From the IMG/VR virus record IMGVR_UViG_3300042564_002819, positions 1 through 64,000 of that record: a stretch of 64,000 nucleotides of DNA; one strand, 5' to 3'. The notes beneath the pieces were generated by a model. It made no database searches. It saw only the letters and a program-made list of their open reading frames with translations, and was not told where the DNA came from. This document shows positions 1 to 64,000 of this stretch, piece after piece. Numbering within the stretch: the stretch's first letter is position 1; the number at the start of each line of letters is the position of its first letter. Position numbers and translations under genes: made by a program.

Positions 1-1
1 T

Positions 2-136
2 CAACCATTCAAAGGTCCTACTCTAATGATGCCTGAGTTCGCTACTCTTAATGAATTAATCAATACAAAACCCACAGACTACGTATTGCTTGACTATCAA
101 TATCACGAGACCATCAAGGCAACAATGGCAGTATGA
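2..136 (+). CDS. thyA: Thymidylate synthase, C-terminal fragment (5' partial)
   Basis: Manual translation QPFKGPTLMMPEF...DYVLLDYQYHETIKATMAV* resembles the ThyA C-terminus (Y.xH..IKAxMAV); stop overlaps the next ATG (ATGA). Confidence 0.65.
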   Translation, partial: QPFKGPTLMMPEFATLNELINTKPTDYVLLDYQYHETIKATMAV

Positions 137-402
137 TGGGGGTTAACATGGGTTATCAACCCGGGCCAAGAGAAACAGTTGATAAAAAATACGCTTTGTT
201 TCCTATTAAAACCAATAGCAATAGGTGGGTGTGGTTAAAAGAATATTATAAAATCAAAACCTACTATGACGAAAACGGAAAACCACCTATAAAGAGTTTG
301 ACTTGGGATTTGGTTTTAACCAAAAACGAATACTTGATTTGGTGTATTAAAAATCCTAAGAAAGAACCTGTGCTGCCAAGATTTAAAAGTGCAGTATATT
401 AA
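133..402 (+). CDS. Hypothetical protein
   Basis: 89 aa ORF translationally coupled to thyA and followed by a terminator. Confidence 0.6.
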   Translation: MMGVNMGYQPGPRETVDKKYALFPIKTNSNRWVWLKEYYKIKTYYDENGKPPIKSLTWDLVLTKNEYLIWCIKNPKKEPVLPRFKSAVY

Positions 403-429
403 ATAAAAGGGCCTTTCGGCCCTTTTATT
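402..429. terminator. Bidirectional intrinsic terminator
   Basis: AATAAAAGGGCC-TTTC-GGCCCTTTTATT perfect hairpin with A/T tracts, between convergent genes. Confidence 0.85.
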
Positions 430-1165
430 ATTCGTCTCCATATACCCGAAGAACTTCTTTTACTGCTTGATGGCGTTCAATATCTTTGTATGCAAATTCG
501 CAAACATCGATACGTTTTGCTTCAAAGTCTTTTAAGTGTCCGATAAAGTCTAATAATCCATTATCTTTGAGCCTATCAGCTTGTGCAAGATCACCTGTAA
601 CAACCATCTTTGAACCTGTGCCAATACGTGTTAATAGCATTTTCATTTGGTTCGGAGTGGCATTTTGCATTTCGTCTGCAATAATATATGCATCTTTAAA
701 TGTTCGACCACGCATGTATGCAAGAGGTGATATTTCAATAACCCCTTCTTGAATCATGCTTTCAATTTCGTTTGCATAGAAATATTCTCTAAAAACATCA
801 AATATCGGTCTAGTCCACGGTGCCATTTTTTGTTCTAAAGTACCTGGTAAAAACCCAAGATCCTCGTCTGCACTGACTGCTGGTCTTGTTACGATGATTC
901 TATCTACTTCACCATCTAAGAATTTTTTTACGGCCACCTGGCAAGCTATCATAGTTTTGCCGGTTCCTGCTGGACCAATTCCAAAGACTATGTCTTTACT
1001 CGAATCCAATAGTTGTAACACATAAGTTTCTTGACTCTTATTTCTTGGAAGTATATCAACTGTTCTAGTTTTTTTTGGAAGGAAAGTGTTAATTTTAACA
1101 ACGTTATTTGAAACAACGTTGTTAGACGAAAAAGTTGCTTGCTTTTTAGCTTTAGCTCTACCCAT
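428..1165 (-). CDS. phoH: PhoH family ATPase
   Basis: GPAGTGKT Walker A, LGFLPG, YMRGRTF, IADEMQN, GDLAQ.D motifs. Start moved from 1228 to MGRAKAK at 1165 because AGGAGG precedes it. Confidence 0.93.
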   Translation of the reverse strand: MGRAKAKKQATFSSNNVVSNNVVKINTFLPKKTRTVDILPRNKSQETYVLQLLDSSKDIVFGIGPAGTGKTMIACQVAVKKFLDGEVDRIIVTRPAVSADEDLGFLPGTLEQKMAPWTRPIFDVFREYFYANEIESMIQEGVIEISPLAYMRGRTFKDAYIIADEMQNATPNQMKMLLTRIGTGSKMVVTGDLAQADRLKDNGLLDFIGHLKDFEAKRIDVCEFAYKDIERHQAVKEVLRVYGDE

Positions 1166-1282
1166 TAAGTCCTCCTGTGAGTTCGGATAGCAGGGTGTAT
1201 TCCGTTGCAGGAATATCCTTCCCTGCACACTTATTTAACCTTTGATGACGAAAGAAAAGTGCGTATATTGAATAGTAAAACA

Positions 1283-1290
1283 GATAAATA
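1283..1290 (+). promoter_or_regulatory. Putative T4-type late promoter (GATAAATA)
   Basis: Matches the TATAAATA-like late consensus; lies 25 nt upstream of the operon starting at 1316. Confidence 0.55.
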
Positions 1291-1315
1291 AGTATAGAGT
1301 AAACTAGGAATTATT

Positions 1316-1864
1316 ATGGTAAACATTCTCGACACTTTAGACGTAATACGAAACATTGAAAGTATGTATGATAGCAATACGCTATTTAATGTACTAAAAG
1401 ACTTTGAACGAGTACTCGACGAACTTGATTTGTATGTTTACAAAAATTGGGAAGATGGGGAATTAGCCGCAGGACCTTCTGTTGACAGACATTGGGTTAC
1501 TGTTAAGTTTTTCTGGCCTAAAGAAAAGATGCCCGACCCAATGGGTGGGAAAAGATTATTAGATTACGATTGCAAAATAAAATACGAAAAATCTTACTTA
1601 ATTAAGCCAAAAAAAGTTTTAACACAAGACGATTTTAGACCGGGTACTAAAAAAGGCAAACTTGAAAGACATCCTATCTGGATAGTAGAAATAAAAATGC
1701 CTAAAAAATTACTTTCGGATATGTATACATCGCATTTAGAAGATCTCGATTTAGAAACATCCGATGTTCAATTAAAACCAAATGTTCCAACTGAGGCACC
1801 GCCGGAACCTGGTTCGACTGGTGCTGGAGAACAACTTACACCAATTAGCGGAGAAAATCTATAA
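1316..1864 (+). CDS. Hypothetical phage protein
   Basis: 182 aa ORF with SD (AGGA), coupled to the next gene. Confidence 0.75.
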   Translation: MVNILDTLDVIRNIESMYDSNTLFNVLKDFERVLDELDLYVYKNWEDGELAAGPSVDRHWVTVKFFWPKEKMPDPMGGKRLLDYDCKIKYEKSYLIKPKKVLTQDDFRPGTKKGKLERHPIWIVEIKMPKKLLSDMYTSHLEDLDLETSDVQLKPNVPTEAPPEPGSTGAGEQLTPISGENL

Positions 1865-2583
1865 TGTCTTTAAATACTGGCGATTTAGTTGACATGGTCG
1901 ACAAGGTACTTGAAATCGACGCATATAAAAGCAAAATGGGTAGCGATCAAGACATTGTTGTATTAAGTTTTACAGTTTTAGAAGAGGCACCTGCTAAAGA
2001 TTTGGTTAACTTTATTGAAAAGGGTTATTCGTTTGTGCTAGACGCTGCTACATCAAGTGGCGAACAAGATGACGGTATGTATAAAGTATTTGTTGAGATT
2101 GAGCGTGACAAACAAATTGCTGAACAAATAATGGAATTGATGGACGGTATAAAGAAGTTAACTAATAAAAATAATTATAGATTTAGATATTACAAATCAT
2201 TTAAGTCTGTTCCGTTAACTTTAGAAAATTTACAAAAAGAAGTTCCATCCACTACAGAAGATTATACAGAAGTTGTAACAGAATCTAACATGAACAACTT
2301 TAAGAACTTTTTTAATAAAAGTTATTTAGAATCTATAGATTTAGATTCCAATGATGAATTAGTATTAAAAAAAGCCTATGCTGATCCAATTGGTTTTAAA
2401 ATTAAAGATTTTGGCAATTCTCAACATGTAAACGAAAATATTTCTGAAAAAATTAACATGAACGATTATGCAGAAATTTTATTTTTAACTAAGTATATTG
2501 GTGACTATAACGTAACAAAATTTGGTAATAAAACTCTCACTTTTGAAAACAACGGTCATATGTTAGTTTTAGAAAGACTATAA
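1864..2583 (+). CDS. Hypothetical phage protein
   Basis: 239 aa ORF with TAATG coupling. Confidence 0.75.
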   Translation: MSLNTGDLVDMVDKVLEIDAYKSKMGSDQDIVVLSFTVLEEAPAKDLVNFIEKGYSFVLDAATSSGEQDDGMYKVFVEIERDKQIAEQIMELMDGIKKLTNKNNYRFRYYKSFKSVPLTLENLQKEVPSTTEDYTEVVTESNMNNFKNFFNKSYLESIDLDSNDELVLKKAYADPIGFKIKDFGNSQHVNENISEKINMNDYAEILFLTKYIGDYNVTKFGNKTLTFENNGHMLVLERL

Positions 2584-2618
2584 GAGTTACACATAAAAAA
2601 CGAAAGGGTAAAACAATA

Positions 2619-3506
2619 ATGAGTGCTGACCAATTTAAATTTAAATTTACTAAAGAACAATTAAAAGAAATACTACACGGAAATCCAGATTCAGACAAAT
2701 GGTTTGAAGCATGTGTTTCAATTTTTCCAAAATATGAAATTACAACAATCGAGCGTGTAGCAGGATTTCTAGCCCAATGTGCTCATGAATCCGGTAATTT
2801 TAAAATGTTAGAAGAAAACCTAAACTATAAAGAAGAAACTCTTCTTAAAGTTTTCCCACGTTACTTTGGACCAGGAAAGCGTAACGCAAAAGAATACGCT
2901 CGTAACCCAGAGAAGATTGCAAACTATGTTTACATGGACGAGTTCCGTACTAGCAAGATGGGTAACGTAAAAGAAGGCGACGGCTGGAGATTCCGCGGTC
3001 GTGGACTTAAGCAGTTGACTGGTCGTGAGAACTACACTAACTTTGGTAAGAGTGTTAACATGACAGCAGAACAAGCCGCAGATTATGTTGCAACAGAAAA
3101 AGGTGCTATCGAATCAGCTTGCTGGTTCTGGAATAGTAAAAAATTAAATGCTGTTGCTGATACACAAGACATTGTTAAAATGACCAAGATCATCAACGGT
3201 GGCGACATTGGTTTAGCTGATCGTAAAAGCCGTTTTGAACATGCATTAAAGGTACTTGGCGGAAATTTTACGCCATCCGCTGCCGCATCAAGCGTATCTA
3301 CCGCAGCGTCAGCATCGACTTCAGAAACTTTAAAGAAAGGATCAAAAGGCCCTTCCGTAGCAAAATTGCAAGAAGCACTTGGAATTACAGCAGACGGCTC
3401 ATTTGGCCCTGGAACAGAGTCAGCATTAAAGGCTTGGCAAGCAAAGAATGGGTTAACAGCGGACGGAGTAGCTGGACCAAAAACGTTAGCAAAGTTACTA
3501 AGTTAA
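2619..3506 (+). CDS. Endolysin: glycoside hydrolase family 19 domain plus C-terminal peptidoglycan-binding domain
   Basis: FLAQCAHESG, DGWRFRGRGLKQLTGRENY, KIINGG GH19 motifs; Ala/Ser linker; LKKGSKGPSVAKLQEALG..ADGSFGPGT..ALKAWQ..NGL.ADGVAGPKT PG_binding_1 domain. Confidence 0.92.
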   Translation: MSADQFKFKFTKEQLKEILHGNPDSDKWFEACVSIFPKYEITTIERVAGFLAQCAHESGNFKMLEENLNYKEETLLKVFPRYFGPGKRNAKEYARNPEKIANYVYMDEFRTSKMGNVKEGDGWRFRGRGLKQLTGRENYTNFGKSVNMTAEQAADYVATEKGAIESACWFWNSKKLNAVADTQDIVKMTKIINGGDIGLADRKSRFEHALKVLGGNFTPSAAASSVSTAASASTSETLKKGSKGPSVAKLQEALGITADGSFGPGTESALKAWQAKNGLTADGVAGPKTLAKLLS

Positions 3507-3535
3507 CCAATATAGGTATTCCTGGAGGTGGCAAT

Positions 3536-4000
3536 ATGTTAGGTCTAAAAGGCATGATGATTATGGGAGCAGTAATGGCAACTATGGCCGGTGGCTTTTA
3601 CTTCTACTATCAAGATAGTCAAAAACGCATGGCCGTTTTACAAGCTAACAATGCTAAACTAGAAACAGCAGTTCAAATCAATGAAGAAACTATTACAACT
3701 CTGCAGGCTGATTATGCAAAAGCTAATGCAGAGTTGAATAGAATTAACAACGAGTTTCAAAAGATTAGAGAGCAAAACAAAGAGCTCTCTAATCGTTTAG
3801 CAAAGCACGATTTAGGATTATTGGGTAGTGAAAAACCTGCATTAGTAGAACGTATTATTAACGGTGCAAGTAATAAAGTAGGAAGATGCTTTGAGCTATT
3901 AAGCGGAGCAGAACTAACAGACAATGAAAGGAATGCAAAAGATGCAAAATCGTTCAATAGTGAATGTCCTTGGCTTTACGACAGCCTTGTTAACAATTAG
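3536..4000 (+). CDS. Inner-membrane spanin (Rz-like)
   Basis: N-terminal hydrophobic helix, long coiled coil, C-terminal Cys residues; start at 3536 after GGAGG; lies between endolysin and lipoprotein. Confidence 0.75.
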   Translation: MLGLKGMMIMGAVMATMAGGFYFYYQDSQKRMAVLQANNAKLETAVQINEETITTLQADYAKANAELNRINNEFQKIREQNKELSNRLAKHDLGLLGSEKPALVERIINGASNKVGRCFELLSGAELTDNERNAKDAKSFNSECPWLYDSLVNN

Positions 4001-4403
4001 TGCGTGTTCAGCACCACCTAGGGAAATACAAGTAAGTGCAAAACCAATTGAAAAACCTGAATTGGTTTTGCCAAAATCCGACAGACTTAGCACTAGAGAA
4101 GTAGAATGGATTGTTATTACTCCTGAGAATTTTCAAGAGATAGTTTCTAAAATTTCTGCAAAAGGTAAACCAGTTGTATTTTTTGCATTAACAGACGAAG
4201 GATACGAAGCACTTGCACTTAACCTCAGTGACTTACGAGCATTTATGCAACAACAACAAGCAATTATAGTTGCATACGAAGGTTACTACAAGGATAGCAA
4301 TAGTGCATTAGAAGCTGCTAATGCAGAGATTGAAAATGTTAACAGCGAAGTAAATGCTGCCAACACAGAGCAACCAAAACGACGTATATGGCCATTTAAT
4401 TAA
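3942..4403 (+). CDS. Outer-membrane spanin lipoprotein (Rz1-like)
   Basis: Signal peptide ending in lipobox ISA-C; overlaps the i-spanin 3' end; start may be 3924, 3933 or 3942. Confidence 0.75.
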   Translation: MQNRSIVNVLGFTTALLTISACSAPPREIQVSAKPIEKPELVLPKSDRLSTREVEWIVITPENFQEIVSKISAKGKPVVFFALTDEGYEALALNLSDLRAFMQQQQAIIVAYEGYYKDSNSALEAANAEIENVNSEVNAANTEQPKRRIWPFN

Positions 4404-4405
4404 TC

Positions 4406-4663
4406 ATGGAAGAAGATTTTATTAATAAAAAATGGAGGCCCATGATGGCATGGACTTACATGATTATTAATATTTTTGACTTTATTTTATTTCCTATATT
4501 CTGGTCAATGTTGCAAACAATACACGGCGGTATTGTAACACAACAATGGGATCCTATTACGCTAGGCGGTGGTGGGTTATTTCATGTTGCTATGGGTGCA
4601 GTACTTGGTATTGCAGCATATGGACGAACTAAAGAAAAACTTGAAGACAAACACATGTCATAA
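4406..4663 (+). CDS. Holin-like membrane protein
   Basis: 85 aa; KWRP..AW start, hydrophobic segments, LGIAAYGRTKEK end, resembling 3TM GTA-type holins; ends the lysis cassette. Confidence 0.7.
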   Translation: MEEDFINKKWRPMMAWTYMIINIFDFILFPIFWSMLQTIHGGIVTQQWDPITLGGGGLFHVAMGAVLGIAAYGRTKEKLEDKHMS

Positions 4664-4667
4664 TCAC

Positions 4668-4697
4668 TTGACATTATAGATAGTCTAGCTATATACT
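4668..4697 (+). promoter_or_regulatory. Sigma70-type promoter for dnaJ-def-clpA (probably leaderless)
   Basis: TTGACA-18nt-TATACT; ATG begins 7 nt after the -10 box with no SD. Confidence 0.65.
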
Positions 4698-4703
4698 TAT
4701 AGT

Positions 4704-5516
4704 ATGGACTATTATTCAATTTTAGGCGTTAGCAAGTCTGCAAGCCAAGAAGAAATTAAAAAAGCTTACAGAAATTTAGTTATGGAACATCACCCCGATA
4801 AGGGCGGTGACCATGCTAAGTTTTCTGCAATCAATGAAGCATACGAAACATTAAAAGATCCGGCTAAACGTGCAGAGTACGATTCGCCTACACCGCAAGG
4901 ATTCGCCTATCAAAACTTTAATGGCCCAAGATTTGAAGATTTGTTCTCAGATCTATTTGGTCAATTTAGACAGCAACAAGCAAAAAACAGAGACATAAAG
5001 CTGTCAATAACACTTTCTTTAGAAGACGTATTAACCGAAAAAGATTTGATAGTTAATTACTCGTTGCTTAATGGTAAAAATACACATGCAAATATTAAAA
5101 TTCATGCAGGGGTTGAAAGCGGAGAAAGTATTAGGTTTAGAGGACTCGGTGATAATACAATAAGTCATTACCCTCGAGGTGACTTGATTGTTTTTATAAA
5201 GATTAAAAATCATAATACATTTTTAAGAGACGGAAAACATTTAAAAATTACACATTCGGTTAACATTTTCGATTTAATTTTAGGAACAAAAATTGAATTG
5301 GGTGTGTTATCCGGCGGAAAAATAAGTTTATCAGTTCCAAAGGGAACACAACCCGGAACAGTTATGAGTGTTTCGGGATATGGATTGCCGTGCTATAGAA
5401 CAGGTATAACTGGTAATTTATATGTTACATTGAAAGGTGTTGTTCCAAAAATTGAAGATAAGAAGTTATTAGAAAGGATTCAAGAATTAAATGATGCAAT
5501 TAATAAAGGCTCCTAA
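4704..5516 (+). CDS. dnaJ: DnaJ/CbpA-type co-chaperone (J domain plus C-terminal domain, no zinc finger)
   Basis: DYYSILGV..ASQEEIKKAYR...HHPDKGG J domain with HPD; RFRGLG, GDL, VPKGTQPG, G.GLP C-terminal motifs. Confidence 0.92.
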   Translation: MDYYSILGVSKSASQEEIKKAYRNLVMEHHPDKGGDHAKFSAINEAYETLKDPAKRAEYDSPTPQGFAYQNFNGPRFEDLFSDLFGQFRQQQAKNRDIKLSITLSLEDVLTEKDLIVNYSLLNGKNTHANIKIHAGVESGESIRFRGLGDNTISHYPRGDLIVFIKIKNHNTFLRDGKHLKITHSVNIFDLILGTKIELGVLSGGKISLSVPKGTQPGTVMSVSGYGLPCYRTGITGNLYVTLKGVVPKIEDKKLLERIQELNDAINKGS

Positions 5517-6009
5517 CTTAATGTTAGAGGCTCCTGTTAAAAAGTTTGATTACGAATTAATGCATCCAGCACCGCTTGCACTCGACATGATAGACATCAT
5601 GAATAAAGAAAGTGGGCTTGGGTTAAGTGCAAATCAAGTAGGATTGAACGCACAAATCTTTGTTATGAAAACTATATTAAATAAAACCCACGGCAATCCG
5701 TTGGTAGTTATTAACCCTATAATTACAGGTTTGAGCAAAGAGATAGAAGAAGGTATAGAAGGCTGCTTGAGCCATCCTGATTTATTCTTGAAGGTTAGGA
5801 GACCTATATCCTGTACAGTTGAATTTGACACCTTGACAAATGACCTTAAAAGTGTTATACATGTAGATACAAAGTTCGATGACATAGATGCCCGCATATT
5901 CTTACACGAATATGATCATTTGCACGGCATTCAGTTTACTAACCGAGTCAGTAAATTGAAACTAACAATGGCAGAAAAACGTCGATTAAAAAGGAAAAAG
6001 AATGGTTGA
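5491..6009 (+). CDS. def: Peptide deformylase
   Basis: GLGLSANQVG, EGCLS and HEYDHLHG motifs. Confidence 0.93.
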   Translation: MMQLIKAPNLMLEAPVKKFDYELMHPAPLALDMIDIMNKESGLGLSANQVGLNAQIFVMKTILNKTHGNPLVVINPIITGLSKEIEEGIEGCLSHPDLFLKVRRPISCTVEFDTLTNDLKSVIHVDTKFDDIDARIFLHEYDHLHGIQFTNRVSKLKLTMAEKRRLKRKKNG

Positions 6010-8260
6010 GCCAACTAAACACTTACAATTAGTTTTTGATAAAGCTAACAATGATGCAAAAAAGTTGCAACACGAGTATATTACACTTGAGCATCTTTTG
6101 TACGCAATGCTATGTGATGAAAATTTTGAAGGCATTATTACTGGGTACGGTGCAGACCCAGTTCTAATGAAGAAAAATTTAGAAAATTATCTTAAAACTA
6201 AGTTAGAAGAAATTAAAGTTACTGATACTAAGTATAAGCCTAAAAAAACTAGTACAGTTGAAAGAGTGCTTAGTCGTGCGTTTGCACAGGTACTTTTCCA
6301 AGGAAGAAATCAAATTGACATCTCTGATGTTTTTATAAGCATCTTGAGTGAAAAAAGATCACATGCATACTTTATCACTCAGCAAGCTGGCATTGACAAA
6401 GATAAATTTGTCATGCACATTAACACAGATGTCGAAGAGTACAGCGAAGCTACTCAAGAAGTATTTGAAAATCAAGGTATTGCAAGTAAAGCACTAAAAA
6501 CATTTACTACTGATTTGAATGCTAATGTTAAGGCAAATAAGATTGATCCGGTGATTGGTCGAGATGAAGAAATTGAACAAGTTGCATTGGCTCTCGGTCG
6601 TCGTACAAAATCTAACGTGCTAATGGTCGGCGATCCGGGTGTTGGTAAAACTGCAATTGCAGAAGGTCTTGCATGGCGTATTGTTAACAAGCAAGTGCCT
6701 AAGTTCTTAGAAGACTATACTGTGTACTCGTTGGACATTGGAAGTATGCTTGCTGGTTCCAAGTATCGCGGAGACTTTGAAGAACGATTTAAACTTGTGT
6801 TGCAAGGCTTAACTACAAAAGGCAACACCATTATGTTTATCGACGAAGCACACATGATTTCAGGTGCCGGTGCCGGTAGCGGAAACAGTGCAAACGATCT
6901 TGCTAATATGCTAAAACCTGCACTGTCAAAAGGAAATATTAAAGTAGTTGCATCTACTACTTGGGAAGAATATCGCAAGTATTTCGAAAAAGATCGTGCT
7001 CTTATGCGTCGTTTCCAACGTGTAAGTGTTGACGAACCTACGTCCGAGATGGCAATTGATATTCTTAAAGGAGTTAGAAAATACTACGAAGAGTATCACA
7101 AGGTCGAAATTACTGACGCAGCAATTGAAGAAGCTGTTAAGTTATCAGTAAAATATCAAGCTGACAAAAAGCTTCCTGATAAAGCGATTGATCTTATCGA
7201 CGTTGCATGTTCTAGATTTAAAGTTCTAGAACAAGAAGATAATAAAGTAGTTGACGTCAAGAATATTCAATTTGAATTGGCAAAGTTAATTAAGATTCCT
7301 GAAGAACAAGTTGCTGAAAAAGAAACTGAAAATCTTGCTCACCTCGAGTCTAATCTTAAAGGAAGTGTATACGGACAAGATTCTGCAATCGAAACTATTG
7401 TCGACAAGATTTTAGTAGCACAAGCCGGTCTTAAATCAGAAAACAAACCTATTGGGTCGTTTGTGTTTATGGGTCCAACTGGTACAGGTAAGACTGAAAC
7501 AGCCAAACAACTTGCAAAACATCTCGGAGTAAATCTTGTTAGATTTGACATGAGTGAATACCAAGAAAAGCATTCGGTTGCAAAGTTTATCGGTGCACCT
7601 CCGGGTTATGTAGGGTTTGAAGACAACGCCGGACAACTTATAGTTAAGCTACAGGAGAATCCAAATTGCGTTCTTTTGCTTGACGAAATTGAAAAAGCAC
7701 ATCCAGAAGTTAGTGCAGTTTTGTTGCAACTAATGGATAACGGTAAAGTCACTGGCTCAAACGGCAAAGAAGCAGATGCGAGAAATTGCATACTTATCTT
7801 AACTACTAACTTAGGTGCTAAAGAAGCAGAGAAGAACAGTATCGGATTTGGAGACAGCTTAGAAAGAGATTACGAAGACGGTGAATTAAAGAAATACTTT
7901 GCACCAGAATTCCGTAATAGACTTGACGCTATTATTACATTTAGCAAGCTTGGTAAACCGGTAATGCTCAAGATTGTAGGGAAGTTCTTGTCTGAACTTA
8001 GAGATCAGGTTGCTGGAAAAGAAATTAAGATTTCAGTTACCGACGAAGCTCTTGACTATCTTGTTGACAAAGGTTTTGATACTAAGATGGGAGCTAGACC
8101 GTTGCAACGTGTTATTGACAAAGATATTAAACGTCCACTATCGAGACTTATGTTGTTCGGAGAGTTAAAGAACGGCGGCAAAGTTAACATCAATTTAAAA
8201 AATAATGAGATAACCCTTGAAGTATTTGCAAATGAAGAATCAAAAATTGCACGAAACTAA
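6002..8260 (+). CDS. clpA: ClpA-like AAA+ chaperone/protease ATPase subunit
   Basis: Clp N domain, two Walker A motifs (GDPGVGKT, GPTGTGKT), KYRGDFEER, RFDMSEYQEKHSV, GARPL; 752 aa without the ClpB middle domain. Confidence 0.93.
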   Translation: MVEPTKHLQLVFDKANNDAKKLQHEYITLEHLLYAMLCDENFEGIITGYGADPVLMKKNLENYLKTKLEEIKVTDTKYKPKKTSTVERVLSRAFAQVLFQGRNQIDISDVFISILSEKRSHAYFITQQAGIDKDKFVMHINTDVEEYSEATQEVFENQGIASKALKTFTTDLNANVKANKIDPVIGRDEEIEQVALALGRRTKSNVLMVGDPGVGKTAIAEGLAWRIVNKQVPKFLEDYTVYSLDIGSMLAGSKYRGDFEERFKLVLQGLTTKGNTIMFIDEAHMISGAGAGSGNSANDLANMLKPALSKGNIKVVASTTWEEYRKYFEKDRALMRRFQRVSVDEPTSEMAIDILKGVRKYYEEYHKVEITDAAIEEAVKLSVKYQADKKLPDKAIDLIDVACSRFKVLEQEDNKVVDVKNIQFELAKLIKIPEEQVAEKETENLAHLESNLKGSVYGQDSAIETIVDKILVAQAGLKSENKPIGSFVFMGPTGTGKTETAKQLAKHLGVNLVRFDMSEYQEKHSVAKFIGAPPGYVGFEDNAGQLIVKLQENPNCVLLLDEIEKAHPEVSAVLLQLMDNGKVTGSNGKEADARNCILILTTNLGAKEAEKNSIGFGDSLERDYEDGELKKYFAPEFRNRLDAIITFSKLGKPVMLKIVGKFLSELRDQVAGKEIKISVTDEALDYLVDKGFDTKMGARPLQRVIDKDIKRPLSRLMLFGELKNGGKVNINLKNNEITLEVFANEESKIARN

Positions 8261-8927
8261 AAAACTGCATTACGGAAAATATTTGTACAAGATTAGTATC
8301 GAAAATCCTCTGACATATATTTTCCGTACACAGAATCAACGTAGTGGTAAACTCGGCTATGCTAGAACTAAACTAGAAGAGTTTGTCACTAACAAAAAGC
8401 CGAAGTCTTTTGTATTAAATACACGATACAGAAAAACAGTAGTCGAGCCCGAACACATCAAAGATGCACAATCGATTTATAATATACTCAGAATCGAGGA
8501 AGATTATATAATAAGATGTGAGCACAAGAAGTTACTCATTTATAGCAATTCTGTAGACTTAATCGACAAAATTTCTAATAAAGTAGTAGGTGAAGTCGAA
8601 ACCTGGAAGCCAGATGATAAAGCATTATCTACTTTAACAGAACAAAAAAACGTTATTATAAGTAACAAACCTACCGACTATCCTTACAAAGTTACGTTTG
8701 GTAACAAACCTGCAAAGCCTGAATTAGCTGCGTGGATTGCAAAAAATACCGATAAAGTATTAGCCGGACCTATCTTGATGAAAAATCTCCAATACGGCCT
8801 TCGGTGGATACAAGGACAGTACATATTTGCTAGAGACGAAAACATTATTATGTTATTACAAATGATTGTTGGTGATAACATAGCAAGAATTGATAAAATA
8901 ATCTATAAGGCTAATATAGATAAATAG
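8217..8927 (+). CDS. Hypothetical protein
   Basis: Long ORF overlapping the clpA end; start may be 8232. Confidence 0.7.
   Translation: MKYLQMKNQKLHETKKLHYGKYLYKISIENPLTYIFRTQNQRSGKLGYARTKLEEFVTNKKPKSFVLNTRYRKTVVEPEHIKDAQSIYNILRIEEDYIIRCEHKKLLIYSNSVDLIDKISNKVVGEVETWKPDDKALSTLTEQKNVIISNKPTDYPYKVTFGNKPAKPELAAWIAKNTDKVLAGPILMKNLQYGLRWIQGQYIFARDENIIMLLQMIVGDNIARIDKIIYKANIDK
8919..8926 (+). promoter_or_regulatory. Putative late promoter (GATAAATA)
   Basis: Late consensus ending 5 nt before the ATG at 8932, at the head of the small modular-protein cluster. Confidence 0.55.
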
Positions 8928-8931
8928 TTAT

Positions 8932-9297
8932 ATGTCAGTAACTAGCGAAATTATTTTATCAGTGCAAACTCATCCTGTCGGTAACAGTGAAGAATCTGTT
9001 ACCGGCAATTCCTTTAAAGGCGACGGATATTACAATAGATCCGACGGATTTCATACTGTGCAGTACAGTGTTATTGGATTTGTTGGTACTATCAAGATGC
9101 AAGCCACACTGTCTACTAGTCCAGCCGAAGGCGATTGGTTCACAGTATCTGATTCAGTTCATACAAGTGCTAACACTAATGCAACTGAAAGTAATGGTTC
9201 ATTTATTAAAAATTTTACAGGTAACTATGTGTGGGTTAGAGCAGTCATATCCGGTTGGACTGCTGGCACTGTTTCGTCGATATTGTTAAATCACTAA
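8932..9297 (+). CDS. Hypothetical protein, beta-rich, possibly a virion component
   Basis: 121 aa, Ser/Thr/Gly-rich; follows a late promoter. Confidence 0.65.
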   Translation: MSVTSEIILSVQTHPVGNSEESVTGNSFKGDGYYNRSDGFHTVQYSVIGFVGTIKMQATLSTSPAEGDWFTVSDSVHTSANTNATESNGSFIKNFTGNYVWVRAVISGWTAGTVSSILLNH

Positions 9298-9306
9298 GGA
9301 AGTATT

Positions 9307-9903
9307 ATGAAAAATTTTATAAGTATAATTTGGGAAGAAGGCAACGTAAATAAAGACAAGCTAGTCGAATCTGTAATTAATACTAACAATCTTCCACTAA
9401 ATGAGAGTAATGTAAAATACATATCCGGCAAAACCGAACAGGGTGCTAACTTATTACGTATAGCTATTACTAAAAATTTATCAGAAAGCGAATGCGATAT
9501 ACTTGCAGATAAAATTGCAGATAAAGTATTTGAAATGGGCCTAGATGACTTCGATCTCGAATTTACTACTGAAGATGAAGTAGTGGATGAAGAAACCTAC
9601 GATGGCGATGAATTCTACGAAGCATACGGAGTTATGTGGTTCAACGAAGACGAAATATTAGACGAAGCAGAATATCAAGGACGCAAAGTACCGCTAGGAA
9701 AACCTATGCGTGGTGACGTTAAAAAATTTAAAGTGTATGTAAGAAACCCAAGTGGCAACGTAGTTAAAGTAAACTTCGGCGATCCTAACATGAAAATTAA
9801 AAAGTCTAACCCAGCAAGACGCAGAAGTTTCCGTGCAAGACACAATTGTGATAATCCTGGACCTAGAACTAAGGCAAGATATTGGAGTTGCAGGGCTTGG
9901 TGA
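9307..9903 (+). CDS. Two-part protein: acidic N domain plus basic C module (VKKVNFG-type, ARYWSC) seen in large myoviruses
   Basis: LDE|AEYQGRKV...KFKVYV..NVVKVNFGDPNMKIKK.NPARRRSFRARHNC...KARYWSCRAW. Confidence 0.65.
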   Translation: MKNFISIIWEEGNVNKDKLVESVINTNNLPLNESNVKYISGKTEQGANLLRIAITKNLSESECDILADKIADKVFEMGLDDFDLEFTTEDEVVDEETYDGDEFYEAYGVMWFNEDEILDEAEYQGRKVPLGKPMRGDVKKFKVYVRNPSGNVVKVNFGDPNMKIKKSNPARRRSFRARHNCDNPGPRTKARYWSCRAW

Positions 9904-10012
9904 TGCATTACAATACTTTACATTGGAAAAAAAGCATGGGTAAGCACATTAGTAGAGGAAAACATAAAAACTTCCTAGTCGAACAACTAAGTACATATAA
10001 GGATTTGACATA

Positions 10013-10369
10013 ATGGTAAAAATAGTCGAATTTACCGATCTTGCATTAAATGCACACACCAATGAACCTAATGGAGCACTTCCTTGGGATGTAGTAGAAG
10101 ATTTGGTTGTGTATATGCGTAACGAGCCAAACTTTTACAGACAAAAGTTATACCCTACAATGTTAGAAGTTCAAAAAACTGTTAAAAAAGGCGGCAAGTT
10201 TAATAAAAGAAAAATGATACCTCTTGTAGACGAAGCTGTTTTGTCGTATATTAAAAAGTATAACATCAAAAAAACACCAGAAGAATTGCTATCAGATTCT
10301 GAAAAAATGGATTGCATTTCTAAAATTTTAGAAGACGAAGTAGAAAACTTTAAAAAAGGATCTTATTAA
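10013..10369 (+). CDS. Hypothetical protein
   Basis: 118 aa ORF coupled to the next gene; MVKIVEF N-terminus. Confidence 0.7.
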   Translation: MVKIVEFTDLALNAHTNEPNGALPWDVVEDLVVYMRNEPNFYRQKLYPTMLEVQKTVKKGGKFNKRKMIPLVDEAVLSYIKKYNIKKTPEELLSDSEKMDCISKILEDEVENFKKGSY

Positions 10370-11886
10370 TGCAACTAAGAGAACTGTTTAATCAAAATAA
10401 GACAACAGCAGTTCTTGCATTTGGAAGAATGAATCCAATTACTATTGGACATCGCAAATTAGCTGAAACAATAAAAAGTATACCCGGCGACGGTTATATT
10501 TTTCTTTCTCATAAACAAAATTCTAAAACCGATCCTTTAAGTTTTGAAACAAAACTTAAGTTTGCAAAAGAATACTTTCCAGGGATAACTGTTGGTGATT
10601 CGTCGGTAAGAACTATTATCGAAGCTATTAAAAAAGTAAATTCACTAGGTTACACAAAACTGGTTTATGTAGCAGGTTCGGACAGAGTTAACGAATTTAC
10701 ACAACTACTAAATGCATATAACAATAAAGAATACTTCTTCGAGAGTATTGAAATAGTTAATGCAGGAGCACGAGATCCTGACGCCGAAGGTGTCGAAGGC
10801 ATTAGTGCAAGCAAACTTAGAGAAGCTGCTATAAAAAATGATGTTAAAACATTTCTAGCAGGAACTCCTAACAACAAGTTTTCTTTAGAAATGTTTGAAG
10901 CTGTTCGTAAAAATATGACCGATGTTACGTCCGAGCCCAAGCATAGCAATGTAAAAAAAAATGATTTAATACCAGCATTGGAAAAATTTCTTCCAATTGC
11001 TATGGAAGTATTAAACATTGAAAAACTTCCAAAAATTAAACTAGAAAAACATATAGAAACAAAAGATCAGCCATCATTTGGCAGATTTGTAAATGACAAA
11101 GTTGTTATCCACCTAGGAATTCAAAATCGTCATCCTATAGATATTCTAAGAACATTGGCTCATGAACTTGTACATTTTAAACAATTACTAGATGGAAAAC
11201 TAGACAAAAATAGTGGCATGACAGGAAGCCCTGAAGAAAACGAAGCACACATTAAAGCAGGCATCGTTATGCGTCTGTTTGACAAAAAATATCCAGAATA
11301 TTTTAAAGAACCAGCAGTTAATTTTTCAGAATCAAAAGTAATGTATGTCGAACCGCAGTTCGACGTAGAATGGGATGAGGCAAAAAGATATCCCGAATTT
11401 GCTAAGTTAGGATTCGAAGGATGGCTCAACCTTGTTAAAAAAGGCAAAGCTGTAACTATTAAATCGGCAAAGGGTATAAACAACACCGATGCTAATGAGC
11501 CTGATAGTTTTAAATCTTTAGATCAAAACAAACAAAAACGAGCAATGTCGCAAATACAAAGCGGCAAAGTAGAAATGCCAATAATAGCAGTTTACCCAGA
11601 TGGTTGGAAAGAGCTTATTGGCGGAAATACTCGTTTAACAGGGATGTTAGCAACACAAAGCAAAGCAACTGTTTGGGTCTTTAAAGTTCCTAATGAAATT
11701 CTAGATGAAAACTTTGCAGATGGTAAAGTAAAAGGTAAAAGCAGACCAGGACGTGTAAAACGTGCAGGTGCTAGTTGCAACGGTAGTGTTACAGCACTAC
11801 GTAAAAGAGCAAAAAACAGTTCAGGTGAAAAAGCGAGGATGTATCATTGGTGTGCAAACATGAAGAGTGGACGCAAGAAGAACTAG
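10369..11886 (+). CDS. Multidomain protein: HIGH-type nucleotidyl/cytidylyltransferase + HExxH module + ParB/Srx-like module + basic C-terminal module
   Basis: FGRMNPITIGH, YVAGSDRV, RDPDAEGVEGISASKLR; LAHELVH...ENEA; MPIIAVYPDG..ELIGGNTRL; Cys-containing basic tail. Confidence 0.7.
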   Translation: MQLRELFNQNKTTAVLAFGRMNPITIGHRKLAETIKSIPGDGYIFLSHKQNSKTDPLSFETKLKFAKEYFPGITVGDSSVRTIIEAIKKVNSLGYTKLVYVAGSDRVNEFTQLLNAYNNKEYFFESIEIVNAGARDPDAEGVEGISASKLREAAIKNDVKTFLAGTPNNKFSLEMFEAVRKNMTDVTSEPKHSNVKKNDLIPALEKFLPIAMEVLNIEKLPKIKLEKHIETKDQPSFGRFVNDKVVIHLGIQNRHPIDILRTLAHELVHFKQLLDGKLDKNSGMTGSPEENEAHIKAGIVMRLFDKKYPEYFKEPAVNFSESKVMYVEPQFDVEWDEAKRYPEFAKLGFEGWLNLVKKGKAVTIKSAKGINNTDANEPDSFKSLDQNKQKRAMSQIQSGKVEMPIIAVYPDGWKELIGGNTRLTGMLATQSKATVWVFKVPNEILDENFADGKVKGKSRPGRVKRAGASCNGSVTALRKRAKNSSGEKARMYHWCANMKSGRKKN

Positions 11887-11958
11887 AGCATTATGTTCGT
11901 GTTTTAAAAGAACACGAACTACGTAGGGCAAGTACCGACGAGAGGAACAAGTATTGGT

Positions 11959-12186
11959 ATGAATATAGAAGATCTAAAGAGATTAGCAGGAATAACAGAA
12001 TTTAAAGGTTATACACCTTACGAAGGTTCTAACATTTCTGTAACCGGGACTGAAAAGCGTCGTATAGAACGAGAAAAAAACATTAAACCTGGAGACAAAG
12101 AATGGTTTGAATTGTGGTTTAATCTTCCATACATGACAGGTTCGCTAAATACAAAGCCGGGCTTTAGAGGACGAAAGAAAAAATGA
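11959..12186 (+). CDS. Small hypothetical protein
   Basis: 75 aa; MNIEDLKRLAGI N-terminus, IKPGDKEWFELWF motif. Confidence 0.7.
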   Translation: MNIEDLKRLAGITEFKGYTPYEGSNISVTGTEKRRIEREKNIKPGDKEWFELWFNLPYMTGSLNTKPGFRGRKKK

Positions 12187-12578
12187 GATTCAAAGATATT
12201 ATTTCCGAAGCATCCAAGCCAAAAGATTATGGAATTCCAGCTGCTATAGATCCTGATGTTGAACGATCAATTCCGGGAACTTTTGTTATACCCGAATTAA
12301 GAAACACAGATCCCTACATGCAATATCGTATGGGATTAGCACTTGCAGTTGCACAAGCAACTAAAAGCAGAGAAGTTAAGTTTGATCAAGAAACAGCTTG
12401 GGCTGAAAATTTTATTACTACTGCATATGCCGAAGAAGAACAAGAAACTATTAAACTAGCAGCAAAGTTAATGGGAGTTAGTACAAGGCAAGTTACCAGT
12501 ACTAAAAGTCAAGAGATCGACAGCGTTAACAAAACAAGTCCAGTTGCTAAACCAAAACGCAACAAATACGGAGTTTAA
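12183..12578 (+). CDS. Hypothetical protein, paralog A
   Basis: Shares QYR..ALA core and NKTSPVAKPKRNKYGV C-terminus with 12580..12966. Confidence 0.75.
   Translation: MRFKDIISEASKPKDYGIPAAIDPDVERSIPGTFVIPELRNTDPYMQYRMGLALAVAQATKSREVKFDQETAWAENFITTAYAEEEQETIKLAAKLMGVSTRQVTSTKSQEIDSVNKTSPVAKPKRNKYGV
12528..12565 (+). repeat. 38-bp direct repeat, copy 1
   Basis: AACAAAACAAGTCCAGTTGCTAAACCAAAACGCAACAA, identical to 12916..12953. Confidence 0.9.
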
Positions 12579-12579
12579 C

Positions 12580-12966
12580 ATGAAAGTAAGAGAAATTGTA
12601 AGCGAAGCTGCTGGAAGCAAATTATCAAAAAGAGAACAAGAAGCAACTGTAGGATTGCATACATACGACGATGGCCCAAATCTTGGAGCATTCGGCAGTG
12701 ACTACGGACAATACAGATTAATGATGGCTCTTGCTTGTTCCGACGGAAAGACTCCGCCTGATATAGATGCATTAAGCTGGATCGGGAAGAAGAAAACTGC
12801 ACACCCTTATACCGATGTTGAAGCAGAAATGCTTAAGCAAGGTTATAAAGTAATCGGTCTAAAATACGACGACTTAAATAAAGGTGATACAAAAAGCAAA
12901 GAGCTTGATAGCACAAACAAAACAAGTCCAGTTGCTAAACCAAAACGCAACAAGTATGGTGTATAA
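12580..12966 (+). CDS. Hypothetical protein, paralog B
   Basis: Start moved to MKVREIVSE at 12580, immediately after the paralog A stop; same C-terminus as paralog A. Confidence 0.75.
   Translation: MKVREIVSEAAGSKLSKREQEATVGLHTYDDGPNLGAFGSDYGQYRLMMALACSDGKTPPDIDALSWIGKKKTAHPYTDVEAEMLKQGYKVIGLKYDDLNKGDTKSKELDSTNKTSPVAKPKRNKYGV
12916..12953 (+). repeat. 38-bp direct repeat, copy 2
   Basis: Identical to 12528..12565. Confidence 0.9.
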
Positions 12967-13418
12967 TGAAAATTGAAGACCTATTCGAAGAAAAAGGAAC
13001 AAAAGCTGAAGCAGGTTATCAGCCCGATCCTAAGAATGGTCAAAAATGTATTAATTGTACAATGTGGAGAGATCCAAACAAGTGTACAGCAGTTGCAGGT
13101 AATATTAGTCCAAACGGTTGGTGCAAATGGTATGCCGGCGGTGCTTACGGTAAGCGTGGCAAAAAAATCGACGAAGACGGACGTATTGTGAAAGGTGTTA
13201 ACACTACTATTGACGTAGGTCCGGACGAAATTAAAAAGCAAAGTGCAAAGTTTGGAAACTCAGTAACAAAAGATGGATTACCTCCATTTTTAAGAACAAA
13301 CGGTAAGGTAAACGAAGAAGCCAAGTATACTTTGCGTGAATGGGCAGCAATTCAAGGTGGACATACTTTAGAAGATGAACCAATAAAACCTAAGTTATTT
13401 GATTGGAATAAATATTAA
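12966..13418 (+). CDS. Protein with N-terminal HiPIP-like [4Fe-4S] domain plus further short modules
   Basis: AGYQPDP..GQKCINCTMW...KCTAVAGNISPNGWCKWY matches the HiPIP pattern Y..C-x2-C..C..V.G.I...GWC; no signal peptide. Confidence 0.72.
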   Translation: MKIEDLFEEKGTKAEAGYQPDPKNGQKCINCTMWRDPNKCTAVAGNISPNGWCKWYAGGAYGKRGKKIDEDGRIVKGVNTTIDVGPDEIKKQSAKFGNSVTKDGLPPFLRTNGKVNEEAKYTLREWAAIQGGHTLEDEPIKPKLFDWNKY

Positions 13419-13419
13419 T

Positions 13420-13611
13420 ATGCTAATTCGCGAGTTACAAGATACAAAAGTTTTTTCAATATTTGTTGCAACTGTACAAGTTAAACAAAACTTTTATAGT
13501 CAATGGATCCCTGTGCAGGTGTCGGCCCGTAACATGCAAGAAGCAAAACAGCAGATTCTAGCCCAATATGGAAAAGATTCAAAAATTAGCGGATTAAAAA
13601 AAGCAAAATGA
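13420..13611 (+). CDS. Small hypothetical protein
   Basis: MLIRELQD start at 13420, just after the previous stop. Confidence 0.6.
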   Translation: MLIRELQDTKVFSIFVATVQVKQNFYSQWIPVQVSARNMQEAKQQILAQYGKDSKISGLKKAK

Positions 13612-13781
13612 AAATTGTAGAGATAACTGAAAAAGCTTTATTAAAAACTCCATTGGGTAGAGAAAAAATAAAAGCAGACCAAGCTAGAGGAAATGATCCT
13701 TGGCCTAAAAAAAGTAAGCCTACACTTGGCCCTACACAAAAACATCCACTGCGTGGAAAATTAGTTGGAGGCGGCTTATAA
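13608..13781 (+). CDS. Small basic hypothetical protein (57 aa, not in ORF track)
   Basis: Manual translation MKIVEITEK...HPLRGKLVGGGL*; ATGA and TAATG coupling on either side. Confidence 0.7.
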   Translation: MKIVEITEKALLKTPLGREKIKADQARGNDPWPKKSKPTLGPTQKHPLRGKLVGGGL

Positions 13782-13957
13782 TGAAAATACTTGAAATAAT
13801 TGAGTCTGCATCAGCAGGAGCCACTGGTGCAAGTGGAATAGCAACTGTTGTTAATCCATCTAAAAAATCTAAAAAGTCTAAAACATGGAAACCTACTGAT
13901 AATGCATTAGACATGAAAAATACAAGTTTGTTTGGCACAACTCTAATAAAACGATAA
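13781..13957 (+). CDS. Small hypothetical protein (58 aa, not in ORF track)
   Basis: Manual translation MKILEIIESASAGATGASGIATVVNP...NALDMKNTSLFGTTLIKR*. Confidence 0.7.
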   Translation: MKILEIIESASAGATGASGIATVVNPSKKSKKSKTWKPTDNALDMKNTSLFGTTLIKR

Positions 13958-13969
13958 ATATAATAAATA
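13953..13969 (+). promoter_or_regulatory. Tandem putative late promoters (GATAAATA, AATAAATA)
   Basis: Two late-consensus boxes upstream of GGAG and the ATG at 13984. Confidence 0.5.
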
Positions 13970-13983
13970 TTCCGGAGATTACA

Positions 13984-14499
13984 ATGAGAAATAAAAAGAT
14001 TAGCGAAGGACTATCAGAGTTAGCAGACACAACAGATCGTGATCATGAAATTCAGATGGCTCGTGCAGAATTATATAAAATTGCAGATTATGCTATCCAA
14101 CTACATAATCTATTAAGAAATATTTCAGAAGAAGAAGGTCTAGAAGCCTGGCAACAATCAAAAATAACAAAAGCAGCCGATTATGTTGGCTCTGTATTCC
14201 ATGCACTATCATACGATAAGAAAGTTCAACCTTCAGTCGGATCACCTACACCGCCAATGGCATCAAGTCCTGCACAGCTAGGAATGTCAGAATCCGATAT
14301 CAAAAACTATAAGTCGTTGCTTGAAAAAGCAAAGTCAAGAGCACAACAAAAGTTTATGGGCATGGTTTATGCTGCAAAGAAAGGCGAAAAGCCTGCTAGT
14401 CCAGAAGTTGCTAAAGTTGCAAAAGGCATGAGTAAGAGTGATGCAAAAGACTTTGCAAAAACAAAGCACAAAGGTAAACCAGAGCACGTCAAGAAATAA
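13984..14499 (+). CDS. Hypothetical protein with C-terminal DUF3008-like basic module
   Basis: HEIQMARAEL..LEAWQQSKITKAADY module followed by AKSRAQQKFMGMV..AKKG...MSKSDAKDFAKTKHKGKPE. Confidence 0.65.
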   Translation: MRNKKISEGLSELADTTDRDHEIQMARAELYKIADYAIQLHNLLRNISEEEGLEAWQQSKITKAADYVGSVFHALSYDKKVQPSVGSPTPPMASSPAQLGMSESDIKNYKSLLEKAKSRAQQKFMGMVYAAKKGEKPASPEVAKVAKGMSKSDAKDFAKTKHKGKPEHVKK

Positions 14500-15095
14500 T
14501 GGAATATGCCGAGAATCTAGTTTGGAAAAATATTGATCCGGACCATATGTGGATTCTTGATAAGCTAATACTGTCTAAAAAATTAAATTATACTAGTGGC
14601 CCGGTTGGTTTAGACGTACCAAAGCCGGGCCACTATATTGTTAGACCCTGTGTCAATATGCAAGGCTTAGGGTTAGGAGCACAACGAGTTTGGCTTGAAA
14701 AATCTACAAAGCATTTGCCTGTGGGATACTTTTGGTGTGAGTGGTTCGAAGGCAGACACTTGAGTATAGACTATCATCATGGTAAACAGGTTTTAGCAGT
14801 CGAAGGGCATAAACCTGATAACACATTTACACGATGGGATAGTTGGATTAAAGTTTCTGATAGACTAAAGATGCCCGATGTAATAAAACCTTTTGCTGAA
14901 ATATACGAATGGATTAACATAGAGTATATCGGAAAGAAATGTATAGAAGTACATTTTAGACACAATCAAGATTTTGAAAATAATATAACACATTTTATTC
15001 CTGTGTGGGAGGGCGACAGTACTGAGCCACCAGAAGGCTATTCTTACAAAGTGTATCCGGATGTACACGGAAGAATAGGTGCGTTTGTAAAATAA
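14499..15095 (+). CDS. Hypothetical protein, possible ATP-grasp-like fold
   Basis: YIVRPCVNMQGLGLGA, WCEWFEGRHLSIDY, INIEYIG..IEVHFR echo ATP-grasp motifs. Confidence 0.45.
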   Translation: MEYAENLVWKNIDPDHMWILDKLILSKKLNYTSGPVGLDVPKPGHYIVRPCVNMQGLGLGAQRVWLEKSTKHLPVGYFWCEWFEGRHLSIDYHHGKQVLAVEGHKPDNTFTRWDSWIKVSDRLKMPDVIKPFAEIYEWINIEYIGKKCIEVHFRHNQDFENNITHFIPVWEGDSTEPPEGYSYKVYPDVHGRIGAFVK

Positions 15096-15098
15096 AAA

Positions 15099-15127
15099 TT
15101 GACTTTTTTGGTATCTTGTATTACATT
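15099..15127 (+). promoter_or_regulatory. Sigma70-type promoter of the replication operon
   Basis: TTGACT-17nt-TACATT, then AAGGAG and ATG at 15146. Confidence 0.65.
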
Positions 15128-15145
15128 TACATAAAGGAGTACACA

Positions 15146-15412
15146 ATGAGTGATAGAGTTTACGGACCAGAAGAAAAAGCTAAATTAGAAAGACTAGTAA
15201 AAGAAGGCGTTAGTGTTATGCAAGAAGTTGACGACCTTACTAGTAGTCTTAAAGACACAATTAAAAGTGTTGCAGAAGAATTAAATATAAAACCTACAAT
15301 TATTAACAAAGCAATCAAAGTTGCAATGAAGCGTGATTGGAATAAACATCAAGACGCATTCGAGGATCTAGAAACCCTTGTTTCTACCTTGGGCTACGAC
15401 AAAGATGCTTGA
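15146..15412 (+). CDS. T4 DsbA-like double-stranded DNA-binding protein
   Basis: 88 aa helical protein (LKDTIKSVAEELNIKPTIINKAIK); upstream of the DNA polymerase; start set by AAGGAG. Confidence 0.55.
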   Translation: MSDRVYGPEEKAKLERLVKEGVSVMQEVDDLTSSLKDTIKSVAEELNIKPTIINKAIKVAMKRDWNKHQDAFEDLETLVSTLGYDKDA

Positions 15413-15638
15413 ACCGATAATACATAAAGATATTTTAGGAAATGAAATTAAACTAGGGGATACTGTTGTATACCCTAGTCATAACTCTTTAAAAATAGCA
15501 GTTGTAAAAAAAATTAATCCTAAAATGATAAATGTTGTAGCAGTAGGACGTAGCTGGCCTGACAGAAAGTATTCCACTGATCTGTTGGTTGTTAACGATC
15601 CTAAAATTACAATATACATTTTAAAAAATACTAAGTAA
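15405..15638 (+). CDS. Small hypothetical protein (SH3/KOW-like beta pattern)
   Basis: KDILGNEIKLGDTVVY motif; start at 15405 overlapping the previous stop. Confidence 0.6.
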   Translation: MLEPIIHKDILGNEIKLGDTVVYPSHNSLKIAVVKKINPKMINVVAVGRSWPDRKYSTDLLVVNDPKITIYILKNTK

Positions 15639-15706
15639 TCTATAGAGTCGCTCACTTAAGAGCATGTAGATGGTAAGTTGGCCAAGAAACAACAAAGGAG
15701 TAATAA

Positions 15707-18373
15707 GTGCCGTACGTTGACGCAATGTTCGATAGAGATAATGATATTATCCGATTAGTCGAACGAAAAGATGGTAAAAGAATTTATCAAGAATATCCAG
15801 TAAAATATACTTTCTATTACGGTGATCCTAAAGGCAAATATAAAAGCGTTTATGGTGATCCGCTTAGTAGAATAGTCTGCAAGAATACTAAAGACTATAG
15901 AAAAGAACTTGCAATTAACAAAAATAAAACACTATTCGAGTCTGACATTAATCCTATTTTTCAATGCTTAAGTGAAAATTATGAAAATCAAGATGCACCA
16001 AAGTTAAACGTTGCATTTTTTGACATCGAGACCGACTTTGATCCTGAGAGAGGATTCGCTCCAACAAACGATCCCTTCATGCCAATTACGGCAATTACAG
16101 TTCATTTGCAATGGTTAGATGCATTAATTACGCTGGCTGTTCCTCCAAAAACTCTCACAATGGAACAAGCTAAAGAACTTTGCGTTGAATGGGGTGACTC
16201 ATGTATACTGTTCGAAAAAGAAGCAGACATGCTTGATACATTTCTTGACTTAATACAAGACGCTGACATTTTAAGCGGTTGGAACTCAGAAGGGTATGAC
16301 GTTCCTTATACTGTAAATAGAGTAGCTCGTGTACTAAGTAAGAACGACACTAGAAGATTCTGTTTGTGGGATCAACATCCCAAAAAACGAGAATACGAAA
16401 AATATGGAAAAACTTCTGAGACATATGATTTTGTAGGCCGTGTGCATATTGACTCGCTAGAGCTTTATAGAAAATACACATACGAAGAACGTCATAGCTA
16501 TAGACTTGACGCGATCGGCGAAATGGAGATCGGCGAAAACAAAACTGTTTACGAAGGTACGCTAGATCAACTGTATAACAACGACTTTAGAACTTTTATT
16601 GAATACAACAGACAAGACGTTGCACTACTCGACAAACTAGATAAAAAACTTCGTTTTATTGATCTAGCAAATGAAATTGCACATGATAATACAGTTCTAT
16701 TGCAAACTATTATGGGTGCCGTAGCTGTTACTGAACAAGCTATTATTAACGAAGCACACAGACGAGGTATGCAAGTTCCTAACAGACGTGATCACGGCGG
16801 TAACACTCAAGCTGCCGGTGCGTATGTTGCATATCCTAAAAAAGGGTTGCATCAGTGGATTGGTTCTATGGACTTAAACAGTTTGTATCCATCTGTTATT
16901 AGAGCGTTGAACATGGCGCCAGAAAGTATCGTTGGGCAATTAAGACCTGAATATACAGATCAATATATCTACGAACAAATGACGTTGCATAAAAAGAGTT
17001 TTGCGGCAGCATGGGAAGGCCTATTTGGTACTTTTGAATATATGTGGGTTATGGAACAGCGTAGAGATAAAACAATTACAATCGACTGGGAAGACGGAAG
17101 ATCGGATGTTTTAAGCGGTGCTGAAATTTATAAATTAATGTTTGACAGCAACATGCCGTGGATGATTAGTGCCAATGGCACTATATTTACACACGAGTTT
17201 GAATCTGTTATTCCTGGATTGTTAGCTCGCTGGTATAAAGAACGTAAAGAACTACAAGCAATGCTTAAAAAAGCAAAGGATGCAGGAAACGAAACAGAAA
17301 TTTCGTTCTGGGATAAGCGACAGCTAGTTAAGAAAATTAACCTTAATAGTTTATATGGTGCTATTCTAAATCCAGGTTGCAGATTCTTTGATAAAAGAAT
17401 AGGTCAGTCAACTACACTCACCGGTAGACAGATTGCAAAACACATGGCTGGAAAAGTAAATGAAATAGTTACTGGCGATTATAACCATGTTGGACAAGCT
17501 GTAATCTACGGTGATACAGACTCTGTATATTTTAGTGCGTATCCAACACTTAAAAACGAGATCAATGCAGGAAAAATACCGTGGAGTAAAGAAAACGTTG
17601 TTACATTGTATGATCAGATTGCCAACGAAGTAAACAAAACATTTAGTGATTTTATGGGAAGTGCATTCCATTGCCCAAAAACTCGTGCCGAAGTTATTAA
17701 AGCAGGTCGCGAAATTGTAGGCGAAACTGGATTGTTTATTACTAAGAAACGCTATGCTGTTCTAGTGTATGACGAAGAAGGCAAGCGTAAAGATATCGAC
17801 GGTAAGCCAGGTAAAATAAAAGCAATGGGTCTTGATCTTAAACGCTCCGATACGCCAGTATTCATGCAAGACTTTTTGTATGATCTTTTAACTATGGTAT
17901 TGCTACAAGAACCTGAAAAAGCAATTCTCGATAGTATTACAAAATTTAGAAGAGACTTTAAATCTAGACCTGGTTACGAAAAAGGTTCTCCTAAACGTGC
18001 TAATAACATTCAAGCATATCAACGAGAAGAAGCAAAACTCGGAAGAGCTAACATGCCTGGACATGTTAGGGCAAGTATTAACTGGAATACATTAAAACGC
18101 ATGAACGGTGATCGATATTCACAAGAGATTGTTGACGGTATGAAAGTTATTGTTTGCAAGGTAAAACAAAATCCTCTAGGATTTACCAGTGTCGCATATC
18201 CAACTGACGAACTGCGTTTACCTCAGTGGTTTAAAGAATTGCCGTTTGATGATAGTGCAATGGAAGAAGTTATCATTGATAACAAGCTTGATAACCTAAT
18301 CGGAGTTCTAGATTACGATTTGCAGTCAACAAAGCAAAACACAACTTTTAATTCTTTATTTGAATGGGAATAA
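15707..18373 (+). CDS. Family B DNA polymerase (T4 gp43-like)
   Basis: Exo I FFDIETD, Exo II GWNSEGYD, Exo III YNRQDV; Pol motifs DLNSLYPS, KKINLNSLYG, YGDTDS, KKRYA; GTG start after AAGGAG; no intein. Confidence 0.96.
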   Translation: MPYVDAMFDRDNDIIRLVERKDGKRIYQEYPVKYTFYYGDPKGKYKSVYGDPLSRIVCKNTKDYRKELAINKNKTLFESDINPIFQCLSENYENQDAPKLNVAFFDIETDFDPERGFAPTNDPFMPITAITVHLQWLDALITLAVPPKTLTMEQAKELCVEWGDSCILFEKEADMLDTFLDLIQDADILSGWNSEGYDVPYTVNRVARVLSKNDTRRFCLWDQHPKKREYEKYGKTSETYDFVGRVHIDSLELYRKYTYEERHSYRLDAIGEMEIGENKTVYEGTLDQLYNNDFRTFIEYNRQDVALLDKLDKKLRFIDLANEIAHDNTVLLQTIMGAVAVTEQAIINEAHRRGMQVPNRRDHGGNTQAAGAYVAYPKKGLHQWIGSMDLNSLYPSVIRALNMAPESIVGQLRPEYTDQYIYEQMTLHKKSFAAAWEGLFGTFEYMWVMEQRRDKTITIDWEDGRSDVLSGAEIYKLMFDSNMPWMISANGTIFTHEFESVIPGLLARWYKERKELQAMLKKAKDAGNETEISFWDKRQLVKKINLNSLYGAILNPGCRFFDKRIGQSTTLTGRQIAKHMAGKVNEIVTGDYNHVGQAVIYGDTDSVYFSAYPTLKNEINAGKIPWSKENVVTLYDQIANEVNKTFSDFMGSAFHCPKTRAEVIKAGREIVGETGLFITKKRYAVLVYDEEGKRKDIDGKPGKIKAMGLDLKRSDTPVFMQDFLYDLLTMVLLQEPEKAILDSITKFRRDFKSRPGYEKGSPKRANNIQAYQREEAKLGRANMPGHVRASINWNTLKRMNGDRYSQEIVDGMKVIVCKVKQNPLGFTSVAYPTDELRLPQWFKELPFDDSAMEEVIIDNKLDNLIGVLDYDLQSTKQNTTFNSLFEWE

Positions 18374-18374
18374 T

Positions 18375-18809
18375 ATGAAAGTAGGTATAGTATTTTCAAC
18401 ATTTGATCTTCTTCATGCCGGGCATATAGGAATGCTGCGTGAAGCAAAACAACATTGCGATTATCTTATTGTAGGATTACAAACAGATCCTACAATAGAT
18501 AGGCCTACTACAAAAAATAAACCTGTGCAAACATTGGTAGAACGTTATGCACAATTAAATGCTGTTAAGTTTGTTGATGAAATTGTTCCATATCAAACCG
18601 AAGAAGACGTGATTGATATATTAGAACTTTTTGAAATTGATATAAGATTTTTAGGTGAAGAGTATCGAGAACAAGACTTTACAGGTAAAGACGTATGTCG
18701 AAAGCGTGGTATCGAACTACACTTTAATAAACGAGATCATAGATTCAGCAGTAGTGGTTTGCGTCGCAGAGTAGCAGAGGCAGAAAAAGATGCACGACAA
18801 GGATCTTGA
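18375..18809 (+). CDS. Glycerol-3-phosphate cytidylyltransferase-like (TagD family)
   Basis: STFDLLHAGH HIGH motif, LIVGLQTDP, ER..QL.AVKFVDE, SSSGLR. Confidence 0.85.
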   Translation: MKVGIVFSTFDLLHAGHIGMLREAKQHCDYLIVGLQTDPTIDRPTTKNKPVQTLVERYAQLNAVKFVDEIVPYQTEEDVIDILELFEIDIRFLGEEYREQDFTGKDVCRKRGIELHFNKRDHRFSSSGLRRRVAEAEKDARQGS

Positions 18810-18987
18810 GATTTACAACTTAATAGCACGTCTAGAAGAAAAGATTAACAATTTAATCAACTCTACTGAAAGACAAGAGCAAGAATTAACTTTGCTTAGA
18901 AATGAATTCGAACTTGTTAAAAACGAAGGTTGTTGGCTTTCTAAACAAAATCCAGATCATGTACACGGAGATTTTAAACATGAATAA
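18790..18987 (+). CDS. Small coiled-coil hypothetical protein
   Basis: 65 aa, overlap-coupled on both sides. Confidence 0.6.
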   Translation: MHDKDLEIYNLIARLEEKINNLINSTERQEQELTLLRNEFELVKNEGCWLSKQNPDHVHGDFKHE

Positions 18988-19702
18988 ATTTATCTTTGAT
19001 GTTGATGGAACATTAACTCCTAGCAGAATGCCAATTGACAAAAACTTTGCTGAATACTTTATATCTTTTTGCAATGATAATTCTGTTTATCTAGTTACCG
19101 GTTCTGACTATGCTAAAACTCTTGAACAATTAGGAGAAGACATTTGTCTTTCTGTAAAAAAAGTATACAATTGTTCCGGAAACGAAGTACGAGAAAAAGA
19201 AACATTGGTTAAATCAAGCGATTGGTCTTTATCCAAAAATGCAAAAGAATGGCTGTTAAATCAACTGTCTCAAAGTTCTTTTCCTTTAAGAACTGGCAAT
19301 CATATTGAAGAACGTACCGGAACTGTGAATTTTAGCGTTGTTGGTAGAAATGCAACTTTAAAAGAAAGAATGATGTATGTTCAATACGACCGTATGACTA
19401 ATGAACGAGAATTGATTGCAACAGATTTTAATCTTACATTTGACACATTGGATGCAAAGGTCGGTGGTGAAACAGGAATCGATATCTTTTTAAAAGGACA
19501 CGACAAACGTCAGATTATTAAAGATTTTAGTAAGCAACATAAACTTATCTTTTTTGGAGATAGGATGGATATTAAAGGAAATGATTATCCTTTAAAGAAT
19601 GAAATTGAAACTAATAACCGAGGTATTTGTTATAACGTTAAAGATTGGCAAGATACTTACGAACGGTTAATGTATTTGCAGGAGGCCAAGATAGCAGCAT
19701 GA
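18980..19702 (+). CDS. HAD-IIB phosphomannomutase (eukaryote-type PMM family)
   Basis: FIFDVDGTLT, LVTGSD, IEER.GTVNFSVVGRNA, GGETGIDI, FFGD...GNDYP. Confidence 0.85.
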   Translation: MNKFIFDVDGTLTPSRMPIDKNFAEYFISFCNDNSVYLVTGSDYAKTLEQLGEDICLSVKKVYNCSGNEVREKETLVKSSDWSLSKNAKEWLLNQLSQSSFPLRTGNHIEERTGTVNFSVVGRNATLKERMMYVQYDRMTNERELIATDFNLTFDTLDAKVGGETGIDIFLKGHDKRQIIKDFSKQHKLIFFGDRMDIKGNDYPLKNEIETNNRGICYNVKDWQDTYERLMYLQEAKIAA

Positions 19703-20454
19703 TAGTAATTGCAGGATTTGGATTTGTTGGCAAAGCGTATTACAACGCTTTTAAATCATATAGAAGCATCGAAATTGTAGACCCTAAGTATAACAACAAT
19801 AAAATAAAAGACATGGAAAAACTTAGAGGCGTAATAGTTTGTGTATCAACGCCGCAAGGAGACGACGGAAGTTGTTATATGGATAATGTTTACAATGTTG
19901 TCTCTGACGTTCCTGAACATGTTCCTATAATGATAAAAAGTACAATTAGTTTAGAGGGATGGGATCAACTAGCAGAAAAATTTCCCAATCATCAAATAAC
20001 ATTTAGCCCAGAGTTTTTACGAGCAGCAACAGCCGATGCTGATGTAAAGAATACAACTCATGTCTTTTTAGCAGGAGGAAATACTGATTACTGGAGAGAC
20101 TTTTATAGTTTTGCCTTTCCTGAAGCTAAAATTACAATATGTTTGCCACAAGAAGCAATTGCAATTAAATATTTTAGGAATTCATTTTTAGCAACAAAGT
20201 GTAGTTTCTTTAATGAAGTATACGATTTTTGTCAAGCTATTGGGCTAGATTACAACAACGTTCGCTACGGTATTGCAGCAGATTCTAGAATAGGCGATAG
20301 TCATACATTTATTGAACCACTTGCACGTGGTTGGGGCGGATATTGTTTTCCTAAAGACACTTCTGCTCTTCTAAAAATGGCAGAGAATAATAACGTAAAT
20401 CTAAATACACTTGATGCGGCAGTTAAATCTAATGATATAATTAGAAAAAAATAA
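19699..20454 (+). CDS. UDP-glucose/GDP-mannose dehydrogenase family protein (short, lacks the C-terminal domain)
   Basis: GFGFVG, CVSTP, IKST, FSPEFLR, KYFRNSFLATK..FFNE, GWGGYCFPKD with the catalytic Cys. Confidence 0.85.
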   Translation: MIVIAGFGFVGKAYYNAFKSYRSIEIVDPKYNNNKIKDMEKLRGVIVCVSTPQGDDGSCYMDNVYNVVSDVPEHVPIMIKSTISLEGWDQLAEKFPNHQITFSPEFLRAATADADVKNTTHVFLAGGNTDYWRDFYSFAFPEAKITICLPQEAIAIKYFRNSFLATKCSFFNEVYDFCQAIGLDYNNVRYGIAADSRIGDSHTFIEPLARGWGGYCFPKDTSALLKMAENNNVNLNTLDAAVKSNDIIRKK

Positions 20455-20482
20455 TTGACTTTTAGGCAATATAATATAAAAT
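20455..20482 (+). promoter_or_regulatory. Possible sigma70-type promoter
   Basis: TTGACT-16nt-TAAAAT upstream of GGAG and the ATG at 20503. Confidence 0.4.
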
Positions 20483-20502
20483 AAAACAAATTGGAGAAAA
20501 AT

Positions 20503-21231
20503 ATGAAAGACATTTTACAAGACATCGTTTCGCACACATATAGCTTAGGCTTTATTACTACACTTAAAGTTACAGCAGATAATAACACATCAATTGATAG
20601 TATGGCAGATGACAGATCTGTTATCATAACCGGAGTTACACACAAACCGGTTGCAGAATTTACTGGTGTTTTTGGTATGCCAGATCTCGGCAAACTTGCA
20701 TATCACTTAAAGAATCCTGAATACAAAGAAAAAGCCAAGATCGACGTTAAACAAGAAGATCGTAATGGCGAACTTATTCCAACACACATTCATTTTGAGA
20801 ATTCTGCAGGAGACTTTCAAAACGATTACAGATTTATGAATCGTGCAGTTATTGAAGAAAAACTTAAATCAGTTAAGTTTAAGGGAAATAGCTGGGATGT
20901 TGAGATAGAGCCATCTATGGCATCAATATCAAGAATGAAATTAATGGCCGGTGCCCATTCAGAAGAACTTGTTTTTTATGTTAAAACAGAAAATGGAGAT
21001 CTTAATTTTTACTTCGGTGATGCAAGTACACACGCTGGTAAGTTTACATTCCAACATGGAATTACAGGAAAACTTACACATAGCTGGGCGTGGCCTGTTT
21101 CGCAAACTATTGCAATTTTAAATCTCGACGGCGACAAAAAGCTATCAATTACTGACCAAGGTGCTATGAAAATTACAGTTGATAGCGGTATGGCTAAGTA
21201 CGATTATATACTTCCGGCACAACAAAAATAA
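20503..21231 (+). CDS. Probable DNA polymerase sliding clamp (T4 gp45-like)
   Basis: 242 aa, clamp-like size and two-domain alternating pattern; C-terminal ...DSGMAKYDYILPA; same operon as PolB. Confidence 0.55.
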   Translation: MKDILQDIVSHTYSLGFITTLKVTADNNTSIDSMADDRSVIITGVTHKPVAEFTGVFGMPDLGKLAYHLKNPEYKEKAKIDVKQEDRNGELIPTHIHFENSAGDFQNDYRFMNRAVIEEKLKSVKFKGNSWDVEIEPSMASISRMKLMAGAHSEELVFYVKTENGDLNFYFGDASTHAGKFTFQHGITGKLTHSWAWPVSQTIAILNLDGDKKLSITDQGAMKITVDSGMAKYDYILPAQQK

Positions 21232-21241
21232 GGAGTTAGCT

Positions 21242-21649
21242 ATGGATCAGTTTGATATTACTGAATTTGCTAAAATGTTTGACGCAGCACTTGCGTCAGA
21301 CAACCCAGCAGTTAAAAAAGCACTGCGTAACTTTATGATGGTAGCTGCCATTGTTCATGCTCAAGAATTAAATGAAGATGAACGACTAATGGGTCCATTC
21401 GAGGCATTGCTTAAAAAAGTACAATCTCTTGAGAGCATGGTGCGAGAATTACAAAACAATCGTACATACAAAGACCAATATAAAGATTATTATAATTCCA
21501 ATCCAACTTGGGTATATCAACCTACCACAAGCATAAGCACTACTAGCGGTACTTCCAGTGACGCTAAAACTTGGAAAGGTACGTACAACGGCCAACCAAT
21601 CGACCCTTCTGAGATCTATGAGTTATTGAAAGATTTAAAATTTAAATGA
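21242..21649 (+). CDS. Hypothetical protein
   Basis: ATG at 21242 after AAGGAG. Confidence 0.7.
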   Translation: MDQFDITEFAKMFDAALASDNPAVKKALRNFMMVAAIVHAQELNEDERLMGPFEALLKKVQSLESMVRELQNNRTYKDQYKDYYNSNPTWVYQPTTSISTTSGTSSDAKTWKGTYNGQPIDPSEIYELLKDLKFK

Positions 21650-23211
21650 AAACAAATCTAACAGAAACACAAAACGACTACGCTGTATTCTTGCCTAGTA
21701 TCAGCGGCTTTTACGCTACATTCGTAGGCAAACAACGTTATGGAGAATATGTAGATCCGACTCGTGTTCCTGAAGGCATTGGTGAAGTAGAAGCATTAAA
21801 CTTTTTAAACCCAAGCAAAGGAGCCTTCCATTATAAGTGGGCTCTTTATAGTGCTGGACATGCGGAACTTGATACTGCTAAATTTAGTGAAAAAGAAGAT
21901 ATGCTACGCAACCGTGATAGAAACAACAGTTGGTTGCTAGGAGACTCGGGCGGGTTCCAGATTGCTAAAGGACTTTGGGAGGGCGACTGGACTGATCCAA
22001 ACTGCCCTAAAGCACAAAAGAAACGTGAATTAGTTGTAAACTGGATGGAAGCATACATGGACTATGGCATGATGCTGGATATTCCAACTTGGACTTTCCA
22101 AGATAAGAAAGCTGCAAAAGCAGCCAATATTCACAGTTATCAAGATGCAGTTGATGCTACTCACATTAACGCAAGATATTACATGGCTAATCGTCGTGGT
22201 AACTTTAAAGTGCTGAACGTATTGCAAGGCAGCAATCATGCAGATGCCGACAACTGGTATAACGAATTTAAAGATTATTGTGATCCTAAAAAATATCCAG
22301 AAACACATTTTAATGGGTGGGCTATGGGTGGCCAGAACATGTGTGATGTACATTTAATTTTACGTCGACTTGTACACATGATACACGATGGGTTGCTTGA
22401 GACTGGCGTTCACGATGTTATGCACTTCTTAGGCACTAGCAAATTAGAATGGGCAGTACTGCTTACTGACATTCAACGTGCTGTTAGAAAATATCACAAT
22501 CCTAACTTTATGATTACATACGACTGTGCAAGTCCATTCCTTGCTACTGCAAACGGACAGGTGTATCACAGCATTAGAATCGAAGATCGAGGCAAGTGGA
22601 GTTATATGATGAGTCCAAGTGCAGACGACAAGAAATATGCTACTGATACAAGACCTTTTAAAGATGCCGTTGAACAAGATGGTATATTAGAAGCATTTGA
22701 GGATTCGCCTATAAGCAAGCATCTACAAATCAAAGATGTTTGTATCTATAAACCAGGAGACCTAAATAAAGTAGGCAACGAAGGCAGAACCAGCTGGGAT
22801 AGCTTTAGCTATGCACTGCAAATGGGACACAATGTTTGGATGCATATCGAAAGTACGCAACGTGCAAATGAAAAATACGATGAAGGATTATTTCCTTACA
22901 TGTTAATAAATGAAAAGTTTGAAAGAACTACATTTAAAGATCTTGTAGATGAAATTTTTAGTCTAAAAGATAGAGCCAAGAGTCTTAAATTAATTGACGA
23001 CAATAGTAGATTTTGGATGCAGGTGATAGGAACTAGACTTAACGTTGGTAAAAAAGCTGTCAATGCTCTTACAAATTATCAAAAATTAACTGAAGAGTCA
23101 CACACAGAAATTACTAGCGAAATGCTCAGCGAAGAAGAATTAGCTCGTTGGGAGAAGAAAAAAATCAAAACAAAGTCGTATATGCCAAATGATCTATGGG
23201 AGAATAGTTAA
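21646..23211 (+). CDS. dpdA: DpdA-like 7-deazaguanine DNA transglycosylase (TGT fold)
   Basis: LLGDSGGFQI TGT motif, MMLDIP, LNVLQG, GWAMGG, MHFLG, ITYDCASP; clustered with folE, queE and a queD-like gene. Confidence 0.78.
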   Translation: MKTNLTETQNDYAVFLPSISGFYATFVGKQRYGEYVDPTRVPEGIGEVEALNFLNPSKGAFHYKWALYSAGHAELDTAKFSEKEDMLRNRDRNNSWLLGDSGGFQIAKGLWEGDWTDPNCPKAQKKRELVVNWMEAYMDYGMMLDIPTWTFQDKKAAKAANIHSYQDAVDATHINARYYMANRRGNFKVLNVLQGSNHADADNWYNEFKDYCDPKKYPETHFNGWAMGGQNMCDVHLILRRLVHMIHDGLLETGVHDVMHFLGTSKLEWAVLLTDIQRAVRKYHNPNFMITYDCASPFLATANGQVYHSIRIEDRGKWSYMMSPSADDKKYATDTRPFKDAVEQDGILEAFEDSPISKHLQIKDVCIYKPGDLNKVGNEGRTSWDSFSYALQMGHNVWMHIESTQRANEKYDEGLFPYMLINEKFERTTFKDLVDEIFSLKDRAKSLKLIDDNSRFWMQVIGTRLNVGKKAVNALTNYQKLTEESHTEITSEMLSEEELARWEKKKIKTKSYMPNDLWENS

Positions 23212-23436
23212 ATGAGTAATTATGAAGATGAAAACGACAAGTTAAAAGCCCATCTAGAAGAACTAAAAAGAAAACACAAAGATTTAGATACTTACATTAA
23301 ATCAGAATTTAATAATCAAAATTTAATTCCAGAAGTATATAAATTAAAAACACAAAAGCTATGGCTCAAAGATGAGATACACAGAATTGAAAACAAGTTA
23401 TTAAATTCCGGTAATATTGTAAATGGTACTGTCTGA
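23212..23436 (+). CDS. Small coiled-coil protein (DUF465/YdcH-like)
   Basis: L.RKH..LD..I.......LK.QKLWLKDEI pattern. Confidence 0.6.
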   Translation: MSNYEDENDKLKAHLEELKRKHKDLDTYIKSEFNNQNLIPEVYKLKTQKLWLKDEIHRIENKLLNSGNIVNGTV

Positions 23437-23596
23437 AAAAAGTTTAAAATTAGAAGCATTAGAAATTGCTTTAAAAGATTTAGATCGTATAATAGAAGCA
23501 TTAAAATCTCAAGAATATCCGCAAGAACAGATAAACGAATACGTTAAGAAACGCTGGGCTGTTTGGAATGAAATATATCAGGTAAGAAAATTATGA
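23423..23596 (+). CDS. Small hypothetical protein (57 aa, not in ORF track)
   Basis: Manual translation MVLSEKSLKLEALEIALKDL...WNEIYQVRKL*; fills the gap and couples by ATGA to the next gene. Confidence 0.6.
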   Translation: MVLSEKSLKLEALEIALKDLDRIIEALKSQEYPQEQINEYVKKRWAVWNEIYQVRKL

Positions 23597-24123
23597 AAAG
23601 AATTTATGAACAGGGAATAGAAGAACAAATACAATACTTTTTTGGTACTGAAGTAGAACACACTCCTGCATTTGGTAAAAAGACTTTGTTTGTAGTAGGA
23701 ATAAAAGATCCAGACGAAGTCACAGCAATTGCAAATTCAAATAGCGTTGATCATATCTATCTAGGTGCAAATCAAAGTTTTTCTATAACAGGTGAGCATG
23801 GTACTAACGAAGAAATAGAAGGATGGGAGAAACTAGCTATTAGCCTTTTAAAACAAGGATTTTGGGTTACGTTAGATTTTGATATACGTTATGTTGAATG
23901 GATATTAGAATCTGGCTTTACAGAATACAATCGTTTCATTCCAATGATATCTGCAAAGTTGCCTTATATTTCGCAACTTGGTTACAATGCATGTCTAAAA
24001 TTAGACGATAAAGATTTTGATGCAACAAATCCCGGTGTATGGACACACAGAGTACACGATTTGTTAGATAAAGATGTATTTACGGATTGGTCTAAGTATA
24101 CAACTGATACTATTATTAGTTGA
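23593..24123 (+). CDS. Uncharacterised protein embedded in the 7-deazaguanine cluster
   Basis: 176 aa; FFGTEVEHTP, TLFVVG, HIYLGANQSF, FIPMISAKLP, KLDD.DF..TNPGVW. Confidence 0.7.
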   Translation: MKRIYEQGIEEQIQYFFGTEVEHTPAFGKKTLFVVGIKDPDEVTAIANSNSVDHIYLGANQSFSITGEHGTNEEIEGWEKLAISLLKQGFWVTLDFDIRYVEWILESGFTEYNRFIPMISAKLPYISQLGYNACLKLDDKDFDATNPGVWTHRVHDLLDKDVFTDWSKYTTDTIIS

Positions 24124-24599
24124 CAAATGTATACGAGCGTAGTAGTATGAATTATCAAGAGCATTATTACACTTACATAGCTAGAAAACTAAGAGAAGAG
24201 AGAATGAATCAACCATTAAAAAGTATTTGGGTTACCTTCCGAAAAGAAGGCATACACTTGTATCCTGCCGCAGCAACAGATCCCAAACTTGCAACCGGTG
24301 ACTGGGACGATGTGTCGTTCCTAGGTGTTCCGCATAGGCACATTTTTCACTTTAAAGTTCGTATCGAAGTATTTCACGATGATCGAGATATTGAATTTAT
24401 TCAATTCAAGCGTTGGCTTGAAAAACTGTACAACGAAGACATTCTAGAACTTAATCACAAAAGTTGCGAAATGATCAGCGATGACTTGTATCAAGAAATT
24501 TCTGCAAGGTATCCGGGCCGCCTTGTCGAAATCGAAGTCTCCGAAGACGGAGAAAATGGCTCAATAATTTTTTATCCCACTAACAGTAACGCCACTTAA
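24120..24599 (+). CDS. QueD-like T-fold protein with LxxxHRHxF motif (DpdL-like candidate)
   Basis: FLGVPHRHIFHFKV replaces the QueD CxxxHGH motif; IEFIQFK, SCEM, VSEDGENG. True start probably downstream (24147 or 24204). Confidence 0.7.
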   Translation: MTNVYERSSMNYQEHYYTYIARKLREERMNQPLKSIWVTFRKEGIHLYPAAATDPKLATGDWDDVSFLGVPHRHIFHFKVRIEVFHDDRDIEFIQFKRWLEKLYNEDILELNHKSCEMISDDLYQEISARYPGRLVEIEVSEDGENGSIIFYPTNSNAT

Positions 24600-24611
24600 A
24601 GGAGAAATTAC

Positions 24612-24806
24612 ATGGCAATTACTAACCCTACCGTTAACAAAGTGTTTTCGGACCTTGAAGAGTTTCGTAACTTTTGTCGATTTGAAGGGCATGTGTTTAA
24701 CGAAGCAGATTTGTATAAGTCTGACGCTAGAGCGTGGCAGGCATTTACAAAGCACAGGAATTGGCTTCGTGCAAAGTCAAGAGTAAAGGTAAAGCGTAAT
24801 GCGTAA
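24612..24806 (+). CDS. Small hypothetical protein
   Basis: 64 aa after AAGGAG; DLEEFRNFCRFEGHVFNEADLY. Confidence 0.7.
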   Translation: MAITNPTVNKVFSDLEEFRNFCRFEGHVFNEADLYKSDARAWQAFTKHRNWLRAKSRVKVKRNA

Positions 24807-25962
24807 ACTATTCTATATGGGTTTAGAACCATATGAGGGTAGATACACACTTCAGTTAGAAGATTGGAGCCGTAAGGTCTTTGAACGCCGTGGCATTGAG
24901 TATATCTCGGTGCCCGGTGTTACCATTGATAACACCAAGTCTATCCAAGTTGGTCAAGTGCTTGACGCACATGGACGCTCATTCTTTAGTATGAGCCAAA
25001 TGATGAATCTTGTACAAATGATGCGTAACGGCGAAGTAACTGGCGAAGATGTAGTATTCTTTGAAGATATGTTTCAACCCGGTATCGAATCTCTTCCTTA
25101 CATTATGGATCAGATTCCAGTAGAACAGCGTCCAAAGGTTTGGGTACGTTGTCTAGCACAAACTGTTGACCCTGACGACTTTGTACACGTTTGGGGTATG
25201 AGCAAATGGATGAGTTTGTATGAAGCAATGACTAATGAATTTGTTACTGGCGTTCTTGCTAGTAATGAAGAAATGGTTGCTAATATGAAAATTGCTAACT
25301 GGCGAGCTCCTATTTACAACGTTAGCGGGCTTGCTTTTGGCAAAGAAGAAGTACAAGGTCGTGTGAAAGATATCAAACCTTGGATTGAACGTGCTAATCG
25401 TGTGGTATTTGCTGCACGGTGGGATCAAGAAAAACAACCAGACTTTTACATGGATATTGTAGAACAATGTGCAAATCACTATGTAGAATTTGCAGTCTTA
25501 CAAGGTGGCCCTCTACGTTCAAACAATCCTAAATACATTGAACGTGCAAGAGCTTTAGAAGCGGCAGGTAAACTTAAGATCTACGAAAATCTTAAGAAAA
25601 ACGACTACTACAATATTCTAAACGATAGTCGGGTGATGTTTAACTGTGCTTTGCAAGACTGGACTAGTAATACTGTTAGTGAAGCAGATGCACTTGGTTG
25701 CAATGTTCTGTTTCCTGCTTATCGCAGTTTTCCAGAAATCTTTGCAAACGATCATACAAGAATGTATGTTCCGTGGAGTAAAGAAGATGCTATGAACAAA
25801 TTGTATGCATTGCTAAAAGCACCGCATATGGATATTGGAAAGATTAGCGATTGGACCGATGCTACTATTGATCGTTACATTGACATTATGCAAGGTAACG
25901 GTGAACAATGGCGTCGTGACACTAATCGCTACAGAGACTTTGTATCGGAGAAGAAGTATTGA
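24799..25962 (+). CDS. Glycosyltransferase, GT-B fold
   Basis: C-terminal VVFAARWDQEKQP..F, YY..L.DSRV.FN...D..S.TV.EA.ALG..VL.P...SFPE pattern of GT-B (GT1/GT4-like) enzymes. Confidence 0.78.
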   Translation: MRKLFYMGLEPYEGRYTLQLEDWSRKVFERRGIEYISVPGVTIDNTKSIQVGQVLDAHGRSFFSMSQMMNLVQMMRNGEVTGEDVVFFEDMFQPGIESLPYIMDQIPVEQRPKVWVRCLAQTVDPDDFVHVWGMSKWMSLYEAMTNEFVTGVLASNEEMVANMKIANWRAPIYNVSGLAFGKEEVQGRVKDIKPWIERANRVVFAARWDQEKQPDFYMDIVEQCANHYVEFAVLQGGPLRSNNPKYIERARALEAAGKLKIYENLKKNDYYNILNDSRVMFNCALQDWTSNTVSEADALGCNVLFPAYRSFPEIFANDHTRMYVPWSKEDAMNKLYALLKAPHMDIGKISDWTDATIDRYIDIMQGNGEQWRRDTNRYRDFVSEKKY

Positions 25963-26825
25963 AAGTTTTGGTCACAGGAGCAACTGGTTATATTGGAAGC
26001 CACGTTTGCAAAATCTTAAAAGAACACGGGCACTATGTAGAGGCTTGGGATATTAACTTTTGGGGGGAATATAACGACATTTCTGCATACTGTGATCAAT
26101 TTTATCATTACGATGTAACTAAAAACGTAAAAGGTGAATTTGACGCAGTTGTGCATCTTGCTGGAAGAAGTTTAGTCGAACCTAGTATGCGAACTCCTAC
26201 AGAATATTATTTTACTAATATTCTCGGTACTTCTAACATGCTCGACTGTGTAAAAACTGGCCACTTTATTTTTGCTAGTACTAGCAGTGCTTGGGAAATG
26301 GCATCGCCTTATGCTCGCAGTAAAGTTGCGGCAGAAGATATTATTAAAGAAAAAGCTGCCGGTTATACTATTTTTAGATTTTTTAACGTAAGTGGAACAA
26401 ATGGCATCCATAGACAGCTATGTGCTCCGTCTCATCTCATACATGTAGCTGCCTTAGTTGCAGCAGGTAAACGTCCATATATTAACGTTTACGGAACAGA
26501 CTATTCTACTCGTGATGGTACTTGTATCCGCGATTACGTACATGTAGTCGATCTTGCAACCGCTATTGTAAAGGCAGTGGAAACTGGTCCTAAAAACACT
26601 CCTTATGAGTGCCTAGGCAGTAATCACGGGTGGACTGTGTTAGAAGTATTAGATACCATGGAACGTGTAACTGGTATTAATATTAATAGAATTTACGCAG
26701 ATCGTCGCCCAGGCGATGCAGTTTCTTCAGTTGTTGATAAACTAAGCGACTTTATTACTTTAGAAAAAACAATCGAAGATATGTGCTTAGACCAGTATAA
26801 CTTTGAAAGATCACGAAATGGATAA
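25959..26825 (+). CDS. galE: UDP-glucose 4-epimerase-like NAD-dependent epimerase
   Basis: VTGATGYIGSH, VHLAG, YARSK (YxxxK), FRFFNV.G, YGTDYSTRDGTCIRDYVHV.DLA, RRPGD. Confidence 0.88.
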   Translation: MKVLVTGATGYIGSHVCKILKEHGHYVEAWDINFWGEYNDISAYCDQFYHYDVTKNVKGEFDAVVHLAGRSLVEPSMRTPTEYYFTNILGTSNMLDCVKTGHFIFASTSSAWEMASPYARSKVAAEDIIKEKAAGYTIFRFFNVSGTNGIHRQLCAPSHLIHVAALVAAGKRPYINVYGTDYSTRDGTCIRDYVHVVDLATAIVKAVETGPKNTPYECLGSNHGWTVLEVLDTMERVTGININRIYADRRPGDAVSSVVDKLSDFITLEKTIEDMCLDQYNFERSRNG

Positions 26826-27147
26826 TGACGAATTTTTAAAACAGTATGAATTTATATTTTCTAACGAGGACGTTATTAATATTGATTTAAATGATATAAC
26901 ATCAAACACAATTACAGTTTCGACAATTGGCGGAACTGACAATGCAGGCCTGGTTATGACCGGCGACGGTTGGCAATGGACAACGCAGTACAACGTAGTG
27001 TTTCAAGATATAATGCCAAGCCTGAGTACTTTAAATAGCATGTGTAAAGAATATCCTGCATTAGAGAAAGCTTATGAAAATTTTAAAACAGTTTACAAAA
27101 TGGTTGAACAAGACTGGAACGGAAAACAAAAAGACAGCAACGCTTAA
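26818..27147 (+). CDS. Hypothetical protein, paralog 1 of the YPAL family
   Basis: C-terminal CKEYPALEKAYENFKTVYKMV. Confidence 0.7.
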   Translation: MDNDEFLKQYEFIFSNEDVINIDLNDITSNTITVSTIGGTDNAGLVMTGDGWQWTTQYNVVFQDIMPSLSTLNSMCKEYPALEKAYENFKTVYKMVEQDWNGKQKDSNA

Positions 27148-27601
27148 AGAAGCATATTCTGGATACAATCCAGAATATGCTTATATGAATCGCAAAAAAA
27201 CAGAGGCAGAAAAGAAGCGTTTAGAAAAATGGACAAAAGAGCTAAAAAGTATGAGTACATACAATAGCAATAATACAAATGTTTATAGTGGAGGTGGCTT
27301 TGGCGGAACAGGTTACGTGTCTGGTTACACTTTGACAAACAGCACTATTACTACTAACACTACAAATTTTTCTGATAGTGCTATTATTATCAATGGCGGA
27401 CCCAACGGTAGTATGAAGGTTGATGTTCCGTTGATTGTAAATGGCAGAGACGTTATGAAAGAACTTGACGAAATGCGTGACGCTCTGTTATTATTAAAAA
27501 GACACGTAAACATGGAAGAAAAGTATCCGCGGCTAAAAGAATTAAAAGATGAGTACGAGCAAGCTCTCGAAAAATACCAAACATTTGAGGCATTAAAATG
27601 A
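27074..27601 (+). CDS. Hypothetical protein, paralog 2 of the YPAL family (start uncertain, possibly 27251)
   Basis: Thr/Gly-rich middle; C-terminal EEKYPRLKELKDEYEQALEKY. Confidence 0.6.
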   Translation: MKILKQFTKWLNKTGTENKKTATLKEAYSGYNPEYAYMNRKKTEAEKKRLEKWTKELKSMSTYNSNNTNVYSGGGFGGTGYVSGYTLTNSTITTNTTNFSDSAIIINGGPNGSMKVDVPLIVNGRDVMKELDEMRDALLLLKRHVNMEEKYPRLKELKDEYEQALEKYQTFEALK

Positions 27602-27894
27602 TACCGGTACATGTAAACTATCAAATACCATATACTAGCAACGGGGATGAACGTGCTCACAATGGCGAAGTGCGAGCAATTAATGGACAGTTACAAGTTT
27701 ACAATGGCTCGTATTTTGTGCCTATACACACTACTGCCTGGGTTGATAATATTGAACTCGGTACTGTTGTAGAATGGTGTAAGCAGAAAATGCAACAGGA
27801 ACTGCGTGAACAAGCGTTGGCAGAACGTTTCCCTGCATTTGCTAAAGCAAAAGAAAACTATGAAATAGTAAAGGCATTAGTTCAACATGAATAA
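27598..27894 (+). CDS. Hypothetical protein, paralog 3 of the YPAL family
   Basis: C-terminal AERFPAFAKAKENYEIVKALV. Confidence 0.7.
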   Translation: MIPVHVNYQIPYTSNGDERAHNGEVRAINGQLQVYNGSYFVPIHTTAWVDNIELGTVVEWCKQKMQQELREQALAERFPAFAKAKENYEIVKALVQHE

Positions 27895-28453
27895 AACTTA
27901 TTACAGTTGGCAAGATGTTGAAACTGCCGCAAGTTGCATTATGCTCAGTATGCAAAAAGATCCCTGGTACCCAGATTGGATTGTAGGATTAAGTCGAGGC
28001 GGATTGCCTCTAGCCACTATTCTAAGTAACCGCCTTGGTGTTCCTATGCAACCTTTAGTTGTTTCTTTACGTGACGGTGAAGCTGGCTGGCAAACTGAAA
28101 CTAATTGCTGGCTTCCAGAACTTGCTTTCGGTTATGTCGAAGTAGAAGAACGTGAAATTTATCGCACCCGTTGGGATATTAGCAAACGAAAAAATATCTT
28201 AATCGTTGATGACATTAACGATACTGGTGCTACGTTCAATTGGATTAAAAAAGATTGGGAATCGAGTGTATTCCCAAATGAACGTGCTGCATGGGATACA
28301 GTATGGGACAAAAACGTTCGATTTGCTGTGATGACACAGAATTGGGGTAGTAGTTTTGAACCAGATTATTGGTGGCACGAAGTAAACAAAGCAGAAAAAG
28401 ATTGTTGGTTAGTATACCCTTGGGAGAAGGAATCATGGCTAAAAAGAACATAA
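27887..28453 (+). CDS. Type I phosphoribosyltransferase (Gpt/HPRT-like)
   Basis: IVGLSRGGL..A, PRPP-binding ILIVDDINDTGATF, WLVYPWE. Confidence 0.85.
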   Translation: MNKTYYSWQDVETAASCIMLSMQKDPWYPDWIVGLSRGGLPLATILSNRLGVPMQPLVVSLRDGEAGWQTETNCWLPELAFGYVEVEEREIYRTRWDISKRKNILIVDDINDTGATFNWIKKDWESSVFPNERAAWDTVWDKNVRFAVMTQNWGSSFEPDYWWHEVNKAEKDCWLVYPWEKESWLKRT

Positions 28454-28830
28454 CCGGACCGTGGACTGATGTAGTTATAGATACAAAAACTTACACTGTA
28501 TTTAAAGATGGTTTTCCTGTCACAGAAGGACATTTGTTGTTTGTTCCTAAAGAAGAAACAATGGAATGTTTAATGGCTTGCTACAAAGCAGCATATGCAT
28601 GGGGCTACGGCTGGATTAATGAAGGTTATTGCGACGGCTACAACATAGGTCAAAATGTAGGCAAAAGTGCAGGACAAACAGTTGATTGGCCTCACATTCA
28701 TTTAATCCCAAGAAGAACCGGCGACATGACAGACCCACGAGGCGGAGTTAGACATGTAATTCCGGAAAGAGGCAATTATAAAAAACACGAATTTGATTGG
28801 GACAATCTGTCTCATGGTCAGGCAGCATAA
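28435..28830 (+). CDS. HIT family hydrolase
   Basis: DGFPVTEGHLLFVPK, GYNIGQN.G.SAGQTVDWPHIHLIPRR.GD; start at 28435. Confidence 0.85.
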   Translation: MAKKNITGPWTDVVIDTKTYTVFKDGFPVTEGHLLFVPKEETMECLMACYKAAYAWGYGWINEGYCDGYNIGQNVGKSAGQTVDWPHIHLIPRRTGDMTDPRGGVRHVIPERGNYKKHEFDWDNLSHGQAA

Positions 28831-28842
28831 GGAGATTATACA

Positions 28843-29055
28843 ATGCAGGAATTAAGAAATACAATGCTTTCAGCTGTTAAGAAACATGCAGAAGCACACA
28901 TCGAAAAGCACCGTGTTAATATCGAAATTTATCTTCGAAATTCTGTCGGAGTTGGCGAGCATAGCGATATTATGGATGCAATTGAAAAAGAATTAGCACA
29001 CATGGCAGAATATGAAGATCATCTTGAAATTCTCGAAAAGTATTTCAAGGAATAA
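28843..29055 (+). CDS. Small hypothetical protein
   Basis: 70 aa after AAGGAG; VGVGEHSDIMDAIEKEL. Confidence 0.75.
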   Translation: MQELRNTMLSAVKKHAEAHIEKHRVNIEIYLRNSVGVGEHSDIMDAIEKELAHMAEYEDHLEILEKYFKE

Positions 29056-29060
29056 AGTTA

Positions 29061-29843
29061 GTGACAAGTATAAAATTATTTGATGTTTTATCCGAAGATG
29101 CTGTTTATAATCTAATTGGACATTGTAAAGAGTGTTGGGATTACACCTATCCTAATAGCCAAGCATTAGAAGAAGCATCATACCGTGCCCTTGCCCCTTT
29201 TTTTAAAAATTGTCAGCATTTAGGAGCAGCTAATACAATTGTTGATGTTCTAATAGATTCAAATGCTCTTGATATTAAAGGATGCAAAAAATTAACACAT
29301 ATAGGAAAAACTAATGAGTCATCGAATCACATTAAAAATAGATTTGTAGAGAAAATTTTACCAGATGGATCAAAGATTATTTTTAAGATCCCTAACCAAA
29401 TCGAAACTATGGTTAAACGACCTAAAAGAGATGTAAACAATTGGTCCGGTGATCCAAAAGGACTTGTAGAGTTGTGTTTAAAAGATTACAACGATTTTGC
29501 ATGGTCGACTGCAAAATCTGCAGGATGTAAAAATCTATACAGTCTTGTAGTATTATACGGGGAAAGCAACGGATACAGATCTATTTATGTTACGTTAAAA
29601 GAATTCTCAGTTCCACAAATCGAAACAGCTATACAAAATTCTAAAAAAAAGTATACTGGCTATGATAAAAACGGAAATGAAGTTTGTTTAATAAAAGTAA
29701 TAAGCACCGGCAGTATTAATATTCACAAATTTTTTGATACATCTGAAGGAGTATTACATACCTATCCTGTAAAAAATGGTGTACCTAAATTTTTTAATAA
29801 ATCAGATCTGTTAATAGATGGACCAATAACAAATATTAAATAA
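29061..29843 (+). CDS. Hypothetical protein, possible PD-(D/E)xK nuclease
   Basis: IVDV...ALDIKG resembles a (P)D..(D/E)xK core; AT-rich; GTG start. Confidence 0.4.
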   Translation: MTSIKLFDVLSEDAVYNLIGHCKECWDYTYPNSQALEEASYRALAPFFKNCQHLGAANTIVDVLIDSNALDIKGCKKLTHIGKTNESSNHIKNRFVEKILPDGSKIIFKIPNQIETMVKRPKRDVNNWSGDPKGLVELCLKDYNDFAWSTAKSAGCKNLYSLVVLYGESNGYRSIYVTLKEFSVPQIETAIQNSKKKYTGYDKNGNEVCLIKVISTGSINIHKFFDTSEGVLHTYPVKNGVPKFFNKSDLLIDGPITNIK

Positions 29844-29874
29844 TTTAAAAAATTACCAAATACTTTAATAAACC

Positions 29875-29903
29875 TTGACAAAAAATCTAAATAATTGTAT
29901 ACT
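29875..29903 (+). promoter_or_regulatory. Sigma70-type promoter for folE-queE-metK
   Basis: TTGACA-17nt-TATACT, near-consensus. Confidence 0.8.
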
Positions 29904-29947
29904 TATAAAGATAGGACATCCTCGTCCTTGATAACTCGGAGAAAGAA

Positions 29948-30634
29948 TTGAAAACTAGTAAAAAAATTAAACAACGCATCGAAGAAGCAGGTGCAAGATA
30001 TTGGGCAGGTGACAATATCAGTGAATATATCAAAGAAGGCGAATTAAACGAACTGATCGACGAACTTACAGAAAAGTTCGAAGATGTTCTCGATAGCCTT
30101 GTTATCGATCGTAAGAACGATCCAAACAGCATGGACACCGGCAGACGTCTTGCAAAAATGTATGTCAAAGAACTTATGGCAGGTCGTTACTACCCAATGC
30201 CCAACGCAACGGCATTTCCGAATCATACTAATGAACCGTATAAAGGTATGTTGGTTGTTCGTAGCGAACTAACAAGCATGTGCAGTCATCATCACCAGCC
30301 TGTTAAAGGTGTAGCATATATCGGTATTATTGCTGCCGATACGCTGATTGGCTTGAGCAAGTATACACGTATTGCACAATGGTGTGCTCGTCGTGGAACA
30401 CTGCAAGAAGAACTTGCAATGGATATTGCTCGTGAAATTAAATCAGCAACTGGTTCAAAAGACGTTGCTGTTTATATTCAGGCTACTCACGGCTGTTGTG
30501 AGAATAGAGGCATTATGGCACACTCAAGCCTAACACAAACAACTGTTCTCGAAGGTGTATTCAAAAGCGATCAAAGTGTTAAAAAAGAATTCTTTGACAA
30601 CATTAAACTACAACAGGAGTTTGCACCAAGATGA
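29948..30634 (+). CDS. folE: GTP cyclohydrolase I
   Basis: DPNS.DTGRRLAKMY, SMCSHHHQP, GLSKY.R, LQEE, H.CC..RG; TTG start after GGAG. Confidence 0.93.
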   Translation: MKTSKKIKQRIEEAGARYWAGDNISEYIKEGELNELIDELTEKFEDVLDSLVIDRKNDPNSMDTGRRLAKMYVKELMAGRYYPMPNATAFPNHTNEPYKGMLVVRSELTSMCSHHHQPVKGVAYIGIIAADTLIGLSKYTRIAQWCARRGTLQEELAMDIAREIKSATGSKDVAVYIQATHGCCENRGIMAHSSLTQTTVLEGVFKSDQSVKKEFFDNIKLQQEFAPR

Positions 30635-30921
30635 AATTTTTGAAAAGACTTGTAGCTAAATGGGTACAAGAAGCACAAGAAGAACGCTACAGTAACGGTA
30701 AAGGCGGAATATTAATTGCAAAAGACGTTGATAGCAACACTGTTAACGACGAGCCTATTCTAAACTTTAGAATTTACAGTGCTCAAAACGGTAAGATTAT
30801 CGAGTTTCATAGATATGATAGAAAGACCGACCGAAGCGATAAATCTGTTTACATTGTTGAAAAAGACAAAGACTTGTCCGAGTATGTGAATAAGTGCCTA
30901 AGCTTGGAGTTGCTGCGATGA
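30631..30921 (+). CDS. Hypothetical protein
   Basis: 96 aa, overlap-coupled between folE and queE. Confidence 0.7.
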   Translation: MKFLKRLVAKWVQEAQEERYSNGKGGILIAKDVDSNTVNDEPILNFRIYSAQNGKIIEFHRYDRKTDRSDKSVYIVEKDKDLSEYVNKCLSLELLR

Positions 30922-31793
30922 TGAAACTACGTTATAGCGAAGCATTTTATTCAGTGCAAGGCGAAGGCCAGTACGTAGGAGTACCTAGTGTATTCCTACG
31001 TACTTTCGGTTGTAACTTTCGTTGTCAAAACTTTGGACTACCTCGTGGCACACCCAAAGGACGTTATAACCCAGAAGTTGCTAAACTTATCGAAGACGGC
31101 GTTCACGAAACTGTAGAAAAGTTTGAAGATTTGCCGCTGGTATTTACAGGCTGTGACACTTATGCAAGTATCTACCCTGAGTTTAGACATCTTGTTATGG
31201 ATAAGACTATCGACGAAGTAGTAGATCATTTGCTAAGTATTACTCCAGAAGGTAAATGGACTATGGATAATGGACAGGATGTTCACCTTATCCTCACAGG
31301 CGGCGAACCGTTACTTGCTTGGCAACGTCTATATATCGAATTATTCGAACATCCAAGAATGGCGGATCTAAAAAATGTTACATTTGAAACAAATACTACA
31401 CAGTGGTTGCACGATGAGTTTAGAGAATACTTGGGAACTCGTGCAAGATTTAGAACAACGTTTAGTTGTAGTCCAAAGTTATCCGTTTCGGGAGAGTCTT
31501 GGACTGATGCTATTAAGCCTAGCGTTGCTCGTCAGTACTACGATATCCCTGGTGTTGATCTTTATCTTAAGTTTGTTGTGGCTGATGACGTGGATGTTGA
31601 GGAAGTTGGCAGAGCCGTTGATGCTTATCGCAGCGAAGGTGTTGAGTGTCCCGTTTATCTCATGCCGATGGGCGGGCGTACAGAAGGCTATAACCTCACT
31701 GTTCAAGAAGTTGCAAAACTTGCTATGGCAAAAGGATGGCGGTTCACCCCAAGACTCCACATTAGTCTATTCGGAAATGCCTGGGGAACTTGA
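30918..31793 (+). CDS. queE: 7-carboxy-7-deazaguanine synthase (radical SAM)
   Basis: EAFYSVQGEG...GVPSVFLRTFGCNFRC, GCDT, LTGGEPLL, ETN, CSPKL, KFVV, LMP.G, PRLH. Confidence 0.9.
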   Translation: MMKLRYSEAFYSVQGEGQYVGVPSVFLRTFGCNFRCQNFGLPRGTPKGRYNPEVAKLIEDGVHETVEKFEDLPLVFTGCDTYASIYPEFRHLVMDKTIDEVVDHLLSITPEGKWTMDNGQDVHLILTGGEPLLAWQRLYIELFEHPRMADLKNVTFETNTTQWLHDEFREYLGTRARFRTTFSCSPKLSVSGESWTDAIKPSVARQYYDIPGVDLYLKFVVADDVDVEEVGRAVDAYRSEGVECPVYLMPMGGRTEGYNLTVQEVAKLAMAKGWRFTPRLHISLFGNAWGT

Positions 31794-31859
31794 TAAAACC
31801 TCCAAATACTTTAGAGGCATACACACAGAAGAACAATTTAATAATCTAAGGAAAGATTT

Positions 31860-32954
31860 ATGAACTATATTTTTACTAGCGAAAGTGTTAGCGACGGACA
31901 CCCGGATAAGATTGCAGACCAAATTTCTGACGCACTAGTCGATGCTGGATTAAAAGCAGGCGACACTACTACTCGTGTTGCAATCGAGACACTTGTAACT
32001 ACCAACCACGTTACGTTGGCGGGCGAAGTAAAGAACTTTAATGTAAGCAAGGACGAAGTAAAAGAAATTGTATGCAATAAAGTTAAAGAGATTGGCTACG
32101 AACAGGATGGGTTTCATTGGGATAAACTAAAAATTTACAATGAAATCCATAGCCAAAGTGCTGATATTGCACTAGGTACAGATACATTCGGTGCAGGCGA
32201 TCAAGGCATTATGTTTGGTTATGCATGTAATCATACAGATAGTTACATGCCGGCACCCATTCATTATGCTCATAAAATTTTGCATGAACTCAAAGACCTG
32301 CGTAAAACCAACAATATACTCGGGCCCGATGCTAAATCACAAGTTAGTGTAGAATATAATGGTGCAAGACGTGAGGGTATTATTAAACGTATTGACCAAA
32401 TTGTTATTAGCACACAACATACAGAAGGTAATGTTAACGAAGCTCGTGAACTTGCTAAACAAGCTGCATACAATGTATTAGGAGATTTAATTGACGAAAA
32501 TACAGTATGGCATCTCAATCCTACTGGCAATTTTGTTATCGGTGGACCCGACGGTGACGCCGGTGTTACTGGACGAAAGATTATCGTTGATACTTATGGC
32601 GGCTTTGCTCCTCATGGCGGCGGCGCCTTTAGTGGCAAGGATCCAACGAAAGTGGATAGAAGTGCAGCGTACATGGCACGATGGTTAGCTAAAAACGTTG
32701 TAGCAGACGAAATGGCAGACTGGTGTAATATTCAACTATCATATGCTATCGGTGTTAAACAACCTACTAGTATTCTTATTGATAGTAATGGCCATAATCG
32801 CAGTATCGAACAGTTTATTCGTAACGAAATTGATTTAAGTCCAAAAGGTATTATTGATAGATTTGATTTGTTTAACTTTCATAAGTATAGTGAAAATTGT
32901 GTATATGGACATTTTGGAGACAAAGATGTGCCGTGGGAAAGAATCGGATGGTAA
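31860..32954 (+). CDS. metK: S-adenosylmethionine synthetase
   Basis: FTSESVSDGHPDK, GAGDQG, GGP.GDAGVTGRKIIVDTYGG..PHGGGAFSGKDPTKVDRS. Confidence 0.96.
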   Translation: MNYIFTSESVSDGHPDKIADQISDALVDAGLKAGDTTTRVAIETLVTTNHVTLAGEVKNFNVSKDEVKEIVCNKVKEIGYEQDGFHWDKLKIYNEIHSQSADIALGTDTFGAGDQGIMFGYACNHTDSYMPAPIHYAHKILHELKDLRKTNNILGPDAKSQVSVEYNGARREGIIKRIDQIVISTQHTEGNVNEARELAKQAAYNVLGDLIDENTVWHLNPTGNFVIGGPDGDAGVTGRKIIVDTYGGFAPHGGGAFSGKDPTKVDRSAAYMARWLAKNVVADEMADWCNIQLSYAIGVKQPTSILIDSNGHNRSIEQFIRNEIDLSPKGIIDRFDLFNFHKYSENCVYGHFGDKDVPWERIGW

Positions 32955-33046
32955 TGAAGAAATGTCTTAAAAGAATTACTGGCATAGAATCCGAAGAGCA
33001 AGCACTAGAGGCTAGCCGTAAACAGCTCGGAGAAGCTAATCTGTGA
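32954..33046 (+). pseudogene. 30-aa ORF resembling the N-terminus of 33238..33669
   Basis: MKKCLKRITGIESEEQALEA vs MIKNWLRKITGIDEIKAEAEA. Confidence 0.35.
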
Positions 33047-33210
33047 GTCCAAATATTAAGTTAGATGTACAACTAGACGATATGATAAAGGTGATAAAAG
33101 AAGAGGCAATAAATTTAAAAAATGCCGGAGATCATCACCGTTCATACATCTTAAAAGAAGCAGCCAATTTCTTAACTGTACAAAAAAGAAATGGTGTTAA
33201 AAATATCTAA
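33043..33210 (+). CDS. Small hypothetical protein (55 aa, not in ORF track)
   Basis: GTG start overlapping the previous TGA; MSPNIKLDVQLDDMIKV...KNI*. Confidence 0.45.
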   Translation: MSPNIKLDVQLDDMIKVIKEEAINLKNAGDHHRSYILKEAANFLTVQKRNGVKNI

Positions 33211-33237
33211 TCTACTAAAAAATTTAAAAGGGATACA

Positions 33238-33669
33238 ATGATAAAGAACTGGCTTAGAAAAATTACAGGTATTGACGAAATTAAAGCTGAAGCAGAAGCA
33301 GCTAAGGCCGATCTTGTTATGCTTGTTGAGCAAAAGAAAAAACTAGAAGAAGAATCAGAACTTGCAAAACTCTCTCCTAAAGATCGTGCTACAAGAAAAG
33401 AAGAACCATACATATCTGTTATAGATACTAAAATAAATCCAGAAAACATTCGTAATGGTTTTTTTGAATTGGATTGGAATGAGTATTTTATTAAAGATCT
33501 GATAATGAATGGGTATGGAACTGAAGCCGATCCTGAAGAAGAAATTGTAGATAGATGGTTTCGTGATATAGTATATCAAATGCTTTCTGATGAAGGGCTT
33601 GACACGCAACGCGGTTCCGGCTATATTAACGTAGTTCCAATCGCTAAAGGCAAATCAGAGGTATCATGA
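33238..33669 (+). CDS. Hypothetical phage protein
   Basis: 143 aa; NIRNGFFELDWNEYFI, IVDRWFR. Confidence 0.75.
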   Translation: MIKNWLRKITGIDEIKAEAEAAKADLVMLVEQKKKLEEESELAKLSPKDRATRKEEPYISVIDTKINPENIRNGFFELDWNEYFIKDLIMNGYGTEADPEEEIVDRWFRDIVYQMLSDEGLDTQRGSGYINVVPIAKGKSEVS

Positions 33670-34664
33670 GCACTTACGTTTTAGTAGACACAGCAAATAC
33701 TTTTTTTCGAGCACGTCATGTTGTTAAAGGCGATGTCGATACTAAAGTTGGCATGGCTCTACACATTACCCTTAACAGCATTAAAAAAGCGTGGCTCGAC
33801 TTTAAAGCCGACCACGTTGTTTTTTGTCTTGAGGGCCGCAGCTGGCGTAAAGATTTTTATCAACCATACAAACGCAATCGTCAAGAAACTCGAAATGCAA
33901 TGAGTCCGCGTGAAGCCGAGGAAGATCGTGTGTTTTGGGAAATCTTTGATGAGTTTAAAGATTTTGTTACTAACAAAACAAATTGCACAGTGATCCAGAA
34001 TCCCATTCTTGAAGCTGATGACTTGATTGCTGGATGGATTCAAAGTCATCCTAACGATCATCATATCATTATTTCAACTGACAGTGACTTTGCACAGTTG
34101 GTTACACATAATGTAAAACAATATAATGGCGTTCAAAATACTTTGATTACACACGAAGGGTATTTTGACGACAAAGGCAAACCAATTAAAGATAAAAAAA
34201 CAAACGAAATTAAAACTGCTCCTAACCCAGAGTGGATGTTGTTTGAAAAGTGTATGCGTGGCGACACATCAGACAATGTATTTGCAGCATATCCTGGTGT
34301 AAGAACAAAAGGCACAAAAAACAAAGTCGGTCTTACTGAAGCATTTGCTGACAAAAAGACTAAAGGCTTTTCGTGGAATAATCTTATGCTACAGCGTTGG
34401 GTAGATCACAACAATGTTGAACACCGTGTTATTGATGATTATCAGCGTAATGTTACACTTTGCGATCTAACTGCACAACCCCTTCATATCAGAGATGAAA
34501 TTAATAAAACTATTGCTAATGTTATTCCAAAAGATGTTACTCAAGTTGGAATGAAACTTATGAAATTTTGTGCCAAGTGGGATATGAAAAGAATTGCTGA
34601 TCAAGCTATTGCATTTAGCGAACCTTTAAATGCAAAATATCCTAAACAGAAAGAACTACAATGA
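33666..34664 (+). CDS. rnh: T4-type RNase H / 5'-3' flap exonuclease
   Basis: LVDTAN.FFR, SWRKDFY..YK.NR, EADDLIA, STDSDF.QL, RGDTSDNV. Confidence 0.88.
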   Translation: MSTYVLVDTANTFFRARHVVKGDVDTKVGMALHITLNSIKKAWLDFKADHVVFCLEGRSWRKDFYQPYKRNRQETRNAMSPREAEEDRVFWEIFDEFKDFVTNKTNCTVIQNPILEADDLIAGWIQSHPNDHHIIISTDSDFAQLVTHNVKQYNGVQNTLITHEGYFDDKGKPIKDKKTNEIKTAPNPEWMLFEKCMRGDTSDNVFAAYPGVRTKGTKNKVGLTEAFADKKTKGFSWNNLMLQRWVDHNNVEHRVIDDYQRNVTLCDLTAQPLHIRDEINKTIANVIPKDVTQVGMKLMKFCAKWDMKRIADQAIAFSEPLNAKYPKQKELQ

Positions 34665-35143
34665 AACATCATATTATTGCAAAAGAAATACTGCATGATA
34701 AATTTTGGATAGTCGAAGATGAAGGTGTTAGAGTCGGAACGTTAACCAAAGACGAAAACTCTTTTATATTGTCAAGCAAGGGTGCTATCAGCTTTTACAA
34801 AGATGAAAAGCAACTTAAAAAGAAATTTGGAAAAAACTTTCTAACAGCTAAGATTACAACGCCTGTATCAAAAAGTGTCGAACACTCTGTACAAGGATAT
34901 CCTACTAGAGGAGTACCGTATAACAGCATGTTTGATATTTCTCGAAAGCTTCCGCTTTTTACTAAGAGCGAAAAGTCAAAAAGTGTTTATTGTGCAGGCT
35001 ATTATCTCATTAAATTTAATGTTAACTGGCTTAAAAGTTTTTGTCCAAAGCTAATTACTATAGAAAGGAACCAATACATGGGTCCTTATAAAACAGATAT
35101 AGAAATGAAAGCTGCATTAAGTAATGTCGATAGAACCAATTAA
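34661..35143 (+). CDS. Hypothetical protein
   Basis: 160 aa, ATGA-coupled to rnh. Confidence 0.75.
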   Translation: MKHHIIAKEILHDKFWIVEDEGVRVGTLTKDENSFILSSKGAISFYKDEKQLKKKFGKNFLTAKITTPVSKSVEHSVQGYPTRGVPYNSMFDISRKLPLFTKSEKSKSVYCAGYYLIKFNVNWLKSFCPKLITIERNQYMGPYKTDIEMKAALSNVDRTN

Positions 35144-35366
35144 TACAACACCAATAACACAATTTATACAACAAGTTAAAGGTGCCGATTCAAGTAATTC
35201 TAAAGATATTAGACTAGACATAGCTACTGCAAAGTCTCTTGCGTTTACCCTAGGAATTGTAATGGGTAGATTAAATGGCGATTTAGAAAAATTTGTAAAA
35301 GAAAACTCGGGTGGAGGTAACGAAAATATAGTTATTTCCATGGACGGCGGTAGCAATTGGAACTGA
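35124..35366 (+). CDS. Small hypothetical protein
   Basis: 80 aa, overlapping the previous gene. Confidence 0.7.
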   Translation: MSIEPINTTPITQFIQQVKGADSSNSKDIRLDIATAKSLAFTLGIVMGRLNGDLEKFVKENSGGGNENIVISMDGGSNWN

Positions 35367-35372
35367 ATCTGT

Positions 35373-35380
35373 CATAAATA
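35373..35380 (+). promoter_or_regulatory. Putative late promoter (CATAAATA)
   Basis: Intergenic late-consensus box before GGAG and the ATG at 35405. Confidence 0.45.
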
Positions 35381-35404
35381 TACGTATATAATACGGAGTA
35401 TTCC

Positions 35405-35695
35405 ATGAGTAGACCAAAGCCAAGTATATTGCTAGAATTTATAAACAGTAGAACATACAAGTGTGAGCAAATTTTAAATGCTGATGCAGTGTGGGCAGTA
35501 TTTTATAAAGGAAAGCCCTTTAATCTAAAAAGTTCAAATTCGTTAACTAGTTACCCCGGCCCGAAATATAAAAAAACAAGTTTTTCAAATCCTGGACATG
35601 CACATAACTTATCAAAAAAGTTAAACAGCATGTTTAAAACTACAGACTTTTCCGTGTATAAACTTACAAGCGGCGAAGAAGTTGACGATGAATAA
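35405..35695 (+). CDS. Hypothetical protein
   Basis: 96 aa; MSRPKP..LL, YPGPKYKKTSFSNPGHA.NL. Confidence 0.75.
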   Translation: MSRPKPSILLEFINSRTYKCEQILNADAVWAVFYKGKPFNLKSSNSLTSYPGPKYKKTSFSNPGHAHNLSKKLNSMFKTTDFSVYKLTSGEEVDDE

Positions 35696-36086
35696 AAATA
35701 TATATACAAAAATTTTTTTACAACAATTAGGAAAATCTGTTTCAGAAGCAGCTATTGCAGAAGCTTTACCTCTGTGGTGGCAAAACACGAGAGATAAAAA
35801 AGAAGGCGGGCTCGGGTTAACCGAAACTGGTTTTAATACTGTCAAAGAAATAGGTATCGAGTTTTACGAAATACCGTTTCCGTTAGATATGCCACTTACT
35901 GCACAAGTTATGATATATCTTGATCGATACATAGACAGTCCATATTACTTAACTAAGAAAAGTGTTTTTGTTACAAATGAAAAAAAGGCTGTAGAACTAA
36001 CACTGTTTAGTGGCGACATCAGAAAGTATGGACTTGCAAAAGCAATGAGGCGTCCTAGCGAAGATCAGGATGAACATAATTTATAA
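35688..36086 (+). CDS. Hypothetical protein
   Basis: ORF coupled to the previous gene; LGLTETGF, YLDRYIDSPYYL. Confidence 0.7.
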   Translation: MNKNIYTKIFLQQLGKSVSEAAIAEALPLWWQNTRDKKEGGLGLTETGFNTVKEIGIEFYEIPFPLDMPLTAQVMIYLDRYIDSPYYLTKKSVFVTNEKKAVELTLFSGDIRKYGLAKAMRRPSEDQDEHNL

Positions 36087-36753
36087 TGAAGAAGAAAAAA
36101 TTCTTATTTGTGCATTAGCACGTTGCGGAACAAACTTTCTTGCAGATATTGCTCCACATATCAATTATAAAGTTTTAGATGATTATCATCAAATAAAGAA
36201 TTTTTCTGAATATACTATTGTTAAGATTGTTCGAGAACCAATGAACAGATTTGTTAGTTGGTGGTATTCTTTTAAAGCAAATCTTTCTAAAACAGAAGAT
36301 CACCCCCGTGATTGGACCGAAGAAGAAACTAACAACTGGATTGAAAAATTTAAAGACGAAATGCACTACGACGAACATACCGGATTACAAAGCATTTTAT
36401 ATTTTCAAAATCCTGATTTAAATCATAACAACTTGTTTATAAAACTAGAAGATATAGACATTTTCTTAGGATTTTCTGTTGAAAAATATCGATTAAATCG
36501 ATATGTCGAAGACATGTATAATAATATCCCAATAATGAACAGGCTTATTAAAACTGTAAAAAGATTTTATAAAAGAGATCTAGAGTGGTATAATAATTTA
36601 GATACTAGGATACCGGGAAATTTTCGTTTAAAGTTTTTTTCTGTCTTGACAAAATTAGACATGGGTGTTATTGATAGAACTCATCCAATGACTATCGACC
36701 TCGGCACAATTAAAAACGATTTGGAAATTGATGTCGATTTTGGTAAATTTTAG
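36070..36753 (+). CDS. Sulfotransferase family 2-like protein
   Basis: ICALARCGTNF (5'-PSB loop-like), IVREPMNRFVSWW (3'-PB-like), DEHTGLQ, FIKLED. Confidence 0.6.
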   Translation: MNIIYNEEEKILICALARCGTNFLADIAPHINYKVLDDYHQIKNFSEYTIVKIVREPMNRFVSWWYSFKANLSKTEDHPRDWTEEETNNWIEKFKDEMHYDEHTGLQSILYFQNPDLNHNNLFIKLEDIDIFLGFSVEKYRLNRYVEDMYNNIPIMNRLIKTVKRFYKRDLEWYNNLDTRIPGNFRLKFFSVLTKLDMGVIDRTHPMTIDLGTIKNDLEIDVDFGKF

Positions 36754-36756
36754 TAG

Positions 36757-36805
36757 TTGACTTCACGAGTGTTTTGCATTATGTTACGTATATAGGCACT
36801 GAACA
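36757..36805 (+). promoter_or_regulatory. Sigma70-type promoter plus shared 15-bp element, moxR
   Basis: TTGACT-17nt-TATGTT, then TATAGGCACTGAACA at 36791..36805. Confidence 0.7.
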
Positions 36806-36822
36806 ACACGAAAGGATACAGT

Positions 36823-37905
36823 ATGTCTGACAATACTCGCACCGTTAGCCCGAACAAGGCTAAGACTGGCATTAAACATGCATTGCTTAAAAAACGTCCA
36901 ATTTTCCTGTGGGGTCCTCCTGGTATTGGAAAATCCGACGTAGTTCACCAGATTGGTGAACTTATTGACGCTCACGTTATTGACGTCCGCTTGTCGCTTT
37001 GGGAACCTACTGACATCAAAGGTATTCCGTACTTTGATTCCAATGAAAGCAAAATGGTTTGGGCACCGCCGAGCGAACTTCCGGACGAAGCTCTTGCTGC
37101 AAAACACAAAAATATCATTTTGTTCCTTGACGAAATGAACAGTGCTGCACCTGCTGTGCAAGCTGCTGCGTATCAGCTGATTCTTAACCGTAAAGTTGGC
37201 ACTTATCGACTGCCCGACAACGTTATGATTGTTGCTGCCGGTAACCGTGAAGCTGACAAAGGTGTTACTTATCGTATGCCGGCGCCGCTTGCTAACCGCT
37301 TTGTTCACCTCGAAATGCAGGTTAACTTCGACGACTGGTTCCAGTGGGCAGTTGACAACAAAATTCACAAAGATGTAGTTGGTTTCCTTAACTTCTCAAA
37401 GAAGGACCTCTACGACTTTGATCCTAAATCGCCAAGCCGTTCTTTTGCAACTCCGCGTTCGTGGTCGTTTGTTAGCGAACTGCTTTCCGATAATCTTGAC
37501 GACGGTACTACCACTGACCTGGTTGCAGGTGCAGTTGGTGAAGGACTTGCCGTTAAGTTCATGGCTCACCGCAAGGTTGCTGCTAGTATGCCTGACCCAA
37601 CTGACATTCTTGCCGGTAAGGTCAAAGAGATGAAGACTAAAGAAATCAGTGCCATGTATTCCTTGACAGTCTCGCTCTGCTACGAGCTCAAAGATGCATC
37701 CGACAAAGGCGATAAGAAGTTTGACGATAAAGTCAACAACTTCCTTCGGTTTGCGATGGATAATTTCGACACTGAACTTGTTGTAATGGGCATTAAACTT
37801 GCTCTTACTCAGTATCAACTGCCGATCGATCCTGATGCTGTTGAATGCTTTGACGAGTTCCACAATCGCTACGGCAAATACATTAAAGCAGCTCAGTCTG
37901 CTTAA
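36823..37905 (+). CDS. MoxR-like AAA+ ATPase
   Basis: LWGPPGIGKS Walker A, LFLDEMN Walker B, AAGNR, PLANRF, TPRSW. Confidence 0.9.
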   Translation: MSDNTRTVSPNKAKTGIKHALLKKRPIFLWGPPGIGKSDVVHQIGELIDAHVIDVRLSLWEPTDIKGIPYFDSNESKMVWAPPSELPDEALAAKHKNIILFLDEMNSAAPAVQAAAYQLILNRKVGTYRLPDNVMIVAAGNREADKGVTYRMPAPLANRFVHLEMQVNFDDWFQWAVDNKIHKDVVGFLNFSKKDLYDFDPKSPSRSFATPRSWSFVSELLSDNLDDGTTTDLVAGAVGEGLAVKFMAHRKVAASMPDPTDILAGKVKEMKTKEISAMYSLTVSLCYELKDASDKGDKKFDDKVNNFLRFAMDNFDTELVVMGIKLALTQYQLPIDPDAVECFDEFHNRYGKYIKAAQSA

Positions 37906-37915
37906 GGTGAGAAAT

Positions 37916-37947
37916 AAAGTGGGCGGGTTGAACTCCGCCCACTTTTT
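37916..37947 (+). terminator. Intrinsic terminator after moxR
   Basis: AAAGTGGGCGG-GTTGAACT-CCGCCCACTTT followed by T tract. Confidence 0.88.
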
Positions 37948-37958
37948 CTATCCACTGG

Positions 37959-38006
37959 TTGACATCTAACGTAAATACTGTTACATTACAGTATAGGCAC
38001 TGAACA
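37959..38006 (+). promoter_or_regulatory. Sigma70-type promoter plus shared 15-bp element, VWA gene
   Basis: TTGACA-17nt-TACATT, then TATAGGCACTGAACA at 37992..38006. Confidence 0.72.
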
Positions 38007-38017
38007 CGAGGTATACT

Positions 38018-39304
38018 ATGTCTGTTAAACAAACTGCGTCCAAGACTAAAAAAAACTGGAAGCCTAATCCGAATCTTACAGAAGCAGAACTTAAAAAAAT
38101 GCGAGAAGATGTTCTCGATCGCATTATTGTTGCTCGAGTTGGATTGCTCTTGCGCCATCCGTTCTTTGGTAATATGGCCACTCGACTTCGTATCGAGCCA
38201 GCCGATGACTGGCTTCCTACTGCGGCAACTGACGGGCGTCATCTTTACTTTAACACTCAGTTCTTTAATGCTATGGACAATAAAGAAATTGAGTTTGTTA
38301 TTGCACACGAAATTCTTCACTGTGTATACGATCACCTTACTCGTCGTGAAAGCAGAGATCCTAAACTTTACAACATCGCAGCAGACTACGTTGTAAACAA
38401 CTTGCTGGTCCGTGACCGAATTGGTGCTAAACCCAAGGTTGTTGATTGTTTCCAAGATTTTAAATATGACAAGTGGACTTCAGAAGAAGTTTACGACGAT
38501 CTATTTAAGAACGCTAAGAAGATCGATCTTGATTCGCTCGGCGAATTGCTCGATGAGCATATTGACTGGAACGACGAGGATGATAGCGACAACGACGGCG
38601 ACAAAGAGGGTAAGGGCGGCAGACCGCGTTTGAGTAAAGAAGATTTGCGTCAGATTCGTGACGAAATCAAAGAAGCAATGATTCAAGCTGCCCAAAGTGC
38701 TGGTGCTGGTAACGTTCCTGGAGAAATTCAGCGAATGATTAAAGAGCTAACAGAGCCAAAAATGAATTGGCGTCAACTGTTGCGTCAGCAAATCCAGAGC
38801 ACTATTCGTAATGACTACACTTTTGCTCGACCGTCTCGCAAAGGTTGGCATACCGGTGCTGTATTGCCAGGTATGAACTTCGACCAACAAATTGACATTT
38901 GTGTGTCTATTGACATGTCAGGTTCTATTAGCAACGAACAAGGATCCGACTTCCTTGGCGAGATCAAAGGTATTATGGAAGAATTTAAAAGCTATAATAT
39001 CAAGGTTTGGTGTTTCGATACTAAGGTTTACAACGAAGATGACTTTAGTGCAGACAACGGCAAAGACATCAGCGAATATCAGGTTGTTGGCGGTGGCGGC
39101 ACCGACTTTGAATGCAACTGGGCATACATGAAGAAACATGATATTCAGCCTAAAAAGTTTATCATGTTTACTGATGGATATCCGTTTGGTAGCTGGGGTG
39201 ATGAATCCTATTGCGATACAATCTTCATTATCCACAGCAATCATAATAAAAATCTCGAAGCACCGTTCGGCATTACTGCCCACTACGAGAAAGCAAATGG
39301 CTAA
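38018..39304 (+). CDS. Metallopeptidase-like (HExxH) plus VWA domain protein (DUF2201-type MoxR partner)
   Basis: TAATDG, IAHEILH, NIAADY, W...LR, RPSR, IDMSGS MIDAS, GGGGTDF, FTDGY. Confidence 0.88.
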   Translation: MSVKQTASKTKKNWKPNPNLTEAELKKMREDVLDRIIVARVGLLLRHPFFGNMATRLRIEPADDWLPTAATDGRHLYFNTQFFNAMDNKEIEFVIAHEILHCVYDHLTRRESRDPKLYNIAADYVVNNLLVRDRIGAKPKVVDCFQDFKYDKWTSEEVYDDLFKNAKKIDLDSLGELLDEHIDWNDEDDSDNDGDKEGKGGRPRLSKEDLRQIRDEIKEAMIQAAQSAGAGNVPGEIQRMIKELTEPKMNWRQLLRQQIQSTIRNDYTFARPSRKGWHTGAVLPGMNFDQQIDICVSIDMSGSISNEQGSDFLGEIKGIMEEFKSYNIKVWCFDTKVYNEDDFSADNGKDISEYQVVGGGGTDFECNWAYMKKHDIQPKKFIMFTDGYPFGSWGDESYCDTIFIIHSNHNKNLEAPFGITAHYEKANG

Positions 39305-39581
39305 AAAAGAAAGTGTTAATCCACTTAATGTTTTAGATGCAAGGAGGGTAGATTTCTGCCCTCCTTATTTTGAATCAACAACTATTGCACCAACTTATAA
39401 CTTAGCAAAAGCGTTGGATGAGTGGATATACGAAAACTTATCCGGTAGATACTACATCGGATCTGCTGTTGATCTAGAAAGTTCTAGACCTTTTAAATCT
39501 AAGATTAAAATAGGATTTGAAAATCCTACAGAAATGAGTTTTTTCATGTTGGCTTGTCCAATTCTGAAATACAACAAATAA
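39297..39581 (+). CDS. Hypothetical protein
   Basis: Start moved to MAKKESVNPLNV at 39297, overlapping the previous stop. Confidence 0.7.
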   Translation: MAKKESVNPLNVLDARRVDFCPPYFESTTIAPTYNLAKALDEWIYENLSGRYYIGSAVDLESSRPFKSKIKIGFENPTEMSFFMLACPILKYNK

Positions 39582-39616
39582 TTTAAAAATATATAATATA
39601 CAAGGAGAAATACAAA

Positions 39617-39856
39617 ATGTCTACACAAAAACCAGAAACCAACCCTACCGATCTAAACATCCAAGATCTTGCAACTATGAAAAGTATCATCGAAATTGCA
39701 AGCGAACGCAGTGCATTTAAGCCTGCTGAGATGGCTGCGGTTGGTATTGTTTATAACAAACTCGACATGTTTTTAAAAGCTGTTGAAGAACAACAAAAGC
39801 AAGCACAAGCTGCCGCTGCACAAGCGACACCTGCTGCTACCGAGGAAAGCGAATAA
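39617..39856 (+). CDS. Small hypothetical protein
   Basis: 79 aa after AAGGAG. Confidence 0.75.
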   Translation: MSTQKPETNPTDLNIQDLATMKSIIEIASERSAFKPAEMAAVGIVYNKLDMFLKAVEEQQKQAQAAAAQATPAATEESE

Positions 39857-40467
39857 TGGCTAATTTAAAACATGTAGGACGTTTAAAAAACAACAAAAAA
39901 AGAACGATTGTAGCCTACAGAACCTTGCCTGGAGATCCGTACAGTTGTTTGGTTGTTCTTACGGAATCTTTGCCAGCTGATGAACACGATGTGTTAATTA
40001 AGTTGGTAGAATCGCCTGCTGGGCAACAAGCAAATGAGCTTGCCGAAGCAATGGCAAGGTCGTATCTACCGGATGGCAGAAACATGCTTGCTGGATTTCA
40101 TGCCACCGGTAAATTAAAAAAATTACGCACAGTTGATGTTGAAATGACTCCTGATACAAAAAGTGTAGTCGGGCTAGATCAGCTAAATGAACTCATTGCA
40201 ACTCAGCGTGGTATTGCAATCGAGGATCTTGCTATAAAGCCTACTAATCAGGCACCGGCTGCTAAACCAGAGAAAGTATCCGAAGCGGTTCAAGAGTTTG
40301 AACAAATTCCCGACAACAATCAACATGTAGTTCTTACAGACGAAGAACGTGCTACACAACTTAGGGGTCAAGCCGACAGGTTGTATAAGGAAGCTAAACG
40401 TTTGAGAGATGAGGCTGAAGAAATTTCCCCGACTAAGAAAAAGGCAAGCTCTAAAGAAAGTGTCTAA
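39856..40467 (+). CDS. Hypothetical protein
   Basis: 203 aa with TAATG coupling. Confidence 0.75.
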   Translation: MANLKHVGRLKNNKKRTIVAYRTLPGDPYSCLVVLTESLPADEHDVLIKLVESPAGQQANELAEAMARSYLPDGRNMLAGFHATGKLKKLRTVDVEMTPDTKSVVGLDQLNELIATQRGIAIEDLAIKPTNQAPAAKPEKVSEAVQEFEQIPDNNQHVVLTDEERATQLRGQADRLYKEAKRLRDEAEEISPTKKKASSKESV

Positions 40468-40777
40468 GAAAAAAATAACACATACTGAGCATAGCGAAGA
40501 GCATTGGCAGGAAATATTTGACTCTATTGACATGGAGTATCTTCCTTTAGAATACATTAATCGTATTGTTATTACATTTCAAGACGGTGCTGTTTGGGAT
40601 ATTGATATCGACGACAGTAGAAAAAAACAACCTATCGAATACATAGAAGATCAACTTGATCAACTATTTGAAGAATACGATACAAAAATTGAAACTATAG
40701 ACTTTAGATTAGATTTAGAACGTGTTAAAAACGACCTAAGTAAAAGAGTATATAGATTTCTCAAATTGAATAAGTGA
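40460..40777 (+). CDS. Hypothetical acidic protein
   Basis: Probable GTG start at 40460 overlapping the previous gene. Confidence 0.65.
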   Translation: MSKKKITHTEHSEEHWQEIFDSIDMEYLPLEYINRIVITFQDGAVWDIDIDDSRKKQPIEYIEDQLDQLFEEYDTKIETIDFRLDLERVKNDLSKRVYRFLKLNK

Positions 40778-40780
40778 TTC

Positions 40781-40827
40781 ATCCCCTAGTGTGATAAATA
40801 TATATAATTAATATCACACTAGGGGAT
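40781..40827. repeat. 16-bp inverted repeat enclosing a late-promoter box
   Basis: ATCCCCTAGTGTGATA-15nt-TATCACACTAGGGGAT; GATAAATA at 40793..40800. Confidence 0.85.
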
Positions 40828-40834
40828 TTCTAAT

Positions 40835-42280
40835 ATGACATTGCGACTAAGACGCGGAACTGATCTTGCAAGACAATCTATCGTTTTTCAGGAAGGCGAG
40901 CTCGTTTACATAACCGACACAAAAGACTTGTACGCCGGGGACGGTACCACTGTAGGTGGTATAAAAGTATCTAACATTGGGTCGCCTAGTAGTCTAACAC
41001 AAAATTTAAATCTTAACGGTTATAGTATTCAAGGTAGTGGTACAATAAGTGCTACTTCGTTTGTTGGTGACGGTTCTGGACTAACTGGCATAGACATCGG
41101 TGTACAGTCGGGACAAGAATATGATATTAGCATACGCGGTGCTGTTAGAGGATATGACAGTACTGTATTAGTAGATCCGGCTAGTAACACAATATTCGGC
41201 AACTTTTTTGGGGATGGAACAAATTTAGTAAATGTTCCCGGTACTATTGTGCCAAGTGGTGAATATACTATAAACGTTACAGGATACATTAGAGCATTTG
41301 ATAACGATATTCTTGTTGATGCAGAAACAAAAACTATGTATGGCGATTTTATAGGAACTCATCAGGGATCGCTAAGAGCCGAAGATAGTACACTGTTAAT
41401 CGATTCAAATTCTAGTTCTTTCTTTGGAACATTTATCGGAGACGGAAGTCTCTTATCAAATATATCATTAACTCAAATAGCCGAAGTTGGAATAGTTAAT
41501 CCAACTTTTAATGATGTACTATTTTATGACGGAAGTAGTTGGGTTAATTTATCGGCTTCTGACATAGGAATTTCTGAAGGCGGTAATTATAAAATTAGTG
41601 TTGTAGGTCTTGACAGCACAATTATAGTTGATGCTACAACAGGAACGGTAACAGCTGATCGAACAAATACTTCTAGAATTTTTCACAGTAGTGGCGATGT
41701 TCTTATTGTAACTTCCGCTGAGAGCGGTGAATCTACTGTTCTAATGACTGATTCCGTTGATAACACATCAGAACTTCGTTTACGTAGAACATCCAACTCG
41801 GCTATTACCGATGACATGGTTTACGGAAAACTTACTTTTGAAAAGACTGAGAATTTCCTTACTACTACATCCGCTATTATCGGGGCTGACAACCTCGGGC
41901 TGTTTTTCTCGTACAATTCTAACGGAGTAGATTTTGACGAATCTACATATATAACATACTCGTTTGAAAATAAGCTTGGTATAGGAACCTTTAGTCCTAC
42001 TGAGCGTCTAGATGTTCGTGGAAATGCAGTAGTTACAGGAACTGTTACTGCTGCATCATTTAACGGTTCGGTTGTGGCAGACGACAGCACTACTATAATT
42101 GATGCAATTAACGGATCAATTGTTGCAAGTAATTATGTAATGTTTGGTCGGTTAACTACTTCTGAACGCGATGCCCTATTTCCAGAAAATGGAATGGTTA
42201 TTTATAACACCACAGCAAATAGATTTCAGGGCTATCAAAACAATTCTTGGATCAATATCGACGACGGCACAAGTGCGTAA
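40835..42280 (+). CDS. Tail-fibre/virion structural-like protein
   Basis: LRLRRGT...EGEL..ITDT...Y.GDG.T.GG N-terminal module typical of fibre proteins; repeated G.Y.I...DST.LVD units; Gly/Ser/Thr-rich. Confidence 0.7.
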   Translation: MTLRLRRGTDLARQSIVFQEGELVYITDTKDLYAGDGTTVGGIKVSNIGSPSSLTQNLNLNGYSIQGSGTISATSFVGDGSGLTGIDIGVQSGQEYDISIRGAVRGYDSTVLVDPASNTIFGNFFGDGTNLVNVPGTIVPSGEYTINVTGYIRAFDNDILVDAETKTMYGDFIGTHQGSLRAEDSTLLIDSNSSSFFGTFIGDGSLLSNISLTQIAEVGIVNPTFNDVLFYDGSSWVNLSASDIGISEGGNYKISVVGLDSTIIVDATTGTVTADRTNTSRIFHSSGDVLIVTSAESGESTVLMTDSVDNTSELRLRRTSNSAITDDMVYGKLTFEKTENFLTTTSAIIGADNLGLFFSYNSNGVDFDESTYITYSFENKLGIGTFSPTERLDVRGNAVVTGTVTAASFNGSVVADDSTTIIDAINGSIVASNYVMFGRLTTSERDALFPENGMVIYNTTANRFQGYQNNSWINIDDGTSA

Positions 42281-42285
42281 TACTA

Positions 42286-42318
42286 ATTACTTTACAAGAG
42301 AATCTCTTGTAAAGTAAT
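42286..42318. terminator. Perfect 15-bp hairpin at the island boundary
   Basis: ATTACTTTACAAGAG-AAT-CTCTTGTAAAGTAAT directly after the fibre gene stop. Confidence 0.65.
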
Positions 42319-42346
42319 GTTTACTCAATAAGCTTAAAGTTGTAAA

Positions 42347-42916
42347 ATGAAAATTAAGAATGTAATAATTCACGGAAAAATTTCCGACCCGTCCTACTTT
42401 GATAAAATGATGTCGCTGCTATCTGCAGATGAAAGTAAGAGAAATGAAAATTATACATATGAAAATATGGATTTTAAAAATCATTTAACTTATGACTTGC
42501 TGCTTACCGACGACGACGAAATCATTTGTTTTAGCGGACTTTATTCTAGACCCGGTTGGGGTGAACGCATTTATAGAAGTTCCAACAGAACTTACGTAAA
42601 TCCTAAATTTAGAAATAATGCATACAACTTTTATAATCCAATGTACATTGTTCCTCATCAGGTAACTAAGTTTCAATCACACATAGATATTGTTTTTAGT
42701 TCTAGAGAGCATTATAAATCAGAATTTTTTTTTAAAAAAGCAAAGACTGTGGTTGACTTTTACAAAGATTGGGATATAATGGATAATATGATAAAAGTTG
42801 TGCCCACGTCAACTAAAAAATCTGCATATCAAAAAGTTATAGTAAAATCTTTTACTGGTGCTAAATTGCCATTTGCATCTATAACAAAAGATGAATGGAA
42901 TATGTTGCCCGATTAA
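42347..42916 (+). CDS. Hypothetical protein, possibly GNAT-like
   Basis: DDEIICFSG...RI....YVNPKFR resembles a GNAT motif A; weak. Confidence 0.45.
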   Translation: MKIKNVIIHGKISDPSYFDKMMSLLSADESKRNENYTYENMDFKNHLTYDLLLTDDDEIICFSGLYSRPGWGERIYRSSNRTYVNPKFRNNAYNFYNPMYIVPHQVTKFQSHIDIVFSSREHYKSEFFFKKAKTVVDFYKDWDIMDNMIKVVPTSTKKSAYQKVIVKSFTGAKLPFASITKDEWNMLPD

Positions 42917-43004
42917 GCTGTGTTTTAAATTTTATAAAACAACTGCCCAATCAAGTAATAGATAAACATAGAAAATTATGTAAGTTGAAAGAAATTAAAA
43001 AATA

Positions 43005-44276
43005 ATGGGTAGATTATACATAAACGATGTAGAAAAATTTATTTTACAAAAACTAAAAAAACCAGATATAACACACCCAGCAATTTATGTTAATCCAGGA
43101 ATAGTAGACTTATCCACTATTCCTTATAAAATTTATAATAAGGATCAAGATTTCTTATTACTTAAAAACGATGTAAGTAACATTTCTATAAAAGTAGAAG
43201 TTAACAACAAAATACATGATTTTTATATTATAAATAAACAATTTGTTAGCACAAATACTTGTAAGTTTTCTAAAGATTCTAATTTATCATTTGGATACGG
43301 TTTAACTGCTTTACCTAATTTGCCTTTGCTTCCTTTTATAGAAAAGTTTAAAATTCCTAAAGACATTGAAGTTATGTCATGGTGGGATGAATGTGTAAAC
43401 AGTGCAAAACATATAAAAGAAAGATATAAAGATATCTTTCTTTGTTTAAGTGGAGGATTAGATTCTGAACTTATGGCTCTTGCATTTATCGATGCTAATG
43501 TTAAATTTACGGCATTTTCTTTAGTTTATAAGCATAAAGATAAAATATTAAACGAACACGATATTAAACACGCTGTTGATTTATGTAAAAAATATAACAT
43601 AAAACTTGTTACCAAAGATGTGAATATTCTAGAAGATCTATATAACAACAGACATAGAGAATATTTTATAAACGGAGTTTATGAAACTTATTTTATTCTG
43701 CCATATCTTTATACTCAACAACTTATGATCGAACACATAAACAAGTTAGGCGGCGTTCCGATCATGGCCTCAGATCAGGTCGAAATGAAACTGAATAAAG
43801 ATGGCGAAGTATGCATCGGAGACTGTTCTTATTCTATAGGCCTTTCTGCTCCTACGTGGGCACACTTGACTAACAACACATGCATTTATGATTTTTTTAT
43901 GTATAGTCCAGAGCAAATATATGCATTTTTAAAACTAGAAGATGTGCAATCAACCAAGACAGTCGATTATAATTTTAAAAGAAAAGTTAGTATGATGCAT
44001 GGATCTCAAAAATTAAAATTTTATGAGAAAATAACAGGCTACGAATACATCAAGGAATCACTATTAATATACTATAAAAAAGAAATGCACGAAATTACAT
44101 TTAACACAATCGAAGATATTGACTGGACTAAAAAACCAATGGCACAGTTTATACATCCAATAAAAGATATAATTTCTGAAAATGAATTTAACAACTGGCA
44201 AATTATTAGAACAACATCAAATGACTTTTTAGCAAGAGGATTTAAAGAAAATGACCCACTATACTACGACATATAA
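43005..44276 (+). CDS. PP-loop (asparagine synthase-like) adenine nucleotide alpha-hydrolase
   Basis: FLCLSGGLDSE PP-loop after an N-terminal domain of about 120 aa. Confidence 0.6.
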   Translation: MGRLYINDVEKFILQKLKKPDITHPAIYVNPGIVDLSTIPYKIYNKDQDFLLLKNDVSNISIKVEVNNKIHDFYIINKQFVSTNTCKFSKDSNLSFGYGLTALPNLPLLPFIEKFKIPKDIEVMSWWDECVNSAKHIKERYKDIFLCLSGGLDSELMALAFIDANVKFTAFSLVYKHKDKILNEHDIKHAVDLCKKYNIKLVTKDVNILEDLYNNRHREYFINGVYETYFILPYLYTQQLMIEHINKLGGVPIMASDQVEMKLNKDGEVCIGDCSYSIGLSAPTWAHLTNNTCIYDFFMYSPEQIYAFLKLEDVQSTKTVDYNFKRKVSMMHGSQKLKFYEKITGYEYIKESLLIYYKKEMHEITFNTIEDIDWTKKPMAQFIHPIKDIISENEFNNWQIIRTTSNDFLARGFKENDPLYYDI

Positions 44277-45600
44277 AAATTTTAAAAAAATAATTATCCT
44301 CGGTGCAGGTAGCATTTCTAATGCACTGTTACCGTTAATATACAAACACATCGAAAATCCTAATGTTACAATTATTTCTGAAGATAACCGAAATAGTGAC
44401 ATCACTGAACAATACAATCTTACTAGAATTTTAAAAAAAATTGAGAAAGATTCTTACAAAGAGCTTCTGTCAAATTATACATCCGACGGTGATCTAGTAA
44501 TTAACTTAACAGTCGACGTGTCTTCACAAGATTTAATCGATTATTGCATGTTAAACAATTTAAATTATATAGATACATGTATTCAACCGTGGCCAGGATT
44601 TTTTGACAACTTTTCGATGTCAGACAGTGAAAGATCAAATTATGGATTAAGAAACAAACTAATCAGTACAAAAAACGATAGAAAAAATAAATCTACAGCT
44701 ATTGTATCGCACGGTGCTAATCCCGGGTTAGTAAACCACATAGTTAAAGACGGAATTTTAAGAATATCAAAAATTCTTGGATACGAAGATACACCCACAA
44801 ATAAAATTGAATGGGCAGAGCTTTCTAAAAAAATAGGACTTAAAACAATACACGTATCTGAGAGAGATTCGCAATTTGACTTATCCGAAAAAAAGAAAAA
44901 CGAATTCGTGAATACTTGGAGCGTTGATGGTTTTATTGCCGAGGGAATATTGCCTGCAGAACTCGGTTGGGGTACACACGAACTAGAAATGCCATCGCAA
45001 GGCTGCAACCACGAATACGGAACAAAGTCATCCATTTTCTTAAAAACTCCCGGATGTTCTACAAAAGTAAAAACATGGACGCCAAGTCATAAAAGTATCG
45101 TAGGCTATTTAATAACACATCAGGAATCTATGTCAATTGCAGAATTTTTAACAACTGATCACTATAGACCGACTGTGCATTATGCATATTGTCCGTGTGA
45201 TGTAGCATCCGAAAGTCTTGAAGAATTAGTTAAAAGAAACTTAAAAGGTCAAGATAATGCAAGAATAATGACAGACTCTCTAGTCGGCGGTATGGACGAG
45301 TTAGGAGTTTTGTTTATGGGAGATTTTGGTGCATACTGGCTAGGAAGTCAACTAAGCATCGACGAAACTAGATCATTGATTAGTCATAATAATGCAACTA
45401 GTCTACAAGTAGTTGCACCGTTGTTTGCTGCAATGCTCTGGGTTAACGAGAACACACATTGCGGATTACTAGAACCTGATGATTTGCCCTATGACTTTAT
45501 TTTAGACAAGTCGATGCCGTATCTCGGTAAGTATGTATTTGTAAAATCAGACTTTACTGTGAAAGATTGGCAATTTGTAAATTTTCTAGTAAGTGAGTAA
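44251..45600 (+). CDS. hss: Homospermidine synthase
   Basis: IILGAGSI Rossmann, YIDTCIQPW, HGANPGLV, NTWSVDGF..EG, WGTHE, GMDELGV, NATSLQV. Confidence 0.87.
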   Translation: MTHYTTTYKNFKKIIILGAGSISNALLPLIYKHIENPNVTIISEDNRNSDITEQYNLTRILKKIEKDSYKELLSNYTSDGDLVINLTVDVSSQDLIDYCMLNNLNYIDTCIQPWPGFFDNFSMSDSERSNYGLRNKLISTKNDRKNKSTAIVSHGANPGLVNHIVKDGILRISKILGYEDTPTNKIEWAELSKKIGLKTIHVSERDSQFDLSEKKKNEFVNTWSVDGFIAEGILPAELGWGTHELEMPSQGCNHEYGTKSSIFLKTPGCSTKVKTWTPSHKSIVGYLITHQESMSIAEFLTTDHYRPTVHYAYCPCDVASESLEELVKRNLKGQDNARIMTDSLVGGMDELGVLFMGDFGAYWLGSQLSIDETRSLISHNNATSLQVVAPLFAAMLWVNENTHCGLLEPDDLPYDFILDKSMPYLGKYVFVKSDFTVKDWQFVNFLVSE

Positions 45601-45614
45601 TCACTTACTAGAAA
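45583..45614. terminator. Hairpin formed by the 3' ends of two convergent genes
   Basis: TTTCTAGTAAGTGA-GTAA-TCACTTACTAGAAA, 14-bp stem with GNRA loop on the + strand. Confidence 0.65.
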
Positions 45615-46182
45615 TAATTGTTGCAACTAAATGTATTCTTTCTTTTGTACTAGCATTAAACGCTGTATGCTTTTTCTGAGTTTCTGTATACCACCATTTA
45701 TTTTTTTCTAAGTGACACACTTGATCTTCTATTACCATTAAGCATCCTTCTTGAGTTTGCATAGGATAATGAACTCTTACATTATGGTCAACATGCCACG
45801 ACAAGCATGTTTTTGGTCTTGATTTCATTATTCTAACTCTGCCCAAGACAAACATACTGTCTAATGCGTTATATGCAGTTTCAAAAAGTGTTCCATGAAA
45901 TCTTGTGCATAGGTGTTTAAAATCTTCTTCTTTTAAAGGATTTTCTCGTACAACAGGATTAGTTGGAATTCCTGATTTAATATCTATCCCTGCTTTGTCC
46001 CAATCTAAATCTAAACTACCAACTCCGTGATGTATATTGTCCGGTTGATCGTCTGTAGTATTTAAACAGATTTGGTTTGGTTCTCTTGGAGAAAAATTAA
46101 TAATATTCATATCTAATAATCTGTTATACTCTTCTATTAAATTAAGTATAGGCAATCCAGATATTTCGCGAAAGTTTTCCAT
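45601..46182 (-). CDS. Aspartyl/asparaginyl beta-hydroxylase-like 2OG-Fe(II) oxygenase
   Basis: RVRIMKSRPKTCLSWHVD (HxD), RVHYPM, HTAFN...RIHLV. Confidence 0.75.
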   Translation of the reverse strand: MENFREISGLPILNLIEEYNRLLDMNIINFSPREPNQICLNTTDDQPDNIHHGVGSLDLDWDKAGIDIKSGIPTNPVVRENPLKEEDFKHLCTRFHGTLFETAYNALDSMFVLGRVRIMKSRPKTCLSWHVDHNVRVHYPMQTQEGCLMVIEDQVCHLEKNKWWYTETQKKHTAFNASTKERIHLVATIISSK

Positions 46183-46195
46183 TTTTTCCTTTTTA

Positions 46196-46726
46196 TTACT
46201 TTGGCAATATTGTCATTGATGTCAATCTATAACTACGAGTCATATTCACAGAATCTATAATAAATTGTGCAGCATCATTAGTATTTATAAAGCTAGATGG
46301 ATTGACCATACTTAAAATCCGTTCAGTGCCTATATAACCAAATCTAAACATAGTAACCTTGCACGGTTTGTTCATATTAGCTAACTGCTCGTTGGCTTTT
46401 TCTAAGCTTGCTTTTTGTGCTGAATATTCGTGAGGATGGCGTTTGATTCCATCTGTAGTATTACTACCAATGTTTATAATAATTTTGTCAAGTTCTGCCC
46501 ATCTATCCCACAATTCATATAGTAACTGTGTTTGAGCATATCCATCATGTGCATTATTAATAAACACATCGCAATGTATAGATTTGTCGATAATGCACTG
46601 TCTACTTAACGGATCTGTTATATCATATCCGGTTGATGTACTAAATCCTACAACTTTGTCATTGCCTACTAAATTAACAATTGCTTTTCCTAAACCATTA
46701 GTATGACCTGTTATTGCAATATTCAT
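46196..46726 (-). CDS. Short-chain dehydrogenase/reductase
   Basis: IAITGHTNGLG, DVFINNA, IINIGS, YSAQK (YxxxK). Confidence 0.82.
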   Translation of the reverse strand: MNIAITGHTNGLGKAIVNLVGNDKVVGFSTSTGYDITDPLSRQCIIDKSIHCDVFINNAHDGYAQTQLLYELWDRWAELDKIIINIGSNTTDGIKRHPHEYSAQKASLEKANEQLANMNKPCKVTMFRFGYIGTERILSMVNPSSFINTNDAAQFIIDSVNMTRSYRLTSMTILPK

Positions 46727-46743
46727 AATTTTATAATTTCCTT

Positions 46744-47796
46744 TTATTTTTTTAATACATCCGATAACTCTGGGATATACTTATCTATACTTTTTTTCAA
46801 TATAAGATCTTGGTACTTTGTTTTTTCCACTAACATCTTATTAAGTTTGTAATTATATTTGTAATCTTTTATAAAACTAGAATTGTAATTGTTTTTATGT
46901 TTTTCTATATATTCCGGTGGCAATGAGTTTAGCGTAAATTCTACAGGATCTTTTATAAGAACAGGATTATGTTCTAAATTAAACTCTTTACTAAAATTAT
47001 TTAATTGTTCTATATTATGAAAATTATATGCCTGCACTACTGTATGAATGTATCTCATACTTTTCTTGTTGTTGTTTTTAAAAAAATCTTCCCATTTTTC
47101 TAAATTTTTAACTACCGAGTCCCATTTACATCCATCACGTATAAATTCGTTAACTCTTTCAGTGCCGTCTATACTGTACCCAACAAAAATTTCATCTGCA
47201 TTAAGTAGTTGTGTTTCGAACTTTTCTGGTGATACAGTCAGATTTGTGTTAATGTAAAATTTTATTTTATTATCACTATGATTTTTAATAAAATTAAAAA
47301 TGTTTTCTATTTCATCTGTAAGTAATGGCTCTCCACCAAGGTATTTTATTGTATTAACCTGTGTTCCAGTAATGCTTTTTAATAATTTTTCTATATTATA
47401 GGAAACTACTCCAGCAGTTTTTAAATTATCTTCAGTTTTCTTCCAAAGACTGCTATGTTTCGGATCGCACATGCGACACCGGCTATTGCATTTATTGCTT
47501 ACCGCAATTTCTAACATATCAAAGACATTTATGTCAGACTGACAATAAAAACTATAGCTATCTCTAACAGAATGCATCCCTAGCATTTCTGTTTTCTTAC
47601 ACGATAAGCACCCTTTGTCCCATGAATCTCCTTCCATATTTTTTCTTATAGAAGCAATATAATCCGAATTTAAAAATTCTAAAGGTGTTAAATCATCTAC
47701 TGTGTACGGACTTGTTTCAGGATATTCGCAGCAAGGTCTATATTTTCCACTAATTTCTACACATACTTGATTATATAACGCTTTACATAAGGGCAT
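46744..47796 (-). CDS. Radical SAM protein with N-terminal SPASM/twitch-like domain
   Basis: CNSRCRMC, LGGEP; N-terminal CKA...RPCC...CLSC. Confidence 0.88.
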   Translation of the reverse strand: MPLCKALYNQVCVEISGKYRPCCEYPETSPYTVDDLTPLEFLNSDYIASIRKNMEGDSWDKGCLSCKKTEMLGMHSVRDSYSFYCQSDINVFDMLEIAVSNKCNSRCRMCDPKHSSLWKKTEDNLKTAGVVSYNIEKLLKSITGTQVNTIKYLGGEPLLTDEIENIFNFIKNHSDNKIKFYINTNLTVSPEKFETQLLNADEIFVGYSIDGTERVNEFIRDGCKWDSVVKNLEKWEDFFKNNNKKSMRYIHTVVQAYNFHNIEQLNNFSKEFNLEHNPVLIKDPVEFTLNSLPPEYIEKHKNNYNSSFIKDYKYNYKLNKMLVEKTKYQDLILKKSIDKYIPELSDVLKK

Positions 47797-48914
47797 TATA
47801 ATTCTTTCTTAAACTTTGGAATTTTACTATCTGCACTGCTTACACAACTAGATGTTATGCACGGCATAGGTTTGTCAAACAATTTAAATCCTGTTTCGAT
47901 ATTACCCAACGGAACATCGTGGCATGAATACGAACGTTTAACCGATCCATCCGGCTCTCTAATAATTATGCCCTGGTATCCTGCATTGCAACTCCAACCT
48001 TTAAAGTTATTGAAGTTAAACGCATTAAATCGTTCGGCCTGATCCATATACCATTTTTCGCCTTTAGAGTCGGTAAACTCTACTTGCATGTGCCACGGCA
48101 CAGTAGCATCATTACGTCCTATTGTGTAGTCAGGAAGTTCAAATGTCGGAGTCGGTCTGTTTGCCCAGATACGTTTGTTTTCTGTATATGCTCGTTGTGG
48201 CATTCCGTTCCACAGTCTCTTAAGCATATCAGGAGTATAACCATCTACTACCCTGCTAGCAGTAGGATCACTTTGTGGCTTGAGTGTAACGTTAATTCCC
48301 TGTTCGTGGAAGAATAAAGCATTTTCCCAATCCTTTTCGAACCATTCTGGAACCATAACCATATTGATTGTAATTTGTATATCATATTCTTGACACAGGA
48401 TTAACTTGTCTGCAAAATCCTGCATCTTTTCCTTTGTGTCTAAATGTTCTGTATGCAAGCTAGCAGTAATACTTGCACGATGAAAGGGCTTAGAATATTC
48501 TACGTATTGTTCAAACCATTTCATTGGCCTTGAACAATTTGATGTCATATGAATGGAAGTGTAATTAGTATTAGAAACATCATCAGCAAGATATTTGAGA
48601 ATATCCAAATACCCAGGGTGAAAAGTAGGCTCGCCACCAGATAAACTAAAATGAAAGCTATTAAAACCGTTATCACGTGCTTGACGTTTTATTTCGTCGA
48701 TTGTTTTGAGACATAGCTCTGTAGGTCGATGATCTTTTGTGTTGGATCTTGCGTACGGCCAACAATAGCTGCATCTGTAGTTGCAGAATCTTCCAAGGAG
48801 CCAAGATACAGTAAATAAGTCTCTATATAAGAGTGTCCGTTGGCCGACTTGGACAATGTCGTCAAACGGGATTTTGGTAAAGTCATAATTGCTCCATTTT
48901 AAATCTTCGGTCAT
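47796..48914 (-). CDS. Radical SAM protein with C-terminal twitch-like domain
   Basis: CNYRCSYC, SGGEP, TSN; C-terminal CNAG...SC...CITSSC. Confidence 0.88.
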   Translation of the reverse strand: MTEDLKWSNYDFTKIPFDDIVQVGQRTLLYRDLFTVSWLLGRFCNYRCSYCWPYARSNTKDHRPTELCLKTIDEIKRQARDNGFNSFHFSLSGGEPTFHPGYLDILKYLADDVSNTNYTSIHMTSNCSRPMKWFEQYVEYSKPFHRASITASLHTEHLDTKEKMQDFADKLILCQEYDIQITINMVMVPEWFEKDWENALFFHEQGINVTLKPQSDPTASRVVDGYTPDMLKRLWNGMPQRAYTENKRIWANRPTPTFELPDYTIGRNDATVPWHMQVEFTDSKGEKWYMDQAERFNAFNFNNFKGWSCNAGYQGIIIREPDGSVKRSYSCHDVPLGNIETGFKLFDKPMPCITSSCVSSADSKIPKFKKEL

Positions 48915-48920
48915 ATTTTT

Positions 48921-48948
48921 AGTATAACACCTTTCTCGTATTTGTCAA
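48921..48948 (-). promoter_or_regulatory. Sigma70-type promoter, probably leaderless
   Basis: Minus strand TTGACA-16nt-TATACT; ATG at 48914 is the 7th nt after the -10 box. Confidence 0.65.
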
Positions 48949-48979
48949 TTATGTTTATATTTAACAGATAAGTATTAGC

Positions 48980-49942
48980 ATGATTTATGACGAGCTCACT
49001 CATTTTAAAAACTATGTATTTGTAGATTGGGATATAAGTAGTCGCTGCAATTACAATTGCTATTACTGCACACCCGAGTCACATGACGGAAAAATAAATT
49101 TTCCCGATATAACTGTTGCAAAAAAAGTAGTCGAAAAAATAGAGAAAGAATACAGTTCTTGTAAAGAATTTGCAGTGTATAATCTTTTAGGTGGAGAACC
49201 TACTATATGGAATGATTTGCCAGAATTTAGCAAATATATCAAATCTATTAACAACAAAAATATATTACAATTGTTGACAAACGGCAATAGAACACTAAGA
49301 TGGTGGGAAAATTCTGCACCATACATAGATAAAATTATTGTTAGTGTGCATGTTGCACAAACCGATATTGTTAAATTAGTAGAAAAGTTTAACAAGCTAG
49401 CAGATAAAATCTATATAGACTTTCAATTTGCAATGGATGTTGCAGTGTTTGATCAAGCCGTTGAAGATTATTATTATGCTTATAACAACCTGCATGAAAA
49501 TATTTGTTTATATTCTAAGCCTTTACGGAAAGTGTTAAATAACACCGAATTGATGCCATATACAGAATTGCAAATTGAAACTATTAAAAAGTTACCATCT
49601 AAATGGAGCAGATCTATCGAAATATTCGAAACTCCTATGGTTAAAAAGCTTAACGGAACAGTTGTAGACCCTGCTGTTAATATTGGTAAATTAGTTTTAT
49701 CAAAAGAAAACAACTGGTACGGATGGGCTTGTTGGATTGGCATAGATACTATTACTATTAATCGATACGGAAATGTTAAAATAGGTTCTGGTTGCAACCC
49801 CGACCTAGTGCTCGGTAATATAAATTCTTTAGATTTTAAATTTCCACTGATTCCTGTCAAGTGTAAATATACTACTTGTGGATGTTTTGCTGATATATCT
49901 ACAACAAAAAAATTAAACTACACAGGACCTATGATTCTTTAA
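48980..49942 (+). CDS. Radical SAM protein with C-terminal twitch-like domain
   Basis: CNYNCYYC, LGGEP, TNG; C-terminal CWIG...GC...CKYTTCGC. Confidence 0.88.
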   Translation: MIYDELTHFKNYVFVDWDISSRCNYNCYYCTPESHDGKINFPDITVAKKVVEKIEKEYSSCKEFAVYNLLGGEPTIWNDLPEFSKYIKSINNKNILQLLTNGNRTLRWWENSAPYIDKIIVSVHVAQTDIVKLVEKFNKLADKIYIDFQFAMDVAVFDQAVEDYYYAYNNLHENICLYSKPLRKVLNNTELMPYTELQIETIKKLPSKWSRSIEIFETPMVKKLNGTVVDPAVNIGKLVLSKENNWYGWACWIGIDTITINRYGNVKIGSGCNPDLVLGNINSLDFKFPLIPVKCKYTTCGCFADISTTKKLNYTGPMIL

Positions 49943-51417
49943 TATAGCTTATTAAATTTTTCTAAATGTGCATTTACGATTTTTTCCATATGTGAATTTT
50001 TGCCATATACTTCGTTTATTAAATTCCATATTTCCGATATTCTCTTCTTTCTGACTTCCGGAGAATTGTCTTTATACTTCCAATTAAGAGAACTATTATA
50101 ATATTCTAAATCGTCCTTTATAGTCTCATAAATTATAGAATCCTTATCTAATATCAATGTATTTCCGAATCCAAAATGAATTAGTGGAGTTTGCGAGTAA
50201 TCGCCGACCTTTGTATCAAGATATCCTATCTCTTTTAATTTTCTAATAGTGTCTAATGTTATCTTGTGATCTTCATCTGTTTCAGTTGGATATCCAACTA
50301 TCATTAGCAAACTGTGTTGTATTCTATTTTTTTGAAGTTGTTCAAGGCAAAACCACATATCTTCATCTTTGATCTTTTTACCCATATGAAATCTAACACT
50401 TTCACTAAAGCTTTCTAGTCCAACATCAAGTCCGTGACATCCGCTATCTTTCATTAACTGAAAATCCTCTGCTGTACACTGTGATTGAGGTCGCATAATC
50501 CATTGACTGCTCCAAGTAAAACCAGGGTCTGTTTTTCTATATTCTTTTAATAAATTTAGTAATTCTCTAAATGTTTTCATACTTCCGTTTATTAAGCTAT
50601 CGGTAAAATGAAAATCTGTTCGGTTCCAGAGTTTACGAATTTCTACTATCTCAGTAAAAATACTTTTAGCAGATCTAAATTTATACTTCGGCCAAAGTCG
50701 ATGTATATCGCAAAATGTACAATTTTTAACACACCCTCTACTTCCAGTTATGTAAACAGTTTTTCCGTTTTTAAACCTGTTAGGATATAAAGTCCATTCT
50801 ATATCGCTATAGTCAGGTATTAGTACAGTTGACAAATCTTCAACTTGGTGTGCTTCGTCTGAGTTAATTCCAGGAGCAGACACATTACCTTTTAATAATT
50901 CAACTAAAGAAAATTCTGCATCTCCGTGTATAAAAAAATCAATCAAACCTCTATTGAGCGGATACTGAGCTCGATAACCACGAACGTCGGCGCCGCCCCA
51001 AATAATCTTTGTGTTAGGTAAGTATTTTTTTATTAACATAGAAAAGTAAATTGCAAAAGTTCTACTATACTCAGTTAGCAAACTCATGCCTACAAATCTT
51101 GGTTTTAATTTTTTTAAATCGTTAATAACACTATTTGTCCAATTTTTATATTTTTTAAGAAAAATTTTATGTTCTTTTTCTAAAGAATAATCCCACTCGG
51201 TTACAAATATTTTATCATCATTTTTAAAGAAATACTTTTCTTTTTCCTCATCGGACATTATATTATACAATTGTATATTTAGGTCTATTATTTTGCATGA
51301 AAATCCTTCTGCAGAAAGATGACTTTTAAGAATTGCCGGACCTACTGTAGGAGCATATGGATCTATTTTTGGTATTACTAATATTGCTATATCTACCATT
51401 TTATATATCTTTTCCAT
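49939..51417 (-). CDS. Cobalamin-binding (class B-like) radical SAM protein
   Basis: N-terminal B12-binding-like domain (P.VGPAILKS, IIWGG, GDAE), GSRGCVKNCTFC, FTDSLING, GLES, IVGYPTET. Confidence 0.85.
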   Translation of the reverse strand: MEKIYKMVDIAILVIPKIDPYAPTVGPAILKSHLSAEGFSCKIIDLNIQLYNIMSDEEKEKYFFKNDDKIFVTEWDYSLEKEHKIFLKKYKNWTNSVINDLKKLKPRFVGMSLLTEYSRTFAIYFSMLIKKYLPNTKIIWGGADVRGYRAQYPLNRGLIDFFIHGDAEFSLVELLKGNVSAPGINSDEAHQVEDLSTVLIPDYSDIEWTLYPNRFKNGKTVYITGSRGCVKNCTFCDIHRLWPKYKFRSAKSIFTEIVEIRKLWNRTDFHFTDSLINGSMKTFRELLNLLKEYRKTDPGFTWSSQWIMRPQSQCTAEDFQLMKDSGCHGLDVGLESFSESVRFHMGKKIKDEDMWFCLEQLQKNRIQHSLLMIVGYPTETDEDHKITLDTIRKLKEIGYLDTKVGDYSQTPLIHFGFGNTLILDKDSIIYETIKDDLEYYNSSLNWKYKDNSPEVRKKRISEIWNLINEVYGKNSHMEKIVNAHLEKFNKLY

Positions 51418-52024
51418 TATTTAATAAGCTATGATACCACCCGTTTGGTCGGAGACACCCTCTTCTATTTGTATAGTCTATATTATGTAAATCTAAAAAT
51501 TGTTTTATTTGTAAACATAATTCGTTGTATTTGTCTTGATTATTTGCAAAAAATAAAAATCCCTTGTATAATAATACAGGATATAGTTCTTTGTTATTTA
51601 TGCACACACTAATGTCAACAGTTCGTGTTAGTTCTGCACCGAACCCACATATTGCCATACAAGTTTTTTTAAATTGTTTGTTTAAAAAATATGTTTTGTA
51701 ATCTATGTTATAGGCATCAGTAAATAAAAAATCAAGAGAATTGCTATTAAGATTAGAAGTTCCATCTCCTATGTCTATAGTCAGATTCGGTATTTTTTGT
51801 TTCCACGACTCGTATAAAACTAATAATCTTTCTTTTTCTACTTGTTGCTGAGAATCTTGAAAGTTTTCATAAAAGCTTAACGTGTTAAGAAATTTTGCTT
51901 TATTTAAAAAACAACTGCATATATCTTGCCCATCGTATATTCCAATCATTGCTGAATTTTTAAACAATTCTGATTTGGATTCGATTAAATTTGCTATTAA
52001 ATTATATTTTATTGTTGGTATCAT
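51401..52024 (-). CDS. Hypothetical protein
   Basis: ORF between two radical SAM genes; probable start MIPTIKYN at 52024 (track start 52087). Confidence 0.55.
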   Translation of the reverse strand: MIPTIKYNLIANLIESKSELFKNSAMIGIYDGQDICSCFLNKAKFLNTLSFYENFQDSQQQVEKERLLVLYESWKQKIPNLTIDIGDGTSNLNSNSLDFLFTDAYNIDYKTYFLNKQFKKTCMAICGFGAELTRTVDISVCINNKELYPVLLYKGFLFFANNQDKYNELCLQIKQFLDLHNIDYTNRRGCLRPNGWYHSLLNNGKDI

Positions 52025-52035
52025 TTTAAAGTTTT

Positions 52036-53145
52036 TTATAAATTTACTTTCATGTTTTGTTCTTGTTCTCGTTTTACAATGCCACATGTTTTAATGCACC
52101 TAGGTATTACATTATCATCACCCCAAGATTTTTCTAACTCTTCAGAAAAGAATTTATGCAATAATATTTCTGCCCATGATTTATCTTTCAAAGACAACTC
52201 TGTAAGAGGATATTTTAATTCGGCTTCTGAAAATTTTCTAAAAGATTCGTTGTCATCACTTATATAACAACACGGAAATACTTCTAGTCTGCTATTTACA
52301 TATATCTTTTTTGCTTCTTGATATATGCAAGATATTTTCCATTTGGAGAGTTTTTCAACCGGATTGTAATTTCCTGTGGTAAATTCAGTTACTGATAGTT
52401 GGTTGTTTAGTGATTCCATAATTTCATCATGAGAATGTGTACTTTTAGATCTAACTATAGATTTCATAGTGTCATGACTAGGATGTCGCAAATCTTTTTG
52501 AATAGGAGGTTCGAGATAGTGTGTAATTTCTTTTTTAGAATTCATAACAGGAAAAGGATCAAAGTTATCAAACCGCGGAGTTCGACGTATTCTAAAATCG
52601 TTAACACCAATTTCGGATGCTATATTTTTACATTTTTCAATCTCATGTTCGTTATGCTTAAATGCTAAAAAGTCCCATCGTACTTTTACAGAACCTTTGC
52701 AGCATATTTTCATATGAGAAAGTATTTTATTAATATGAGTATTTTGTCTGTACAAATGGTTAGTTTCTATACCATCAACCCCGAAAGTTATTCTATCATT
52801 TTTATCTAAAATTTCTACTAATTTTTCCCACCAGCTATCTGTTTTGAGACTTCCATTTGTAAATATTTCAATGTTTAGATTTCTGCTTTTAGCTTTATAT
52901 ATTGCTTCAAATAAATATCTCGAAGCAATAGGATCACCGTGTGTTCCGCAAAAATAAACACGTTTTAGATTTGGCAACTCTTCGGAAAATACTTTGTCTA
53001 TGTCCTCTAACGACCACTCCGTTAATCCAAGTCCTGGTCGGTCTACGGATCCAAATATATTTCTATTACACATAGGACAGGATGCGTTACATTTGTTTGT
53101 AATCTCTACATGCATCTCTTCTATTGTGTCAGTTCTTAAAAACAT
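52036..53145 (-). CDS. Radical SAM protein with C-terminal twitch-like domain
   Basis: CNASCPMC, FCGTHGDP, TNG; C-terminal C...FPCC...CIKTC. Confidence 0.88.
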   Translation of the reverse strand: MFLRTDTIEEMHVEITNKCNASCPMCNRNIFGSVDRPGLGLTEWSLEDIDKVFSEELPNLKRVYFCGTHGDPIASRYLFEAIYKAKSRNLNIEIFTNGSLKTDSWWEKLVEILDKNDRITFGVDGIETNHLYRQNTHINKILSHMKICCKGSVKVRWDFLAFKHNEHEIEKCKNIASEIGVNDFRIRRTPRFDNFDPFPVMNSKKEITHYLEPPIQKDLRHPSHDTMKSIVRSKSTHSHDEIMESLNNQLSVTEFTTGNYNPVEKLSKWKISCIYQEAKKIYVNSRLEVFPCCYISDDNESFRKFSEAELKYPLTELSLKDKSWAEILLHKFFSEELEKSWGDDNVIPRCIKTCGIVKREQEQNMKVNL

Positions 53146-53158
53146 GTTTTTTAAATCC

Positions 53159-53180
53159 TATAAATATATGCATGTATTTA
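53159..53180. promoter_or_regulatory. Divergent late-type promoter boxes
   Basis: Exact TATAAATA on + at 53159..53166; TAAATA on - at 53175..53180, between divergent genes. Confidence 0.5.
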
Positions 53181-53208
53181 ACTTTAACAGAGAGATAAAG
53201 ATTTATAT

Positions 53209-54723
53209 ATGACTGATATAGTCTTTCTTACTTTACCAAGATTAGAACTTAGAGCACCGATAACTGCTCCTGCATTGTTAAAATCGATGGTTGAAAAGCA
53301 TGGATATACTGCATTTTGCTATGATTTAAATCTAGATTTGTGGCACAGTATAGATGCATCTACCTACGGACATGTTTGGTTTGACACTGATCTAACATTT
53401 AGATACGAAGACAAGTTTAAAGATTTTTGGAATTCGCATATCTTGCCGTGTGTACCAAGATGGATTGAAACTATTAAATCTAAAAATACATCGTGGGTTG
53501 GGATTACTATTTTTAGTCAAAGAAGTAAGTGGATTAGTATTGCAATATGCGAATTATTACGTAAAGAATTGCCTGAAGTAAAGATTGTAGCAGGTGGTCC
53601 TTTTTGCGAATTTACCGGGCCGCTGCTATATGAAAAAAATCTAGTTGATGCTTATGTAGTTGGCGAAGGCGAACTTGCTATTTTAGATATCCTTAGAGGA
53701 AATTTTTCAAATCCTGGAATAAATGGCAATGATCCTGTACAAATTGAAGATTTAGATACTATTCCTATTCCGGATTATAGTGATTTTCCAATGGAATTAT
53801 ATCCAAAAACTTGGTATGATCCAAGAATAAAAGATCACGACAAATTAGGAACAGAATTTGTATACATCACTGGCAGTAGAGGATGTGTAAGAAAGTGTAC
53901 ATTTTGTGATATACAAAGTGTTTGGCCAAAGTTTAGATTTAGAAGTGGTATTAGTATAGCAACAGAAATGTTAGAACAAAATCAAAAATACGGAAGTAAA
54001 AGATTCTTGTTTACTGACAGCTTGCTAAATGGAAGTGTTAAACAGTTAAAGGATATATGCACAACTCTTATAAAAAATAAAAAATCAGGGCGTATGACTC
54101 ATGTAAATTGGCAGGGACAGTTTATTGCACGTCCAGAACATCAAATGTCAGAAGAAGTTTATTCATTAATGTACGAAGCGGGCCTTAGATTTGTAAGCAT
54201 CGGAGTCGAAAGTGGTAGCGAAAAAGTTCGAAACGATATGAAAAAAATGTTCGACGATTCTGCTATGGACTTTACATTTAACATGTGTGCAAAGTATAAA
54301 ATAGAAATGGCCTGGTTATTGCTTGTGGGGTATCCGACTGAAACAGAGGAAGAGTTTCAAAAAACACTTACTATGCTAGAAAAGTACCAATGGATTAACC
54401 AACAAGGGCTAATACGTAGCATTGCGTTAGGTCCAACGTTAGATATAGTTCCAGGATCGCCACTTTACAAAAATCAAGAAAAATTAGGAATTACTTGGGA
54501 CTCAAACAATCATTGGGTATATAAAGATAATACTCGAGAGATTAGAATTAAGAGATGGCTTAGATTAAAAGAAAAATGCATAGAGCTCGGATATCCAGTC
54601 GTAGAAAAAGCAACAGATCATCTTTTAGCCGAATTAGAAAAGATAACTGCACAAAAAAGTCAAGTAAACCATATTTACGATCATTATAATGAATTATCTG
54701 GAGCAATGGGGCCTAGCGTATAA
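53209..54723 (+). CDS. Cobalamin-binding (class B-like) radical SAM protein
   Basis: APALLKS, IVAGGP, VVGEGE, GSRGCVRKCTFC, FTDSLLNG, GVESGS, LVGYPTET. Confidence 0.87.
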   Translation: MTDIVFLTLPRLELRAPITAPALLKSMVEKHGYTAFCYDLNLDLWHSIDASTYGHVWFDTDLTFRYEDKFKDFWNSHILPCVPRWIETIKSKNTSWVGITIFSQRSKWISIAICELLRKELPEVKIVAGGPFCEFTGPLLYEKNLVDAYVVGEGELAILDILRGNFSNPGINGNDPVQIEDLDTIPIPDYSDFPMELYPKTWYDPRIKDHDKLGTEFVYITGSRGCVRKCTFCDIQSVWPKFRFRSGISIATEMLEQNQKYGSKRFLFTDSLLNGSVKQLKDICTTLIKNKKSGRMTHVNWQGQFIARPEHQMSEEVYSLMYEAGLRFVSIGVESGSEKVRNDMKKMFDDSAMDFTFNMCAKYKIEMAWLLLVGYPTETEEEFQKTLTMLEKYQWINQQGLIRSIALGPTLDIVPGSPLYKNQEKLGITWDSNNHWVYKDNTREIRIKRWLRLKEKCIELGYPVVEKATDHLLAELEKITAQKSQVNHIYDHYNELSGAMGPSV

Positions 54724-54731
54724 GGAAAAAC

Positions 54732-55442
54732 ATGGAAGATTATATTGTACTTAAAAATGTGTTAACTCCCGAAGATATAAAAAATCTAAATGACATAAAA
54801 AGTCTGCTAAAGGACGATCCAGAATCTCATAGACCAAGAGCATCAAACGGAAAAAGACACAATAATGTATATAACATAACTGACAAAACAGTATACACAT
54901 TGGATCAGATTACCAAATGGCTCGATAACTATATGCCTTGGGATAAAGAAATTTATGAATACTGGGGAGTAAATTTTTACGACTTGCAAAATCCGTATGC
55001 ATTACACAGTGACGGAAACGATACTAGACGGGCGTTTTATCAAGGAATTATTCCACTTTCAGTAGAACCGAGCGACAAAGATGCATATACTATAATTTTT
55101 GATCAAACAGCAGATACCAACACTGAATGGATTTCGTCTGTGTATAATAAACCGGATGATTACGAACCGTTTTATAATAAGGGTATTCGAGATCCTAGTT
55201 ACTTCGGAGGCTGGTCAGACGAATATAAAATAGACGACGAAGTAGGATACAAACACTGGGGTAAAAAATGGAATACCACATTTAAAGAGGCCTACAAAGG
55301 TTTTAGCATAAAATATGAATATAAGTGGGAAGTTGGAGACATTTTCTTTTTTGATAGTAAGTTTACTCACTGTGCAACTGAATTAGCAGAAAAAGAAATA
55401 AATCAAAAAACAGGCTTGCTTTTTTGTTTAAATAGGAAATAA
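54732..55442 (+). CDS. 2OG-Fe(II) oxygenase-like protein
   Basis: YALHSD (HxD), WEVGDIFFFDSKFTHCA. Confidence 0.65.
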   Translation: MEDYIVLKNVLTPEDIKNLNDIKSLLKDDPESHRPRASNGKRHNNVYNITDKTVYTLDQITKWLDNYMPWDKEIYEYWGVNFYDLQNPYALHSDGNDTRRAFYQGIIPLSVEPSDKDAYTIIFDQTADTNTEWISSVYNKPDDYEPFYNKGIRDPSYFGGWSDEYKIDDEVGYKHWGKKWNTTFKEAYKGFSIKYEYKWEVGDIFFFDSKFTHCATELAEKEINQKTGLLFCLNRK

Positions 55443-55443
55443 A

Positions 55444-56250
55444 ATGCGTGTAGAAGAACTTAACAGATACTTTTCAACTGCTGTACCGTTTGCAAGTGTT
55501 GAAGATGTCGAAATAAAACAATATTATTATACAGACTTAGATAAAATAGAAATTGCTGTTCCAAGAAACGGTGCACCAATGGGAATGTTTTTGTCAGGCG
55601 GCCCTGATAGTGCCCTTACAGCCTACTTGTTAGTAAAAACAATTAAAGAATTTGGATTTAACAACCCTGTTTATCCTATAACTACTGAATTTCTTGCAAG
55701 GCCTTACAATATAAAATACGCTTGGGGAGTGTTAAGAAAAATAGAAGAACTATTAGATTTTAAATTTGAACAGCATCTTATTTTTCCTATGCCTAACCAT
55801 GCACTACCAATTAGTGACGAAGATAAAAAAGTAATCATGTCATTTAATATACAAGAATACCATGATAGATACAATCTAAGTTGTATTGTAAATGGACTAA
55901 CTGCAAATCCACCTATATCTGAAGTCGGAGATACAAAATACGGCGATAGTTCTAAAGAGCGTGACGAAGCAGAAGTTATTTTAAAAAAATTAAAAAGCAA
56001 GCGTGTGCAATATCCATTCTTATTTTCTAATAAAAGAGTAGTTTCATATTTTTATAATCATTTTGACTTGCTCGAAACCCTTTTCCCTATCACTCGTTCG
56101 TGTGAAGCTGAGATGCACGAAACCGAATATTTTACAAAAGATTGCTTTCAAGTAAGACGAGAAGAAAGATATTGCTGGTGGTGCAGAGAAAGACAATGGG
56201 GATTTGAAAAATACAGACCTGACGATTTTGTAAATAGGTTTAAAGGATAA
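55444..56250 (+). CDS. QueC-like PP-loop ATPase, paralog 1
   Basis: FLSGGPDSAL; C-terminal TRSCE...C....YCWWCRERQWG. Confidence 0.7.
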   Translation: MRVEELNRYFSTAVPFASVEDVEIKQYYYTDLDKIEIAVPRNGAPMGMFLSGGPDSALTAYLLVKTIKEFGFNNPVYPITTEFLARPYNIKYAWGVLRKIEELLDFKFEQHLIFPMPNHALPISDEDKKVIMSFNIQEYHDRYNLSCIVNGLTANPPISEVGDTKYGDSSKERDEAEVILKKLKSKRVQYPFLFSNKRVVSYFYNHFDLLETLFPITRSCEAEMHETEYFTKDCFQVRREERYCWWCRERQWGFEKYRPDDFVNRFKG

Positions 56251-56258
56251 GATTAATC

Positions 56259-57014
56259 ATGAAACCAAAACACCCAAATGTCGAATTTGAGGAAATGTGG
56301 GAAGTATCTGATGGCAGTGCAACTATAATTCCTATGAATAGTAAATGGAAAGCAATAGGCGTTCAAGTATCAGGAGGTTTAGACAGTGCTGTTCTCCTGT
56401 ACTTAACTGTCAAAACAATACAAAAACATAATCTAGATGTAAAAGTTGTTCCTATTAGTTTAGAAATTTACAATAAAGCAAAGAATTTAGAGAGTTCTAG
56501 AGCAGTAATACAAAAAGTTAAAGACATTACAGGATTTAAAAACTGGGGAGAATCGGTAGAAGCTATTGGAAAACCTTCTCAAGCAGAATTTATCGGAAAA
56601 AACAGTTTTTTTAGTTCTGTTATTAATACACTATTTTTAAAAAAAGCAATAGATTTTGAAATTAACGGAGTGACTAAAAACCCTCCTTTAGAAGTGTGTA
56701 AAGATTTTAAATTTAACGAATACAGAGAATTTGCAAGAGACAATCCGCGAACTATATACAACGGAATGCGAAATGCTAGTCCACACGCTTTTGTAGATAA
56801 AAAAGGAATAGTAGAACATTATATCAATCATAATCTAGTTGATGAAATAATTCCGCTAACGCTCTCTTGTGATGAAAAATTAGATATAATAATAAAAAAT
56901 GATTGGCCAATTCCTTGTGGCACCTGTTGGTGGTGCAGAGAAAGAAGATGGGGCCTCGAATCTCACAATCTTGATTATCAAAAATATAGTCCGTTAAATG
57001 CATATACCAAGTAA
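56259..57014 (+). CDS. QueC-like PP-loop ATPase, paralog 2
   Basis: QVSGGLDSAVL; C-terminal TLSCD...CGTCWWCRERRWG, like the QueC zinc site (T.SC...CG.C..C..R). Confidence 0.72.
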   Translation: MKPKHPNVEFEEMWEVSDGSATIIPMNSKWKAIGVQVSGGLDSAVLLYLTVKTIQKHNLDVKVVPISLEIYNKAKNLESSRAVIQKVKDITGFKNWGESVEAIGKPSQAEFIGKNSFFSSVINTLFLKKAIDFEINGVTKNPPLEVCKDFKFNEYREFARDNPRTIYNGMRNASPHAFVDKKGIVEHYINHNLVDEIIPLTLSCDEKLDIIIKNDWPIPCGTCWWCRERRWGLESHNLDYQKYSPLNAYTK

Positions 57015-58182
57015 AACTTTTTGCAGCATGGCTTGGAACCATCAGTTTATCGATCCTACAGGACGAGTTAAGCCGTGTTGCAGATTTGCAGAAAAATTTA
57101 GACCAGTAGAAAACAATCTTAACAATAAAACATTGAGTGAAGTGTTTTATGGCGAGTGGATGACTGATATTCGACAAAAAATGCTAGCCGGAGACACTGT
57201 GCCGGGCTGCATTAGATGCTATCAAGAAGAAGCAGCCGGTAAAAAAAGTCTGCGAGAACGTTACCACGAAAACAAAGATCTTCCTATAGACGAGCTAGTT
57301 AATCTAACAAATCCAACTATTCGTTGGATAGAGCTTGCTATTAGCAACGATTGTAATCTTGCATGTAGGATGTGCGACAGTCGTTATGCGTGGAAATGGT
57401 TTAAAGAAGAAAAAGAGATGTACGGGTCCACTCTTAACACTGTTGAACACAGCAAAAGTGACATATCAAACATCTTTCCATTTATAAACGATCTAGTACA
57501 TATAAAATTTACAGGCGGAGAACCATTATTAACAAAAGATCAATGGCTATTAGTTGATAAAATGCTTGAGGAAAGAGACTGTAGTGACATTTTATTAAAT
57601 TATTCAACTAATTGTACAATAATGCCAAAAGACAGTTGGGTTGAAAAATGGAAAAAATTTAAACAAGTTGAATTTGCATTAAGTTTTGATAGTGCAAATC
57701 CTGCAGAATCTGAATATATACGTTGGCCTGCAAAATTTGAAACAACCGAAGCAGTTACAAAAAGATTTTTAGAACTTAAAAAAGAACATGGATTTCATGT
57801 ATTTTTAAGAAGTACTATAAGTTTATTGAATGTTTGGTACATGCCAGAAAGTATGCAATGGTGGCACGACAACGATCCTTCGTCAGTTAAAATAATGAAT
57901 CCTACACACTTGACATATCCCGAAAACTTATCTGTTACAGTATTACCACAGCATATTAAAGAAAGAATCACTTTAAAATTTGTTGATTATCAAAAAAATT
58001 GTAATATTAAAAAGATAAATGAAAGTTTAGAATACATCAAAAATTACATGAATAGCAAGGATGACAGTCATTTACTTCCGAGTTTAAAATCATATATAAC
58101 TCAGACCGATGCTTATAGAAATCAAGATTTTTTTAAAAACTATCCTCAATTTTCAGATATATTTGAACAATTGTGTGTTTGA
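56998..58182 (+). CDS. Radical SAM protein with N-terminal SPASM/twitch-like domain
   Basis: FCSMAW...KPCC...CIRC..E..GKKSLR; CNLACRMC; TGGEP. Confidence 0.88.
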   Translation: MHIPSKTFCSMAWNHQFIDPTGRVKPCCRFAEKFRPVENNLNNKTLSEVFYGEWMTDIRQKMLAGDTVPGCIRCYQEEAAGKKSLRERYHENKDLPIDELVNLTNPTIRWIELAISNDCNLACRMCDSRYAWKWFKEEKEMYGSTLNTVEHSKSDISNIFPFINDLVHIKFTGGEPLLTKDQWLLVDKMLEERDCSDILLNYSTNCTIMPKDSWVEKWKKFKQVEFALSFDSANPAESEYIRWPAKFETTEAVTKRFLELKKEHGFHVFLRSTISLLNVWYMPESMQWWHDNDPSSVKIMNPTHLTYPENLSVTVLPQHIKERITLKFVDYQKNCNIKKINESLEYIKNYMNSKDDSHLLPSLKSYITQTDAYRNQDFFKNYPQFSDIFEQLCV

Positions 58183-59255
58183 TATTGTTTATACATATAA
58201 GAATCTTTTTTGCAATTTATTATGCAACTAGTACAAACATTATCAGATTTCCATGTTTCTTTGATCTTTTTAAAAATTTTAACTTGATCTAATATCCTAT
58301 CTATCGGATTTAATATTACATTGTTAAAAAAATAATCCTTTCTTATAGAATCTTTAAAAATTTCAACTATACTATCATATAGTATATTTTGTTTATAGTC
58401 TTGTTCGAATCCTATTGCAGTATGACAACACGGCCAAAGTCTCTGATCGTACGATAAAAACACACTGTTTTCATTTAAAGCATTACAAGATATTTTTCCT
58501 TTTCTCACTATCTTAGGACTTTCTAAACTATTTGCATACCCAACATCGGCACCATAATATTTGTGCCATTTTTTATCAAAGTGTTTAGTATCTCGTACAA
58601 TGTCGTTATTTTTAATATTATATGGTTCTAAAAAGTATGAATGTTCTAAATTTTTATCTACTACTGATAATTTTTTTTCTTTAAATCTTGTTGATTCTCT
58701 TGTAGCAAATTCGGTAAACTTGAGGTCAAATGCTAGTTTTTTGCATTCATCTATTTGATGTGCATTGTGTTTAAAAAGAGTCATCTCCCATCTAGCTATA
58801 CCACCAGATTCAATGTATGCTTTTGCATTTTGTATAACTCGCGAAAAAGAAGTATTTCTTCTATACAAATGATGGGTATCTTCTAATCCATCAATACCAA
58901 ATCTTACTTCAACATTTGGCTGTTCGCCTAACCATTTCCAAAATTCTAATGATTGTGCTCCGCCGTTTGTATGTATATTGATTTTAAAATTTAATTCAAC
59001 AAATACTTCTATTATCGATTTTGGATTAGTGTGCATTACAATATCTCCAAAATTTCCATTTATTAGTACCGTTTCGATGTCTTTAAAGAAAGGATGAGCT
59101 AATGTATTTTTTAAGTCAACTGCATTCCACTCTGAAATATTTAAGCGTGGATAAGTTTCTAGACTAGTTTCAAACGTCCTAGGACATTGCGGACATCTTG
59201 CATTACACGCACTAGTCGGTTCAAAATGAAGCATAGTTATAGGTGATGAATACAT
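58146..59255 (-). CDS. Radical SAM protein with C-terminal twitch-like domain
   Basis: CNARCPQC, INGNFGD, TNG; C-terminal C...WPCC...CIINC. Confidence 0.88.
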   Translation of the reverse strand: MYSSPITMLHFEPTSACNARCPQCPRTFETSLETYPRLNISEWNAVDLKNTLAHPFFKDIETVLINGNFGDIVMHTNPKSIIEVFVELNFKINIHTNGGAQSLEFWKWLGEQPNVEVRFGIDGLEDTHHLYRRNTSFSRVIQNAKAYIESGGIARWEMTLFKHNAHQIDECKKLAFDLKFTEFATRESTRFKEKKLSVVDKNLEHSYFLEPYNIKNNDIVRDTKHFDKKWHKYYGADVGYANSLESPKIVRKGKISCNALNENSVFLSYDQRLWPCCHTAIGFEQDYKQNILYDSIVEIFKDSIRKDYFFNNVILNPIDRILDQVKIFKKIKETWKSDNVCTSCIINCKKDSYMYKQYQTHNCSNISEN

Positions 59256-59257
59256 GT

Positions 59258-60481
59258 TTACTCCTCGTAATATTCGTAGTATTTTAATTTTTCGTTAATA
59301 TAGTCTTGTAATAATGGGTTTACATCTTTTAGTGACAGTTTTCTTACTTTGCTAAAATACTCAATTGCTTCACTAAATTGTTTAATTCTACGTAATGTTA
59401 TATCTGAGCCGATTGTATTATATACTACTTGCAAATTTTCAATAATTTCTTCGTAGTTATCAAATCGATTTCTAAATTTATTTACAATTTTTATAGATCT
59501 TTTAACATACTTTTTAAATCTGTCGTCAAGAAATCCTACTGTTATACCCGGAGTGTAAACAATATTGGCTTTTACATCAATTTTAATTTTGTATTTCATA
59601 GTAATATAAATTAAAAAATTAAAATAGTCAGGCAACATTGTTATAGATATTGGATTTATTGCCATGTTTGTACTCATTAAATATCCTGTATTTGCCCACT
59701 TTTTAAAATTTTCAACAAATCTATCGTAAGAGCATCCATATCTAATATATTCAAAATTTTGTCCAACACTTTCAGCACTGATAGATATTAAGTAATTTAA
59801 ATTTGGATATTTTTGTTTGTAAAAACTCATTTTTTCTAAACACTTATCCATTATCTTAGGAGGAGTATTTGCATTTGTTTGTATAGTTAATAAGAGATAT
59901 GTATTCGGATCTGTATTTTTATAAAAACTCTCAATGGTCAAATCCAACAGTTCTTTTTTGTTTATACTCATTAGTAAAGGCTCTCCTCCTAAGAGTATTA
60001 TTTCGTAATAGTCATCTTCTTTTTTATTTTTAGCAACTTCGGAAATATAATTAAAAACATAGTCAGCATATTTTTTAGGAGTATGTTTATTTTTTATTTC
60101 TCTGTCAGCCCACGTTGGCGGCTCAACACTTGTATTTAATATTTCTTGTTCCCATTTACTACTGTAAATTCTACTACAATAGACACAAGCAGAATCACAG
60201 GTATTGTCAAAGTAAAGTTCAATTTGATATTTGTTCGGTCGTTTTTCGTAATGTTCGTTGCCGTGCATTCTCCACGATTTATTTTTAGAAAACTCAGCTT
60301 TCCAACAAGTATTACAAGAATTATTTTTTATACCATTTTGCAAATCTGTTTTTATTTTTTCAAGGTCGTCTGTAAACATTTCTGCACCAGGATGCATTTT
60401 ACAACAAAGACATACTGTATTTTCTAACGGTCTGAATACTATTTCATGAGAACTTCTTTTACATCCAAGATTATCTTGCAT
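59258..60481 (-). CDS. Radical SAM protein with N-terminal SPASM/twitch-like domain
   Basis: GCKR...CLCC...CNTCWKAE; CDSACVYC; LGGEP. Confidence 0.85.
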   Translation of the reverse strand: MQDNLGCKRSSHEIVFRPLENTVCLCCKMHPGAEMFTDDLEKIKTDLQNGIKNNSCNTCWKAEFSKNKSWRMHGNEHYEKRPNKYQIELYFDNTCDSACVYCSRIYSSKWEQEILNTSVEPPTWADREIKNKHTPKKYADYVFNYISEVAKNKKEDDYYEIILLGGEPLLMSINKKELLDLTIESFYKNTDPNTYLLLTIQTNANTPPKIMDKCLEKMSFYKQKYPNLNYLISISAESVGQNFEYIRYGCSYDRFVENFKKWANTGYLMSTNMAINPISITMLPDYFNFLIYITMKYKIKIDVKANIVYTPGITVGFLDDRFKKYVKRSIKIVNKFRNRFDNYEEIIENLQVVYNTIGSDITLRRIKQFSEAIEYFSKVRKLSLKDVNPLLQDYINEKLKYYEYYEE

Positions 60482-61691
60482 TTTGTTTTACCTTAGTTGC
60501 CCAATTTGCTAATTCTGGATTATAATCATAAATGTTAAATCCTCTTAGAGAATTAATATAATCGATCCATCGCAATGCATGAGAATTGTCTTCATCAGTT
60601 GCCGAATATTTTAAAGTCTTTAATCTTTCTGTTCTTTCAAAAATTATAGGATTTTTTAAATATTCTGTATTGTTAAAAAAATCATTTACTAATCTATCTA
60701 TGTCGTTTTGTGGAACGATACTATATGCAGAATACTTTGGAAGAAAAACATAGTAATAAGCAAATACATCTACTAATCCTGTTTTTAACAACTCGTTTGC
60801 TGATTCCTTAAGAGTCCATAATGTATAGAGTGAAACTGTACTACTTGCTATAACTCTTTTTCCTGTTCTTCTTAAATATGTTTCCATATTTTCAAGTGTT
60901 TGTTCATAAGGAGTACTACGTATCCATTCGTAGATTTTTCCTGTGCCGTCAAGACTTGCAGTAACTAATAATTCAACATTGGGATTTTTATTTAACTTTT
61001 CTAAAATGTCCCAAATTTCTTCTGTAATTACTGCCCAATTAGAAACAATTAAAATACGCATTTCGTATTTTTTATCTACAATTTCTTTTAAAACTCTTAT
61101 ATTTCTTGGATCTGCAAAGGGCTCGCCCCCTTTAATAAGTAAAAACTTAATCGACGGTAACACTTCTAAAATCTTTTTCATGTCGTCGTCGGTGGCCTGG
61201 AAAGCCTTTGTATGTAAGTTTGATAATCCAGAATTTTCTCTAAATTCTAAACCTTCTTTTTTTGCACGTTTATCTAGTCCTATCCATTTACTGCTATAGA
61301 TACTTCCGCACATAGCACAGCTTTGATTACATAAGTTACTTGGAGTATACTCTAGTGATAAAATTTGCTTTCTCGAAGAATTAAAATTTTCATCCGACCA
61401 AGGAAGATTAACATAATGATCGTTGTCTATATGGGCAGGAATTCCATTTTCTCTATTGTCTTTGCAAGCTACACATGCACTTGGCCATTCACCTTTTTTA
61501 AATTTATTACGAATGCCATTTATTATGTCATTGTTGTAATAGTCAGTTAATGATGCTACCTCGCTAATATATGACCCGTGTTTTTTGCCAACTGTGCATA
61601 ATTTTAAATCTCCCAATGGACCAATGTTAAGTTGGCTCCACGGGGCTTTACACATCATCGGTCTACGAGATTGATATTCTTTATCAGACAT
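60471..61691 (-). CDS. Radical SAM protein with N-terminal SPASM/twitch-like domain
   Basis: MCKAPW...KLC...CVAC; CNQSCAMC; KGGEP; probable start MSDKEY at 61691. Confidence 0.87.
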   Translation of the reverse strand: MSDKEYQSRRPMMCKAPWSQLNIGPLGDLKLCTVGKKHGSYISEVASLTDYYNNDIINGIRNKFKKGEWPSACVACKDNRENGIPAHIDNDHYVNLPWSDENFNSSRKQILSLEYTPSNLCNQSCAMCGSIYSSKWIGLDKRAKKEGLEFRENSGLSNLHTKAFQATDDDMKKILEVLPSIKFLLIKGGEPFADPRNIRVLKEIVDKKYEMRILIVSNWAVITEEIWDILEKLNKNPNVELLVTASLDGTGKIYEWIRSTPYEQTLENMETYLRRTGKRVIASSTVSLYTLWTLKESANELLKTGLVDVFAYYYVFLPKYSAYSIVPQNDIDRLVNDFFNNTEYLKNPIIFERTERLKTLKYSATDEDNSHALRWIDYINSLRGFNIYDYNPELANWATKVKQNAR

Positions 61692-62565
61692 TATATCCCC
61701 TTGCGTCAAATCTATTATCAACTAGCATTCTTAAAGGAGTTCTAACACTTACAAAAGTTCCATTATGAGATGCAATATTTATAGAATCAGTTTCTTCTAA
61801 TTTAAAATCTTTGCAAACTTTTGTATATTCTTTATTATAATTTTTCCACCAAAAGTCCGAGCCAAACCTGTCTATCATATTACACCCAATCCACATGTCG
61901 CTTACGTTATTATATCCAAAGTTATTCATAATATTTATAGGACCATCGATTTGTTCTTTACTGTATCGAACACCAATTCTTTGAGATCCCATCGAAAAGG
62001 CTTTACTTAGGCTAATTGAAAACGTCTTGATAGCAGAATGTGACAAATCTATATCAATGTTTTTACACTGTCCTAGCCATGCTGCATCTATGTGAACGTC
62101 GATAGAGTTTTTGTAACAAAAGTCTAAGAGTCGATCTATGTCGGGTATATTCCCTGCTGTTTTAACAGAAGGATAAGAAATAACTAGAACTGATCCTGAC
62201 GGTATTGCAGAATAATGTGTTACTTTTAAAATTTTTGGATTTAATCTCCAATGATATGCATACTCGCCTTCGAATATTACTAACTTATTACTGTATCTGT
62301 AATGCAGTTCGTCTATTTGCTGTGAAACACCTAATATAGCATCAGTAAATTTAAAAGACTCTAAATTTTTAATATTATTTAATTTAGAATTTTTAATCCA
62401 AGCTGTAACTTTTTCTATAAAGTATTTTGTATATTGATTGCTATCTGTTGGATATTCTTTCATATCTAGAGAATCTCGAAACCCAATAATTTTACCAACT
62501 AACATAGGAGGAATTCTAGATGTTAAAAACTTTTCTACACTTAAGTTATTATAATCCATATACAT
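61684..62565 (-). CDS. PLP-dependent enzyme (aminotransferase/decarboxylase fold type I)
   Basis: VHIDAAW and SISLSKAF (PLP lysine), RIG. Confidence 0.75.
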   Translation of the reverse strand: MYMDYNNLSVEKFLTSRIPPMLVGKIIGFRDSLDMKEYPTDSNQYTKYFIEKVTAWIKNSKLNNIKNLESFKFTDAILGVSQQIDELHYRYSNKLVIFEGEYAYHWRLNPKILKVTHYSAIPSGSVLVISYPSVKTAGNIPDIDRLLDFCYKNSIDVHIDAAWLGQCKNIDIDLSHSAIKTFSISLSKAFSMGSQRIGVRYSKEQIDGPINIMNNFGYNNVSDMWIGCNMIDRFGSDFWWKNYNKEYTKVCKDFKLEETDSINIASHNGTFVSVRTPLRMLVDNRFDARGYNV

Positions 62566-63916
62566 CGCCTTTTAACAATGCCCATGTTTTTTCGCATACA
62601 TCTTTTAGTTTTTCTTTTCTTGACTTATCTAATGTATTTGTATAATACCAAAACTTTTCTAAATCTTTAGAATGATCTTCTGAGTTCATAAATTTTATAT
62701 ATTGATCTAATATCTTACAAAAATACTTAAAGTTTTCCGATTTTTCTTTTTCGGTTAAATCTAGCAACGAAATCTCTGCTTTAGCTTCAATCTTTTTTTG
62801 TTCAAAGTAATTTTCTATCCACTGCTTACTTTCTTTTGGAAATATTTGAATATTTAAGAACTTTGGATTATGTAAAGGATGCGGACTTATTACCGGCTTG
62901 TGTTGCACCTCAACATTAATTCTTTTAAATTTTTGTTTGATTTTCCAAAGCATCATATCAGGCAAGTGAACTAGATTATATGCTTGTATAGTAGCAGCCC
63001 ACCATATTTTAAAATCTCCTTCAGCAGCGTCTAATTTTCGCATATTTTCTTCTATCTTGTGCCATTTGCTAGGATTTCTTATATAATCGTTTATTGGTCC
63101 TACAGCATCAACACTCATTCCAATTTGTATACGTTCAAAATGCTTCCAAATATTCCAAGCACGTTCTGGAATATTAGTAATATTTGTATTGTATTCTATC
63201 ACAATAGATTTAGATCTTCCGGCATCTATGCACTTTTGTAAAAACTCGTAATGTTGGTCTATTAATAAAGGTTCCCCTCCAACGATGTATAATCGTTCTA
63301 TTGTAGGAATTTCTTGTTCCATTTCCTTCCAAAAAGCAGGCTTTTCGTACCAAGAATAGATATCAACTTCGGGTTTATGCTTTCCGTTTGCTGTTTTTAT
63401 TAATTTTACAGTTTGCCCGCTATCTTTATATTGATTTCCCCAAAGCAATACGTTGTCATCGTACCACTGACTGCTATCTGTAGGCCCACACATTCTACAT
63501 TTTAAATTGCAAAGATTTCCAAAACGAAGATCCATGTATTTTATAGGATTTTCTTCTAAATCAATTGATCCATCTTGCTTCGTTTTTGATATGGCATCTT
63601 CTTTATTAATTACATGAGCCCATATATCTCTTTCCCAACTAGCTCTACTTTCCATTCCTGATTCTGCTTCACGTTTACATCTAATGCATGATTCGTGATA
63701 TTCATTATTTAACATAGCTAATCTAACTTCTTTCATTAGATTGCTGTTTCTAAATCCGTGTATAGTTTCAGTTGATAGGTTGTAATTCGATCCTGTTTCT
63801 GTTTTTACTAATCCCTGATTAATACTAACATTTGCATTACAACATATTCTTACATCGCCGTTATTTCTTACATTTAAACTCATCCACGGCAGTGGACAAA
63901 ATGCGTTATTTTCCAT
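62549..63916 (-). CDS. Radical SAM protein with N-terminal SPASM/twitch-like domain
   Basis: FCPLPW...RICC...CIRC..E..G.ESR; CNLKCRMC; VGGEP. Confidence 0.9.
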   Translation of the reverse strand: MENNAFCPLPWMSLNVRNNGDVRICCNANVSINQGLVKTETGSNYNLSTETIHGFRNSNLMKEVRLAMLNNEYHESCIRCKREAESGMESRASWERDIWAHVINKEDAISKTKQDGSIDLEENPIKYMDLRFGNLCNLKCRMCGPTDSSQWYDDNVLLWGNQYKDSGQTVKLIKTANGKHKPEVDIYSWYEKPAFWKEMEQEIPTIERLYIVGGEPLLIDQHYEFLQKCIDAGRSKSIVIEYNTNITNIPERAWNIWKHFERIQIGMSVDAVGPINDYIRNPSKWHKIEENMRKLDAAEGDFKIWWAATIQAYNLVHLPDMMLWKIKQKFKRINVEVQHKPVISPHPLHNPKFLNIQIFPKESKQWIENYFEQKKIEAKAEISLLDLTEKEKSENFKYFCKILDQYIKFMNSEDHSKDLEKFWYYTNTLDKSRKEKLKDVCEKTWALLKGDVYGL

Positions 63917-63930
63917 TTATAAATCCTATA

Positions 63931-64000
63931 TTAAGAAAGTTGCTTATCGTTTTTATTTTTTCCATGTCCGCTACTAAACTCAAATTTTTTGCCACAAGTT
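63931..64000 (-). CDS. C-terminal fragment of the next gene (5' partial), possibly another radical SAM twitch end
   Basis: Manual translation ..TCGKKFEFSSGHGKNKNDKQLS*; TCG resembles the CIKTCG end of 52036..53145. Confidence 0.3.
   Translation of the reverse strand, partial: TCGKKFEFSSGHGKNKNDKQLS

Follow-up and report, generated by a model that had tools for sequence, protein, structure and literature searches.

The region studied here raises the question of whether two adjacent genes of a freshwater jumbo phage, which encode proteins resembling the queuosine enzyme QueC, supply a missing step of deazaguanine synthesis or instead serve the radical SAM (rSAM) genes that surround them. An earlier note based on the sequence alone had proposed both possibilities. 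We analysed a window of 64,000 nucleotides (positions 1 to 64,000 of IMG/VR record IMGVR_UViG_3300042564_002819) together with the rest of the 330-kb phage genome, using genetic code 11 only. Our results indicate that the two proteins have a QueC-like predicted fold but lack the QueC substrate pocket, and that they belong to a large family, not described in the papers we searched, that sits inside arrays of 10-20 radical SAM enzymes of unknown product.

Two PP-loop paralogues in a radical SAM island

The earlier note had described tandem QueC-like PP-loop ATPases with a CWWCRER.WG signature inside a radical SAM island, and this observation is correct. Its coordinates match two intact ORFs exactly, encoding D1 (P0001) and D2 (P0002), which are paralogues with 29% identity over 234 residues (BLASTP, E 5e-26). 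Both carry an SGGxDS PP-loop and a C-terminal four-Cys motif ending CWWCRERxWG. The signature is not due to chance; among 193 family proteins 184 have SGGxDS, 168 SC[ED], 166 CxxCxxC and 163 CW[WF]C. The location inside the island was also confirmed, as the genome has 16 PF04055 hits, most of them between 46.7 and 74 kb, and a third paralogue with a CWFC variant (D3) lies just past the window end. The coordinates are collected in Table 1.

Table 1. Features of the island and of the deazaguanine-related genes in the phage genome.
Position	Strand	Feature	Supporting observations
29061-29843		260-aa ORF next to FolE	No hit in Pfam, NCBIfam, PHROGs, PADLOC, the PDB or cultured phages
29948-30634		FolE
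30894-31793		Phage-type QueE	phrog_2076 at 2.5e-51; 34-40% identity to QueE of phages Moby, BUCT-ZZ01 and D479
31860-32954		SAM synthetase
43005-44276	+	PP423, a fourth, unrelated PP-loop protein at the island's left edge	Weak ATP_bind_3, NAD_synthase and QueC N-terminal hits; weak TilS/MnmA-like hits
45601-51417	.	Left part of the island: Asp/Arg hydroxylase-like oxygenase, short SDR-like protein, four radical SAM genes and a second B12-rSAM
52036-53145	-	A-family radical SAM, divergently transcribed
53209-54723	+	C, B12-binding radical SAM, first gene of the five-gene plus-strand run	PF02310 and PF04055; best NCBIfam matches are C- and P-methyltransferases, below cut-off
54732-55442	+	ox236, probable Fe(II)/2OG oxygenase (HxD...H)	HSD and THC motifs seen by eye in the translation; no Pfam hit; recurs with the island
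55444-56250	+	D1, PP-loop ATP pyrophosphatase of predicted QueC-like fold, 'WW' clade, 268 aa	No Pfam hit above cut-off; own clade with support 100
55594-55611	+	D1 PP-loop SGGPDS, residues 51-56	Read from the translation
56092-56202	+	D1 Cys4 motif TRSCE-x13-C-x9-CWWCRERQWG, residues 217-253 (Cys 220, 234, 244, 247)	Second Cys displaced relative to D2
56259-57014	+	D2, PP-loop ATP pyrophosphatase of predicted QueC-like fold, 'WW' clade, 251 aa	PF06508 22.7 bits against a cut-off of 22, C-terminal part only
56370-56387	+	D2 PP-loop SGGLDS, residues 38-43	Invariant in the alignment
56859-56954	+	D2 Cys4 motif TLSCD-x15-CGTCWWCRERRWG, residues 201-232 (Cys 204, 220, 223, 226)	Aligns to the E. 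coli QueC zinc motif
56998-58182	+	B1, radical SAM with N-terminal twitch domain	NF033640 303.9 bits against a cut-off of 170
58146-59255	-	A-family radical SAM, convergent with B1
59258-61721	-	Two further N-twitch radical SAM genes (59258-60481 and 60471-61721)	NF033640 132.6 bits (below the 170 cut-off) and 194.9 bits
61684-62565	-	u293, short PLP aminotransferase-like protein (invariant SLSK)	Profile search of the PDB: class I/II aminotransferases at E 2e-3 and 6e-3; in 17 of 80 viral loci
62549-63916	-	N-twitch radical SAM; the next genes, past the window end, are an A-family rSAM and D3	NF033640 368 bits
64977-65630 (genome)	-	D3, third paralogue, CWFC variant

The five genes from C to B1 are tightly packed, being separated by 8, 1 and 8 nt before D2 and B1 overlap by 17 nt. 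The D2-then-B1 order is kept in seven viral loci (L009, L021, L023, L024, L026, L028 and L029). A complex prediction for D2 with B1 gave a score of 0.00 and no verdict, and counts neither for nor against binding. No RNA run contains the locus and expression reads were not examined.

To determine how widespread the family is, we searched cultured and uncultured sequences. Searches by tblastn of D1 and D2 against 50,697 cultured phage records gave no match, and a central family member hit only gp134 of Ralstonia phage RsoM2USA, which has no rSAM gene beside it. The family is nevertheless large, with 1,441 clusters at 50% identity. Of 80 IMG/VR loci, 57 have island-type rSAM genes within 10 kb and 53 have three or more, all informative metagenome contexts are rSAM arrays, and 13 of 18 large records that carry the family have 10 or more rSAM hits. 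In 23 of the 80 viral loci, however, a family member was found without detectable rSAM genes, for example beside the large terminase or beside a clamp loader, a DNA C5-methylase and an oxygenase-HD fusion. The family's chemistry therefore need not depend on rSAM partners and could act on nucleic acid. Tandem copies recur, with five D domains in locus L019 and two or three in L102, L103, L108 and L116. D1, D2 and D3 fall in separate clades in a quick tree, which was used in place of a more careful search; the QueC outgroups sit on branches of 8-10 substitutions per site, so that their placement is unusable. The same island also occurs, patchily, in chromosomes of Bdellovibrionia-labelled MAGs. 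Full-text literature searches found no description of phage or Bdellovibrionota rSAM arrays with QueC-like genes, and the 2026 survey of PF06508 lists no such cluster.

Relation to QueC and to deazaguanine genes

The interpretation given in the earlier note is only partly supported. 'QueC-like' holds for the fold and for the zinc motif. Sequence searches of the PDB with D2 alone found nothing and its profile found only P-loop matches to NadE at E 0.04, with no QueC. The AF2 model of D2 has a pLDDT of 93.9 and shows a Rossmann-like core with the SGGxDS loop after strand 1, as in the PP-loop ATP pyrophosphatase superfamily (adenine nucleotide alpha-hydrolase fold). It matches 29 PP-loop enzymes at Z>=8, led by Cap9 (Z 12.1) and QueC (Z 11.9), and Foldseek agrees. 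The lead of these two over TilS and NcsA (Z 11.4) is within the tie margin. The C-terminal 61 columns align to E. coli QueC, with TLSCD..CGxCWWCxER against TLTCY..CGHCAACNLR.

Membership of QueC itself fails. TIGR00364 scores 15.1 bits against a cut-off of 150.3 for D2 and gives no hit for D1, while PF06508 passes its cut-off narrowly and only in the C-terminal piece of D2 and gives no hit for D1. The substrate-pocket features of QueC that are essential by mutagenesis (PMC13082051), namely YxQxHxxE, VPxRN, YPDC and Tyr189, were found in 0, 0, 0 and 4 of 193 family proteins, whereas E. coli QueC, included as a positive control, has all of them. The zinc motif C(x)8CxxCxxC as written was likewise found in 0 of 193 although a homologous variant exists, D2 having C-x15-C-x2-C-x2-C and D1 C-x13-C-x9-C-x2-C.

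The proposal that the proteins supply a QueC step missing from an upstream dpdA cluster is not supported. The genome has FolE and a true phage-type QueE about 24 kb upstream, but PF01702 (TGT/DpdA) gives no match in it at E<=1, PF01242 (QueD) gives none, no canonical QueC was detected, and a T4-like phage DpdA and its QueC-like protein find nothing by tblastn. The 260-aa ORF next to FolE was considered as a possible divergent DpdA, without any hit in its favour; the possibility stays open because it was not folded. The earlier note had suggested comparing co-occurrence with dpdA against co-occurrence with radical SAM arrays. In contrast to the frequent rSAM linkage above, none of the 80 viral loci has FolE, QueE or MetK within 10 kb of a family member, and no TGT or canonical QueC was found in 18 related viral records. 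FolE is present in 11 of 18 other records that carry the family, but three near-complete ones (G008, G009 and G013) lack it. The alternative proposal of the note, that the proteins form amides or nitriles on the island product, fits all the evidence but is untested.

Possible roles of the family

Most likely D1 and D2 are ATP-dependent adenylating ligases or amidotransferases that tailor the unknown product of the island, an explanation that we consider about as likely as not to be correct. In this view they are two anciently diverged members of a large, mostly phage-borne clade of the PP-loop superfamily that keeps the QueC scaffold, with the pyrophosphate loop and a C-terminal Cys4 metal site, probably zinc, but whose substrate pocket has been replaced. 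Each enzyme would bind ATP at the PP-loop and adenylate a carboxylate or carbonyl oxygen of an intermediate made by the neighbouring radical SAM, B12-radical SAM, Fe/2OG oxygenase and aminotransferase-like proteins. AMP would then be displaced by ammonia or an amine to give an amide, amidine or nitrile, a sulfur nucleophile being less likely. The paralogues D1, D2 and D3 would handle different steps or substrates of a modular, cassette-like pathway whose product we think is a small molecule, possibly nucleotide-linked. A hint in this direction comes from family protein P0187, which fuses an NTP_transf_3 nucleotidyltransferase to D and sits next to a HAD hydrolase, an oxygenase and an rSAM. The analysis itself establishes the fold, the motifs, the family size, the gene neighbourhoods and the lack of QueC pocket motifs; the adenylation chemistry, the amide-forming outcome and the nature of the substrate are our inference, and no biochemical data exist for any family member. 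ATP to AMP + PPi turnover was not measured and is inferred from the family only. Four conserved Cys in an Fe-S-rich island could also bind a cluster rather than zinc, and no precursor, carrier or product gene was identified. We looked for a sugar or phosphonate pathway in this genome and found no NeuB and no PEP mutase, and the only NTP_transf_3 gene is at 201.6 kb. A fold search with B1 to infer the substrate class was uninformative since SkfB (Z 9.5), BlsE (9.4), viperin (9.4) and MoaA tie at Z 8.5-9.5.

Two other roles are unlikely, to a similar degree. The proteins could be protein or peptide ligases in the manner of Cap9 and QatC, or part of a RiPP-like pathway, attaching a carboxylate to an amine of a protein or peptide that the radical SAM enzymes also modify. 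Cap9 is the top structural match, and the best sub-threshold NCBIfam hits of the rSAM neighbours include SPASM/twitch peptide maturases and a RiPP C-methyltransferase; the exposed Trp pair could be a docking surface, which is an inference. However there is no room for a precursor-peptide gene between the island's genes, no RRE-type domain was detected, no CD-NTase, QatB-like or TGT partner is present, and the rSAM fold matches do not separate peptide from nucleotide or sugar enzymes. Alternatively they could be sulfur- or nucleic-acid-directed enzymes of the TtuA/NcsA/TtcA/LarE/DndC type, adenylating a base or carboxylate for thiolation of phage tRNA or DNA with the four Cys holding an Fe-S cluster. 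Foldseek ranks TtuA chains 2-6, there are weak LarE and PAPS-reductase family hits, the phage carries 33 tRNA genes, and in smaller phages the family sits beside the terminase or DNA-replication and methylase genes. Against this, the Cys4 spacing and flanking residues align to the QueC zinc site and not to the TtuA catalytic Cys triad. The only candidate sulfur donor, u293, matches aminotransferases rather than cysteine desulfurases (its DndA/SspA hits were 13-15 bits), and TGT-type and Dnd/Ssp partners are missing.

Less likely still, one or more paralogues could be the functional QueC equivalent for the phage's FolE/QueE pathway, activating 7-carboxy-7-deazaguanine (CDG) to make preQ0 or ADG, or a CDG-amide conjugate that the island then elaborates. 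The presence of FolE and QueE without a canonical QueC, and Cap9 and QueC as the nearest solved folds, favour this reading. Complementation of a queC mutant and conversion of CDG to preQ0 were not assayed, but the residues that bind the deazaguanine in QueC and Cap9 (YxQxHxxE, the RN of VPxRN, YPDC/YxDC) are absent from the family (PMC13082051; 10.1101/2025.04.06.647259), in addition to the missing QueD and TGT/DpdA and the lack of linkage to FolE/QueE. In our explanation the proteins do not make preQ0 and are not the missing QueC of a DNA deazaguanine system. That one tandem copy is catalytically dead and only a scaffold or specificity subunit in a pseudo-enzyme heterodimer is very unlikely, for although QueC and Cap9 are dimers (10.1101/2025.04.06.647259) and D1 has a displaced second Cys and no family hit in Pfam, PHROGs or PADLOC, both copies keep SGGxDS and four Cys, D2 occurs without D1 in loci L009 and L011, and D1 has its own conserved clade.

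A broader possibility, which we can only put forward tentatively, is that the WW-type QueC-fold ligases mark an unrecognised, cassette-built biosynthetic system of 10-20 radical SAM enzymes with B12-rSAM, Fe/2OG oxygenases, an aminotransferase and one to five PP-loop ligases, shared between aquatic jumbo phages and a few Bdellovibrionia chromosomes. It would make a heavily tailored metabolite, glycan unit or nucleobase of a kind not yet described for phages, with the PP-loop paralogues forming its amide or amidine bonds. QueC-fold enzymes were recently shown to have been repurposed from nucleobase synthesis to protein modification in anti-phage defence, and this family would be a further repurposing, larger by cluster count and carried mainly by the phages themselves. 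It is also a convenient marker for phage genomes that carry up to 20 radical SAM genes plus their own SAM synthetase, an investment whose product is unknown. Identifying that product would open new radical SAM and PP-loop chemistry and show what jumbo phages gain from it, and the Bdellovibrionia-labelled chromosomes give a possible cellular system to study and a host lead.

Comparison with known PP-loop enzymes

The sulfur-transfer enzymes TtuA, NcsA and LarE match structurally at Z 10-11.4, with top Foldseek E-values, but the alignment covers only the core fold, and those enzymes are longer and use a catalytic Fe-S cluster or a sacrificial Cys at other positions. Sugar N-amidotransferases of the WbpG type (PF06508 cluster 5 in PMC13082051) are PP-loop enzymes that tailor a biosynthetic intermediate inside a multi-enzyme glycan cluster, which is the kind of role proposed here. 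This comparison is by analogy only and was not tested; their motif order and size differ (300-400 aa; CxxC(x)6CxC before the P-loop) and no direct sequence match was seen. QatC of QatABCD is a QueC-family scaffold with a remodelled pocket and a variant zinc motif with long spacing, C(x)19CGxCxxRR (PMC13082051), to which there is a weak C-terminal hit (PADLOC E 6e-3). It is however about 400 aa long with extensions and its own motifs, NF041925 scores 16 bits against a cut-off of 280, and no QatA, QatB or QatD neighbours are present.

QueC, the 7-cyano-7-deazaguanine synthase (PF06508 cluster 1, TIGR00364; PDB 3BL5, 2PG3), shares a size of about 220-270 aa, the single-domain PP-loop Rossmann-like fold (Z 11.9 to 3BL5), the N-terminal SGGxDS and a C-terminal Cys4 metal motif with CxxCxxC. 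Beyond the missing pocket and linkage to queD/queE, the phage proteins differ in having no Tyr after the first zinc Cys, a Cys spacing of x15 or x13/x9 rather than x8, a Trp-Trp (or Trp-Phe) pair between the last two Cys and a family-specific NPP motif. Cap9, the QueC-like protein deazaguanylase of type IV CBASS (PDB 9NTO), is the best structural match (rmsd 3.1 over 162 residues), and the PADLOC Cap9-type QueC model aligns over the whole of D2 (E 1.4e-5). Of its zinc motif CE(x)6CxxCxxCxD (PMC13082051) only the C-E/D start is shared. Cap9 keeps the QueC deazaguanine pocket (Y/FxQx5E, RN, H(x)4YxDC), which this family lacks, [YF]xQx5E being found in 7 and YxDC in 0 of 193 proteins. It stands in an operon with a CD-NTase and the TGT-like Cap10, neither of which is present here where the neighbours are rSAM genes, and the carrier is mostly phages rather than a bacterial defence island. 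Cap9 is nonetheless a precedent for this scaffold joining a carboxylate to an amine other than ammonia.

Organization of the D1-D2 locus and its genomic setting

Two complete ORFs, D1 and D2, lie exactly where the earlier note had placed a tandem pair of QueC-like PP-loop ATPases, and that observation holds, including their position inside a radical SAM (rSAM) island. Both proteins begin with a PP-loop (SGGPDS in D1 and SGGLDS in D2) and both end with T-x-S-C-[ED]...C...CWWCRERxWG. They are real paralogues with 29% identity over 234 residues (E 5e-26). The two genes belong to a tight run of five, in which a B12-radical SAM gene and a probable Fe/2OG oxygenase gene precede D1 and an N-terminal-twitch rSAM gene follows D2. 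The gaps in that run are 8, 1 and 8 nt, followed by a 17-nt overlap, and both D genes have AGGA-type ribosome sites, whereas no promoter or terminator signal exceeds chance inside the run.

The window is the first 64 kb of a 330,024-bp IMG/VR virus record that is 93% complete by CheckV. Its DNA polymerase is 43-50% identical to those of jumbo myoviruses such as Atu_ph07 and Phosso. ARAGORN run on the whole genome found 33 tRNA genes in three clusters, none of them in the window. The locus is present in lake and river water metagenome runs from 22 studies, none of which is RNA. The genome has 16 radical SAM (PF04055) hits, most of them between 46.7 and 74 kb, so that the island runs past the window end. 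All-against-all BLAST sorts the island into paralogue families: family A, rSAM proteins of 326-369 aa (4 copies); family B, NF033640 N-twitch rSAM proteins (7 copies); family C, B12-rSAM proteins (2 copies); family E, rSAM proteins (2 copies); and family D, the PP-loop proteins D1, D2 and D3 (3 copies). NF033640 is a little-studied family in which the SPASM/twitch-like domain precedes the rSAM core. On the minus strand the order A-B-D recurs. D3, a CWFC variant just past the window end, is flanked by an N-twitch rSAM upstream and an A-family rSAM downstream, each with a 4-nt overlap.

The same genome encodes a full-length S-adenosylmethionine synthetase with all three MetK domains (E 1e-31 to 1e-56), which is plausibly there to supply SAM for the island. 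At the left edge of the island a PP-loop protein unrelated to D, with weak TilS/MnmA/NadE-type hits, is followed by a saccharopine-dehydrogenase-family protein; this PP-loop protein recurs in two further loci of our collection, L029 and L087, and the dehydrogenase also in L087. Directly before the island lies a protein with an Mtd_N (major tropism determinant N-terminal) domain and a Chlorovirus glycoprotein repeat, probably a fibre or receptor-binding protein. A glycosyltransferase (group 1, below the Pfam cut-off) and an NAD-dependent sugar epimerase/dehydratase are found about 18 kb before the island.

Coordinates of the genes and loci discussed in the text (window positions unless another record is named)
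Feature	Position	Strand	Size
Glycosyltransferase and sugar epimerase/dehydratase	24799-26825	+	
FolE (29948-30634), phage-type QueE (30894-31793) and unassigned ORF (29061-29843; 260 aa), with a phosphoribosyltransferase and a HIT-family protein	27887-31793	+	
S-adenosylmethionine synthetase	31860-32954	+	
MoxR-type AAA ATPase and DUF2201 pair	36823-39304	+	
Mtd_N domain protein	40835-42280	+	
PP-loop protein unrelated to D, then saccharopine-dehydrogenase-family protein	43005-45600	+	423 aa (PP-loop protein)
Seven NF033640 N-twitch rSAM genes	46744-63916 and genome to about 74 kb		
B12-radical SAM	53209-54723		
Probable Fe/2OG oxygenase	54732-55442		
D1	55444-56250	+	268 aa
D2	56259-57014	+	251 aa
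N-terminal-twitch rSAM	56998-58182		
D3	genome (G000) 64977-65630	-	217 aa
tRNA genes	genome (G000) 222344-329801		
Homologue in Ralstonia phage RsoM2USA (gp134)	L017:14962-15621		
Nucleotidyltransferase-D fusion (P0187)	L018:1540-2853		
Five D-family domains in a row	L019:10001-13722		
rSAM + D cassette islands in MAGs labelled Bdellovibrionia	L102-L116 (GTDB genomes); G020:C34:146000-217400; G019:C15:639000-665000		

Relationship to QueC and to a deazapurine pathway

An AlphaFold2 model of D2, built on 28 homologues, has a pLDDT of 93.9 and a predicted fold that is QueC-like. Its best solved matches are Cap9 (9NTO_B, Z 12.1, rmsd 3.1, 162 residues) and B. subtilis QueC (3BL5, Z 11.9), although TilS and NcsA follow at Z 11.4, which is within the tie margin. 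A profile-profile comparison with E. coli QueC aligns only the C-terminal 61 columns, with SPHAF.DKK...TLSCD...CGxCWWCxER set against TPLMWIDKA...TLTCY...CGHCAACNLR in QueC. The Cys4 site is therefore homologous to the QueC zinc site.

Membership of QueC itself nevertheless fails. TIGR00364 scores 15 bits against a cut-off of 150 and QatC scores 16 against 280, while PF06508 is borderline for D2 (22.7 against 22) and absent for D1. A 2026 survey of PF06508 defined the QueC pocket motifs YxQxHxxE, VPxRN, YPDC and Tyr189 and showed by mutagenesis that Y35, R99, Y131 and Y189 are essential (PMC13082051), and the Cap9 structure shows that the equivalent residues stack on and hydrogen-bond the deazaguanine (10.1101/2025.04.06.647259). 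In 193 family proteins these motifs occur 0, 0, 0 and 4 times, respectively, whereas E. coli QueC, used as a control, has all of them. The family has its own signature instead, with NPP in 155 of the 193 proteins, SC[ED] in 168 and CW[WF]C in 163.

The earlier note proposed that the pair could supply the QueC step missing from a dpdA cluster about 25 kb upstream. About 24 kb upstream we found FolE, a phage-type QueE, the SAM synthetase, a phosphoribosyltransferase and a HIT protein, but profiles of TGT/DpdA (PF01702) and QueD (PF01242) find nothing at E<=1 in the whole genome and no canonical QueC is detectable in it. One ORF next to FolE remains unassigned, and what this partial deazapurine set makes is unexplained. 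Phage Moby has a canonical FolE - QueC-like - DpdA - QueE cluster. By tblastn its QueC-like protein and DpdA find only noise in the present genome, while its FolE and QueE find their orthologues. Among 18 large viral records that carry the family none has a TGT or a canonical QueC. FolE is present in 11 of those 18 and is missing from three near-complete records, at 99%, 91% and 98% completeness. The dpdA premise is therefore not confirmed and the rescue hypothesis is unlikely. The interpretation in the earlier note is partly supported, as QueC-like holds for the fold and the zinc motif.

Distribution and neighbourhoods of the D family

A profile of D1, D2 and D3 finds 1,441 clusters at 50% identity with E<=1e-3, of which 960 are at E<=1e-10. 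The nearest ESM Atlas clusters, by features and by structure, are all labelled viral, and IMG/VR holds 209 matching stretches. Of 50,697 cultured phage records only one, Ralstonia phage RsoM2USA, has a homologue (gp134; locus L017). It is annotated hypothetical, with no rSAM gene beside it and a poly(A)-polymerase/CCA-adding-type gene two genes away, and could be an experimentally tractable entry point. D1, D2 and D3 fall in separate supported clades of the family tree, so the tandem pair is old and not a recent duplication. In syntenic loci D2 is 39-46% identical while its downstream rSAM is 72-84% identical.

The earlier note had suggested checking co-occurrence with dpdA versus with rSAM arrays. 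HMMs of this island's gene families find rSAM families A, B, C or E within 10 kb in 57 of the 80 best viral loci, and 53 of those loci have three or more, whereas FolE, QueE or MetK occur within 10 kb of a family member in 0 of the 80. Two or more D copies are found in 20 of the 80 loci. Independent metagenome contigs show the same arrays. Locus L019 has five D domains in a row, the first two fused into one 498-aa protein (P0051). DUF2201, a VWA-like metallopeptidase that in the present genome is paired with a MoxR-type AAA ATPase, recurs within 10 kb of D-family genes in 9 of 80 viral loci and MoxR in 3 of 80.

In 23 of the 80 loci no rSAM was detected. There the gene sits beside a T4-type large terminase, or beside a clamp loader, a C5 DNA methylase and a 2OG-oxygenase/HD fusion, or beside an FkbM methyltransferase. 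One member, P0187, has a MobA-like nucleotidyltransferase domain fused N-terminally to a D-family domain and is flanked by a HAD hydrolase, an Asp/Arg-hydroxylase-type oxygenase and an rSAM, which hints at a nucleotide-activated small substrate. The 293-aa unknown protein of the island is a short aminotransferase-like PLP protein.

To see if the family also occurs in cells we scanned GTDB species genomes with patterns that were biased towards D2-like sequences. The scan found 15 loci with 32-50% identity to D2 (14 of them 42-50%). Fourteen of the loci are in MAGs labelled Bdellovibrionia, Bdellovibrionales, Pseudobdellovibrionaceae or Bdellovibrio, and one MAG is labelled only 'bacterium'. Thirteen of the 15 loci sit inside the same rSAM cassettes, while locus L107 shows a single rSAM gene and locus L109 none. 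One island lies on a 349.5-kb contig that also carries ribosomal protein S8 and another lies on a 936-kb contig; these islands are therefore chromosomal. The distribution is patchy, as only 5 of 301 sampled Bdellovibrionota genomes have the family. The presence of the island in these chromosomes is a possible host or gene-exchange lead for the phage.

Possible role of the family and its relation to known enzymes

Our data show an intact PP-loop and Cys4 site on a QueC-type scaffold, a replaced pocket and, in most loci, an obligate-looking company of oxidative, radical and aminating tailoring enzymes. The reaction itself we infer from the chemistry common to PP-loop enzymes, namely an ATP-dependent adenylation of a carboxylate or carbonyl followed by attack of ammonia or an amine; the other role suggested in the earlier note was the formation of amides or nitriles on the island product. 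The paralogues probably serve different steps or substrates. The role of the Trp pair is unknown, and it might be a docking or stacking surface next to the metal site. The product is likewise unknown, although we lean towards a small, possibly nucleotide-linked molecule rather than a peptide, a protein or preQ0.

Full-text literature searches and the dedicated PF06508 survey (PMC13082051) show no description of this clade or of such arrays in phages or Bdellovibrionota. From a comparative point of view the D proteins are a variation on an already known kind of enzyme, keeping the QueC-type scaffold with a replaced pocket, and they are embedded in what may be a new kind of system.
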